Part shown: positions 1 to 64,000 of the stretch, one piece after another
Layout of the letters: every line of letters begins with the position of its first letter
Numbering within the stretch: the stretch's first letter is position 1
Assembly: GCA_051530055.1 (NCBI GenBank)
Contig: CM121343.1
Location: 1,086,389 to 1,150,388, forward strand
Direction: 5' to 3'
DNA length: 64,000 nucleotides
From: Neoechinorhynchus agilis
Taxonomy: Eukaryota > Animalia > Acanthocephala
Program-made: the position numbers and the translations under genes
The notes under the pieces: model-generated
What the model saw: the letters and a program-made list of their open reading frames with translations, nothing else
What the model was told of the DNA's origin: nothing
The model's database searches: none

Positions 1-1115
1 GGCTCTTCCAGACTTGCATCATGAACTCATGGAGGCATCTGGTGGCCTCAATGAACATGAGTAATTCTTTGAAAATTATTGGAAACGTATTTTGCTTTAT
101 GAATGGAGCCTTCCGATCGACGGTGAATATCTCTCTAAATCTAAAAACTTCTGTATCTTGGATGGAGATTATTGTTGCTTAGCTCATCCACCACGCCCTC
201 ATACGCCTCGATTACCGCAAGCACAGTCGACCGGATAAAATAGATGCCCCTTCACACCTGCTTTTAAACTGTGCCGCATGATTCATAGACAAGAACTGGC
301 CCGGCACTTCCCTGGCACCTACGAAAGTAGGTAAGGCTAATTCCGTAGTCATTCAATAGGTCGATCGCTTGCGTTGAGCTTGTTTTGTGCAAAACGTGAG
401 GTCTTCAATCATACGGCAGACGGGGTATTATTGATATAGCATTTGAGGACGCGGTGATACACTGCGGCTCTGCTATTGTTTGCGTTTTCTTTAGTACATC
501 TTTTTCCCGACATTGGTTCACATGGCTGTGTGCAGATACGACATCGGTATATTTTTTATGACACGAGCCGCATTTAATCACGATAATCGATGATCCTCTT
601 TAAGCGGTCGACAATTGCACTGCAGAAACCCAAGCCATAGATCGTTGGATTGCACATATCGCAAGCAACACGTTCTTCGAACTCATCACTCCTGCGTGAC
701 ACCGGTTGTTGCAAATTTAGTGATTCACATCGATTATTGCTTTCTCCTCTTGAGCGTCCGCAATCTTTTCGTTAAAAAATTTAGAATGACCAGTGCTGGT
801 GGGTCTTTGTTTTAAAATATTTATCCACTTCAGGAATTATTTCTCTATACTTATCCTCTTTATGTGCCATCATTTCTTCGCCTCGGTCTTGTGAGTTTCA
901 TAGTAACACCTCTATATCAATGACATTGACTTCATTTGTCCGACGGTCAAGAAGGGTGAGATCACGTTTGAGGGCTTTTCCGTCGACGGTTTGGAGCCTA
1001 TAGTTTTCGACCAATTCCACGGCATCGAAGAACTTTGTCAAGAGGGTCCATTTGATTCTCCGAAGTACTCCGTCTTCTCGGTATATCATGGCAGCAATAA
1101 CTTTTGGACACTCGT
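1..1115 (-). mobile_element. Decayed R2/NeSL-like fragment unit (RLE endonuclease remnant followed by zinc-finger remnant)
   Basis: ORF 898..1089 (LQTVDGKALKRDLTLLDRRTNEVNVIDIEV) parallels the PD..D endonuclease segment of the element at 15461..16039 (KPDLILIDRHQKKANIIDFAV). Related copies lie at about 3060-3920, 45650-46560 and 48490-49400. Confidence 0.65.
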
Positions 1116-2040
1116 TGGGATATTGCTGAATTGAGTTCCTTTACGGAGCGGGGAGACTTCGAGGCAGCAGCGAGGCAAGTCGGGATTTTCGGTGGTTCCG
1201 ATGGAGGATGTTTTTGGTTCAGGGTTTCGAGAGTTTCCTCGTTAACCTGGGCAAATACTTCAGAGAAGGATAGGATGCGAACAGCTCCGCGGATGTCACC
1301 ATCCGCAATTTTGGAGGATGAACGTTCAAGTATGGATCTAGCCGAAAATTACTGTGTGTATCTTGTTCTGTAGCTCCGCGATCGGCAGCCCGAATTGCGC
1401 CCGAAAATTAGTTGATCAAGGAGGCGATTTTTTCGATTGAACTGACTAACGACCCCTCCGAATTGCCGCCAACAAGAACTAGCCCGTACAAGAGACGGGA
1501 CGCGCAAATGTCAGACCCGTTTTCTAAGCAATCCCTAAGCAAAGCACTAAATGACTTCGTCATCTGATACCGAGCGCCCTTTGGGATACGTTTCAGGACG
1601 TTCCTGGGCAGAACGCGCAAGATATCAGGGAATTTCGTGGGAATGACTGAGGCGCTGGGACATTCCGAGGAGGTAGTGGGTTCGGGATGACAGATCTTGG
1701 GGGGCGGGAGGAACCAGAACAGCGGGATCTGAAGGGACCGTGTATCCGAACTAACAAGGATTTGTTAAGCAAAAGCAACCACCGCATTCCGAACAAAAAC
1801 CTTTCTTAGAAGAGGTGGCATGGAGGTTTGATAACTCGGCCTGTTGTTGTAAAGCCGTTGCGTCACCATCATCATTGAACTCGACGTCGTCCGATTGTCG
1901 TGTGATGGGCACAGGGTAATCCAACTCAATTGATGACGTCAAACTCGGCACGGCAGAATCCGCGAGGTCAAAGTTCGGCTGCATTCTGTAAAGAAAGACC
2001 TCAAAAAAGACCGACCGAGACCACACAACGAATTCTCAGC
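1115..2040 (-). mobile_element. CRE-clade non-LTR retrotransposon 5' fragment
   Basis: CSECGGCF..RIHGPFRSRCSGS and LKRIPKGARYQ motifs are shared with the CRE ORF at 26313..27107. It is an inverted copy of 47520-48490. Confidence 0.75.
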
Positions 2041-2800
2041 TAGCTTATAGGTCCGCAAGCAAAGAACGCTGTCAAGAACTGCTAAGACAGTTTTCGCAGG
2101 AAATTACGATATATAGAAAGTAAAAGCTCAGCCTTTTTGACGCTAGAAGATTGAACCTTTATAAGATAAGGTTGCCGTTTGTCATCCTGCGCTGCAAAGT
2201 TAGTTTGCAAATTTTTTGAAACTAAGTTCTTTTCCCCCAATCGGCTTATCTCATTGAAAAAACATTTTTTATATGCGGATAGCTTTACAAATCGATTATA
2301 AATTTTCATCCAAAAAAACTAAAAACTGCGCGTCAATTCAATAATGAACATTTTTTATAGAATATCATAAAAACCGAATAAAATTCATGTTAATTTATAG
2401 ACTTCGAGCAAGCAGACTACATTACTAATTTTCACAAATTATGTCGATAAAAAAACGATGATAAAAATTTAAACGCGCGCCAAATAATTGAACGGATAAG
2501 AATTCTTCCGTTTTTTGTATATTGCAAATCGCCGTCTGTTTCCTATCGCTGCTCGCACGTTCCGCGCATCGTTCTTTGTTCGCTGATGAATTGAGCGATT
2601 TTGGAGCTGAAGGTTTCTTTTAGACTTTGCACCGCGAACCTATGGAGGCATCTTGGGGCCTCAATGAACGTGAGTAATCCTTTGAAAATTATTGGAAACG
2701 TATTTTGCTTTATCAATGGAGCCTTCCGATCGACGATGAATATCTCTCTAAATCTCAAAACTTCCGTATCTTGGATTGAGATTAATGCTGCTTAGCTCAT
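2040..2800 (-). repeat. Interspersed AT-rich non-coding repeat (family A)
   Basis: Homologous to about 46800-47510 and 49620-50280, with more diverged copies at 5850-6200 and 16630-17130. Confidence 0.7.
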
Positions 2801-3059
2801 CCACCACGCTCTCATACGCCTCGATTACCGCAAGCGCAGTCGACCGGATAAAATAGATGCCCCTTCACACCTGCTTTTTGACGCTGCTTTGTACTGGAGC
2901 CTTCCGATCGACGGTGGGTATCTCTGTAAATCTCAAAACTTCTGTATCTTGGATGGAGATTATTGTTGCTTAGCTCATCCACCACGCTCTCATACGCCTC
3001 GATTATCGCAAGCACAGTCGACCGGATAAAATAGATGCCCCTTCACACCTGCTTTTATA

Positions 3060-3920
3060 CTGTGCCGCATGATTCATAGACAAGAACTGGCTCGGCACTT
3101 CCCTGGCACCTACGAAAGTAGGTAAGGCTAATTCCGTAGTCATTCAATAGGTCGATCGCTTGCGTTGAGCTTGCTTTGTGCAAAACGTGAGGTCTTCAAT
3201 CATACGGCAGACGGGGTATTATTGATATAGCATTTGAGGACCCAGTGATACACTGCGGCTCTGCTATTGTTTGCGTTTTCTTTAGTACATCTTTTTCCCG
3301 ACATTGGTTCACATGGCTGTGTGCAGATACGACATCGGTATATTTTTTATGACACGAGCCGCATTTAATCACGATAATCGATGATCCTCTTTAAGCGGTC
3401 GACAATTGCACGGCAGAAACCCAAGCCATAGATCGTTGGATTGCACATATCGCAAGCAACACGTTCTTCGAACTCATCACTCCTGCGTGACACCGGTTGT
3501 TGCAAATTTAATGATTCACATCGATTATTGCTTTCTCCTCTTGCGCGTCCGCAATCTTTTCGTTAAAAAATTTAGAATAACCAGTGCTGGTGGGTCTTTG
3601 TTTTAAAATATTTTGCCACTTCATGAATTATTTCTCTATACTTATCCACTTTATGTGCCATCATTTCTTCGCCTCGGTCTTTGTGAGTTTCATAGTAACA
3701 CTGCTATATCAATGACATTGACTACATTTGTCCGACGGTCAAGAAGGGTGAGATCACGTTTGAGGGGTTTTCCGTCGACGGTTTGGAGCCTATAGTTTTA
3801 GACCAATTCCACGGCATCGAAGAACTTTGTCAAGAGGGTCCATTTGAGCCTGCGAAGTACTCCGTCTTGTCGGTATATCATGGCAGCAATCACTTTTGGA
3901 CCCTCGTTAATAGGATGGAG
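3060..3920 (-). mobile_element. Second copy of the RLE+ZF fragment unit
   Basis: Near-identical to about 250-1115; compare ORFs 3406..3606 and 615..815. Confidence 0.65.
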
Positions 3921-4319
3921 AAGGGTCTCGTGTTGACACAAACAGGACCTGAAAGCACCGGGTCTGTCTTTGTCTACTCGTTTTAAGAATGAGCTCATTT
4001 CCATCAGCGGGTATCGGAGATGACATGAAATCATCACTTTTGTTTTTATTTGATCTATGTAAAGGCGAACGCTTTTGGATCACTTTATCTAAGCGGTACT
4101 TGTTTGTTTACTTATATGAATACACATTAGCATACCCATGCGTATCTGTTTTTATCGAATACGGCATGCTGCGTATATATTTTTCGCATTTACAAGTAAT
4201 GTTTGATGGTGTTTTGGCGTCGAGAAACGGCGCGATATGAAAGAGGATATGTGAGATTGACTCACCGTACTTTGTGATTTGGAAGCAGCCTCGAATACAG
4301 TCATATCACCGGTTCATTG

Positions 4320-4592
4320 TGCCGGACCCTCATTAGGACCAAATTCTAAAGAACCAAAACAAATGGGCCCCTCATTTGGACCAAATTTTAAATAACGAAA
4401 ACAAATAGGCCTCTCATTAGGACCAAATTTTAAATGACGAAAACAAATGGGCCTCTCATTTGGATCAAATTCTAAAGAATCAAAACAAATAGGCCTCTCA
4501 TTAGGACCAAATTTTAAATGACGAAAACAAATGGGCCCCTCATTTGGACCAAATTCCAAGGAACTAAAACAAATGGGCCCCTCATTAGGACA
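4320..4592 (-). repeat. 39-bp tandem repeat in an open frame (13-aa unit FGPNEGPICFxxL)
   Basis: ORF 4314..4745 repeats GPNE[GR]PICF about 7 times. The copy at about 43340-43695 has more units. Confidence 0.9.
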
Positions 4593-4964
4593 TTTTTTAA
4601 TAGGAAGTTTTATGTATTTGTGTTTGTTCGGGTTGTCCGGTGATTGATGACTTACTAGCTCCTTTAGTTTGTCCGAAGAAATCGGTATTCTTAATGTATT
4701 GGGCGGTCGAACGCCGCTTTCCTCCGTACACTCAAGGCCAACCATGGGATCGAGAGGCTTCTGAATGGCAGGAGGAACAACATCGTTAGCGACACCAGGC
4801 TACGAAAACATGCCGTTGTACTTTTTGTTGAATGCTTTGGGACGCGAATTGACAATTTCGTGTATCATCGATCGAAATCCAAAACCTGTGTAATTTGGGT
4901 CGACGGCGCGACCTTTATTGAACACTGTACCAATCAGACGGAAATTGTGCTTTGAGAATTGAGC

Positions 4965-5039
4965 TCGCATCCACGCAAGACTACCACTGGAAATACTTTG
5001 ATTAAGCAGACTACATGGCTACTTTTTACAAATTAATTT
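4965..5039 (+). repeat. 75-bp direct repeat, left copy (right copy 5846-5920)
   Basis: tcgcatccacgcaagactaccact...ctacatggctactttttacaaattaatt occurs twice with a few differences. Confidence 0.9.
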
Positions 5040-5040
5040 C

Positions 5041-5109
5041 GAGGTGGTCAAGTGGACTAATGCCCGTGATCCCGATTAGGAGTCAAGTGGTTCGAATCCG
5101 TTACCACCA
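5041..5109 (+). ncRNA. tRNA-derived Pol III head (A box and B box), SINE-like or tRNA pseudogene
   Basis: TGGTCAAGTGG (A box) and GGTTCGAATCC (B box), ending in ACCA. No convincing acceptor stem. Inverted copy at about 42823-42891. Confidence 0.6.
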
Positions 5110-5125
5110 ATGACGCACAGCCAAA

Positions 5126-5190
5126 GGGGACGAAATACCGCTGAAGGGAGGAAATTCACTGATGAGTCCCGCCTCCTGGAGGTATCTGAG
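5126..5190 (+). ncRNA. Hammerhead-ribozyme core with non-canonical strand order
   Basis: GGGAC-GAAA-TACC ... TTCA-CTGATGA-GTCCC ... GGTA-TC-TGAG. All three stems are complementary. The copy at 42741-42806 (minus strand) pairs better. Confidence 0.6.
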
Positions 5191-5231
5191 GATCCGGAGG
5201 AATGTACAAACTCTTAACCGTGCATTAGAGA

Positions 5232-5639
5232 CTATGTGGTTATATCACTTCTCTGATGTAATTGGTTTGGCTTTATGCCTAAATAAATAAGCCGGACAAG
5301 AAAGGGATTGACTAAAATTGAATGATCTTTTAATAACACTTCGGATCCTTTCCAAATCAATTCGCATTTGACAGATTGAGCGTTTGGAGAATCGTCAGAG
5401 CGTACGATATGGCGAGTTTTGAAAAAGCTCATACTATATTTCGGAGCGACATACATAAATTCGCGAGGACCGGAAAGTAGTAGATTATACAACTTTTGAT
5501 CGCTCATCCACAATGCTAATGAATTCTTAGTCTTAGGCAGAGCTTCGTTCATATATCCATCCACATTGTTACACTCATAACGGTCAGAGGAACCCAATAT
5601 TGCCCAAATCCGAGGCACGAAGAAATTCGACCATATCAC
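5232..5639 (-). CDS. Orphan 135-aa ORF inside the direct-repeat-flanked cassette
   Basis: Open in two copies (also 42293..42700) and truncated in a third (62312..62668). No recognisable motif. Confidence 0.3.
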   Translation of the reverse strand: MIWSNFFVPRIWAILGSSDRYECNNVDGYMNEALPKTKNSLALWMSDQKLYNLLLSGPREFMYVAPKYSMSFFKTRHIVRSDDSPNAQSVKCELIWKGSEVLLKDHSILVNPFLVRLIYLGIKPNQLHQRSDITT

Positions 5640-6539
5640 ATCGAACGATTAATTCAAGTTAAGTCTCACCCTTTCGAAGCTCAACTTATTGCGGAAACCT
5701 TAATCTGCCCGAACCACTCACGAGTAGAGGACGACACCTCGGACTGAGGCAGAAAAGGAAAATGACCCAATTATCAATTTAGGTCTACAAACATTGGGCA
5801 AATGATATTAATTTAGGCATGAGCCTTGGCGATAGCCGACACTTGTCGCATCCACGCAAGACTACCACTAGAAATACTTTGAGCAAGCAGACTACATGGC
5901 TACTTTTTTACAAATTAATTATTTTCTATTAAAAAATTACGACAAATATTTAAGCGCGCGCCAAAATCTTAGACAGATTAGAATTCTGTCGTTTTTTTGT
6001 ACCGTCAAAATCGCCGTCCGTTTTATATTTTTGTTCGCTTGTTCCTTGCACCGCTCTTTTTTGTTCTCCGATGAATCGAGCGGCTTTGAGGCTGATGGTT
6101 GATTCGATTTGCCATCGCACCGAATACGAACGGAAGCGTCGCAATGCACGTGAGTAATATTTTATTATTAATACGGGCATTATGTTTGTTTATGAGTTAT
6201 TTTCTTTATATTGAGTTGATTCTAATAATCAACCTAAAAAGAAATATTTTGAAATCATTGGAAACGTCGTTTTCCGATTAATGGTCTGCATTGCGGGTGA
6301 ATCTTCCCTCAACAAAAACGACAGCTATTGCGTGAGTAGTGGAACACCGACAGTGTTTCGTGCCCTGGATCAGAGAAGTGAGACTCGATCTCCTTTTCAG
6401 TTTTTGCCACTGCTACCGGGGTCTCGGATGATATCGAAGTCGCCATTAACTGATAACGTTTTTGTTGCCAAAAACCAACTCGGCTACGCGTATCACGCAC
6501 ACCAATGGACACCCACACGCACCACACGCGTACGTCACC

Positions 6540-6797
6540 GATCGATTACTTGCTCAAGAATCATGCACCGATGACCACAGTAGTTGAACATTTCAAGAGA
6601 AACTGTGATATTAGCTCGTTCTCCCTCGGTCTCTTTTATTGCCTTAAACATTGCAACTTCATTGTCATCTTTATCGATGTTTCCAATCGCGTTCTTTAGG
6701 ATCTTAACTGCAAGTTTGCGGCTGAAACCCTTCTGTTAGCATTTGAGGATTTGCCCGAAACTGCCCTCGCCAATTAAGTCTCCCTGGATATAAACTT
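6540..6797 (-). pseudogene. DYRK/HIPK-like (CMGC) kinase N-lobe fragment
   Basis: Translates to VYIQGDLIGEGSFGQILKC*QKGFSRKLAVKILKN..EVAMF..LEMFNYCGHRCMILE, showing the Gly loop, the VAIK-type lysine and the helix-C glutamate, with an in-frame stop. Confidence 0.75.
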
Positions 6798-6799
6798 TA

Positions 6800-7609
6800 T
6801 TATCGTGACCGAGAGCTTACGTTCGCTTGATATTCTCGATCGTAATTTGAACCATGAACGAAGAGAGAAGCTACTTTAGTCGAGAGAGCAGAGTCGGGAG
6901 GGTCATAACGGACGGAACTATCAGCTTCCCTTTCAGACCAGTCAGATCTGGACATTCCCTCCATCTCAATCTCGGACATAAGTGGACGGAGAAGATCAAA
7001 AAACTGACGTGCCGTCAACCTTTCCCTGGCAATTATGTTCATCCAGCTAGTAACATCAATGCTAGCCTTGGAATAGTGTATACCCAATTCTGAGATGATA
7101 TCCTCTTTCTCTTGTCTAATCGAGACTAAATTGCAGCTCGGACATTCGACGTGCCAGCACAGATTATTTAAGGCTGAAGGATTATCATCAGTATCCAGCA
7201 ACCAGTAGTCTGAATAGCTGAAGTCACCATAGCGATAGTAAGGGAGAAGGAAAGAATACAGCTGTCTTACAGTAGCAGAAAGATTCCACACCTTGATATA
7301 ATTTTCGATCTTTGAGATATCCTGAGAAGAGATAGGGCCAGAATAGCCAGGAACAAAATCCCAACGCTTGGCAAGAGTGCTTCGTCGGCTGCTAGTGAAT
7401 ATCCTTACGGGCCTCGGATTATAGTAATGACTTAGTTTACCCATAAGTTGATCCCCAAGATCCGACCTACAACCGTTACTCCAAGAGCTCACAGCTGATC
7501 CTCCGCAGAGACAGCCGCAGGCTCGGAAGTAGCCTTTGGTTCCGACTCCTTTGTAGAAGTCTTGAATTTTGGGCCCGTTGGTGCTTGCTGAGAGTCCCCT
7601 TCGAAACAC
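6800..7609 (-). CDS. Orphan ORF of the putative viral block; likely start at MGKLSH (about 7444); 3' end fused to the host repeat at 6863
   Basis: Long open frame. Its last ~20 codons match the repeat at 41070 onward, so the C-terminus is chimeric. Confidence 0.45.
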   Translation of the reverse strand: MFRRGLSASTNGPKIQDFYKGVGTKGYFRACGCLCGGSAVSSWSNGCRSDLGDQLMGKLSHYYNPRPVRIFTSSRRSTLAKRWDFVPGYSGPISSQDISKIENYIKVWNLSATVRQLYSFLLPYYRYGDFSYSDYWLLDTDDNPSALNNLCWHVECPSCNLVSIRQEKEDIISELGIHYSKASIDVTSWMNIIARERLTARQFFDLLRPLMSEIEMEGMSRSDWSEREADSSVRYDPPDSALSTKVASLFVHGSNYDREYQANVSSRSR

Positions 7610-7866
7610 GACTCAATACCGAACGGATCGGCATACTTCTGAGAACTGGGAACATCAAACGTACCCTTATCAAATCTGGTCTCCCAGCTTGCAGTACTGG
7701 CCAAGGAGAATCGGAGACGGGTGTAGGCATCAAGTTTCACGTGAATGGCAAACAACGGACCAATCGTTACAAAGTCATACTCCCCCTTGCAACTCCTAGG
7801 ATAGAAGGCCCCTCGGAATGTGATATCTGAGTCCGACCATAAAGGGTTCGAGATTGTCAGTCTGAA
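7489..7866 (-). CDS. Orphan open frame without ATG, overlapping neighbouring ORFs
   Basis: The frame is open from about 7866 to the stop at 7489; the ORF track shows its last 88 aa starting at a TTG. Confidence 0.3.
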   Translation of the reverse strand, partial: FRLTISNPLWSDSDITFRGAFYPRSCKGEYDFVTIGPLFAIHVKLDAYTRLRFSLASTASWETRFDKGTFDVPSSQKYADPFGIESCFEGDSQQAPTGPKFKTSTKESEPKATSEPAAVSAEDQL

Positions 7867-8977
7867 CTATAGACCAGACAGAATTATTTAGAAAGAATTT
7901 CATGGTAAGATCATCTTCTGTAGTATGAGACGAGTGCCACCATGACACCCCAAGAGAAGTTCTACCATTATTTTCTGAGTACGCTGTAGCGCCCGTTCCA
8001 ATTGACGTTCCCACGAGTTTCGAGACCATGGCCCAATGGAGTATAGTTCTTTCGCAAATAACAGTAACGTTAGGATCTTCAGCCCATGCGGCAAAAGCGC
8101 GAGTGAGAGGAACCCCCATATAAGCATTTATAATACCTAGGACAGTTCTATCACTCCTCGGAAGTACTTCAGAAGGCATGCCCAACGTCCAAGATGATTG
8201 TGGCACAAGCGTTTTAACCGAAACTTGCATGGTATCGAGGCGCATACTTAGTTTATGACTTGCGACCCGGAGGCGAGGGAGAATATTCGGGGCCGAGTAG
8301 TATTTGAGTTCATCTTCAGGTCTAGTCCTGGTTCGAACGGCAGGAAGGTCAGTCACCCTCAAGAAGCCAAGTTGAATCAGAGGGTAGAAATAAAGGCCCG
8401 GATCATAATTCCAAGCCAATCGAATGCCAGAGTTGTATGGAACGTTCAATCTACCCATAACTTGATGTTCGAGAGAATTGTTAGATAAAGCTAGATATGA
8501 TAAAAGTTCTTCTTGACAAGGAATCTCATCGAGAGGCTCATTCGGGGAGGACCCGTTCAAGATCGATAACCCTAGGCTATCATAAGGGAACGAGCCTAAA
8601 CCATTCGAGTGTGGATAGAAAAAGCGCTGAACTCGTGTTTCTATTTCTTCCAGAGTAACAGTGACAACGATAAAGATTTTCTCAGATTCTTTGGCAAAGG
8701 CGTCCATTAGCGCAAAGAAGTGTTGTTCTGGTCCAGAAGTGTTCATATAGACCTCATTGGTGAGGATTAGATTCCACACTATACCCACTATTCGGAACAG
8801 CTGTTCCGCAGGAGCTGGGAAATACTGTTCCATTAACGCTAGAGTTCGACCATCAAATGCGGAGCTGTGTGCATCAGCCCCTTCGTTCCAAGAAAGATTG
8901 TTGACAGCTATACTCTTGAAGAATTCGACTATAGACATGCGTAGCCACACCACTTCAAATGGCTGACATGTCCACAT
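7796..8977 (-). CDS. Orphan 393-aa protein, putative viral
   Basis: Uninterrupted ATG-initiated ORF starting 17 nt after the stop of the upstream 511-aa ORF. Confidence 0.65.
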   Translation of the reverse strand: MWTCQPFEVVWLRMSIVEFFKSIAVNNLSWNEGADAHSSAFDGRTLALMEQYFPAPAEQLFRIVGIVWNLILTNEVYMNTSGPEQHFFALMDAFAKESEKIFIVVTVTLEEIETRVQRFFYPHSNGLGSFPYDSLGLSILNGSSPNEPLDEIPCQEELLSYLALSNNSLEHQVMGRLNVPYNSGIRLAWNYDPGLYFYPLIQLGFLRVTDLPAVRTRTRPEDELKYYSAPNILPRLRVASHKLSMRLDTMQVSVKTLVPQSSWTLGMPSEVLPRSDRTVLGIINAYMGVPLTRAFAAWAEDPNVTVICERTILHWAMVSKLVGTSIGTGATAYSENNGRTSLGVSWWHSSHTTEDDLTMKFFLNNSVWSIVQTDNLEPFMVGLRYHIPRGLLS

Positions 8978-8994
8978 ACGAGTGATGGTACCGT

Positions 8995-10530
8995 CTAGTT
9001 GGGTATTACCATTAGGCGGCGGGCGGTGACTTCCGGATAGTTGTCGGTGGATAAGATTGCTTTCATACGAGCGAATGTAGCGGGAGAACCGTCACGGTAG
9101 TGGTCGAGAGCTGAAGATCCGCAGAGTGTAAGATAAGCCATTTTCTCATTACGACGACGAAGCATAGGTGCAAGATGACTGACGGTGTTTAGAACGCGAG
9201 TGAAATCCATCCGCGCCGAGGTATCTAGGTCATCAGACAAGATCAGCCTAAATATCCTATCATGGCAAGGGCCACTTCTAATAGTAGCCGGAGGATTCAG
9301 AGGTTCCGCCGAGAGGGTATAGAGTGAATTAGCATCACAATTGGTGCCAGCTCGCAAAACTGTTTCCTGCTCACGCCAAAGATCATTGTATTCTGCACCT
9401 ATAAGTCCGGAAGTAGAGTAAGAAAGTCCGGCTGAGAAGCAGAGAGGTCCGCGGAATTCGGATAGATGGGGTAAAACTCCAACATAGTACTCTAAAGCAT
9501 TCTTTTCTTCTTGAGTTTTACCTTTGTAGAACGAGATATTGTCTTCAGCTATAACCTTAGCAGCATCACTAAGGAAATTGTCATCTTCCATACATGTAAG
9601 ACCTATGGTATAAAGAAACTGGGGCTCCTCAGTCGCTAGTATGACCAACCTGGTGGTCGGGAGAGTACGAAAGAGGGAATAGTTGCCGGCTAGGGCAGTG
9701 GTAACTTTGAAAACATGATCAGCAGATTGAATAGATTCGACTGTCATTTGATAGCCGACCGGAACGTAAGGCCCAGAGACAGGATTACCGTTGATCGAAT
9801 GCATAAGACGATTCCACTCATCAGCGAGTCTCTCGGCGTAGCCATCGCTGCCAGCCAGAACGGAGGAGATGTAAGAACTAACGAAAGAGCTCACACCGTT
9901 TCCAGCTAGTCTAGCAATAGCGTCAGACGAGATCCAACCTGACGAATAAAACTGTCTAAAGTGTCTATTCTTGAGTGAAGAGAGCAATGCTATGCGCCTA
10001 GAGGCGCGCCAATCCAGATTTTCGACCAACTCGCCTTGGCCATTCAAAACATCTAGTTCTTTACAGAACGCAGCACAAAGTCTCTGATTACGCGAGTTTA
10101 ACCCGTACGCTAGAGCGCGTAACATGGGTTGATTGTTGCGATGAGAATAACATAAGCCCATTAGCCTTTTCTTGGAAGTACCAATCTTATTAAGCAGAAA
10201 GTGCGCCCGCACCCTGACATCATTACGGATCTTGTGGCCAATTTCTTCGGACTTCTCATTTATGGCCGTGGCCCCAACGAACGTGCTATCGTACTTGAAG
10301 TTTCGTATGGCGGCCTCCATATCTCGAGTGAATGAACCGGTTTTGTCAGTGGGAAAGAAGGCGTTGTAGTCTCTGCGCCTATCTCTTTTATCCCTCTTAT
10401 CAACTTGGACATATTCTGCCTGACCCAAAGTCGCTTTGGCTCTACTCACATAAGCCAAGAACGCAGTACCCAGATCAACGGGGCAATTCGGTAAAGATTC
10501 CAGATCTAAATCATCGCGATACGTAGTCAT
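8995..10530 (-). CDS. Orphan 511-aa protein, putative viral nucleoprotein-like first gene
   Basis: Uninterrupted ORF with ATG about 110 nt from the 28S junction. It has a basic N-terminal region and no transposon or host motif. The nucleoprotein label is inferred from size and position only. Confidence 0.6.
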   Translation of the reverse strand: MTTYRDDLDLESLPNCPVDLGTAFLAYVSRAKATLGQAEYVQVDKRDKRDRRRDYNAFFPTDKTGSFTRDMEAAIRNFKYDSTFVGATAINEKSEEIGHKIRNDVRVRAHFLLNKIGTSKKRLMGLCYSHRNNQPMLRALAYGLNSRNQRLCAAFCKELDVLNGQGELVENLDWRASRRIALLSSLKNRHFRQFYSSGWISSDAIARLAGNGVSSFVSSYISSVLAGSDGYAERLADEWNRLMHSINGNPVSGPYVPVGYQMTVESIQSADHVFKVTTALAGNYSLFRTLPTTRLVILATEEPQFLYTIGLTCMEDDNFLSDAAKVIAEDNISFYKGKTQEEKNALEYYVGVLPHLSEFRGPLCFSAGLSYSTSGLIGAEYNDLWREQETVLRAGTNCDANSLYTLSAEPLNPPATIRSGPCHDRIFRLILSDDLDTSARMDFTRVLNTVSHLAPMLRRRNEKMAYLTLCGSSALDHYRDGSPATFARMKAILSTDNYPEVTARRLMVIPN

Positions 10531-10641
10531 AATAGGAAGATCGTCCAGGCTCTCGGAGCGCTACAGAGAAGCATGTGTAAAAAAGGTTAATGTTGTTGAC
10601 CTAATTGATAGCTCTCAGAGAACGACAGCGAAGCATGTGGT

Positions 10642-11806
10642 ATTGACAGCAGGACGGTGGCCGCAGAAGTAGGAATCCGCTAAGAAGTGTGTAAAAACTC
10701 ACCTGCCGAATCGACTGGCCCTGAAAATGGATGGCGCTGGAGACATATATCCATGCTTGACCGTCAATGCCAGACACAAATGTACAAATGGCTTGACGTG
10801 TAGAAGGGCGTATGCGGTGGTGTTGAAACTTGCACCGTGAGGTGGAGTGGAGCCGCCGCTAGTGCAGATCTTGGTGGTAGTAGCAAGTATTCAAATGAGA
10901 GCATTGAAGACTGAAGTGGAGAAAGGTTCCATGTGAACAACATTTGGACATGGATCAGCCGATCCTAAGAAAACGTGCAAATTCGTGATTAAGCGTGTTG
11001 CATTGCGCAATACAATCGAAAGGGAATCGTGTTAATATTCCCGAGCCAGAATGCGGTTTATGCTTGATCTATTCAGATGTTCTTCTTGGGCAGATGATGT
11101 TCAGCATAAGTGGTGACACGAGCAATCCCAGAGAATAACTATACGAAGTCTGGGGAAGAGTTTTCTCTTCTTTGTTAAGAACTTTATCCCTGGAATTAGA
11201 TCGTCTGTTGATAGGGTACACGTTCCATAATGCAGCGCAATTCCTGCGATGTACCGAGCGCTTCGTATTGTCCTTGAAAATCTGGGTGCGAGAATATTCA
11301 GACCGTACCTGTTCGTACTGATTTCCGCAGCAGGTCTCCAAGGTGAGTAGCCTCTAGTCGACAGGGAAACGTAGGCAAGGGAAGTCGGCAAATTAGATCC
11401 GTAACTTCGGAAAAAGGATTCGCTCTACAAGGTGAGCTGGCCGGGCTGTCGGGAGAAGCGGTATGTTGTCGACTCTTGGATCTGTCTCAGTTATTTGCTC
11501 TTGCGAAAGAGTCGATTTCGAGGACGGAACATGGTGCTGCGTACTGTGGGCAGCGATAGCTATGCTCCGCGTTTGTTCGACGTATCCAGACGGGTACGCT
11601 CGCTTCTTGCGCGGGGATCCGATCAGCGTTAAACAGCTGGCCTAGAACTGGTATGGACAAGGGGAATCCAACTGTTTAATTAAAACAAAGCATTGCGATA
11701 GCTGTAATCGGTGTTGACGCAATGTGATTTCTGTCCAGTGCTCTGAATGTTAAAGTGAAGAAATTAATTTAAGCGCGGGTAAACGGTGGACGTAACCATG
11801 ACTTCC
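10642..11806 (+). rRNA. 28S: 28S rRNA internal fragment (diverged, 5'-truncated)
   Basis: Conserved LSU blocks: gacagcaggacggtggcc, ccctgaaaatggatggcgct, agtgcagatcttggtggtagtagcaa, gggaagtcggcaaattagatccgtaacttcgg, gcgcgggtaaacgg. Confidence 0.95.
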
Positions 11807-14800
11807 TCGCAAAAATCTACCCTGAAAATCATCGACGAATATTCGGAGTCATTAGTGGCCCCGCGTCCATCGGTTGCTAAGCGCTCATCTTTAGATGACG
11901 CTCATCGTTCGGACCAACAGCAACAGCAACATCATCAAATGAACAAACAACCGAAAACCGAGTGCGGCCAAAGACCGAGCAGCAATAATCCAACAGGCAA
12001 AACAATAAGACTTCATTACCCGATCGACCAAATCAACATGCTTCTTTGCCCGGTATGGAGTCTTGGATGTGTTGGACAGTCCAAGTTCAAGCTGCTACTC
12101 GCACACCTACATGGGGCCCATGAATACGCGGAGGTGATTTGGGTATGTCCCATCTGTGACAGTTTCGGGCATCGCGAATCTCGGAGTGTTGGACTACATT
12201 TCCGACGATGCAAAGCAATCCAAATGGAAAAATTCAGAAACATGGTTTTGAGTTCTGCAAATCCTCATGCCAATGTCAATCCGGCACCATCCGCAATCAT
12301 TTTATACAAATCAGGAGAAGACGATCCAGCTGCTAGTCCGGCATGCGAACTTTCGCTCGTTGGAAAAGGACGTTATAACTCGCTTGTAGGCCATTTGGAG
12401 AACGTCCACAAATCAAATTCGATCACCTTTCAATGCCCAGCGTACGCTGTTCAATACGATACACTTCCAGCTATTCGTTCTCACGTTACACACTGCCAGT
12501 CCGTTTCCAAAGATAGGGACTTAAAATCTTCGTGCAAACCGGAGGAGTCAGAAAATTGCCTCAATTACAATCGCTACACCTCAGAAGCGTTCAACATAAT
12601 CTCTCGGAAACGACTGTCAGGGCTACCAGATCAAGGAGATAACCTATTACAAGACTCGCCTAAGAAGACACGCCGAACGGTTGACGATTCGATTGATTGT
12701 GTTCTGCAGGAAGTAAAGGTTTTTACCGAAAGCAGCGATGAAACAGATGTTATATCTTCTCACCTTTCTCCAAATACTGTGCACAATGACGCTCGGCGCA
12801 ATGGCGATGCATTAAACCCAGGAATTTACACAGTCAGACATGCTTCGACTCATATTCCAACCTCAACAATGATACCTACCTCAACTCAAACATCTACCTC
12901 AAGAATTTGTAAATCGAGTGATCGTGCAAACCTGCATCAGGTGCCTACACCCCATATTGGGGCATGTGCGTTTTCGGCACAAGAGGGACATGAATTTATC
13001 CTCAATTGTCTTCAACGACCGGATATTCATCCACGCTACCGCCTCTTTCTAAGCAATGAATCTCAAGTGCTACGTAATCAAACCGGTCCAATTAATCAGG
13101 AATTTATAGATTCAATGAGTGAGCGACATCAACTTAACTTAAAATGCGGGCGACAAGGGTCTCTCGAATGCCCAGCAATGTCCCGTGCGCGCAGTCTCGG
13201 CCTAAAAATTGTAAAGTTGAAGAAAAATTCAACCATGGCACTGGCGACCGCCGCCTTTCACGTTCACAGAAACTCTACACAGTGGAGGAGAGTAAAGGAT
13301 CGACTCTTGGATTCTGTTTTACGTGAACGTCAATATTTTGAGCATGTTGTTAAAATGCTCCCGGACGCAAATCTCGCGCTAAATGACATACTGGATTCCC
13401 TCAAAAACGACAACGAACTGTCAGTTTACTTCATCATTTCGGCCGCAGCGACTGCCTATCAATGTGACTTTGTAATTTATACTCCAAACGATGATGTCCC
13501 AATTCGAATCCGATCTCGAACGGTCTCAAATTCATCATTTAACGTATGGATCGACGATTCTGAAACCTATCCTTGCGAGCGTTCTCGAGGTCTGAACTCG
13601 AAGCAGTCAAATGATGTTGTCAAAAGGCGATACCGCGCTCTTTATTTCAATAATACAAGTCGACTTGCCAACTTGATATTTAAGTCGGACGAAAACCGCC
13701 AGCCTACTATCCCACAATCGGACTGTGTAAAACACTTACGCTCACTATTCGAGGATTCCAAAGTTACAACTCGTATCTCCCATGTCAATTCTGGTCCGCG
13801 TGATCTACTTTCGTTGCAGGAATTATGGCCAGCTGTAACCGTAGACGAATTACAAGCTGCGATCCGCGGCATAAAGTCAAGCAGTTCCGTCGGTCCTGAT
13901 AAGATAACACTTCGTGAAATTCGTGCGTTCGACAAGCACCTTGTGGGGGCTTACAATCCTGGTCAACTCCGTCATACAAGTTGGCTATCCACCAAAGTCC
14001 TGGCTAGAAAACAAGACCATTTTGCTTCCGAAAAATGGGATGAAAAATGAATCTTTGAATTCGATGTCCGGCTGGAGACCGATCACAATATCATCTATTC
14101 TACTTCGTGTTGTGCATCGGGTTATGCTGGAAAGATTAAGGAAGTGCTGCAGTTTGCACGATAGCCAGACGGCGTTTGACAGCACAGCGTGCAATTCAAA
14201 TCTCCTCATTTTGAGGGATTTGATGAAAAAGAAGAGGTTAGATAGGAAGCAAATTGCATTGGCAGTTTTTGACATCAAATCTGCCTTCGACTCCGTAAGC
14301 CATGAAACAATACACAATGCACTAGTTGCGCACAACTGCCCAATATACATGCGGCGGTATCTGATGGAGGTGTTTAGTACTTCATACACCCGGCTCCACC
14401 TCCCTAGTTCAAGACCATCGGACCCAATTAAGTTTCATCGATGCGTGAAACAGGGAGACCCACTTTCGCCATTCGTTTTTGCACTTTGCATTGACGATGT
14501 CCTGCGACAGGTTGACGAACTAGGGTTGGGGTGCTCAACCAGAAGCGGTCGCTTAAGCCAGCTAGTGTATGCAGATGATATTCTCTTAATTGCCGAAAGT
14601 ATGAGGGATCTGCAACAAATGATTGACATCATGAACGAGGGACTTTCTAAGAAAGGACTGAATTTATCGCCTAACAAATGCAGGACTTACCACCAACGCT
14701 TTGTTTATAACAAGCTGGTCGTCGAGGGAGAACCAACCGCTTACATTGGAGAAGCGAAACTTACTACAATAATAGACGGAGACCCGATTAAATATCTGGG

Positions 14801-16184
14801 CGGTACATCATGGAAGCCCACCAATATTGAAGAGATGTCCGCGGAACTCTCAAGACTTTTTGATGAAACAAAGGCGGCTGGCCTAAGTCCGACACAAGCA
14901 GCTCACATGATAAATGATTATGGACTCCCGAGCCTCGTATCAAGATTACAAGCGGCACATGACATTTCGTCAACCTCCTTAAACAAGATTGAACAACTTT
15001 GGAGGACGAAACTAAAGAAGCTCTTATTTTTGCCCCATTTTTTAAATGATGGAGTATTATTCTTACCACTATGCAAGGGTGGACTTGGCTTCTCGTCCAT
15101 TAAACACTCTGTTATGAGTTCAAGAATAAAGACTTATCTTGCAGCAAAATCGCACTATTATGACATGGATGAAGATCAGCGTATCTATAAAAATCTCGAG
15201 GAATATCTCGTCAGCATCGCTGGATCATCGGCCGACTTCACAGTCGAAAACATGAGGAATGCGTATACAAAATACCTGGAAAAAAAGGTGGGAAGAAGCG
15301 TCTACCCAATCTCTTGGAATAAACGCGTTTACAGGAGGGCATTTTGATCATACGGCGTTAAGCTTTCGATACCGTCAGGACAACAATCACAATTATACAA
15401 TGCGGGTAAAAATGCGGTATCAACTGCTAGAGGTAGCATCAAATCTTTCAAGAATGGACCATGCCCGAAGTAAGTAGTGCAGGCATTGTACGGCGCCAGC
15501 AGACACAACTACATGTCCTAAATCTCTGCCCGAAAAGCACAACCAAAATGGTAGAGCGTCATGATGCGGTTCAAGAACGCTTTACATGGGCTCTACAGAA
15601 GCGATGGGGCTCTCGGTGGGAGATTCACACCGAGAACCGTATACAAGATAAGCAAGGTCAACTCTACAAACCAGATCTCATTCTCATCGACCGACATCAG
15701 AAGAAAGCAAACATAATCGATTTTGCAGTTTATTACGAAACGACAAACGAGCGAGGAGAGAATATCATGGCCGAGAAGGAAAACAAGTACAGTGTAATAG
15801 TCGAGAACGTAGCTGCCAAATACAATTTAAGAAAACATGATGTTAAAACTATTGGGTTGGCAGTTGGGGCAAGAGGAACCTACTCAGCAGCACTATTAAG
15901 AAGATTACGAGAGTTTAATTTATCCAAAAATACCGCCCTGAACATGGCAAAAACAGCAGCGGAGCAGTACATTAAAGTCTACAACAATTTTATGGGACAC
16001 ACCTTCTTGCTTCGATACCCGAAAACAATTTACAATTGAATTATTGAATTATTAAATCAATTCAAGAGCAACACAAAAATAGATAAGCAAACAAGCAAAT
16101 AACAAAATCAAGCCAAAGATGACAAGCAGATTAGAAGATTTAATGTATAAACATTTATATGATAAAATCTAATAAATGCGAATT
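11807..16184 (+). mobile_element. R2-like site-specific non-LTR retrotransposon (ZFs, RT, CCHC, RLE) with frameshifts
   Basis: RT motifs WRPITISS, AVFDIKSAFDSV, KQGDPLSP and YADD, and RLE motif KPDLILID..IIDF..KENKY. The 3' end abuts TAGCCAAATGCCTCGTCATC, the canonical R2 site. Frame breaks at about 13950, 15285 and 15480-15500. Confidence 0.93.
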
Positions 16185-16275
16185 TAGCCAAATGCCTCGT
16201 CATCTAATTAGAGACGTTTTGAATCGAAAAAACTTACAAACGCGCGGGTAAACGGTGGACGTAACAATGACTTTC
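16185..16275 (+). rRNA. 28S: Short downstream 28S flank followed by a second degenerate copy of the upstream target sequence
   Basis: tagccaaatgcctcgtcatctaattagagacg, then cgcgcgggtaaacggtggacgtaacaatgact. Confidence 0.85.
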
Positions 16276-16629
16276 TTTATTTCCGACAAAGACAAAGATT
16301 CCCCAGGACCCAAAGAAACCATTGAAACAAAAGAAAGCTCATCAGTTCACCCCAAAGTCGAGAGTTAACCCCACATCGACCGGAAGCGAAGCGCATTTTT
16401 CAGATGGCGCTTTTCCCGATGATATGGAAGCCGAAAGGCGTTTGAGTGCGACAATAGCAACAACATCATCACATATTTCAACTTCCGATCGCCCAAACTT
16501 GTCCAATGAACTCACTTCGCCGGTGCAAAGCGGTCAAGGTGGATTTATACGGAAACTTACTAGCAAACCGCAAGAAGGATGTCGTACTTGAGCAAACAAT
16601 TTCTATCGTTCAGATCGTGTATTGCACGT

Positions 16630-17130
16630 TCATTGAGGCTCCTAGGTACAATCACGGGTCATCGGTAAAAAGGTCAAAAAACCACCAGCCCCAAAATCGC
16701 TCAATTCATCAGCGAACAAAACAGAGCGATGCGCGGAATGTACAAGCAGCAATAAGAAACAGACGGCGATTTGCAATGTACGAAAAACGGAAGAAATATA
16801 GTCCGTGAAATTATTTGGCGCACGTTTAAATTTTTATCATCATTTTTTAATCGAAATAATTTGTGACATGCTCGAAGTCTTTAAGTTATCATGGATTTTA
16901 TTCTTTTTAAGGCATTATATGAAAAATATTCATTATTGATTTAAAGTGCAGTTTTAAATTTCTCCGAATGAAAATTATAATCGATTTGTAAAGCTGGCAG
17001 CATGTAAAATATGTTTTAAACCAGATGGAACGATTGATGAAAAAGGATTTAGTTTCAAAAAATTTGCAAGCTAACTCTGCAGCGGAGGATGACAAACGGA
17101 CACCTTATCTTAAAAAGGTTCACTTAATCC
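16630..17130 (+). repeat. Diverged copy of repeat family A
   Basis: Aligns by eye with 46890-47400. Confidence 0.65.
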
Positions 17131-17585
17131 CGGAGTAGAGAATGCAAATACCCAATTTTACGCATGTCCCTGCACTAAAAATAGGCTTAAGTGGCTTCTC
17201 AAATCTAACATCGATTTTATAGCTGGAGATTCTTATGATCCCTCACTTAAATCGATTAAATCAATAGTTAACGCAGTAAGAAATCTCGACTTTACGATAC
17301 CACCGGCTCCCTCTTTTTATTTGGTCAGAAACAACACTAATTCATTCTTAGATCTCTTCGTAAATAAGAGGAGTATTAATTTCTTATTTCGAGTCAAGTC
17401 AAGTATTTTTGTTTGACTTTGCTAGACACGACGTTGCACTATGATCCTGCCTACCCAATGACTCATTGCGTATAAGCAAACCTGAACGCGCTCTCTTTCG
17501 TTTATATATAAACACGTTTTATTAATTTAAGAACGATCCATACACTTGCCAGCTCCAACGTCGTAAACACTTGCAAACATTGTAG

Positions 17586-17632
17586 ATCTGACTGAAGAAG
17601 GCCAACGAAAAGGCCGAAAATTTTCAATATAA
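17586..17632 (+). ncRNA. Minimal type I hammerhead-like motif (Penelope-type), stem I imperfect
   Basis: CTGAAGA-A-GGCC..GGCC-GAAA-ATTT-TC with self-complementary gaaaattttc. Confidence 0.5.
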
Positions 17633-17719
17633 ATCAATTTTCTGAGTGAATATCGCTAAGTGAAATTGAAACAATAATGATTAATTTCTTTACAACTTGC
17701 CAGCATCTATCTTTTCTGA

Positions 17720-18420
17720 AGGTGTCTGGATGTCGGATGTTTAGGCAGGGAGGTGGGACTTGTCTTTGAAGGAGTTTTACAGGAGAATGACGGATTGGGA
17801 GTCTTTCCTTGTTCTCCGGTTATTAAGGAAAGATTGGGCTTGAGGGAGGAAAGATTTTTGGTAGAGGGTGGTACGAGCGAGGGGGGATGAAAAAGGTTGG
17901 GGTTACGGGTGTTTACGAAAGAAGAGTATTTAGAGATGAAAGAAGAAAATTGTGTAGGGGTTGAAGAAGACGGAGGGCGTTTTTGGAGAAAATGGAGTGG
18001 AGGTGGGCGTCGAGGGGAGGGAGTGAAGTCCCGTAAATTCTCGCTGCTCCCTTGTGGAAGGTTTTGAGGGAATGGAGAGCATTGGTGGAAAGGGCGACGA
18101 AAGTGAGGTAGGCGTATGTAACGATAGGGAGGATGACAGAGAGATAAAAGTCTGCAAGGTGTTTAGGGGAAACGCCGAGACGCCGGAGGAGTTTGAGAAG
18201 GTAAAGACTAGGGTTTACTTTTGATAGGGTAAATGAAATGTGGGCATTCCATTTAAGGTTTTCTTGGAAAGTCAGGCCCAGTATTCGGAGAGAAGAGGAG
18301 CGTTGGATGGGTAGAGGGAGAGGCGCGGGGATAAGATTGCGTTTGGAAATGTGGAGGAGAAGCTCAAAAGATTTGGATAAATTTAGGGAGAGGTTTAGGG
18401 CGGAGAGCTAGGAAATGAGA
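17720..18420 (-). mobile_element. CR1/L2-group LINE 3' fragment
   Basis: Translates in pieces to LRILGLTFQENLKWNAHI..SLYLLKLLRRLGVP..VILPIVTYA, a post-RT region. Confidence 0.7.
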
Positions 18421-18429
18421 TGGTTGAGC

Positions 18430-19720
18430 TCGTCCATGGTTGTGGAGAGGGAGAGAGAGGGAGATGCGATGGTAATGACTGTGAGTGAGAGGATGCACTG
18501 TGCCTTCAATTGTTTCGAAATATGTTTGATACAAAAATCGGAATGTCATCAATATGACTATATTTTTCCACAGTGCAACCTATGCTGTAGCTGGGGGAAC
18601 ATTGGACTCAGCAATGCCCTAACTCGGTTACTTCCAAATGTCATTTTTGCACGGAGACAGTATATTCATCCCAGAACTGTCCGAACAAATCAATCAAGCG
18701 ATGCGCCAACTGCAACGGTAAACATTCCGTTTTTCTACAAAGGATGCTCTGAATTCAAGAAGTATTTGTCATGGGCTCAAAAAAGACAGACTAATGCTAC
18801 ATCACGCACTCGGTTCGTGCATCAACCGGCTGCCTCAGCGATTCCCGCTTCCTTCTCTCAAACAGCCTCTTTCTGAAGAGATTCTACCTCTTAGAGCTTG
18901 AGCGCCAATGTCTCTCAAGACATGGTCTCATCACAACTGGTGACCTCGGAACATTTGGAACACCGTTTGGAGGAGGTCTGCAACAAACTTCTTACTGTTA
19001 TGCAGGCGCGTTTCACCGAGGCTATCACTACTTTTGAGAGGAAGATGTGCACTCTCATTGGCAATCTAGTAAATATCCCAGATATAATTTCTTCCAATTT
19101 CTCCAAACAATGCGATTCGAAGCTCTGGAGGGTTAATACGTCTGATACGAACTCACGAGTTTTTAAGAAATCCAATACTGGTTCTATTGTAGTTCGTTCT
19201 GATAGCTAGGACTCTTTAATGGATGTAGAAGAAAATGACCCTGAATTTGTCACCAGGATCATCAACACTCAAACTTCGCTTTGGAACAGCGACTCTTATC
19301 AGATGCAGCCGCTAGAAAATTATGATAATTCGAAGGTTCAGGTAATGGTCGGGGACTTCCGGGTGTTACAGTGAAACTGTGGTGGGGGCAACTAATCTTG
19401 CTAAGCTAGCTCGCTTCTTACCAGATATTTCTATCATCTTTCTGCAGGAAACGAAAAGTATTTATACCCTGGACCAACTATATAACTTTCAACCTCAGTT
19501 GAACTGTTTAGAATTCACCTCTTTCATTAGTACTCCATTAACTTCGCTAACTCCCACACTAATGTCTTCTTTCACATCACCGGAAATGTCTTATGCCCTT
19601 TTCAAGCTCGTAGTGAATCGAAAATTTCTTATCGGGTTTCATCCATCGGATGTTCGTTTAAAAAAAGTTAAATGGCTCCTCGTGGCTAATATTGATTTTA
19701 TTGTGGGAGAGATACTTTAT
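18430..19720 (+). mobile_element. Decayed LINE 5' part (ORF1 CCHC knuckles and start of APE)
   Basis: CNLCCSWG and CANCNGKH knuckle remnants, and the FLQETK APE motif. Confidence 0.6.
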
Positions 19721-19759
19721 CGTCGTATTTCGATCGCGGTGGCATGGTTTTAAGATACG

Positions 19760-22480
19760 CTTTTCCATTTTCAGTGATCCAGAAAGGTAGTGAGGATGAT
19801 AGAGGTACTCGTCATTCGAACGTAAATATTCGTTGATGAGGGGTCGCATTCGTACTCGTGCACAGCAAGGATTGTATTCTGGAAACGGCTTCGGGAAGGA
19901 CATCGGACTATCGATTTGACGGTAGATTCTTGTCGGCGAGCATGAGTTAAATTGTCCTCCAGATTGTCCCGTTAGTTCTCTCACACTGCCCGTTTCCCTG
20001 TGGATGAAATGCTGTTGTATTGTTGATACAGATTCTTAAGCTGTTTAGCCAAGGACGTACGCTTAGAGATACGAATGAAGCTCCTTTGTCCGAGTGAACA
20101 TAAGCAGGGCAGCCGAAAATGGCGAATATTTGCCGTAAACATAATTTAACAGTTTCGGCAGAACAGTCTCTGGTAGCGAAAGCAATCGGGAACCGTTAGA
20201 ATTCGTCCACAGCAACGAAAAGATAAGCCATTCCATTTGTAGTTGAGGGCAAAGGCCCCTTAAAATCGACGGATAAACGTTCGAAAGGTTTTTTATTTAT
20301 TTATTTATTTATTTATTAACGCTGAATCTATTTGGTTACTTTTCTTTACATTCACCACCTCCCACCAAATTCCAGCTTTTGTCCTTCCTCGACCGTCGCC
20401 ATCACGCTGGCAGCATTGCCCCGTTGTACTGCCAGCGAGATATTTTGTCGAAGAAATAAGCCTGCTCTTGAGTCTCCGGTTGCCTCTCTCAATTTCTTCG
20501 GTTGCCTTAATAAGGCGAAGATTGTTAGATTTAAAGAATCTTGGTTTTATACGGCAACACGTTTGACATTCGGAACATATTTGTCGTATTTCAACGATCG
20601 TATACGGAAGGTTGTTTTCCTTGATAAAGTGTGAGAATCTGGTGACTCCGGAGTGGCCAAGATCTGAGTGTATTTGAAGATGTCTATTTCGAATAGTCAT
20701 GGGAGCGCAAGCATCACGAGACATGACGTCAGCTGAGCAATTCTCCTTACCTGGACGATACTTTATCGTATATGAGAATCCCGATAGTTCCAGGAGCCAT
20801 CGTAGTATCCTTTTGTTTCTGATTTTCTTCGAGTGTTTCTGGTTCATCAAGAACGACACCGTTTGCTGGTCGGTAATAATGACGAACTTTTTTATGGCCA
20901 AGAAACAGCGCCAAAATTTAACTGCTTCATATAGTGCATAGGCTTCTATTCAACGATGTGGTAATTCTTTTCTGATTTGTTGAGAATTCTCGAGAAAAAA
21001 GCAACGGGCTTGCAGTCTTGCAAAAGAGTGGCACCAATCGCGTTCGTCGATGCATCGGTGTCCAGCGTGAATTCTTTGTCCTCGTCGATATTGATCAGTA
21101 CAGACGATCTTGCGGCTTCCTTCAATCGAACGATCGCCTTGATGGCATCGTCCTCAAGAGGGAAGTGTATAACGTGCGTTAAAGGAGCGATTTCGGTGGA
21201 ATATTGCGGTATCCAGCGACTATAATAGGCAAACAAGCCTGAAAGTCGCTTGAGTGCTTCTTTGTTATTAGGGATAGGCAGATCCATCAGTGGTTTTAAG
21301 CGATTCGGGTCGGGTCTCAACTGACCATGCCCGATCTTATATCCGAGTACAGATATCTTTTCCATTCCAAATCTGCTTTTTTTGTTGTTAAGTTTAAGAC
21401 CGGTCGTTGCTGCTACTTGTTTGAATCGTTCAAGATTAATCTCATGTTCCATTTTCGTTTTCCGCAAACAATTATGTCATCCAGATATGAATAGGTCTCC
21501 TTCAAGTCATTGGAATCAATGAGGTAATTCACGAACTTCTGAAATGCAGCCACACCGTTGGTGACTCCCATCGAAATTCTTGTGAACCTATACAACTGAC
21601 CGCAAGCCCCAAAAGCGGTATAGCTTCGTTCATCAGGTGAAATAGGCACCTGGTAATACGCCTCTTGAAGATCAATTTGACTGAAATACCCGTTAGCTGC
21701 AATTCTGTTGACCGTTTGATCGATTTTTGGAAGCGGGTACGCATCGAGGAATGTGAATCGGTTTATTGTTTGGGAGAAATCAACCACGAGTCTCCTCTTT
21801 CCACAGCCTTTTCTGGCAACGAGTACTTGAGCACGCCATGGCAAATTCGCGCTTTCTATTATCTCTTGTTTAAGCATTCGTTGGATTTCAGAGCGAATGA
21901 ATTGTTCGTCGGATTGACAATGGTCTCTGGATTTTGTAGCGATTGGCATACATTTACTGCTTAGATTGGTGAAGAGCGATGGAACATATCTAGGACCATT
22001 GATGGCTGATGCTCGTATTTCCGGAGGTTTTCCGTTTCCTTTCATGAAAATTCGGAATTCCTTGTGTAGTGTCAGAAATATGAGTCCGAGGATAACGTTA
22101 GTGCAAAGATCATGCAGCAAAAAAGTTCTACTTTTTCGTAGACTTCCTTTCCATGCAGAAGATCGACTTCGCATTTGCCGGTTATTTGATTTGCTTTGTT
22201 TCCTGTTGCCAAAGTGACAGTGAGCCGGGTAACTTCGATTCTAGCGTTGATGTTTCTAGCGACCGATTCGTCGATAAAGTTCAAAGAGCTTCCGGTATCC
22301 AATAGCGCAGAAAGCTCTTTTCCTTTGACTTTAATAAGTTGGACGAGAGGCTGGTAAACGTACAGAGGAAAGGCTGGTTTTCTTGTCGAGGTCCACCAAT
22401 CGATATGCACGCGTGGTGAATGGAGTACAACTAGAAAACAGAGCGCGTTGGTTTTTGTGTTGAACTACAATAACATGTTT
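19760..22480 (-). mobile_element. Decayed Ty3/Gypsy pol (PR-RT-RH-IN); LTRs not identified
   Basis: ALLDTGSS; RRLVVDFS..YLDD; LDTDAS..PVAFFSR; integrase H..GH..C..C; and SVDFKGPLP..HSDKG..FHPQGNGQCER at about 19960-20290. Confidence 0.9.
20293..20500 (-). mobile_element. Short retroposed insert with (TAAA)n tail inside the Gypsy integrase
   Basis: It separates IKAT from PFERLSVDF and ends in a taaa microsatellite plus an A-run. Confidence 0.65.
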
Positions 22481-22629
22481 TTATTACCACACACCCAAAC
22501 AAGCACGGGAACCATGTATCTTTGGATTCGTGCTGTTTGATTGAGACTGAATTCGAAAAGAGTTGCAAGTCGTCGCATGTGCATGAGCCTTTGCTCCGAT
22601 TCAGGCCGCAGACTCATGGGTTGATTGTG

Positions 22630-22990
22630 CGATGGCAAATAATTATTTTTTATACAGTGTGGTGCGAGGGAGAGGCGGATTAAATCTGTTCGGACATCAT
22701 GTATTTCGGACGGGTTCCCTTGGCGAAATGAACGGGAGAAATTTACATGGAAGGGAACGCAGGGAGGTCATGTATTTATCGAAGATTTTGGAAAGGTGTT
22801 CTTCGAATGGTGGGAGGTCCTTGGAGCAAATTTTGCAGGCTCGTTTATTTAGAGAGGAGAGCAAGCGCAGTTGATGGGTGGATAAATTGCAAAAGGTTGG
22901 GTATGCATAGTTCATACACGTTGGCTCCCACGTACATAAACAGTGTCTCCAATTCGTTAGTTCCTTCCGGACTTGAACTCAGGATATGCT
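22630..22990 (-). mobile_element. CR1/L2-group LINE 3' fragment
   Basis: YAYPTFCNLS..LNKRACKI resembles the copies at 17720-18420 and 28510-29000. Confidence 0.55.
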
Positions 22991-23149
22991 TGAAATTTCG
23001 CTTAAATAAATGGTATTTTCTAAAGGCACCATCATCATGAGGTGCGGTATTAAATCTCTCGATTGTTTTTAAGGGAGCCACAGTGCTTCGGCTCAACAGA
23101 GAGCTTTGCGACATCGAAAGATCTTGGTTATTTCCAAACAAAAACTAAA

Positions 23150-24720
23150 CGATGCTAACGGTTCGAGCAGTCACGCATTCACACTGATAGCGTATTATGC
23201 AACTGGGGTGCATATTGATATTGATTTTTTTATTATGATAATATATACTACACCCTTTTCTTCTAAATGGTGGTATACCCTTCAAAAAAGGAGCAACTTG
23301 CGCTGGAAATCTAAAATCACTGGCTGAATGAAAACTTTATCTTTAGATGATATTCTGAAATCTGTCTTTGAATTCCATTCTTCGGGTTTTCTCAAAGGCG
23401 TTATTCCTGCAATAATTTTTCGGGGGAAATTCGCCAACCGGGTAGATTCGACACTGGAGAATATTCTTGAGGTTTCGTCAAGCAATCCGAAATTCGCATC
23501 GTCAAACTCCAGCTCTGGCACCTAAATTTCTAATCTGCTCCCGCATCACTGCATCGTTCAATTTGCCAAATTAATGCTTAATTGCTCTCCTTATGATTAG
23601 CGAGAGATCAATGCGGCGCGGCGTATTCTTCTTATCAAAAAAGGTAAAAAGTCAGTCGCGCAGCCAAAGGACCTTCGCCCAATTTCTTTACAGAATCCCT
23701 TTGTCACCATTTACGAAAAAGGCCTAACTCTTCGTTTGAGATCCTTTGCAACTGAGTCTAACTGTATATCGGCTAATTGCCACGGGTTTCAAAAGGGAAA
23801 ATCAGTTCACTCAGCGCTAACTGATATCTACGCGACTTTTTCGAACTCCACTCTACCTATGAGAGCCATTCTTGCGGTTGACCTATCGTAGGCATTTGAT
23901 AAGATCTCCCTGTCTTTTATAATCCAAATCTTGGAGTTCTTCAGCGTTCCTTACAATTTGATCTCCCGAATTTACAATATTGTTTTTGCCAAGTCTTTTT
24001 ATTACGAGGATGATGATCCGAAATCACTTTTTTACCCGATCAATGGTGTCCCACAAGGAACACCACTTTCCCGATCCTGTTTTTATTAACATCACAATAT
24101 ATCGTTAAGAATTTCAAAATTCGCGCTTTGCTCACCTGTTACGCGGATGATTTAACTTTTGTCATTTCTGCCCACAGAGCTGTAATGCATCGACTACCTC
24201 AACGCAATTTTACCACGTGTGAATTTGTCCCTTAATCTATCCAAATCAATGTGCATTTCCAAGGTTCGTTCATCTCGACTTCGGAAAGATCTTGAATCCT
24301 TTTTAATAATCTGATGAACCCTTTGAAGGATACGAGAGCGGACAACGTCAACCGGCCTGTTAATTTACATATTCTAGGGCACACGTTTACAGTTAATCTG
24401 TCCCCCAAAACTGATATTAATAATATGAAAAAACTTCTCAAATTAGGCAACAAAATGGATAAACGAGCGTTTAAACTAGGCTTGAATCCATCGCACGCTC
24501 AAGCTATCTCTAAAACTTGGGGTATCCCCGGCCTAGTATTTTTCTCAAGAGGTCGCCCTCCAGAACAAAAGACTGTTGTTGTCGAATCTTTCCACCGACA
24601 CCTAGATTCCCTGCCGTTTCCATGGACCGGAGAGTTGAGGAGTTTCTGTGCTTCCCGCATTGAACGTTGGATTTCATGATTTCGTTAAGCTTCAATCTAC
24701 ATGTTTAACATGATGAATAA
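23150..24720 (+). mobile_element. Decayed APE-RT LINE, same family as 32429-36372
   Basis: RPISLQNP, AVDLS*AFD, PQGTPLSP, YADD and RGRPP remnants. Confidence 0.75.
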
Positions 24721-25149
24721 ATCTTGCGTGTAGGGTTGCGAAACTACAAAAAAAGCATCTTCTCCCCTGAAAGCATCAATCCAAGACATAATACTGTGCT
24801 AGTTTTCTTGTTACCGATTTAAAGAGCGTGTCATTAATTCTTCCAATTCGAAAACGTCAATAATCCGATAATTTCCAAAACTGGACTAAATTAGATAACA
24901 AGAATCGATTCAGCGGAGAGAAATACCCATATTGCAGACAAAAGTATTCACTGATTAATTACTTTATTATATGATTCAAGTGTCGTTTTTATACTTATAT
25001 GGAAAAACTATGGTAAAGAAAAGAACAACAGTACAAACCGTGAGCTTTAATATGTGATCGAGAAAAGGTAATTTAATTGGCAATCGATTGATATTATGAC
25101 ATCAATAAACAAAGATGTTTGTCTAAAGATTGAAACGCGCATATCTCAG

Positions 25150-27110
25150 GAACCGTTACATCTATCGCTTAGTTGAAAACAGTTTTGGCATCATCGCTTC
25201 AAGAAGTACTGAATACACTAATCGAGGTTGAAGTTTATGTGAGTGCTCGAAGTATGGAACCGCTCTTAACTTATACAGCATTTTTGGCATGCATAAACAA
25301 TTCCTAAAAAAGGAATAGGGCTTCATGAGAGCCAAGCTCACACGTTCGACTGCACAAACGTTCCAAATCAGGCAATACTTCATCGATTTCCCTCTAAACA
25401 TTCGAACTAAGGACACAACTACCAAGAAGAGAGAAACGATCCGGTTCAATGAGTCGTATTCCCGGAGCGATATCAAGAAAGGAGCTGTAAATTGCATCTC
25501 TATCCGATTGGTTTGCATTGATTAGCATTAGCTCACATTTCGACGAGTTCACAGTTAATCCGATTTTCGATGTGGCGATGATCAGCCTCTTCAAATCATC
25601 TAGGACCACTGCCGGATCTCCACCAATTGTCGCGTCGTCTAGATACCACACGTTTAGTATTGAGTTAAGCATCCGGATGATATCGTTCGTTATCAAAGCA
25701 AACCCAATCGGACCCATAAGATCTCCCTGTTGTACACCGGTTTCTGACCAAATGGTGTGGTGGTCGAAGAATAGAGGGGTCTTGGTGCCATATGCGATCT
25801 GAAAATAACGATATGCTCCAGGAAGGATACAGCAACTGTTTTCAGTAGGGCTGAGCGATCGACTGAATTAAAGGCGCTGCAGAAATCCACCTTAACCACC
25901 GCGCTCAATGTGCTCGATTGTCTGATGAAAGATCTTGTTGCATGGGCGATCGATTCAGCTCCACATGGAGTGCATCACCCTAGTTGAAAGGGACGGAGTT
26001 GACGTCCAACGTCATCGTAAAATCTTTTGCACAATAATTTAGCAGCCAAACGTCTTATTGTACATCCCACAGCAATCGGACGAATGTCACCATTCGTTTT
26101 GGATAAGGCGCATAGTGTGGCTGAGAAGAGGAAGCTTGTCGCCTCGGGAGGTGGGATACCGTTGATGATTTGTTCCGTGAAATCCCTTAGGGATGCTTCA
26201 AGAGTTGATCCAGCAGCTGCTGCTCCTAAACTGAGCATGTCTTTCAAATGTTGAGGGCGAAGACCATCGGGACCATGTCCAGAGCCGGTCGGGAAGGAGG
26301 CGATTGCTTTTCTTAAGTCTGAGATATCGCATTAGAAACTGACCTCAGTAGGGACTTCAGGTAAGGAAGGGGATTGCCGACGGGGTGTTTACCCCTAAGT
26401 GCATCAAGTGTGCACTGATCACTTCTAGCAAATGAGTCCGTCGAACTTAGCAACCGAACTGCACCAGTTTTGCAGAGACTCTTGGCAAGGAGAGAACGTT
26501 GGTCTGAGCATTTTGGGCGTTTAGCTTCGATTGAAGGCGACTCCATAGATCTACTCAAGCTTATCCCAAATAAATTGTCATAATCCTTGAGTCGCTTTTT
26601 GATCGTACAGGTGAGATTACTGTCCGAATCGCGGTTTGTGTTCAAGATTATTCTAGAAAAGGCGAATAACCGCAAGTAGTTAGCTTCGATCGGCTCAGAG
26701 ACGCACTTCGAGAGCAGTGTCGAATAGAACCTCGCACATTGGTATCTCGCGCCTTTTGGGATCCTTTTTAATATGTTTTGTGGCAAGGTGCTGATCAGGG
26801 AGACGATTGGAGATACTGAGTCAGATTGGCCACCACTGAAGGATTGTGGAGGTAAAGGTGGAAGAGAAGAACCAATACATCTCGTTTTCAATGGACCGTG
26901 TTTCCTAATTAAACCCATCGAGGTCAATCCGAATTTGCGACCGCATACTGAACAATGTCCTGTAGGTTTGTGTGCATCATCATCTTGCGTAGCGATACAA
27001 CCAGCCAAATTGGAGCAGTCCTTACTGCTCGGGTCCATGGAGGGATCCGAGCTCAGAAACCTGTGTGTTACTATCCTTCCGTGCTTGTGATTCGGTAAAG
27101 ACGCCATTGA
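25150..27110 (-). mobile_element. CRE-clade non-LTR retrotransposon (N-terminal ZF and RT), frameshifted and 3'-truncated
   Basis: CSVCGRKF..KHGP, LKRIPKGARYQC, GDIRPIAVGCTIRRL, VDFCSAFNSV, QQGDLMGP and YLDD. Confidence 0.88.
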
Positions 27111-27457
27111 AAGTTTCGTTCACAAATTCCTCCTTTTCGTTTGTTTGCATGTTCTTGAACTCACTGAGATATTTGGACGCGTACTGCTTTTAAACATATA
27201 AATATACTTAAATTCGTGCTAGATTTGAAAATTTCATCAGCTAATGCTTAAATAGAGGCCTCATTGCGTGGGTTGGTTTGTACAGTAATTAATTAAATGT
27301 CAATTAGAGAGTTAGACTTTTAACTGTAAATATAGATAAAAGCGAACGTCATATACAAACTGAAGTAACGCAACATAAATTTGTTCGATGATCCTTTATT
27401 GAGTCAATGCAACAATCAATTTGCATTCTCAACAAACTTATATTCTGCGATTATCAC

Positions 27458-27757
27458 TCACTTCTTGCTAAAACTGTATTTCCTAATTTCGAAGGTAGAC
27501 ATTGTAGTTTCAATAATGTCCCTTTTGTCTCGAAACTCAGCCTTGGTGATTTTGCTCATTGGACTTCCCTTATTCCTTAACCACTCCATCATCGACTCAA
27601 CATGTTCCTTTGGACCCTCCAAGTACCCGTCTACAGTATTTTTGTTTGTGTTGCGAATCCATCCATTGACTCCAAGTCGAAGAGCTTGGTCCTTGGAGCA
27701 TTTTCGAAAAAAGACACCCTGAACCTTGCCAAAAACTTCAAAGCGAACTCCAATCAT
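27458..27757 (-). CDS. ACYP: Acylphosphatase
   Basis: Signature FEVFGKVQGVFFR..GWIRNT..GTV-like..GSP; complete 99-aa intronless ORF. Confidence 0.92.
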   Translation of the reverse strand: MIGVRFEVFGKVQGVFFRKCSKDQALRLGVNGWIRNTNKNTVDGYLEGPKEHVESMMEWLRNKGSPMSKITKAEFRDKRDIIETTMSTFEIRKYSFSKK

Positions 27758-27895
27758 CTTGCAAAGACAGTGATTGTTTTCTAGAGATCAAACGACAGCA
27801 TTTGTAACTGGAAAGAATGGTATAAGTGTTGTTATAATATTTCAAATTCAGTTAAAGATAAAATCCATGAGCATGTGGCGGTGGGGAAAAATTAT

Positions 27896-28090
27896 ATCAG
27901 AGACTGATTTTAATTGAAATATTTCGTCCTATCTTATCAGGAGGTATCCTCAACTTTAGGGAATAATCTGTCTTGTTTCCCTCGAAAGTATTGGCTCCCT
28001 GAATGAACATGGCCTATATAATAACACGCTCAATCTTATGGGTCCAGTGTGATTGGACGAAATATTTCAATTGAAGTCAGTCTTTGATAT
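27896..28090. repeat. ~35-bp inverted repeat pair, each arm a degenerate hammerhead tail
   Basis: The reverse complement of 27896-27929 matches 28055-28088 (ggacgaaatatttcaatt..). Confidence 0.65.
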
Positions 28091-28509
28091 GATTTTTCCC
28101 CACCGGCACACATTTCAAATTCAGTCAAAAATCTGTAGCTAACGATAAAACGCATCGTATTTACGATAAACCGTGTAATGGCTCCATTTCCTTTGTACGA
28201 TAACTTGATAGATTACTACTTATACCTCTTAGGCCGCAGTTAAATATACGAACTACTTGGTATACTATTTGCTTGCATCGGATATTTGCGTTAACTAATA
28301 TGAACTGACACAAAGTCAAAATAAAATCTTTCATTAATTTAGATGATGTAGTTCTTTAAGAATTTAAACTTTATTTTGAAGTAAATCGTGGCAGAACTTT
28401 TCAACCAAGCGTTTGCGGACTAAGTACAATATTTTATTCTTGCTTATGAAAATTAAACCATGGGTAATTGATTGATTTATATATCGTGTCGATATGTCAG
28501 GTACCGGGG

Positions 28510-29000
28510 ATCAATTTCGTTGCACAAAGGTCCGTTAAACTCTATCTTCTTAAGCGCCTCCGATTCCTTGGATTATCATCCAAAGACCTTAAGTATTTCT
28601 ATAACATCGCAATCCTACCAACGATCACCTACGCGCATATCCAACCTTCTGCAATCTTTCTTCTAACCTTTTCCAACAACTTAATACCTCTCACAAGAGG
28701 CGAGCTCCAATCTGCTCCTCCGAACTCGTGCATTTAGAAAAACACCTTTCTCTAATCTTTCAAAAGCACTCAAAGCGCTTTAATTCTCTTCCTCCCGATT
28801 TCTACCACAGATTTCTCCTTTTACTCACACTTACAACATTCGCGTCGCCCCAACATTTTCTATCCTTCAGTTCCTCGCACAAATCTCTACCTACGCTCCT
28901 TCTTCCCCACTGCTCAATCCTCCAAATGCTAATTGATTCGGAGGAAAGAGCAGAAAACAGCAACTACAGATAAACCGACCAAAGTAAACTTACCCAACAT
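28510..29000 (+). mobile_element. CR1/L2-group LINE 3' fragment
   Basis: KLYLLKRLRFLGLSSKDLKYFYNIAILPTITYA. Confidence 0.7.
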
Positions 29001-29589
29001 ACAAGGTTCGGAAACTATGCTTCTGCCTCTTTTCAAACAAAGTGTTTATATCTATATTTAAATCGTCATTCATCACTATGCGATGGAAATAGGATTAGAA
29101 CTTCAGGTGCATTCAAGATAATGACTATCTTTCGTTACTTACATCATTACAAAGGTTTTCAACACTGGATAGTGACCAATATTCAAACTTTCCTATCGAT
29201 GATCCAAGACACTAAATCTACAGTTTCATACGTAATTCAAACTATCTATAATAGAGTTTTAGCAGCGCCGTATAAAATGTTTTCGATCGCATTAGCGAGA
29301 TTACAATCAGTCGGTGTTCTTCGCAATTTTGTAATGACTTCGTTTGGGGCAAGATTTTTGCAAAGATACAATGTATGTATGCTTATAAGCAAACTGCCAT
29401 TATAATAACATAAAACAAAATGTTTTTTTCTTTTACTTGGCAAGTATACTATGGAAATGGTGATTAGTACTTTATACTGCGAATGGCAATTGTAGGTTAT
29501 ATCATCAAGTTTACTCTTTTACAATAATAACATTTTTGCCAAAACTGTTATACGTCCTTCATTGTATTTAAGGCAACACTTTAGAACAA

Positions 29590-30430
29590 TTTAGAATACA
29601 TCGAATCTATGGTATACGATCACCAAATTTGCAAGATACATTAAAATTGGATAACACCATTGAAATCAGCGCATCAGATATGTTCAAAATGTTTTATCAT
29701 TTCGTAACCATTTTCAAGCAGCATGGATTTAATTCAGGTGTCTTTTATGAACACCAATCTTAAAACTAAATGTCAAAATATAACAAGCCACAAGAAAGCG
29801 TTATTGCAGGTGAATTCGGCGTCAAAAGCAGATTTAAAAAAGTTAATTTTATCTGAATTTATTGATGTTTTAATATCGACAATTAAGGTTATTGGTCTAA
29901 AAATTGAGCAACGAATAACTCAAGAACAGTGACAGCTATCGCAAGTCCGAATACAGATTTGGAATCAGAGCGTTAAGATTTACTAAATGAAAATATTTAG
30001 TAAACTACAGCTGTGTTATTGGCGTCGGAAATCGCATTATCATATTTGGTCAATAGTCAAAAGAGTGAAAGATCATTAAATTTGCAAGATTCATTAAAAT
30101 TGGATAACACCATTGAAATCAGCGCACCAGATGTGCTCAAAATGTTTTATCATTTCGTAATAACTTTTAAGCACCATGGATTTAATTCAGGTTTCTTTTA
30201 TGAAGTTCAATCTTCAAACTAAAGTCGAGATTTCACAAGCCACAAGAAAGCGTTATTGCCGGTGAATTCAGCGTCAAAAGTAGATTTAGAAAAGTTAATT
30301 TGATCTGAAATCTATTGATGTTTTAATATCGATAGTCAGGTTATTGGTCTCAAAATTGAACAACGCTTAACTCAAGATACATGACAGCTGTCGCAAATCC
30401 GAAAACAGATTTGGAATCAGCGCATTAAGA
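29590..30430 (+). repeat. Two tandem ~440-bp AT-rich repeats (family B)
   Basis: gatacattaaaattggataacaccattgaaatcagcgc is repeated. Related units occur in the opposite orientation at 31100-32380 and 36540-36680. Confidence 0.65.
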
Positions 30431-30434
30431 TATA

Positions 30435-31090
30435 CTAGAGGCTGCTCCTCTGACATCTGTGGGAACTCTATTAACTTATGAGGTAACGAGGATCGTAGTG
30501 TCCTTAGGATTTGGTCCCCCGATATGCACGCGACATCGCTGTCGATGTGGGTCCTTCGTTGATGCTTTCGGGCGACACGGTCCCGTTTGCCGAAAGTCAG
30601 GAGGAAGATTCTCACGCCATTCTGAGATCAACAGCGTAATTTCTCGAGCGTTGAGAACGGCAAACTTCCCCAACATCTTTGAACCTGCCCATCTTTGTCG
30701 ACTAGACGCGGTAGTCGACCTGACGGAAGCCTTCTCTGGGACGCCGCGTGTGTGGACACCCTCGCAGTAAGCAACATTCCGTACTCTCTCGTAATATTGG
30801 AGGTGCAGCCAGTGCAGCGGAAGGAAGGAAGGTACGAAAATACATGGATTTGGCAAGGTTCCACTATTTTGTCCCCTTCGGAGTAGAGACGCATGGAGCA
30901 CTTGGCAGCTCGGCACTCACTCTGCTCCAGGATCTTTCTAAGAAATTGAGAGAAACGACCGGCGACGCACGAGCAGATGCATTCCTGCGACAAAATATCC
31001 CGCTTGCAGTAATCTGAGGCAGTGCTGCTGGCGTGATAGCGATAGCCGAGGAAGGAGAGAAGTTCCGATTTTGCGGACGGTGGTGCTAAA
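30435..31090 (+). mobile_element. CRE-clade 3' end (zinc knuckle and RLE)
   Basis: CRCGSFVDAFGRHGPVCRK..RHSEIN; RPDG..WDAACVDT; RKVRKY..FVPFGVETHG. Confidence 0.88.
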
Positions 31091-31099
31091 AAATTAATT

Positions 31100-32380
31100 T
31101 ATAATTAATTTACTTTTTCTTGATATGCTTTTAACGTTGATTTTACCTGCTTGTACCGTTTTTTTCGCAATGGTCATCCTTGTCTTTAGTTTACATACGT
31201 AAGTTCATAAAAGACTAGAAATAAATAATAAAAGCGCAAAATCATGTAAGACCCTGTAATCTTTTTGGGTTTTCTATCGAATTTTGTTGACGTTTGATAA
31301 TTTAATGATCTTACACGTTTATGACTTTTTACGAATTGAACAAAATCGATTTGCGACGTTTATACGAAAGCGAGAAATGTACAGTATTGTAAATCGTTCA
31401 ATAAAATACGTTGGTTCTTTTTCAGATTTGCGATAGCTTAAACAGTTCTTGAATTATTTGTCTTTAAATTTTTGGGCAAACAACCGTGATTATCAATATC
31501 AAAATATCAATATACTTTTTAATTAATTAACCTTTTCTTGATCAGCTTTCAACGCTGATTTAACCTGCATATACCGGTTTTTGTTGCTATGCCCATCTTT
31601 ATCTTTAGTTTACCTATTGGAGTTCATAAAAAACACGAGAAATAAATAATAAAAGCGATTGAACATGAAAGACCTGGTAAGCTTTTTGGGGTATTTTCGA
31701 TGCGGTGGTTTTATTGATGTTATCCTATTTGTTCACGTTTGTAGATGTAATAATCTTTCACGTTTATGACTTTTTACGAAGTAAACCAATGCGATTTGCG
31801 ACGTCAGAACGAAAGCTAGCCATATACAGTGTTGCCCATTTAGTATTTGTTGACTCGCTTCGCTGATTGCAATTCCGTTTTCAGATTTGCGATAGCTTTA
31901 AAAGTTCTTTAGTTTCTCGTCGTTCAATTTTTTTACAAGATACCGTGATTATCAATATCAAAACATCCATTAATTTATAGATAATTCACCTTTTCGTGAT
32001 CAACTTTAAACGCTGATTTCACCCGCATATACCGGTTCTTGTCGCTAATCTTTGTCTTCAGTTTACCTATTGGCGTTCATATAAGATACCAGAAACAAAA
32101 TAAATAATGCGATTAAGCGTGTAAGACCTGGTATGCTTTTTGGGGTATATGGGTGATTTCATCGATGTTATCCAATTTTTCTGACGTTTGCAAATTTAAT
32201 GACCATTCACGTTTATGACTTTTTACGAACAAACAAAATGCGATTTGCGACGTTAATATTGTTGCTAGCCATATACAGTATTGCCAATTGAGTACTCGAC
32301 GCGCTGATTCCAAATCTTGCGTTATTCCTCTTTAATTCTTTTACAGACAACCGTGAGTATCAATATTGAAACAACATTTA
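31100..32380 (-). repeat. Three diverged tandem units of family B
   Basis: aacgctgattt.acc.gcatataccggtt and tttatgactttttacgaa recur at about 440-bp spacing. Confidence 0.6.
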
Positions 32381-32428
32381 TTATATATTTAACTTCGGGG
32401 TTCAAAAAACGTACAAAAGCGCTGTTTC

Positions 32429-33727
32429 GTGATGCAAAATTGCGCTTCGAATATCAGCAATCAGGTAAACCCTATTTCCGACATGTCTAGATTAAGGTTT
32501 GTTCCTACTATCCTCCTCCCCCCGAGTGATTGTGAAGTTTTGAATGATTGTGCACAAGTTTCCATAGGGGATCAGATGGAACATTCTATCGACGCATCAA
32601 GGTTTAAGCGTCCTGTTAGGAAAGAGGATTTCGTTATCAAAATTCCCAAAGAAGCCATGGGCACTAACTCCCCCTCCTATTTCTCGCGTTATTTCTTCGA
32701 GAAGTATTTACTGCCGAATGGTCGTGAGAAACATATGAATTTTTTGATAAAGAGGTTCTCTGTGACCAAATTCCACATCCTTTTTATTTTTTTCGATGCG
32801 GCCGGTAAAGACCTCTTTTCTAAGATGCTAGGGGAGTTAAGCATCCAATCTGTTGACCTATCTCGTAGAGTCACCTTTCTAATGAGGAATCCTCCTCAAG
32901 ACTTGGATACTACTGATTTTCGCAAAATTGAGGATGAGTTAGGTATAAAACTGGTCAAATATCTGTTTAGACCCAACGCTAGTTCAGCCTACGCCATCCT
33001 ATGTTCAGCTACTATCAATGTCGCCGAGAGTCTAGCTAACTCCGGCAGGGTTTTTTTCTCATACTGGGTCACTTTTGACCGATACAGGGACTCTATCTAT
33101 GATTATAATTTGACGATATGTCAGAGGTGTTCGAGATGGGGGCACCACGAATCTGACTGTGTCTTCCCCTCCAGATGCATCTTTTGTGCAGGTCCTCATC
33201 ACAAATCATCTTGCTCCAATTCTGATGCTGCTACCTGTGCAAACTGTGGCAAGAATCATCCGGCCTTTGCACGTTCTTGCAAATTCGCGCAAAAATATTT
33301 TGACGATTCCATACCATCGAAGCAGCGAGTATTCCATAATTCTAGTTATAGAGAATTCTATCCACAACATAATCCTTTCTCTTCGGACGGTTTTTCCTCT
33401 AAGGAGTCGAAGACTCAACCTTCCCCTGATGGTCACAAGCCTAAACTTCCCCCCAAACCTCCGGAAAAATCCTTTCTTGATAGTTTAAAATCTTCCATTA
33501 ATACTTCTCAACTTTATCCCGATAAAGAAATTTCATTGCTTAAGTACTTCCTTACTTTGATCCTTCACAAACTGGAAAATCTTTCTACACCAGACTCTAC
33601 CTCCGACAATTTTTCTAGATTATTTAACTTTAATAACTGGATCGATTGTGAAAATTATAAAAGAGATATTTCCCCATCTTTGCGTAACTTGGAATCTATA
33701 GATTCCAAACGTCCTAAATTCATTTAA
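32429..33727 (+). CDS. LINE ORF1 with three CCHC zinc knuckles
   Basis: CQRCSRWGHHESDC, CIFCAGPHHKSSC and CANCGKNHPAFARSC. Confidence 0.9.
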   Translation: MMQNCASNISNQVNPISDMSRLRFVPTILLPPSDCEVLNDCAQVSIGDQMEHSIDASRFKRPVRKEDFVIKIPKEAMGTNSPSYFSRYFFEKYLLPNGREKHMNFLIKRFSVTKFHILFIFFDAAGKDLFSKMLGELSIQSVDLSRRVTFLMRNPPQDLDTTDFRKIEDELGIKLVKYLFRPNASSAYAILCSATINVAESLANSGRVFFSYWVTFDRYRDSIYDYNLTICQRCSRWGHHESDCVFPSRCIFCAGPHHKSSCSNSDAATCANCGKNHPAFARSCKFAQKYFDDSIPSKQRVFHNSSYREFYPQHNPFSSDGFSSKESKTQPSPDGHKPKLPPKPPEKSFLDSLKSSINTSQLYPDKEISLLKYFLTLILHKLENLSTPDSTSDNFSRLFNFNNWIDCENYKRDISPSLRNLESIDSKRPKFI

Positions 33728-36372
33728 TGAATTGTTCCAATTATAAGGAATGTCCTTTCTCTTTCATCACATATAATGCCTCTAGGGCTTCTAGTCTTCC
33801 TAATTTTCTTACTCCTTGTGTAGTTGATAACTATGTTAACATGCTGTGTTTTCAAGAAACCGGCTTTTCTAAAATGCTTCTCTTCGATAATTATGATTCT
33901 CATGTTCTTCTCCCTCGCTCCACATCAACCAATCAGCACATTGGATTTTCTGGAGGACTTCAAACATTTATTCTTAAATCTCACTCTTCTAAAATTTTAT
34001 TTCAAACTAAAAATATTTCTTTTGCAATGCAAATTATTTCTTTTAATAATCCCTTATATGGAACCTCATCCCTTTTCTCTCCTACTCTTATCCTTTGCAA
34101 CTTGTATATTCAACCCAGACACGTGGGTATATTTACTAAATCTTTTATGCATATCCTCCGTTACTGGAATCCTGACTTTATCGTAGGCGACTTCAATAGT
34201 AATTTTTTAAATGCTTTTAGGCCCTTTTTTAAGTTTCGCAATTTTTTGCTCCCCAAATTTCCTTCTTTTCATAATGTTAAATCTAATAGACATACCTTCT
34301 TGGGTGGTGCAATTATTAAAAAGTCAATTCCTATTTTATTTTATCCTGCTTCCCAACTTCAGTCACAGAGATTGTTAGGGCATGACTTTATCCTTTTTAA
34401 ATCTAATGGCATCGATCTTAAGGACACTTTCGTTTTTAATCCTAAAAGCTTTTCAAAATTTAATAATGATCTCCTTTCTTTTATGAACTCTTCCACTTCA
34501 TCCTCCTTATCTGACTTTAACAATGCCATTTTATCCTCTGTACATAAAAATTTAATTACTAAGTCTGTGATCAAGCGACCTCCTGTTTGTCATGAAGCCA
34601 GCATATTTTACAAAAATGCTGTTATAGCTGACTTGTATGGTAACGCTCCCCTTAAAAACTTATTTATGAAAAAATTTTACACAGCTAAGTTTTATCATCA
34701 AGTTTCGTTGGACAAAAAGAAGCTGATCTCTCTTAAGTCCTTTGGTAAGGACTTTTGGTCCTGTATTTTGAAAAGAAGACCGGTCTGTTGGAAGGCAAAA
34801 GCATCTAACTGGATAGGGTCTATATCTTATCCTGCAGTAATTGAGTCTATTTTGATGGCACATACTCTTAGTGCATGTTCTTCTCCTCCACTTCCCATCT
34901 TTAATAAAAAGTCCTTTTCGTGGAATTTTGAAGTTGAAGTTTTTCTGAAGGCCTGTAAATCTAACCCCTCTAAAGCGTATAATATAAATGGCACTTCACC
35001 CATAATTTTTAGTTCTATTTCTGATAAGGTAAAATCTATCTTTTTTAGTAGATTTCGTTTATCGAAAATTGATTTTAATGATCTACTTAACATAAATATT
35101 GTTAAGAAAATTTTTATTCCCCAAACGAAAGGACGTATATTTAACGCATCCCACATCAGAGTAATTTCCATACAGAACCCAATCGTCTCTTGCTTAGAAA
35201 GAGCGGTGAACGGGAAACTGTATGACTTTTTAGTATGTAGAAAGCTAATCCCCGACTTTTTCCATGGCTTCATTAGAGGTAAAGGTGTCACATCGCTTTT
35301 ATCCTCTCTTAATTCTATGAATGAAGCTATTAATGTACAAAAACTTCTCATTCAGCTGGATATTAATAAGGCTTTTGATGCCTTGGATCGTGGCTTTCTT
35401 TATGAGGCTTTAGTTAATCTTAAAGTTCCTCTTAATCTTATCTACAAAACCAACTATCTTATGGAATCCAAGTCCTTTTACTATGAGGTGGACCCTTCTC
35501 ACACTAAATTTTTCTCTAGATATGGTGTTCCTCAAGGATCTCCACTCTCGCCCACCTTATTTTCAATTGCCCTTATATATATTTTCAAAAATCTAAAGAA
35601 ATCATCTTCCATATTTCCTTTAGTTTATGCGGATGATATATTCTTATTTTGTAAAGCTAGAACATCTTCTATTCTAACGAATAATATAGCCAATTTTATG
35701 CTATCTTTGTCGTCGGAACTTAGGAAAGCCAATTTAGTTACAAACAATAACAAAACTTTCTTTATTCCACTGACTAAAACTTTGGCTTCGAGGAAGCTTC
35801 TAATTAATGAATTATCTTCTAATTTCAATTTCCCTAATATCAATTTTAGATCGCATTCCAAGATTTTAGGTGTTGATTTCCCCTGTAAAAATCACAGAAT
35901 TTTTATAAACTCTTCCTTTAAAAGTCTTCTGACAAAAACAGATATTTTTATCAAAAGAGCCAAAAGGTTATCAATTTCCCCACCTTTTATTTCTAAAGTG
36001 TTAAAAATATTTCTAGGGGGTTCAATATGCTTTTTCGCACGAGGCCGGCCCCCAGAAAACAGACTTTCATTTTATCTTACTATGCTGAATAAGCTTAGCA
36101 GTATTCTTATTAAAAATAATATTGATACGGAACCCCTTTTTTCCTTTTTAACAAGAATTTTTTTGTCTAAAATTTGGTTTTATTCTTATTGTTATTCTAG
36201 CTGTAAATATTTTAATTACAACTCCTCAATTCTTAGAATCTTTTTCAATAAACCATCCAGGTTTTTACCCATTAATCAAACTAATATACTTAACAGGAAT
36301 GAGGTAAGTGATTTTCTCATGTTATTCTCTTTTTTACAGGATCAGGACAAGAAAAGGATTATTATTATTTAA
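33727..36372 (+). CDS. LINE ORF2 (APE endonuclease and RT), intact
   Basis: CFQET and VGDFNS (APE); RVISIQNP, LDINKAFD, PQGSPLSP and YADD (RT). It ends in an (ATT)n tail, and the ORF1/ORF2 junction is TAATG. Confidence 0.92.
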   Translation: MNCSNYKECPFSFITYNASRASSLPNFLTPCVVDNYVNMLCFQETGFSKMLLFDNYDSHVLLPRSTSTNQHIGFSGGLQTFILKSHSSKILFQTKNISFAMQIISFNNPLYGTSSLFSPTLILCNLYIQPRHVGIFTKSFMHILRYWNPDFIVGDFNSNFLNAFRPFFKFRNFLLPKFPSFHNVKSNRHTFLGGAIIKKSIPILFYPASQLQSQRLLGHDFILFKSNGIDLKDTFVFNPKSFSKFNNDLLSFMNSSTSSSLSDFNNAILSSVHKNLITKSVIKRPPVCHEASIFYKNAVIADLYGNAPLKNLFMKKFYTAKFYHQVSLDKKKLISLKSFGKDFWSCILKRRPVCWKAKASNWIGSISYPAVIESILMAHTLSACSSPPLPIFNKKSFSWNFEVEVFLKACKSNPSKAYNINGTSPIIFSSISDKVKSIFFSRFRLSKIDFNDLLNINIVKKIFIPQTKGRIFNASHIRVISIQNPIVSCLERAVNGKLYDFLVCRKLIPDFFHGFIRGKGVTSLLSSLNSMNEAINVQKLLIQLDINKAFDALDRGFLYEALVNLKVPLNLIYKTNYLMESKSFYYEVDPSHTKFFSRYGVPQGSPLSPTLFSIALIYIFKNLKKSSSIFPLVYADDIFLFCKARTSSILTNNIANFMLSLSSELRKANLVTNNNKTFFIPLTKTLASRKLLINELSSNFNFPNINFRSHSKILGVDFPCKNHRIFINSSFKSLLTKTDIFIKRAKRLSISPPFISKVLKIFLGGSICFFARGRPPENRLSFYLTMLNKLSSILIKNNIDTEPLFSFLTRIFLSKIWFYSYCYSSCKYFNYNSSILRIFFNKPSRFLPINQTNILNRNEVSDFLMLFSFLQDQDKKRIIII

Positions 36373-37019
36373 GAATTAAAAGAAGGGTTTTCGAGGCTGC
36401 TGTGAGGGGATTTAAGAGATCGTCCCACAACTCACAGCCATCTTGGGCCCGAGACATTAGATCAAGCAAGAAAGAGGAATTAAGAGATTGATTGTGTGTA
36501 TGTTGTATGAGGCGTGAAATAATAATAATAATAATAATTAACTTTTCTTGATCAACTTTTAACGCTGATTTAACCTGCATATACCGGTTTTTGTTGCTAT
36601 GCCCATCTTTGTATTTAGTTTACCTATTGACGTTCATAAAAGACGCCAGAAAAAATAATAAAAGCGATTAAGCATGTCTACGTCCTCTCTCTCGTGAACG
36701 TCCTCTAATCAATGAACGGTGAACTAGAATGAGACAAGTATTCCGATCTTCTTGACTTTGCAATAAAGAAGTAATTTGAACGAGTTACTGAAACTCTCGA
36801 AGACTCATTAATTAAAGTGATGAGTAGAGTTAAGGATATATTAGCGGAGGCTAATCATTGCGAAATGGAAGCTCACAAAAGTGAAAAGTTGATCGAAGTC
36901 AAAAAGTGCAAAGGGAAGAAAGCTAACGGTTCAAAAATTCAGGCCAAGGTTTCAAAGGTGAACTTTTAGAAACAGACTAACTTTACGCTCGTTTTTCTTC
37001 GTTGAATAAAGCGAACATC

Positions 37020-38110
37020 GTTGCCTACCCGCTACATATTGGACCTCCAACATATAAACTAATAAGGAGTCAGAGCGCTGGCAGAGATGTCGCGGAATAC
37101 GAATTCCAAGAAATGTTAAAAATGTTAGACAAACACTTCACAAAACCGATACATTTTGTAACGGCCCGTTTCACGTTTAGCCAATGCAAAACGCAAGCAG
37201 GTCAATCGTATGCGTCTTGGGCAGCTCAATTAAAGGAGAAGGCGAGTTCGTGTTTAGATAGAGATTTTTTTTCATACATGGCCCAAAGGACACACGGTCC
37301 ACCGGTTTCGGTCTGGGAAGTGCTGGCCTGCGCTCCGGATGGATGAACAAACTTATAACCGAATGGTCTCGGAAAACAAATTTGGGAAAGGATCCACATG
37401 GATTTTGCTGGTCCTATTCGGGGACAACTATCCCTGGTTTAGATTGATGCATTCAGTTAATGGCGATAACGGACCGCCCTTCCAGTCGACGGAATTCCAG
37501 CGATTCTGTGCAGCGAATGGAATCAAACACATCCGCACATCGTCTTATCAGCCCCAAACAAATGGGTTGGTCGAAAGATTTATAAACACATTTAAGGGAC
37601 GTGTCCAGATTTCGGGTGATCGTTACAAAAGTTCCTTTCAAAAACACCTGCTGAAGCGATTTTCGAGCAGAGGCTGACAACAATATTCGACAGGATCTGT
37701 GCAACATTTTAGTCAACAGTGACACGAAGGAGAAACGTACAAAAAATGCAACATGATGCAAGAACGCAAATCAGGGAATTCCAACCGTCTTACAAAATAT
37801 GGGTGAGGGACAAACGGAACAATAAATGGAAAGGAGTCATTTGAGACAGGCGAGCATGGACATCCTATGACGTAAACATTGATGGAGACATATTCCGACG
37901 ACATGCTACGGATTTGCGAGAACCCGAGGACTCAGATGATGCAACTAAAGATTTCAAGAAAGATCCGGAGTTAGACTTGAGAACAGAACCAGAATCAAAC
38001 GAACAGGAAGCGATCGCACCCGAAGCAAGTTCACATTTGCCAACCGTTATACCAAGAAGAGGATATAGAGAACGACGACCGTACCAGAGACGCGATCCGC
38101 CCAAGGGGGG
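37020..38110 (+). mobile_element. Internally deleted Mag-like Gypsy remnant (gag and integrase pieces)
   Basis: ARFTFSQCKTQAGQSYASWAAQLK; DNGPPFQS..QPQTNGLVERF. Confidence 0.8.
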
Positions 38111-39769
38111 TTTTGGTCCTAGGGGCCATTGCTGCCTGTTACACGAGGCCACTGGGAATGTTGACCGCTTCCCCTGTCCGTTGTCCACGTTCCCTTGCTT
38201 TGCTCCAATTGGCGACCCGCTGATGGACCAACCAGTGTGGGACGCCGAATTGCTGGTGATGGTTCCGGGCACCCTCTGTGCCTTCTCGTGGGAAGATGAC
38301 GTTTTCGTTTCGCCGACTTGGCTGGCCAATGAATTACCTGATGAAATCGCTCGCACAGTCAACCGACAAAACATAGAGCAAAAGCCCGCGGTCGGAATTG
38401 AGTCTGGCAAAGAGACCACCTTCTTTGCCGGCTCGATACGCCAAGGTATGGGGCGTCTCACAACAGAGGAGCCTGAGGAGTCATTCCTCTCGGCTTCGTT
38501 GGCGTGAGGCTGGTGGGATATTGGCTGGACGCTGCCGCTTCTCCTCCGTCTACGTGCGTCTCCTGATAAATACCATGATTTGCCGGAAAGCAAATCGAGT
38601 TGTTTACAAAACATTTCAATGTTACGCTCTAATTATTTGTTTATGTTCCGCCTATTTTCCCGATTGACGGGTTCTTAGACTCATAATCTCTCGCCGATGC
38701 ATTTTTGCAATCCTTATTTGGTGCTATATCCGCCTTCAATGACAAACGTTACGATGCTGGAGGTCCTTACTCATCCGAGATCATACTTCCATCCTTGTGA
38801 TCAACAATATTCATTTCAAGCGATGCCACAATTTAATTACAAAATCCAAGAGAATCAACAAAACAATTTTGAGCCAAGAGTCTTCAATGGGTTCGTGAAT
38901 TCCAGTCTCATTGGACTTTGTTTGCAGTTCTATAAGGGTGTATTCGTCGATCTTTTGAAAAAGGAGGAACTTTGCATACATTATCTCCTTGAAGTTGCTC
39001 ACAATTCTCGAATACTCGGTACGGCGGAAGGTAATAAAAATGCGGACATTATTACAAAATACGTTAACGAATACTGCGATCGGAGTGCAAATCGCTTTAA
39101 TGAAAATAATGGCGAGCAACCAAGACGAAAAAGGCACCACAGTAGAAGACGCAATAGACAAGGACGGTAGACCGACAGTGGAAATTGAATGTAATACGCT
39201 AATCGATAGGCGTGCTAGTTTCATAATTTTTTCTAAAATAAAGCATAGTCGCCACTTGAGTATGTATGGCGGTACCATGTTGAAACATTTATTTCGCAGA
39301 CGACTCTCGGATGCTCGAATCAAGTAAGCATTGCACATGAGTATCTTGGCTCATCAAGTAAGATAAAAATTGAAATCGGTAAGTGTTAACTAGGAAAAAT
39401 GACACAGACAAAAATCAAAAGTTAATATATCCTCCGCCAATTTCTTGTTCATGACTGTTGTGCCGATGACTAGGCGAATCGCGCTCGTCGATTCTATCCA
39501 GCCGGGTAACCCCTGCCATCCAGCGGAGCATGCGCATTTCCGTCGTTTCGACCCACTTGATTTGCAGGTTTCGGTCCTGTAAAGCGTGTCTTATTGCGAC
39601 TTTGTAAATGTCTTTTCAGCGATAATGGGATTCGACTGTCGCAAATTACGCCGTTCAGGTTCTTCCATTTCAACAAACCGCCTTGAATTCGAGTCGCATT
39701 AAGAAATAAAAAACATCTATTTTTCGTTGGATAAAAATCTCAAATTAAGGCAGTGGCATATAAGACAAA

Positions 39770-40195
39770 AGGAAAATCCCTCAATGCTGGCATAGGTTCT
39801 GCAAGAGCTGACCCACCAACTGGTGTGGTTTATAGCATACCGTGTGAAGATTGTGCCAGATCCTAAATAGGACAAACTAACAGTCTCTGCCGCAGAATCT
39901 ATGAACATAGGTATGCACTGAGGAAAAATGATGCGAACTCAGCGATAGTCAATCATGTTGATGCAACGGGACACTCAATCAACTTTGACAATGTCAATGT
40001 TTTATTCCGTAGCGACAATCGATATGTTCGTGTTATCGCTGAGTCGATTTTTATTAAACAATATGATACAATGGAAGGCAATAAGGCGGACTATGTACGC
40101 AAAATGAGTATTGCAATCACTTAAAAAACTTTACTACCCCTTTTAGACATCCTGGAGAAGACTCACAAGTGAGTCGAAATATTGACCCTTTTAAT
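39770..40195 (+). mobile_element. Penelope-like 3' fragment (GIY-YIG) with degenerate hammerhead
   Basis: GVVYSIPCEDC..*IGQT..RRIYEH..NSAIVNH; CTGGAGA-A-GACTCA..TGAGTC-GAAA at about 40152-40185. Duplicated at about 59790-60215. Confidence 0.8.
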
Positions 40196-41137
40196 TTGAA
40201 TAATTTAATAAATTTCGCCAAATCGGGGAAAAACACGTATCCTTCGATTTTCACAATCACTTAAAGATTTATGGCGAATCTTCCCTGGATTTAATCAACA
40301 GTATGGAGAGATTAGGGCTTAAAAACATGCGACAAAATATGGCGATCGATTTCCTGTCTGAATGTATGTGTTATGGCGGAGAAGCCGCATATTTTGAGAT
40401 TTTACAGTCACGGCCGGCTGAAATATTGTAGCTATGATGGTGGTCAACGTTTTTCTAGACGTCAGTCAAAAGCGACTCATTAAAATTCACAACAGTTTAA
40501 CCCCCTTTAGGATAAATGATGTTCGTTCCGACGTTTAGGATCATTTATTCTTAGTAAATATCCACGACATAATCATCATAATTTGCTCGAAGATGACATG
40601 AGCGATTTAATTGGTAACCAAAAACAACATTTTAGGGATTGAGATCGCATGGATGCTTTGCCGTTCATTTATTTTACTGTTTCGATATGCATATTCTGTA
40701 AAAAGCGAAAAGGGTAGTAAACTACTTCGCAGGCTAAATTTTCCCCCCTAATTTAATTTTTATCCGAAGTTCAAGTGAGAGCTGGGAGATTCCGACAATT
40801 CGCGATTATTTTCATTAACCTTGTCGATCGAGCCGTTAAAGCAATGGATCGCGAATGGAAGGTGGGCCAATACAAGCAATCGCGCTGAAACACTGCTCAA
40901 AACGAGGACACACATGGAGTTGCATGAACTGCAATAATATTTTCAAAACAATGTCAACAATAAACAATTGATTATAAAAACAGCTGAGATCCATGTTTGA
41001 GGTCCGTGTTAATTTAAGGGTCCACTCGCGAACCCTTTGAATCGAGACTACAATTTCAAACTCATCTTACTTCGTTCATGGTTCAAATTACGATCGAGAA
41101 TATCAAGCGAGCGTAAGCTCTCGGTCACGACAATAAA

Positions 41138-41398
41138 GTTTATATCCAGGGAGACTTAATTGGCGAGGGCAGTTTCGGGCAAATCCTCAAATGCTAACAG
41201 AAGGGTTTCAGCCGCAAACTTGCAGTTAAGATCCTAAAGAACGCGATTGGAAACATCGATAAAGATGACAATGAAGTTGCAATGTTTAAGGCAATAAAAG
41301 AGACCGAGGGAGAACGAGCTAATATCACAGTTTCTCTTGAAATGTTCAACTACTGTGGTCATCGGTGCATGATTCTTGAGCAAGTAATCGATCGGTGA
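41138..41398 (+). pseudogene. DYRK/HIPK-like kinase N-lobe fragment (copy; third at 61157-61417)
   Basis: LIGEGSFGQILKC*..KLAVKILKN. Confidence 0.75.
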
Positions 41399-42740
41399 CG
41401 TGCGTGTGTGGTGCGTGTGAGTGTCCATTGGTGTGCGTGATACGCGTAGCCGAGTTGGTTTTTGGCAACAAAAACGTTATCAGTTAATGGCGACTTCGAT
41501 ATCATCCGAGACCCCGGTAGCAGTGGCAAAAACTGAAAAGGAGATCGAGTCTCACTTCTCTGATCCAGGGCACGAAACACTGTCGGTGTTCCACTACTCA
41601 CGCAATAGCTGTCGTTTTTGTTGAGGGAAGATTCACCCGCAATGCAGACCATTAATCGGAAAACGACGTTTCCAATGATTTCAAAATATTTCTTTTTAGG
41701 TTGATTATTAGAATCAACTCAATATAAAGAAAATAACTCATAAACTAACAGAATGCCCGTATTAATAATAAAATATTACTCACGTGCATTGCGACGCTTC
41801 CGTTCGTATTCGGTGCGATGGCAAATCGAATCAACCATCAGCCTCAAAGCCGCTCGATTCATCGGAGAACAAAAAAGAGCGGTGCAAGGAACAAGCGAAC
41901 AAAAATATAAAACGGACGGCGATTTTGACGGTACAAAAAAACGACAGAATTCTAATCTGTCTAAGATTTTGGCGCGCGCTTAAATATTTGTCGTAATTTT
42001 TTAATAGAAAATAATTAATTTGTAAAAAGTAGCCATGTAGTCTGCTTGCTCAAAGTATTTCTAGTGGTAGTCTTGCGTGGATGCGACAAGTGTCGGCTAT
42101 CGCCAAGGCTCATGCCTAAATTAATATCATTTGCCCAATGTTTGTAGACCTAAATTGATAATTGGGTCATTTTCCATTTCTGCCTCAGTCCGAAGTGTCG
42201 TCCTCTACTCGTGAGTGGTTCGGGCAGATTAAGGTTTCCGCAATAAGTTGAGCTTCGAAAGGGTGAGACTTAACTTGAATTAATCGTTCGATGTGATATG
42301 GTCGAATTTCTTCGTGCCTCGGATTTGGGCAATATTGGGTTCCTCTGACCGTTATGAGTGTAACAATGTGAATGGATATATGAACGAAGCTCTGCCTAAG
42401 ACTAAGAATTCATTAGCATTGTGGATGAGCGATCAAAAGTTGTATAATCTACTACTTTCCGGTCCTCGCGAATTTATGTATGTCGCTCCGAAATATAGTA
42501 TGAGCTTTTTCAAAACTCGCCATATCGTACGCTCTGACGATTCTCCAAACGCTCAATCTGTCAAATGCGAATTGATTTGGAAAGGATCCGAAGTGTTATT
42601 AAAAGATCATTCAATTTTAGTCAATCCCTTTCTTGTCCGGCTTATTTATTTAGGCATAAAGCCAAACCAATTACATCAGAGAAGTGATATAACCACATAG
42701 TCTCTAATGCACGGTTAAGAGTTTGTACATTCCTCCGGAT

Positions 42741-42806
42741 CCTCAGATACCTCCAGGAGGCGGGACTCATCAGTGAGTTTCCTCCCTTCAGCGGTATTTC
42801 GTCCCG
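42741..42806 (-). ncRNA. Non-canonical-order hammerhead core, second copy
   Basis: CGGGAC-GAAA-TACC..CTCA-CTGATGA-GTCCCG..GGTA-TC-TGAG with fully Watson-Crick stems. Confidence 0.62.
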
Positions 42807-45369
42807 TTTGGCTGTGCGTCATTGGTGGTAACGGATTCGAACCACTTGACCCCTAATCGGGATCACGGGCATTAGTCCACTTGACCACCTCGAAATTAAT
42901 TTGTAAAAAGTAGCCATGTAGTCTGCTTAATCAAAGTATTTCCAGTGGTAGTCTTGCGTGGATGCGAGCTCAATTCTCAAAGCACAATTTCCGTCTGATT
43001 GGTACAGTGTTCAATAAAGGTCGCGCCGTCGACCCAAATTACACAGGTTTTGGATTTCGATCGATGATACACGAAATTGTCAATTCGCGTCCCAAAGCAT
43101 TCAACAAAAAGTACAACAGCATGTTTTCGTAGCCTAGTGTCGTTAACGATGTTGTTCCTCCTGCCATTCAGAAGCCTCTCGATCCCATGGTTGGCCTTGA
43201 GTGTACGGGGGAAAGCGGCGTTCGACCGCCCAATACATTAAGAATATCGATTTCTTCGGACAAACTAAAGGAGCTAGTTAGTCATCAATCACCGGACAAC
43301 CCGAACAAACACAAATACATAAAACTTCCTATTAAAAAATGTCCTAATTAGGGGTCCATTTGTTTTGGTTCTTTAGAATTTGGTCCAAATGAGAGGCCCA
43401 TTTGTTTTGATTCTTTAAAATTTGGTCCTAATGAGGGACCCATTTGTTTTGGTTCCTTGGAATTTGGTCCAAATGAGGGGCCCATTTGTTTTCGTCATTT
43501 AAAATTTGGTCCTAATGAGAGGCCTATTTGTTTTGATTCTTTAGAATTTGATCCAAATGAGAGGCCCATTTGTTTTCGTCATTTAAAATTTGGTCCTAAT
43601 GAGAGGCCTATTTGTTTTCGTTATTTAAAATTTGGTCCAAATGAGGGGCCCATTTGTTTTGGTTCTTTAGAATTTGGTCCTAATGAGGGTCCGGCCCAAT
43701 GAACCGGTGATTTGACTGTATTCGAGGCTGCTTCCAAATCACAAAGTACGGTGAGTCAATCTCACATATCCTCTTTCATATCGCGCCGTTTCTCGACGCC
43801 AAAACACCATCAAACATTACTTAAAATGTATTTTAATTATATATGTGCAAATATGTTCGAAGGATAAAACAGTTGAATTATTCAACACAAATATTTTCCG
43901 GATCACAAGCAACCGTTAATTTTTTAATGGGATACATGCAATGTCTTTAAACCTTTAAAAAATTTAATACAACGTTCGAGCCCTGCTTCTTTGTTCATTA
44001 ATAAAACGCATTAAGCTACAAGCGTCTGCTCGTTGGATTGCAATATTCTGGCGGATAAACGCAGCCGATCGAAGCTCCTTGAGGATAATCTTCATTCCAT
44101 AAATCTCCACTCCAGAGGAGAAAAAGTATCTACGGGCAGATCTGGAGGAAAAATGTTACTTAATGGACACGATTTGTCCGGACTAATCGTTCAACTCCAA
44201 CATTGCGATGAAAAGTCTTTTCAAAATGATCAGTGAAACGATGGTCTGTCCTGATTGCTCTCGGAATAAAAAAAATACCTTTTGTTATATTGATCAATGA
44301 TTTTCCTTGAAACACCTTTAGATTCGCTAGTATTAAGCACTGAATTTACTACAGCTACAATCTGCAATGACTCTTGAACAAAGTAAAGACTTTAAATATT
44401 TGGACGACATAAATGTTGTAAAACTTCGTTCGATTAATCGACGATCGGATAAACGATTAATTTTTGATGCGAATATAGAACTACATGATACGATCGTGAT
44501 TAGCACTAATCGACAATGGCTTATCGGCCTAAAACTTCCCAAATTCAAAAAAAGTGAACGAGTGAACGCGGCAAAAAAAACCTAACGACCAGAGTGAATT
44601 TTAATTGTAAATAAGAGAATAGCAGCCATGTCTAGCAAATTCCAAACCAACATAAAACTGTCCATCGAAAATGATCTGCCAAAGCCAAGTGAAAATTTGT
44701 TTTCACGTAGAAAAAGTTTCTTTCCGAATTTCGCGTACAAAGGACACTTTTCCCTTCTTAAACCGTCACTGAGTCGAAAATATAAAAAAAAACGGTATCA
44801 TTAAAATCAATGAACAATATCCACCGCTATTTCTTAGGAATGCTCTTGCTGATTTCTTTACTGAGCAATTAATCACAAATTGTAATTTAGTCGAGATATT
44901 GGGGTAAGTTAATAAAACTCAAACGTAACACTAAAAACTCGCAAAGATCATATTCTGAACCCGCCGGACAAAGTTTATGACTTGATGTAATTATATAAAA
45001 AGGACAACAATTCATATGCAACATACATGCAAATGCCTAAGAAGTCAAAGATAGCGCCGCAAATAAGCATAATCAAAACAACTGGTGCGTATAATGTTCT
45101 AAATGCGAAAGATATATACGTAGCATACCGCATTGCATAAAAAACAACGCATGGATATATTTACGCTTGTGCAATTAAATAAATAAACAATTACCGCTTA
45201 GATAAAATGATCAAAAAGCGTGCCCCTTTGCATCTACAAAACAATAACAAATTTTATGATTTGAGGTCATCATGAGAAAAGGACAACAATTCGTAAAAAA
45301 CATATATAGAAATACATAAGAAGTAACAGATAGCGCCGTATATAAGCATAATCAAAACAACTGGTGTGT

Positions 45370-48300
45370 ATAATGTTCTAAATGCGAAAAATATATACGC
45401 AGCATGCCGTATTCGATAAAAACAGATACGCATGGGTATGCTAATGTGTATTCATATAAGTAAACAAACAAGTACCGCTTAGATAAAGTGATCCAAAAGC
45501 GTTCGCCTTTACATAGATCAAATAAAAACAAAAGTGATGATTTCATGTCATCTCCGATACCCGCTGATGGAAATGAGCTCATTCTTAAAACGAGTAGACA
45601 AAGACAGACCCGGTGCTTTCAGGTCCTGTTTGTGTCAACACGAGACCCTTCTCCATCCTATTAACGAGGGTCCAAAAGTGATTGCTGCCATGATATACCG
45701 ACAAGACGGAGTACTTCGCAGGCTCAAATGGACCCTCTTGACAAAGTTCTTCGATGCCGTGGAATTGGTCTAAAACTATAGGCTCCAAACCGTCGACGGA
45801 AAACCCATCAAACGTGATCTCACCCTTCTTGACCGTCGGACAAATGTAGTCAATGTCATTGATATAGCAGTGTTACTATGAAACTCACAAAGACCGAGGC
45901 GAAGAAATGATGGCACATAAAGAGGATTAGTATAGAGAAATAATTCTTGAAGTGGCAAAATGTTTTAAAACAAAGACCCACCAGCACGGGTCATTCTAAA
46001 TTTTTTAACGAAAAGATTGCGGACGCGCAAGAGGAGAAAGCAATAATCGATGTGAATCATTAAATTTTCAACAACCGGTGTCACGCAGGAGTGATGAGTT
46101 CGAAGAACGTGTTGCTTGCGATATGTGCAATCCAACGATCTATGGCTTGGGTTTCTGCAGTGCAATTGTCGACCGCTTAAAGAGGATCATCGATTATCGT
46201 GATTAAATGCGGCTCGTGTCATAAAAAATATACCGATGTCGTATCTGCACACAGCCATGTGAACCAATGTCAGGAAAAAGATGTACTAAAGAAAACGCAA
46301 ACAATAGCAGAGCCGCAGTGTATCACTGCGTCCTCAAATGCTATATCAATAATACCCCGTCTGCCGTATGATTGAAGACCTCACGTTTTGCACAAAGCAA
46401 GCTCAACGCAAGCGATCGACCTATTGAATGACTACGGAATTAGCTTTACCTACTTTCGTAGGTGTCAGGGAAGTGCCGAGCCAGTTCTTGTCTATGAATC
46501 ACGCAACACAGTCAAAAAGCAGGTGAAGGGGCATCTATTTTATCCGGTCGACTGTGCTTGCGGTAATCGAGGCGTATGAGAGCGTGGATGAGCTAAGCAA
46601 CAATAATCTCCATCCAAGATACAGAAGTTTTGAGATTTACAGAGATACCCACCGTCGATCGGAAGACTCCAGTACAAAGCAGCGTCAAAAAGCAGGTGTG
46701 AAGGGGCATCTATTTTAACCGGTCGACTGTGCTTGCGGTAATCGAGGCGTATGAGAGCGTGGTGGATGAGCTAAGCAACAATAATCTCCACCCATGATAC
46801 AGAAGTTTTGAGATTTAGAGAGATATTCATCGTCGATGGGAAGGCTCCATTGATAAAGCAAAATACGTTTCCAATAATTTTCAAAGAATTATTCATGTTC
46901 ATTGAGGCCCCAAGATGCCTCCATAGGTTCGCGGTGCAAAGTCTAAAAGAAACCTTCAGCTCCAAAATCGCTCAATTCATCAGCGAACAAAATAGAACGA
47001 TGCGCGGAACGTACGAGCAGCGATAGGAAACAGACGGCGATTTGCAATGTACAAAAAACGGAAGAATTCTTATCCGTTCAATTATTTGGCGCGCGTTTAA
47101 ATTTTTATCATCGTTTTTTATCGACAAAATTTGTGAAAATTAGTAATGTAGTCTGCTTGCTCGAAGTCTATAAATTAACATGAATTTTATTCGGTTTTTA
47201 TGATATTCTATGAAAAATGTTCATTATTGAATTGAAGCGCAGTTTTTAGTTTTTTTGGATGGAAATTTATAATCGATTTTAAAGCTATCCGCATATAAAA
47301 AATGTTTTTTCAATGAGATAGGCCGATTGGTGGAAAAGAACTTAGTTTCAAAAAATTTGCAAACTAACTTTGCAGCGGAGGATGACAAACGGCAACCTTA
47401 TCTTATAAAGGTTCAGTCTTCTAGCGTCAAAAAGGCTGACCTTTTGCGTTCTATATATCGTAATTTCCTGCGCAAACTGTCTTAGCAGTTCTTGACAGCG
47501 TTCTTCGCTTACCGACCGATAAGCTAGCTGAGAATTCGTTGTGTGGTCTCGGTCGGTCTTTTTTGAGGTCTTTCTTTACACAATGCAGCCGAACGTTGAC
47601 CTCTCGGATTCTGCCGTGCCGACTGTGACGTCATCAATTGAGTTGGATTACCCTGTGCCCATAACACGACAACCGGACGACGTCGAGTTGAATGATGATG
47701 ATGACGCAATGGCTTTACAACGACAGGCCGCGTTATCAAACCTCCAGGCCACCTCTTCTCCGAAAGGTTTTTGTTCGGAATGCGGTGGTTGTTTTTGCCT
47801 TAACAAATCCTTGTTAGTACGGATACACGGTCCCTTCAGATCCCGCTGTTCTGGTTCCTCCCGCCCCCAAGATCTGTCATCCCGAACCCACTACCTCCTC
47901 GGAATGTCCCAGCGCCTCAGGTCATTCCCACGAAATTCCCTGATATCTTGCGCGCTCTGCGCAGTAACATCCTGAAACGGATCCCAAAGGGCGCTCGGTA
48001 TCAGATGACGAAGTCATTTAGTGCTTTGCTAAGGGATTGCTTAGAAAACGGGTCTGACATTGCATGGACACGTCTCTTCGCTTTTCCCAGGCTGGTTCTT
48101 AGCGCTGGTGACCGTTCGGAGGGGTTGTTGGTCAGTTCAATCAAAGAAAGAATCGCCTCCTTCGATCAACTCTTTTCGGGCGCAATTCGAGCTGCCGATC
48201 GCGGACATACAGAACAACCTATACACAGTAATTTTTCGGCTAGGGCATCGATTTCTTCTTCAATCTGAGATTTTAGTTCGTTTGATTCGATTGCTGCCGT

Positions 48301-49790
48301 GGCGACATCCGGGGAGCTGTTCGCATCCTTTCCTCCTCTAAAGTTTTTACCCAGGTTAACGAGGAAACTCTCAAAACCCTGAATCAAAAACATCCTCCAT
48401 CGGAACCACCGAAAATCCCGACTTGCCTCGCGGCTGCCTCGAAGTCTCCCTGCTCTGTAAAGGAACTCAATTCAGCGATATCCTAACGAGTGTCCAAAAG
48501 TGATTGCTGCCATGATATACCGATAAGACGGAGTACTTCGCAGACTCAGATGGTCCCTCTTGACAAAGTTTTTCGGTGCCGTGGAATTGGTCGAAAACTA
48601 TAGGCTCCAAACCGTCGACGGAAAACCCCTCAAACGTGATCTTACCCTTCTTGACCGTCGGACAAATGAAGTCAAGGTCATTGATATAGCAGTGTTATTA
48701 TGAAACTCACAAAGACCGGGGCGAAGAAGTGATGGCACATAAAGAGGATAAGTATAGAGCAATAACTCCTGCAGTGGCAAAATATGTAAAAGCAAAGACC
48801 CACCAGCACTGGTCATTTGAAATTTTTAAACGAAAAGACTGCGGACGCGCAAGAGGAGAAAGCAATAATCGATGTGAATCATTAAATTTGCAACAACCGC
48901 TGTCACGCAAGAGTGGTGAGATCGATGAACGTGTTGCTTGCGATATATGCAATCCAACGATCTATGGCTTGGATTTCTGCAGTGCAATTGTCGACCGCTT
49001 AAAGATGGACCACCAATCGTCGATTATCGCGGTTAAATACGGCCCGTGTCATAAAAAATATAACGATGTGGTATATGCACGCAGCCATGTTAACCAATGT
49101 CGGGAAAAAGATGTATTAAAGAAAACGCAACCAATGGCAGAGCCGCAGTGTATCACTGCATCCTCAAATGCTATATCAATAATCCCCCGTCTGCCGTATG
49201 ATTGAAGACCTTACGTTTTGTACAATACAAACTCAACGCAGGCGATCGACCTATTGAATGACTACGGAATTAGCTTTACCTACTTTCGTAGGTGTGTCAG
49301 GGAAGTGCAGAGCCAGTTCTTGTCTATGAATCATGCGGCACAGTATAAAAGCAGGTGAAGGGGCATCTATTTTATCCGGTCGACTGTGCTTTGTAATCGA
49401 GGCGTATGAGAGCGTGGTGGATGAGCTAAGCAACAATAATCTCCATCCAAGATACAGAAGTTTTGAGATTTACAGAGATACCCACCGTCGATCGGAAGGC
49501 TCCAGTACAAAGCAGCGTCAAAAAGCAGGTGTGAAGGGGCATCTTATTTTATCCGGTCGACTGCGCTTGCGGTAATCGAGGCGTATGAGAGCGTGGTGAT
49601 GAGCTAAGCAACAATAATCTCCATCCAAGATACAGAAGTTTTGAGATTTAGAGAGATATTCATCGTCGATGGGAAGGCTCTATTGATAAAGCAAAATACG
49701 TTTCCAATAATTTTCAAAGAATTACTCATGTTCATTGAGGCCCCAAGATGCCTCCATAGGTTCGCGGTGCAAAGTCTAAAAGAAACGTTC
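45370..49790 (+). repeat. Inverted, more diverged duplicate of 1-4200 (RLE-ZF unit, family A, CRE fragment; ~2.8-kb period)
   Basis: Matching ORFs, for example 47541..47975 vs 1751..2026 and 45534..45773 vs 3798..4037. Confidence 0.9.
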
Positions 49791-50310
49791 AGCTCCAAAA
49801 TCGCTCAATTCATCAGCGAACAAAATAGAACGATGCGCGGAACGTACGAGCAGCGATAGGAAACAGACGGCGATTTGCAATGTACAAAAAACGGAAGAAT
49901 TCTTATCCGTTCAATTATTTGTGCGCGCGTTTAAATTTTTATCATCGTTTTTTTATCGAGATAATTTGTGAAAATTATTAATGTAGTCTGCTTGCTCGAA
50001 GTCTATAAATTAACATGAATTTTATTCGGTTTTTATGATATTCTATTAAAAATGTTCATTATTGAATTAACGCGCAGTTTTTAGTTTTTTTGGATGAAAA
50101 TTTATAATCGATTTGTAAAGCTATCCGCATATAAAAAATGTTTTTTCAATGAGATAGGCCGATTGGTGGAAAAGAACTTAGTTTCAAAAAATTTGCAAAC
50201 TAACTTTGCAGCGGAGGATGACAAACGGCAACCTTATCTTATAAAGGTTCAGTCTTCTAGCGTCAAAAAGGCTGAGCTTTTGTACTGTGGTCTCGGTCGG
50301 TCTTACTGAC

Positions 50311-50352
50311 AATCACTGAAGAAGACCAAAGCATTGGTCGAAAATTCTGATT
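50311..50352 (+). ncRNA. Minimal type I hammerhead ribozyme (Penelope-type)
   Basis: AATCA-CTGAAGA-A-GACCAA-agca-TTGGTC-GAAA-ATT-C-TGATT: stem I 5 bp, stem II 6 bp, palindromic stem III. Confidence 0.72.
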
Positions 50353-50719
50353 AATATATTCATAATTTTTTCCTTCAGTTCACCATCATAATTAATTCCT
50401 AAATGAATATCTACACAAGTGTGATAACTGTGTAATTTGGATCCCCAGCGGGACCCTTGTTGAGGACCGTTCCTATGAGCTTAAAGCTCAAATCATTTCC
50501 GTGCACCTGGAGTGGAGCCGCCTTACAATCCTACTCTAATCCATCCACAAAGGTTTGCTTACTATCTTGTAGATAACAAGGCTTGCTAGACAGAACTTTA
50601 TCCAGCATTTCTATGAAGTCGGAAGTGCCGCTGACATATTTTTCCACATGCCGTGATCGCCTGACTACTTTGTTGAATTTTTTTTATTCATTTCAAGGAG
50701 CCGCAAGGTATAAGCGTGA

Positions 50720-52075
50720 ATGACTTGAGTAAATTAGGTTGCTCCGATCCGGTCCTTTCTATGTTGATCCAGCGGTAAGTCTTGTCGGACCAATCGGGTG
50801 TATGCGTCCACAGGTAAGGAAGATTTGCGAGAGCTTTATGAAAGGTGTTGCGGAACAGTAGGCGTTGGTCAGGAGGACGGCCGCGCTAGTAAAAAAACAA
50901 GGCCCGATGTAGCCCAGGAGTTCCAAATAGTACGTGGACATTTGATTGGAAGGCCTAACTGTTGGGATTTTCTAGCCTTGACGTTGGCGATTCTTATTAT
51001 TTTTTTTAATTTTGCAAGATCATGAGTGGCCGAGAACTTTGAAGTAAAAGTGTAGCCCAGAATAGTCAGCTTAGTAGAGACTTTGCCGGTATTAATATCA
51101 AAAAAGGTATTGAAAGCCTCCAATAGCTTCAGTTTGTCCCTCCGTCACCTAGTTTTAGTTATGAACTGGGCTTTCCTAGGATTTAGTTCCGATCCCATCA
51201 AAGGAAGCGTGGCATCTAGGAAAGATAGGAGATCGAGAAGGCGTTTTTTGCTCTAACGTAATTGATTTCCTTGATGACCACTGTCATATCATCGGCGTAA
51301 ATCGAGATATTCTGGCAAACCCTACAGCTCTGAATGATAAACTGGCTGTCGAGGCAAAACAAAATAGGCGACAGAGGGGATCCCTGTGGAACACCTTTGG
51401 TTGGATAATATATTTTATTCTCGGGATCATCCTGAAAGAAGAACGATTTGGTCAGCAGTGTGTTAGAGATCCGAGCAATAATATTGTACGGGAAGTTAAA
51501 AAACTTAAGAATATTTATAATAAACTCGATATGGAGGTTGTCAAACGCCCGGGAAATATCAAACGAAATCAATAGATTAGTTGATAATTGATTGTTTGGC
51601 ATGAGAGAAAGTTGGAAAAGGAGGGCAAATAACCTCGTGGTGATCTGTGGCACGCGATACCGCTCGAATCCACTTCCCAGAGGGGTCATTAAAATCCCCG
51701 AAAAAAGATCAGCCCCCGAGAGCAATAGCCCTTTCAGTACTTTAGGTCGAACATATACATTTTGCTACTAATATTTTTATACCGTCGTGTATTAATGAGA
51801 ACAAGGCGTAAGATAGATCCGAACTAACGAAGTTACTGATAAGAACCGGAAAAAGATTGGTTCTGAAGATTGACAAAAGGCCCTGGGAAAGCGGCATAGA
51901 TGGAGGAGTAATGAATGTGGAGAAATTCGAGCCGAGCTGAGCGATAGATTCGGGCAAATCGAACGAGCGATAGACGCGTTTGGCTTCTTGAATGAAGATT
52001 ATCTCGGCATTATGGGCTACGAGGGCTATATTGGGCAAACCAGCGCGACCGCCTGCGTTCCACTGCCTCATTCTT
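50720..52075 (-). mobile_element. Internally deleted APE-RT LINE, family of 32429-36372
   Basis: QWNAGG..FIQEAK (APE) closely followed by FDISRAFD, PQGSPLSP, YADD and a GRP tail. Confidence 0.8.
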
Positions 52076-52329
52076 GTGATCAGAAGCAGTATAGAATCTA
52101 TTCCGGGTTAGTCGATTAAGCTTTCGAATATGGCGATTCAAAACAGCTTTTTCTTCAATATCCATGTGATCTTTGACAAAGAACTCTACAAGTTGACAAT
52201 ATTCTGAACTTATCCATCTATTGACATTCTCTAGGCAGTTATTATAGGAGATCGAATTGTTTTTGACATTGTTTACCATACATGAAATAGTATTATCAAG
52301 CATGCGCTCCATCATGTTCTTTTTCCGTA

Positions 52330-53390
52330 GCGAATTGTCAAAACCAAGAGCAGGTGATCTTAGATGAAGGAAACTTGGAAAAACACCATAGTTTTTGCAG
52401 TCCTATAAGAAATCAAGAGCCATCAGTGATCTTATATTCCTTAGACCAAATTTGTTCAATTCCCTTACCGCTTGAAGAGCAGACTCCCCATAGATCTGCT
52501 TTGTACTGTTGAAAATAAAATCCATATGTGTACTGGAGCTACCTAGTTATGGCCCCGATTTCATTCCTTATACGCCACCTAAGAAGTTTGAATACAGAAT
52601 CAAGCCAGAGAAGCGAGCGTGTATAGGAAATATGGTGTCCCGCATCGTTTTGTTCCATGGAGTTCAATGCAACCGCAAAAATAAAAAAAATGTCTATGAT
52701 TAGATGTTTAGTTCACAGAGCTTTTACACACTGTAGTGATGAATTTATACGGGATGAAGAGCTTAATTTCCTGTTCGACTTATCGGGCAGACTCGGTTAT
52801 CCTCTACATTTGGTAAAAAGATGCCTTGAAGGAGTGGGACGCAGCCTGGTAAGGGTTTCTAATGTGAAGAAATTGAAGATTTTCCTAGAGGTCCCATTCC
52901 ATGATGAATCCTTGTTCAGGAAGATGCAGAGGACACTACAAACAGTGTCGGAAGGGACGTAATTTACACACTGCTTTGTCCCAACAAAAAGGCGAGCCTC
53001 AATCTGGATCAGTATATAAGATCCCATGTAGTGAATGTAGTCAGGTCTACATCGGACAAACGAACGATCTAAATAGGAGAATTCAAGAGCACAAGCGATC
53101 GATAAATAGAAAGAATGACATGAGTTCTGCAGTGGTCTCACTGGACATCAGATCGACTTTGATAACATACAAGTGTTATTACGAAATCACGATCGATTCA
53201 GTCGTGTGGTCATGGAAGCTGTGTATATCCAGTCGTCATCCATTTTTGATGGAAACAAGCCGGATTACAGATTGAAGCTTCGGATTCCACCCGATAAGAT
53301 CAACGTGTGATAGTTTTGGCATTCCCTACCTCTCTTTTTAGAATTCGCTGAAGAAGATCCTTGTTTGGATCGAAATATTCAATCAATAAA
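52330..53390 (+). mobile_element. Penelope-like element 3' part (RT thumb, GIY-YIG, terminal hammerhead-like motif)
   Basis: IRCLVHRAFTHCS..GYP; SVYKIPCSECSQVYIGQT..RRIQEH; CTGAAGA-A-GATCC..GGATC-GAAA-TATT-C at 53348-53380. Confidence 0.85.
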
Positions 53391-53491
53391 TTAATTCTTA
53401 CTTCAATTCCCATATCTCAAACATGTGGATTTTATTTTCAACACTCTTGAGCAATCTCGGGCCTAGTTTTTTACTCAAGAAGAGGACCCCC

Positions 53492-56400
53492 TGTGGTAAG
53501 TACGCTATTGATTGGGCTAGCGTAAATGGGCATAAAATAGTGTGTGTTGTACAAAAGCAGTTTTGTTGTAAACTGGTGGCTGTTTGGTTCATCCACCATG
53601 TCAACATCTGGCGACGAGGACAAATGGAAGACATGGATGGAGGGTATCATGGGACAGCAAAAGGTGTGGATGGAAGAGATGTTCAAAATGGTGTCCAAGG
53701 CCCAGGTTGAACAGAAAAATGTGACACGAGGAGCACAGATAACCCCATTCCGCACTTTCCATGGAGTCGAGAACTGGGCCGAGTACGTAGAACAAGCCGA
53801 AGCCAACAAGGAAATCAATGGAATCAAAGAAAGCGACGAAGAAAAGCGTAGATCCTGTCTATTGGCCTGGATGGGTCCAAAGATTTACACAGAGCTAAAG
53901 AAGATGGTAGCCGGCCGACCGTTCGACGAAGTCAGCTATGTAGATGTCAAGTCGCTGATTGACGCTCACGTAGCACAGCCAATGCACCAGATAACGGCGC
54001 GCTACCTCTTTAGTACATGCCATAAAGCAGAAGGACAAACTCACGCCGAGTGGGCTACAGCACTACGAGGAGCTGCACGAGGATGCGGTTTCTACAACAA
54101 GGAAGTTAAGGATGAACGATCAGCGGTCGACGAAAGGATTAAGGATCATATAATCGTGGCGACACCTTCGAAAACTTTAAGAAAAGGTGCGATGCAAGGC
54201 AAGGATTCAGCATCATTGGAGGAAGTCTTAAAGATTGCCGAAGCGATCGAGGTAGCAGAAAAGGCGAGTGAGCTGTTATGTGATTCAAAAAGTAACGAGC
54301 GTTCGGATCAAAGAGGAGAGGTCGAGATTGATCGAATAATAAGAAGTCAAAGGTTCACAAGGAAATCAGAGGATAAGCGAATACAAGAACCGAAAGAGAA
54401 GTTCGGTAATCGATGTGGAAAGTGCGGATTCGTTCATCGAGATAAAGTTCAATGTCCGGCAAGTAGAGGAAAATGTTACAAGTGTGGTATTAGCGGACAT
54501 TTTGCCCGAATGTGTAGAAAAGCGGGGTTGAGACAAGTAGAAGCTGTAAAAGGAGTGCAGCCTAGAGGATGAGTGGGAACTTAAGAAAGATTATGGTTGT
54601 TATGGGCTGATCTGCACTGCAAATGACGAGGGTAATCGAGCAGAAATAACGGCGAGGGTCGATGGATGTCAAGTGACAATGAATTTTGATACTGGCGCGG
54701 AAGTTAGTATCATCGACGAGGATATGTGGAATAAGATCGGAAAGCCGAGTTTGAAAGCGACGAAGCGATTGAAGGCGTTTGGAGGATCCGAAATCGACTG
54801 TCTGGGCAAGTGTAAAGTGAGAATCGAAACAAGAGGGATAAAGAAGAATACAGTGGTGCACGTGGTAAAAGGAACGAAGGGATGTTTATGGGGGATTGAC
54901 TGGATAAAGCTGTTTGATATGGAGTTACCCCCTTCAGTGATCGTCAGGGGAATAAAACCCGTACAGGAGTCAGTGGATGAGATGCTAAAACAGTTTAAAG
55001 TACTTTTCGAGGAGAAGTGTACCCCCATCAGGAATTTCAGAGTAACACTGCCGATTGCAGACGGTGCTCAGCCCACGTGGATACCAGCGAGGAGAGTGCC
55101 GTGGGCATTACAGGATGCGGTAGTTAAAGAAATGGAACGATTGACGAACAAGGGGGTATTGGAACGAGTGCAGACAGGCGACACAAATTTAAAATGGGGA
55201 ACCCCTATGGTCATCACGAAGAAAAGTAATGGACAAATACGAATCTGTGCGGATTTCAGAATCACCGTCAATAAAGCTTTAAGGCAGGACAGCTATCATA
55301 TGCCAACTTTCGACAACATGCTACAGAGATTGGGGAATGGCAAGAAGTACTCTACTATTGATTTATCGGATGCTTACTTGCAGTTAGAGGTGGCAGACGA
55401 CCATAGGAAACTCCTAAATATATCGACTCCATGGGGATTGTTCCGGTACCGGAGGATGCCGTTCGGACTAAGTTGCGCTCCGCAGATATTCCAGAAATTT
55501 ATAGACAATTTGTTGATAGATATCCCAAGTACCGGAGCTTATCTCGACGATATAATCATCTCCGGAAAGAATGACGCAGAACATCTCCAAAATTTAAAGG
55601 CAGTGCTCGAGCGACTTGAGGAGGCAGGGATAGGCATCAAAAGAGATAAATGTAGATTTATGGAAGCACAGGTGAGGTATTTGGGGCACAGCTTAGAAGA
55701 CGGGAAAATAAAACCGCAAGGAGAAAAGGTGACTGCGATAACGTCGGCGCGATACCCACGAAATAAAAAAGAGCTTAAGTCGTTCATCGGTATGGTCAAC
55801 TATCTAGAACGCCTCATTCCCGAATTGCAATCTCACTGCAGGGGATTGTATGCGTTACTGAAACAAGGAGTTCCGTGGAAATGGGGAAAGTATGAGAAGG
55901 ACATCTTCGATGGAGTAAAGCGAGTGGTCCAAAATCACAAGGTCTTAGTACCTTTCGATATCAAAAGAATGACTGTGCTGACATGCGACGCAAGCGAAGA
56001 AGGAATTGGTGCGGGATTGTTCCATAAGAAGGAAGATGGGAGCAAAGAACCGATCATGTTTGTATCCCGGACACTTACCTCAGCGGAAAAGAAATACGCG
56101 ACTATAGAAAAGGAAGCTTTAGCAGTCGTCAGCTCGATCAAAAGGTTCCACCAATTCTTATATGGACATCGATTCATCTTAGAGACCGATCACAAACCCC
56201 TGAAGCATATTTTTGGAATGCGGAGAGATTTGTCCAAGATGACGAATAATCGACTGGTACGCTGGGGCCTGTTCTTGAATCAATACGACTTTGAGATCGA
56301 ATATGTTCAAGGGGTCGAGAACAAATGTGCTGATTTTTGTCGAGATTTCCGGTAGACCCTCCAAAGCAGAAATACTCAGAGGAGGAGACAATAACGCTAC

Positions 56401-57914
56401 GAATGGTGCAAGAGGAGAAGGTGGAGGCTTGCGGTTTAACGAAGTCAAGATTGAAAGCGGAATCGATTGAAGATCGTCAACTGGTAAGGATTGGACGATA
56501 TTTGCAGCTCGGGTGGCCGAAAACGATGCTCGATACGGACAGGCAGTTCGCGGCCCGAGCAGATGAGTTATCCTGCGAAAACGGCATTGTCATGCACTTA
56601 CAAAGAATTGTCATCCCATTTTCTCTGAGAAAGGAAGTGTTAAATATGTTACATCGTGGTCATCCAGGAATTGAAGGCACAAAAGCTCTATGCCGATATT
56701 ACGCATGGTGGCCCGGTATAGAAGATGACATACGGCGGAAGGTAGAAGGTTTCGAAAGGTGCCAAATAGCCCGACCAAATATTCAGCAACTGCCGCTTAT
56801 ACCTTGTGACTGTCCGGCGGAAATGTGGGAGCGCGTGCACATCGATTTGGCGGGACCGACAAACTCCAAGATGTATTTGGCGATCGTAGATGCAAGGAGT
56901 AAGTGGCCCGAGGTTTGGTTCTTCAATACATGCAAAATAACATCCGAAATGGTGATCGATCGGATGAGGGAAACATTTGCTCGATTCGGGACTCCAAAGA
57001 AAATTGTTAACGATAACGGGCCTCAATTTATGTCGCAACAGTTCAAGGGGTTTTGCGAAGAAAATGAGATCGAGATCATAAAGGCGAGTCCGTACCACCC
57101 ACAAACGAATGGGTTGGTAGAACGATTTATAGGAACCCTTAAACGACGCGGAATGGCAGGGGAAGGAATGGATACTCGAAGGGCACTTACGGAATTTCGA
57201 CAAACATACCGAAACACGCCTCATGCAATCACAGGAAAAGCTCTAGCAGAAATGATGTTAGGGAGGAGGAGGATGAATACAGTGTTCGACAATATCAGAC
57301 CAAATACAGAGGAAACAGTGCGAGACAGGACAGCGCGAAGACAGAGGCAGAGACCGGATGGGCGTTATCGCGAGTTTGGGGAAGGCAATGAAGTGTGGTG
57401 GAAAAAAGGAAGAGCTGGGAAATGGCAAAAGGGAGTCGTGGAGCAACGATCAGGACCGGTGTCCTATCGAATCGTCGATAAAAACGGAACGCAAAATAGG
57501 GCGCACGGGGATTTCGTGAGGCAAAGAGAAGGCTACGAAGAATGTGAACAAGAAAAGGATAATGTGAGCATAAAGGTCGAAGAGGAAGAACTTCAAAGGA
57601 AGGTAGAGTTCGATGCAGAAGATGGAGGTGAAGTCACGAAATCAGGGCAGGCCGAGATGCAACCGAAGTTAAAGAAAAACGAAGACCGAGAGCACGCAAC
57701 ACCTTTCTTAAGGAGAAGTCAACGTCATCGGAGGCCTCCTATACGGCAGTACGACGAATACCGCAAAATAGGTTAGGAATTTGCGGGGGAGGAAATGTGG
57801 TAAGTACGCTATTGATTGGGCTAGCGTAAATGGGCATAAAATAGTGTGTGTTGTACAAAAGCAGTTTTGTTGTAATAAACTGGTCGGCTGTTTGGTTCAT
57901 CCACCATGTCAACA
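53492..57914 (+). mobile_element. Near-complete Ty3/Gypsy (Mag-like) LTR retrotransposon
   Basis: LTRs TG..CA at 53492-53606 and 57796-57914, CCCC flanks, PBS tggcgacgag and PPT gcgggggaggaaa. Gag has a CCHC knuckle; pol has DTGAE, YLDD, DASEEGIG, and integrase GHPG/DNGPQF/HPQTNGLVERF. Two frame breaks. Confidence 0.96.
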
Positions 57915-58580
57915 CCCCGAATAACGATTAAAGAACATTATCACTTTCCTAGAGGCTCTGGGCAAACTCCCTTACTCCTGGAAACAAGCGCTTAAATGGA
58001 CAGCGATGATATAACTTTATTAATATCGAATTATAATTATTGCTACACATAAATTATGTCGGTTAATCAGCCAATGTCTTCCTTCAAATAAATCTTATGT
58101 ATGCATCAGGAGCAGAGCCTCGTGTTAGGATAATTCATCAATTCATTCATTCACACAGCACCGAAACCTGCAGTTGAAGATTTACAATCTCTTTTTCCAC
58201 ATTTTAGTGAAAAATAGAGCTTCCTAGAAGATGTAACAGGTGTAAAGTGATCTCGCAGGATTCAGTTCAATGTCAATTTTTGTGACTAAGTGATCAAGCT
58301 ATTGCAATTATAAATTTTATTAGCAACGTTCGACGTCTAAAATCCAATTCGTTAGGACGCAACGTAGTGACCAAAGTTTAAGTTTTGATGAAATCCGATT
58401 TAAATCGGTTATAGAATTTGCTAGTTAAAAATCTCGTAGACTACTGGGATTTGAAATTAACCTTATTTCTCGTGAAAAATACGGAAGCCAATCCCCTGCA
58501 CATATCTCTTGCTTTTTTAATTAAAACAGCGTTTTAGAAAGGCCAACTAATTCTTTGGGTTCACTCGAATACGGACTTTT

Positions 58581-61500
58581 GCTGATAAATACCGTGATTT
58601 GCCGGAAAGCAAATCGAGTTGTTTACAAAACATTTCAATGTTACGCTCTAATTATTTGTTTATGTTCCGCCTATTTTCCCGATTGACGGGTTCTTAGACT
58701 CATAATCTCTCGCCGATGCATTTTTGCAATCCTTATTTGGTGCTATATCCGCCTTCAATGACAAACGTTACGATGCTGGAGGTCCTTACTCATCCGAGAT
58801 CATACTTCCATCCTTGTGATCAACAATATTCATTTCAAGCGATGCCACAATTTAATTACAAAATCCAAGAGAATCAACAAAACAATTTTGAGCCAAGAGT
58901 CTTCAATGGGTTCGTGAATTCCAGTCTCATTGGACTTTGTTTGCAGTTCTATAAGGGTGTATTCGTCGATCTTTTGAAAAAGGAGGAACTTTGCATACAT
59001 TATCTCCTTGAAGTTGCTCACAATTCTCGAATACTCGGTACGGCGGAAGGTAATAAAAATGCGGACATTATTACAAAATACGTTAACGAATACTGCGATC
59101 GGAGTGCAAATCGCTTTAATGAAAATAATGGCGAGCAACCAAGACGAAAAAGGCACCACAGTAGAAGACGCAATAGACAAGGACGGTAGACCGACAGTGG
59201 AAATTGAATGTAATACGCTAATCGATAGGCGTGCTAGTTTCATAATTTTTTCTAAAATAAAGCATAGTCGCCACTTGAGTATGTATGGCGGTACCATGTT
59301 GAAACATTTATTTCGCAGACGACTCTCGGATGCTCGAATCAAGTAAGCATTGCACATGAGTATCTTGGCTCATCAAGTAAGATAAAAATTGAAATCGGTA
59401 AGTGTTAACTAGGAAAAATGACACAGACAAAAATCAAAAGTTAATATATCCTCCGCCAATTTCTTGTTCATGACTGTTGTGCCGATGACTAGGCGAATCG
59501 CGCTCGTCGATTCTATCCAGCCGGGTAACCCCTGCCATCCAGCGGAGCATGCGCATTTCCGTCGTTTCGACCCACTTGATTTGCAGGTTTCGGTCCTGTA
59601 AAGCGTGTCTTATTGCGACTTTGTAAATGTCTTTTCAGCGATAATGGGATTCGACTGTCGCAAATTACGCCGTTCAGGTTCTTCCATTTCAACAAACCGC
59701 CTTGAATTCGAGTCGCATTAAGAAATAAAAAACATCTATTTTTCGTTGGATAAAAATCTCAAATTAAGGCAGTGGCATATAAGACAAAAGGAAAATCCCT
59801 CAATGCTGGCATAGGTTCTGCAAGAGCTGACCCACCAACTGGTGTGGTTTATAGCATACCGTGTGAAGATTGTGCCAGATCCTAAATAGGACAAACTAAC
59901 AGTCTCTGCCGCAGAATCTATGAACATAGGTATGCACTGAGGAAAAATGATGCGAACTCAGCGATAGTCAATCATGTTGATGCAACGGGACACTCAATCA
60001 ACTTTGACAATGTCAATGTTTTATTCCGTAGCGACAATCGATATGTTCGTGTTATCGCTGAGTCGATTTTTATTAAACAATATGATACAATGGAAGGCAA
60101 TAAGGCGGACTATGTACGCAAAATGAGTATTGCAATCACTTAAAAAACTTTACTACCCCTTTTAGACATCCTGGAGAAGACTCACAAGTGAGTCGAAATA
60201 TTGACCCTTTTAATTTGAATAATTTAATAAATTTCGCCAAATCGGGGAAAAACACGTATCCTTCGATTTTCACAATCACTTAAAGATTTATGGCGAATCT
60301 TCCCTGGATTTAATCAACAGTATGGAGAGATTAGGGCTTAAAAACATGCGACAAAATATGGCGATCGATTTCCTGTCTGAATGTATGTGTTATGGCGGAG
60401 AAGCCGCATATTTTGAGATTTTACAGTCACGGCCGGCTGAAATATTGTAGCTATGATGGTGGTCAACGTTTTTCTAGACGTCAGTCAAAAGCGACTCATT
60501 AAAATTCACAACAGTTTAACCCCCTTTAGGATAAATGATGTTCGTTCCGACGTTTAGGATCATTTATTCTTAGTAAATATCCACGACATAATCATCATAA
60601 TTTGCTCGAAGATGACATGAGCGATTTAATTGGTAACCAAAAACAACATTTTAGGGATTGAGATCGCATGGATGCTTTGCCGTTCATTTATTTTACTGTT
60701 TCGATATGCATATTCTGTAAAAAGCGAAAAGGGTAGTAAACTACTTCGCAGGCTAAATTTTCCCCCCTAATTTAATTTTTATCCGAAGTTCAAGTGAGAG
60801 CTGGGAGATTCCGACAATTCGCGATTATTTTCATTAACCTTGTCGATCGAGCCGTTAAAGCAATGGATCGCGAATGGAAGGTGGGCCAATACAAGCAATC
60901 GCGCTGAAACACTGCTCAAAACGAGGACACACATGGAGTTGCATGAACTGCAATAATATTTTCAAAACAATGTCAACAATAAACAATTGATTATAAAAAC
61001 AGCTGAGATCCATGTTTGAGGTCCGTGTTAATTTAAGGGTCCACTCGCGAACCCTTTGAATCGAGACTACAATTTCAAACTCATCTTACTTCGTTCATGG
61101 TTCAAATTACGATCGAGAATATCAAGCGAGCGTAAGCTCTCGGTCACGATAATAAAGTTTATATCCAGGGAGACTTAATTGGCGAGGGCAGTTTCGGGCA
61201 AATCCTCAAATGCTAACAGAAGGGTTTCAGCCGCAAACTTGCAGTTAAGATCCTAAAGAACGCGATTGGAAACATCGATAAAGATGACAATGAAGTTGCA
61301 ATGTTTAAGGCAATAAAAGAGACCGAGGGAGAACGAGCTAATATCACAGTTTCTCTTGAAATGTTCAACTACTGTGGTCATCGGTGCATGATTCTTGAGC
61401 AAGTAATCGATCGGTGACGTGCGTGTGTGGTGCGTGTGAGTGTCCATTGGTGTGCGTGATACGCGTAGCCGAGTTGGTTTTTGGCAACAAAAACGTTATC

Positions 61501-62626
61501 AGTTAATGGCGACTTCGATATCATCCGAGACCCCGGTAGCAGTGGCAAAAACTGAAAAGGAGATCGAGTCTCACTTCTCTGATCCAGGGCACGAAACACT
61601 GTCGGTGTTCCACTACTCACGCAATAGCTGTCGTTTTTGTTGAGGGAAGATTCACCCGCAATGCAGACCATTAATCGGAAAACGACGTTTCCAATGATTT
61701 CAAAATATTTCTTTTTAGGTTGATTATTAGAATCAACTCAATATAAAGAAAATAACTCATAAACTAACAGAATGCCCGTATTAATAATAAAATATTACTC
61801 ACGTGCATTGCGACGCTTCCGTTCGTATTCGGTGCGATGGCAAATCGAATCAACCATCAGCCTCAAAGCCGCTCGATTCATCGGAGAACAAAAAAGAGCG
61901 GTGCAAGGAACAAGCGAACAAAAATATAAAACGGACGGCGATTTTGACGGTACAAAAAAACGACAAAATTCTATTCTGTCTAAGATTTTGGCGCGCGCTT
62001 AAATATTTGTCGTAATTTTTTAATAGAAAATAATTAATTTGTAAAAAGTAGCCATGTAGTCTGCTTGCTCAAAGTATTTCTAGTGGTAGTCTTGCGTGGA
62101 TGCGACAAGTGTCGGCTATCGCCAAGGCTCATGCCTAAATTAATATCATTTGCCCAATGTTTGTAGACCTAAATTGATAATTGGGTCATTTTCCATTTCT
62201 GCCTCAGTCCGAAGTGTCGTCCTCTACTCGTGAGTGGTTCGGGCAGATTAAGGTTTCCGCAATAAGTTGAGCTTCGAAAGGGTGAGACTTAACTTGAATT
62301 AATCGTTCGATGTGATATGGTCGAATTTCTTCGTGCCTCGGATTTGGGCAATATTGGGTTCCTCTGACCGTTATGAGTGTAACAATGTGGATGGATATAT
62401 GAACGAAGCTCTGCCTAAGACTAAGAATTCATTAGCATTGTGGATGAGCGATCAAAAGTTGTATAATCTACTACTTTCCGGTCCTCGCGAATTTATGTAT
62501 GTCGCTCCGAAATATAGTATGAGCTTTTTCAAAACTCGCCATATCGTACGCTCTGACGATTCTCCAAACGCTCAATCTGTCAAATGCGAATTGATTTGGA
62601 AAGGATCCGAAGTGTTATTAAAAGAG
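58581..62626 (+). repeat. ~4-kb segmental duplication, copy 2
   Basis: Near-identical to 38562-42607. Confidence 0.97.
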
Positions 62627-63355
62627 TCAAATGCGTGGTCAAGAGGGTCGTCAAGTGATAGGGATTAAATCAACGATTCATCGTTAACATAGTTAAGACT
62701 CTTACTTTTAGTACCATTTGCTTTTTTGCAAGAGGAAGACAACCGGAGCAGAGACTTAACATGTTTTATAAATTTTTACCAAATATAATGAAAATTAAGT
62801 GGTTATCTTATGATTCAATGAACATGTTAATTAAAGACCTTGATATATTCTTTGTGGCTAAAATTTGGTTCAGTTTGTGTCAATGGTCCGTTCAGTTATG
62901 TTTGACAGCTTCATTCTCGAGGGGCATCATTCTATTGAGGAGTGTCTCCTTTTATGCAATGGCTACCAAAGTCCAACTTGCGAGCGCTTGGGCTGGGACC
63001 CCCAATTGATGGGCTGGTCATGCCTAGCCCCGGGCACCACCGCATCTATCGTTAATCACGGAAGCCTATCAGATTCACATCATGCGATTATGGAGAAGCC
63101 AATCAAGCAGCTGGTTATCTAAACGAAGTTCTTGGGCTTTTTAGGCGCATGATAGCTGGACTCAACCAATGTGACAAGTGCAATTCTAGTGGAAACCTAC
63201 GGCCTAGAGCAGAGCATTGGATTTGCAGCGTCAATATGAAAAGTAATCATCGGCTCAGTGAAATCCATTGAAGACGAATGATGAACGCATAACCAAAACA
63301 ACGAAATCGCCCAAAGATGAACTCCTAAACACAATACAACACAATCGCCATCTCA

Positions 63356-63673
63356 TTGACACGACAAATTTATCCCAATGTTATAACTCCAAGATGCTCG
63401 AATTTTAAAACGATCGGGAGAATAATGGTTCGCCATTTAATAGGCAAAAATGGAAGGTTAGAAATTAGATTTCGGCTGGGCGAAGAATATGATTTAGCGA
63501 CGGTTATTTACAGTAAAAAGTTCGGAACGGTTTATAAAGGGCGAAGTGAGTTTACAAACAAAGACGTGTCAATCAAAGTCGAGGAGAGCCCACTTGACCA
63601 CATCGACACAACTACGGAATGTACAATCCCAGCCAATTTTTTGACTCAGTGTGAGCGCTGTATTCTATTTTAA
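63356..63673 (+). pseudogene. Protein kinase N-lobe fragment (CK1/TTBK-like), pseudogene or exon
   Basis: KFGTVYKG..KDVSIKVE. No catalytic loop seen downstream. Confidence 0.5.
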
Positions 63674-64000
63674 GATTTTTACTAGCAAGCCGGTTTGTTT
63701 TATATCATCATTAAGTTTTTCCCTTACACCCAGCGTATTTTTTAAGCATTTAACCTTTGAATCTGACAGTGAAAAATAATGAGCAACATATCTGTATCTG
63801 AAAAAGTAAAATTGAGAAAAGACATACGGGAGAACTTGATCGAACGAAAAACGAGGCGATGTTTGCTGCACTTAGGGGAACGAGCTGGTCGGAGCTGATT
63901 GACTCTGTTAAGAAGGTCAAAGAGAAGGACCCAAGAGGATTAGTCAAAGACGCTGTTGGTGGAGACAAAGCCCTAAAAACTCAGGAGCTCAATTCTCAAA

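Follow-up and report, generated by a model that had tools for sequence, protein, structure and literature searches.

An internal toti-like virus fragment, probably derived by reverse transcription, beside 28S rRNA and R2 sequences in Neoechinorhynchus agilis

The analysed window, a 64,000-nt stretch of the Neoechinorhynchus agilis genome, contains a block that is probably a frameshifted piece from the interior of a toti-like dsRNA virus genome, likely generated by host-retroelement reverse transcription and likely inserted by DNA end-joining, with the adjacent R2 element as a bystander. The polymerase part of the block is viral, the block is collinear with longer copies, and it is cut inside both of its ORFs (Table 1). 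A sequence-only reading had proposed an endogenous RNA virus of an undescribed lineage; the endogenous and undescribed nature of the virus was upheld, but it is a toti-like, Ghabrivirales-like dsRNA virus and not a negative-sense one.

Table 1. Coordinates of the viral block and its neighbours in the window.
Feature	Position	Strand	Remarks
Left flank, dispersed composite repeat	4194..6863	.	Cut at 6863; self-BLAST 96–99%
Second, older toti-like polymerase fragment	5361..5866	-	Stop codons; inside the left-flank repeat, same orientation as the block
Endogenous toti-like viral element (the block)	6864..10548	-	3,685 nt; high end cut in ORF1, low end cut in the polymerase ORF
ORF2 N-terminal ~205 codons (214-aa ORF)	6864..7477	-	ATG at 7444; catalytic motifs beyond the cut, absent
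ORF1, last part	7489..7830	-	P0019 aa 1433–1538, P0003 aa 865–975
ORF1, second retained part (393-aa ORF)	7829..9022	-	P0019 aa 1013–1410, P0003 aa 445–842
ORF1, first retained part (511-aa ORF)	9022..10548	-	P0019 aa 504–1012, P0020 aa 215–721, P0011 aa 188–696
Tandem repeat between virus and 28S	10549..10642	.	94 nt, about 1.5 subunits of ~62 nt each; high-copy
5′-truncated 28S rRNA fragment	10641..11807	+	~1.17 kb; Rfam RF02543; ends at the R2 target region
Near full-length R2-type non-LTR retrotransposon, broken	11798..16184	+	Three ORF pieces; RVT_1 E = 6e-35
R2 downstream flank	16185..16276	+	32 nt of 28S, 25 nt of filler, then the 35 nt preceding the site once more

The tblastn search of the window with annotated N. 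agilis proteins indicated that P0019, P0003, P0020 and P0011 are collinear with the block over 10548–6860 at 65–84% identity. The minus-strand ORFs of the block, of 511 aa (10530–8995), 393 aa (8977–7796), 84/125 aa and 214 aa (7444–6800), gave no significant Pfam match and lie on the same strand, as had been described for a block of orphan ORFs, but, lying in different frames, they overlap one another and can be aligned collinearly, from end to end, with single proteins (P0019, P0003 and P0020). They are thus pieces of two genes, and the proposed 3′ leader followed by an N-like first gene and separate P and M genes was not borne out. Although the orientation and spacing of the ORFs agree with the capture of a negative-sense virus that began at its 3′ leader and went on through N, P and M-like genes, the second of the two genes is a toti-like polymerase ORF and the first ATG is internal, making that origin practically untenable. 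What the block retains is the 3′ part of ORF1, frameshifted twice, followed by the natural ORF1/ORF2 boundary and the beginning of the polymerase ORF; it preserves the order of a large ORF1 and then a polymerase ORF on the same strand, with the ORF2 ATG in another frame. The losses come to at least ~630 aa in ORF1 and ~720 aa in the polymerase, and neither terminus nor any whole ORF is present. The block, with both ends inside ORFs, amounts to less than half of a genome whose size is estimated at ~7.8 kb, contrary to the end-to-end capture proposed earlier. Because neither a whole ORF1 product nor a polymerase can be encoded, the block is a fossil.

The first part of ORF1 ends at a frameshift near 9022, a position that P0002, P0004 and P0011 cross in a single frame, and the second part ends near 7830 with a change of frame and about 22 missing codons. 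The stop codon at 7491–7489 is likely the natural stop of ORF1, and P0003 ends at the same place. The first ATG of the 511-aa ORF does lie about 110 nt from the 28S junction, as the sequence-only reading had stated (111 nt from 10641); however, homologues continue upstream of it for 187–789 aa, with the continuation present in seven gene models, and judged from these homologues it is an internal methionine. From position only, ORF1 likely encodes the capsid (polyprotein). The searches run gave no match between ORF1 and named viral capsids, and Pfam, PDB, Atlas and BFVD provided no match to a capsid fold. The 431-aa frame of the block had 0 matches to PDB sequences, the ORF1 profile had only three chance matches in PDB, and the ESM Atlas gave nothing usable for the 431-aa frame and one 0.75 lead for P0003. 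The AlphaFold models of P0003 and the 431-aa frame both had a pLDDT of 34, a confidence at which the Foldseek matches of the first model are meaningless. The 393-aa ORF was rejected as the carrier of polymerase motifs, as it belongs to ORF1 and the polymerase lies downstream. The heptamer CCCAAAA at 7573, a candidate for −1 slippage, is in frame, but the residues it encodes are not kept in P0019.

The toti-like RdRp homology of the fourth ORF of the block was established through P0019, which continues into RdRP_1 (E = 1.9e-7) and RdRP_4 (E = 2.8e-5) in its downstream part, and also directly through P0027. The ORF2 piece matched P0019 aa 1654–1858 at 64%, P0023 at 63% and P0027, a cluster-mate of the SsTV3 polymerase, at 32% over 152 aa (E = 1e-10 among 28 proteins), with weak matches to the SsTV1 polymerase and P0022. 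The closest named relatives are viruses of fish tapeworms, Schistocephalus solidus toti-like viruses 1 and 3 (SsTV1 and SsTV3; QJD26156.1 and QJD26160.1) and Triaenono virus 1 (DAZ87806.1). The polymerase region of P0019 matched six proteins, of which three were named cestode toti-like viruses and one was unnamed, and the polymerases of these named viruses share 27–31% over 720–920 aa with P0019, the homology taking in motifs A, B and C in sister copies of the block. In the polymerase tree, the fourth ORF grouped with the N. agilis polymerases with a support of 100/100; the tree comprised eight rows, without classified reference viruses, and had long branches and a midpoint root, the older fragment being left out as too short. 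The path from the N. agilis sequences to the S. solidus and Triaenono viruses exceeded 3.5 changes per column, and because the connecting branches are long, the N. agilis sequences form a lineage separate from these viruses. A scan of IMG/VR with the SsTV1 polymerase found no relative, and in a JGI metagenome scan, one locus of 75 pattern matches was a distant toti-like contig, the ORF1 of which did not match that of the block.

As far as the available part of their description goes, the S. solidus toti-like viruses carry two ORFs, of which the second encodes the polymerase (PMC7305300), as in N. agilis. Genome sizes of 8,181 and 7,954 nt among the named viruses are similar to the estimate made here, whereas no match between the ORF1 of these viruses and that of the block was detectable in the searches run. 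Both hosts are fish parasites; the tapeworm viruses are exogenous in cestodes, whereas the N. agilis block is chromosomal and broken.

This virus family takes in 21 named gene models of N. agilis, spread over at least nine scaffolds; P0001 among them is probably the model of the block's own locus. The 1,216 codons of the block contain 0 stops, whereas neutral decay amounting to the 16.5% divergence seen against the nearest copy would have given an expected 5.2 (P = 0.006); the test assumes a simple 2:1 transition bias and would be weaker had the copy been under host selection. The copies thus diverged mostly as viruses. The results favour separate, fairly recent integrations, and for the block we infer the same separateness from its sisters. 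If the block had instead been duplicated or rearranged from an older insertion, its junctions would be uninformative on the first capture. Near-identical gene models exist (P0011 and P0020, 100% over 187 aa; P0003, P0018 and P0019 in one 90% cluster), and the window shows recent duplications, one of them of 4,044 bp at 99.9%. However, the nearest other gene model is only 83–85% identical to the block, and at 95% likeness the block has a flat depth of ~20, about one-third to one-quarter of that of the window's three-copy repeat, so that no close twin is seen. Such a secondary origin is thus very unlikely.

The junction alignment placed the left boundary of the block exactly at 6863/6864. In X8, a WGS run from a different study, block depth was even at 13–27. 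An X1 contig (6839–10315) showed 0 differences from the block, the X2 contig (6823–8002) crossed the left junction with 41 nt on the outer side, and the X1 and X4 contigs crossed it by 25 nt; all three carried the same frame breaks without gaps. Reads of several studies contain the block. The even depth and these contigs place it in host DNA with host sequence attached at its left, and the junction at 6863 is no assembly chimera. At the other end, viral homology stops at 10548, where X8 depth was 20, and an X1 contig reaches 10577, 29 nt past it and short of the tool's bar of 31 nt. Beyond lies the tandem repeat, which separates the block from the 28S fragment to which it had been thought to be joined directly. 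X8 depth was ~15,000 in the repeat compared with ~20 in the block and ~3,100 in 28S, and in the repeat, loose ends numbered in the thousands at 10580 and 10642, joints led back 61–64 nt, and the stretch 10563–10577 recurred at 10625–10639. The repeat/28S join at 10641 connects two high-copy sequences and showed loose read ends without bridging in the read tables, and an assembler mis-join is possible there. A chimera could, however, concern only the link to 28S/R2 and not the viral insertion, and contamination at the DNA level is impossible for an RNA virus. Considering also the reads and contigs described above, a chimeric assembly or contaminating sequence is highly improbable.

The block ORFs are antisense to the 5′-truncated 28S fragment, which runs into the R2-like element, exactly as the sequence-only reading had them. 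Several sites in this 28S fragment differ from the majority of reads, a loose end before 10641 was seen in 807 reads, and the fragment is located outside an rDNA unit. By eye, the R2 ORF pieces contain zinc fingers, an RT and a restriction-like endonuclease. The R2 element is flanked on both sides by 28S target sequence with ordinary junctions at both ends, which sets it apart from the R2 jumps described in vivo; its 3′ end lies at the 28S target site, the downstream 28S occupying 16185–16216 and bearing a motif that we take to be the R2 target sequence, and 11773–11807 matches 16242–16276 at 94%. Neither a target-site duplication nor an empty-site continuation was found right of R2.

Toti-like viruses have no DNA stage, and reverse transcription by a host RT is therefore proposed. 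In this scenario, a toti-like RNA would have been reverse-transcribed by a host retroelement in the worm germ line, and the block was likely joined to its neighbours by DNA end-joining through overlaps of 2–4 nt in a repeat-rich region, the adjacent R2 likely being a bystander rather than the inserting agent. In line with this, DNA-level duplications and truncations are numerous in the window, and an older fragment from the virus family of the block lies nearby. However, to find an ectopic 1.17-kb 28S fragment and a full-length R2 only 94 nt from a virus is unusual, and serial RT jumps could also leave such a series of joins with short overlaps. In such jumps, the R2 RT, primed at the 28S target, would have copied R2 and 1.17 kb of an uncleaved co-transcript, then tandem-repeat RNA or DNA, and then 3.7 kb of virus, the viral template being an internal 3′ end of a toti-like minus strand or an antisense transcript of an earlier insertion. 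The order and adjacency of the pieces, the overlaps of about 2 nt at both inner joins, the location of the 28S piece outside an rDNA unit, and P0014, a gene model from another locus in which viral ORF1 is fused to part of an R2 endonuclease, all agree with this mechanism. The minus strand of toti-like viruses, which would have to serve as template, stays inside the capsid, and the jump point lies in the middle of an ORF and not at a viral terminus. Three rare steps are required, and among the 20 other gene models, which comprise coding exons only, an R2 piece was found in just one (as was a gag-like piece). R2 RNAs normally retain 36 nt or less of upstream 28S (PMC3774820), compared with 1.17 kb here. 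In the available portion of the report on R2 jumps in vivo, small stable RNAs of 18–170 nt (snU12 and tRNAs) were captured in sense directly at the R2 5′ end inside the 28S gene, with upstream 28S beyond (PMC3414825); the foreign sequence is upstream of R2 there as here, but the 3.7 kb of virus is antisense and lies beyond 1.17 kb of 28S and the 94-nt repeat, with no outer 28S past it. We thus consider serial R2 jumps unlikely and retain end-joining with R2 as a bystander.

Inverted copies of the left-flank repeat at 41070–43822 and 61089–62625 run on past the cut point, and its continuation was found only at these two other copies and not right of R2. Rfam detected no rRNA in 4900–6900, that is, no 28S beyond the virus, though this lack is not decisive because the original left flank may be lost. 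The older polymerase fragment in this repeat, 1 kb from the block, has further copies at 42066–42571 and 62085–62590, and matches P0019 aa 1896–2079 at 41–53%. When compared with the window, the polymerases of SsTV1, SsTV3 and Triaenono virus 1 matched it as well, with E values from 1e-7 to 1e-10. A tRNA origin of the high-copy element at 5039–5326, suggested by eye, was found by neither ARAGORN nor Rfam.

In the part of the arthropod survey available, 5,686 toti-like EVEs in 593 species are described, with multi-copy CP/RdRp fragments that are frameshifted and often transcribed (PMC10636211). The N. agilis copies are likewise multi-copy and frameshifted, whereas their host is an acanthocephalan (Syndermata). 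The accessible text on the Pomphorhynchus laevis assembly reports Mononegavirales-like EVEs, with negative-sense rhabdovirus-like RdRps on unplaced contigs (PMC12548735); these too are endogenous RNA viruses of an acanthocephalan, but the N. agilis block is dsRNA toti-like and has a read-supported host junction. Our literature search found no paper on Acanthocephala and toti-like viruses or totivirus and none on R2 as a route of viral endogenisation, and the main text of the N. agilis genome paper names viruses only in its reference list. There is a small chance that the rDNA-specific R2 RT, jumping serially between templates, took up 3.7 kb of a dsRNA virus and so served as an endogenisation route, in a worm with repeated recent germ-line infection and copies still transcribed; if R2 were the agent, the route would be new, though the evidence is thin. 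About 20 N. agilis gene models annotated as ‘hypothetical protein’ are viral, and the block records an undescribed toti-like dsRNA virus lineage in the N. agilis germ line. The fish-tapeworm viruses, as its nearest named relatives, bear on relationships among parasitic-worm viruses. The copies can serve as probes for a live virus and as an entry to the question of EVE-derived small RNAs in syndermatan parasites. Low-level transcription of the block is possible, in which case its transcripts would supply raw material for small-RNA defence. As a separate observation, contigs of two runs guessed to be RNA cover the block.

The block at 6864-10548 on the minus strand is a real toti-like endogenous viral element (EVE). 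The four minus-strand ORFs of the sequence-only reading (511 aa, 393 aa, and two more) are present as stated; a Pfam search of them gave no significant match, and they overlap one another by 70-120 nt in differing frames, which suggests broken genes. Almost all homologues recovered in homologue searches were 'hypothetical protein' models of the acanthocephalan Neoechinorhynchus agilis. Among these, P0001, with 95-99% identity to the window, is probably a spliced model of the block's own locus, which makes N. agilis the likely host. In tblastn, the gene models were collinear with the window through all four ORFs, with identities of 65-75% for the P0019 segments and up to 83-84% for P0020 and P0011. 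The break at 9022 is spanned in a single frame by P0002, P0003, P0004, P0011, and P0020, and P0003 terminates at the stop codon that ends ORF1 (7491-7489). Schistocephalus solidus toti-like viruses 1 and 3 (SsTV1 and SsTV3) are dsRNA viruses with two ORFs, the second encoding the RdRp (PMC7305300). Judged from this layout and the homology to the models, the first three ORFs are one gene, ORF1, and the fourth is the start of the polymerase ORF (ORF2). ORF1 is likely the capsid gene, a label given only by its position; searches by sequence, profile, Atlas, and fold returned nothing. Outside the N. agilis models, the only protein matching ORF1 was P0008 (Logan contig, 2,124 nt; 30% over 138 aa), which may be part of a related virus. 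P0004 and P0017 have one more segment in common.

Beyond the block's cut, P0019 runs on into an RdRp (RdRP_1, E 1.9e-7; RdRP_4, E 2.8e-5). A search with this region retrieved six proteins: two more N. agilis models, one protein encoded on a contig of 7.5 kb, and the viral polymerases of SsTV1, SsTV3, and Triaenono virus 1, the last four being 27-31% identical to P0019 over 720-920 aa. The block's fourth ORF was 32% identical over 152 aa to the N-terminal part of P0027 (E 1e-10 in a set of 28 proteins), which shares a cluster with the SsTV3 polymerase. An eight-row tree with long outer branches placed this ORF together with the polymerases of N. agilis at 100/100. The homology is thus to a toti-like dsRNA polymerase, and the proposed negative-sense virus was not borne out. 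Flatworm viruses form proposed new families within Ghabrivirales (bioRxiv 2021.12.15.472606). In P0019 (ACOME3_010716; 19.6-kb contig), the toti-like polymerase region of the predicted model (aa 1654-2578) is apparently uninterrupted, and one ORF1 stretch is duplicated. In P0012 (ACOME3_009941), the ORF1 part is followed by a different, weakly RdRP_4-like stretch (aa 421-499; E 0.065), a hint that this cluster includes a second lineage of dsRNA viruses.

Seven gene models carry 187-789 aa upstream of the motif that starts the block, the upstream ORF1 part being common to them over about 580-630 aa, and the polymerase ORF spans about 925 aa in P0019 versus about 205 in the window. The whole viral genome would be about 7.8 kb, near the sizes of SsTV1 (8,181) and SsTV3 (7,954). 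The block (3,685 nt) is less than half of this estimate, and both its ends lie inside ORFs. The leader, the N-like first gene, and the end-to-end capture that had been proposed are thus rejected: ORF1 continues upstream in the seven models, and the first three ORFs are pieces of an ORF1 whose upstream part is missing.

Of the named N. agilis models, 21, located on at least nine scaffolds, matched ORF1 or ORF2, and near-identical pairs among them may be haplotypes or duplicates; excluding P0001, identities to the window ranged from 27% to 91%. Under a simple substitution model in which neutral decay accounts for the difference between the block and the copy nearest to it, 5.2 stops are expected in its 1,216 aligned codons, and none was found (P 0.006); the 95% upper bound on substitutions per site since insertion was about 0.022 (simple model). 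The copies thus likely derive from distinct virus strains that integrated on separate occasions, the block fairly recently.

Reads and contigs from four of nine listed runs were compared over 5000-10840. In the WGS run X8, from a different study than X1, positions 6950-10459 had a depth of 13-27 (mean about 20), and the left-flank repeat, with three copies in the window, had 57-84; with that repeat as the only yardstick, the block behaves as about one copy. An X1 contig covers 6839-10315 with zero differences, and a few sites vary between reads. No gaps at the block's two frameshifts were listed in any of the four runs, and the frameshifts are therefore not assembly errors. In the putative RNA runs X2 and X4, contigs share the block's own breaks, with depths of 10-12 near 6900-8100 falling to 0 near 10070; none lie at 5975-6364, where DNA is multi-copy, and 28S exceeds the tandem repeat about 15-fold, which is not so in X8. 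These runs, guessed to be RNA and with contigs giving neither strand nor level, hint at low-level transcription of the locus.

Positions of features in the window
Feature	Position	Strand	Basis or remark
P0019 aa 504-1012	10548-9022	-	tblastn
P0019 aa 1013-1410	9022-7829	-	tblastn
P0019 aa 1433-1538	7830-7513	-	tblastn
P0019 aa 1654-1859	7477-6860	-	tblastn
Tandem repeat, about 1.5 subunits	10549-10642		loose read ends in the thousands at 10580 and 10642; depth ~15,000
Short element, SINE-like by eye	5039-5326		depth ~1,850 in X8, about 90x block
Older toti-like polymerase fragment (contains stop codons)	5361-5866	-	
Older fragment, second copy	42066-42571	+	
Older fragment, third copy	62085-62590	+	
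Match of P0014 aa 836-901	15758-15997		R2 endonuclease-like, 42%
Region beyond R2 3' end, with second upstream-target copy, then ~350 nt	16185-16620		
Broken LTR-element pol	20305-22240		
LINE	32393-36372		884-aa RT ORF
Direct duplication, 4,044 bp	38563-42606 and 58582-62625		99.9% identity, 20,019 bp apart
Ty3/gypsy-type element	53492-57914		119-nt direct terminal repeats (97%)

On the left, identity to the other repeat copies ends at 6863 and viral homology extends to 6860, so that the two overlap by about 4 nt; the flanking repeat is cut here, because both other copies go on. X2 bridges this junction with 41 nt on the outer side, which answers the concern over a chimeric assembly at this point. 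On the right, viral homology ends at 10548, and at the junction one base is missing from the X1 contig as well as from 11 of the 20 reads of X8. The direct join to 28S that had been described gives way to an intervening tandem repeat, which 28S overlaps by 2 nt from 10641 before extending over 1.17 kb as far as the R2 site. The repeat has ~62-nt diverged subunits at about five times the 28S depth, and may be a satellite or a subrepeat of the rDNA spacer. R2 follows as three ORF pieces. Beyond it come 32 nt of downstream 28S and a filler, after which the 35 nt that precede the site occur a second time. The physical link of block to R2 rests on the assembly, since the reads, compared as far as 10840, do not show a bridge over the repeat/28S join. 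The R2 ORF ATG (11798) lies inside 28S-derived target sequence, and the ~350 nt after the second target copy may represent the 5' end of a further target-specific element.

No DNA stage is known for toti-like viruses, and a host reverse transcriptase would therefore have made the DNA. We propose the following scenario, which we rank first and regard as fairly probable: a host enzyme copied viral RNA into DNA, and end-joining linked this DNA to its neighbours, with R2 a bystander. That R2 itself captured the viral sequence seems unlikely. Its adjacency to the block, the short overlaps at the joins, and the ectopic 28S piece fit such a capture, and R2 jumps in vivo are published (PMC3414825); however, in those jumps the captured RNA lies immediately at the 5' end of R2 and has 28S on its far side (PMC3414825), and the upstream 28S retained on R2 RNAs does not exceed 36 nt (PMC3774820). 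Here a tandem-repeat spacer separates virus from 28S, the virus is cut mid-ORF, neither 28S nor an empty-site continuation frames the insertion, and the template would have to be the viral minus strand. P0014 (ACOME3_000011) couples viral ORF1 with an R2 endonuclease piece, but it is the only one of 20 other gene models with R2 sequence, a gag-like piece occurs in one, and the window, pieced together from recent duplications and broken retroelements, holds an older same-family polymerase fragment three times. The proposal that R2 captured a negative-sense virus end to end does not hold, and a weaker role for R2 is doubtful. P0014 marks a second virus-R2 neighbourhood, on the same strand.

Arthropods commonly carry toti-like EVEs (5,686 across 593 species; PMC10636211), and negative-sense EVEs have been reported from another acanthocephalan (PMC12548735). 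In the N. agilis genome article itself, viruses appear only in the references (PMC12690905). Literature searches, with most subscription journals outside their scope, found nothing on Acanthocephala and totiviruses, and nothing except an HDV review on R2 or rDNA and endogenous viral integration. The kind of EVE is itself known; this one lies in a host group for which we found no report of a toti-like EVE, and belongs to an unrecognised multi-copy family.

The older polymerase fragment, inside a composite repeat, corresponds to P0019 aa 1896-2079, almost collinear with the block's end (aa 1859), yet it lies 1 kb off and is more diverged. Neither ARAGORN nor Rfam called a tRNA in the SINE-like element. 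The 4,044-bp duplication is either recent or an uncollapsed haplotype.
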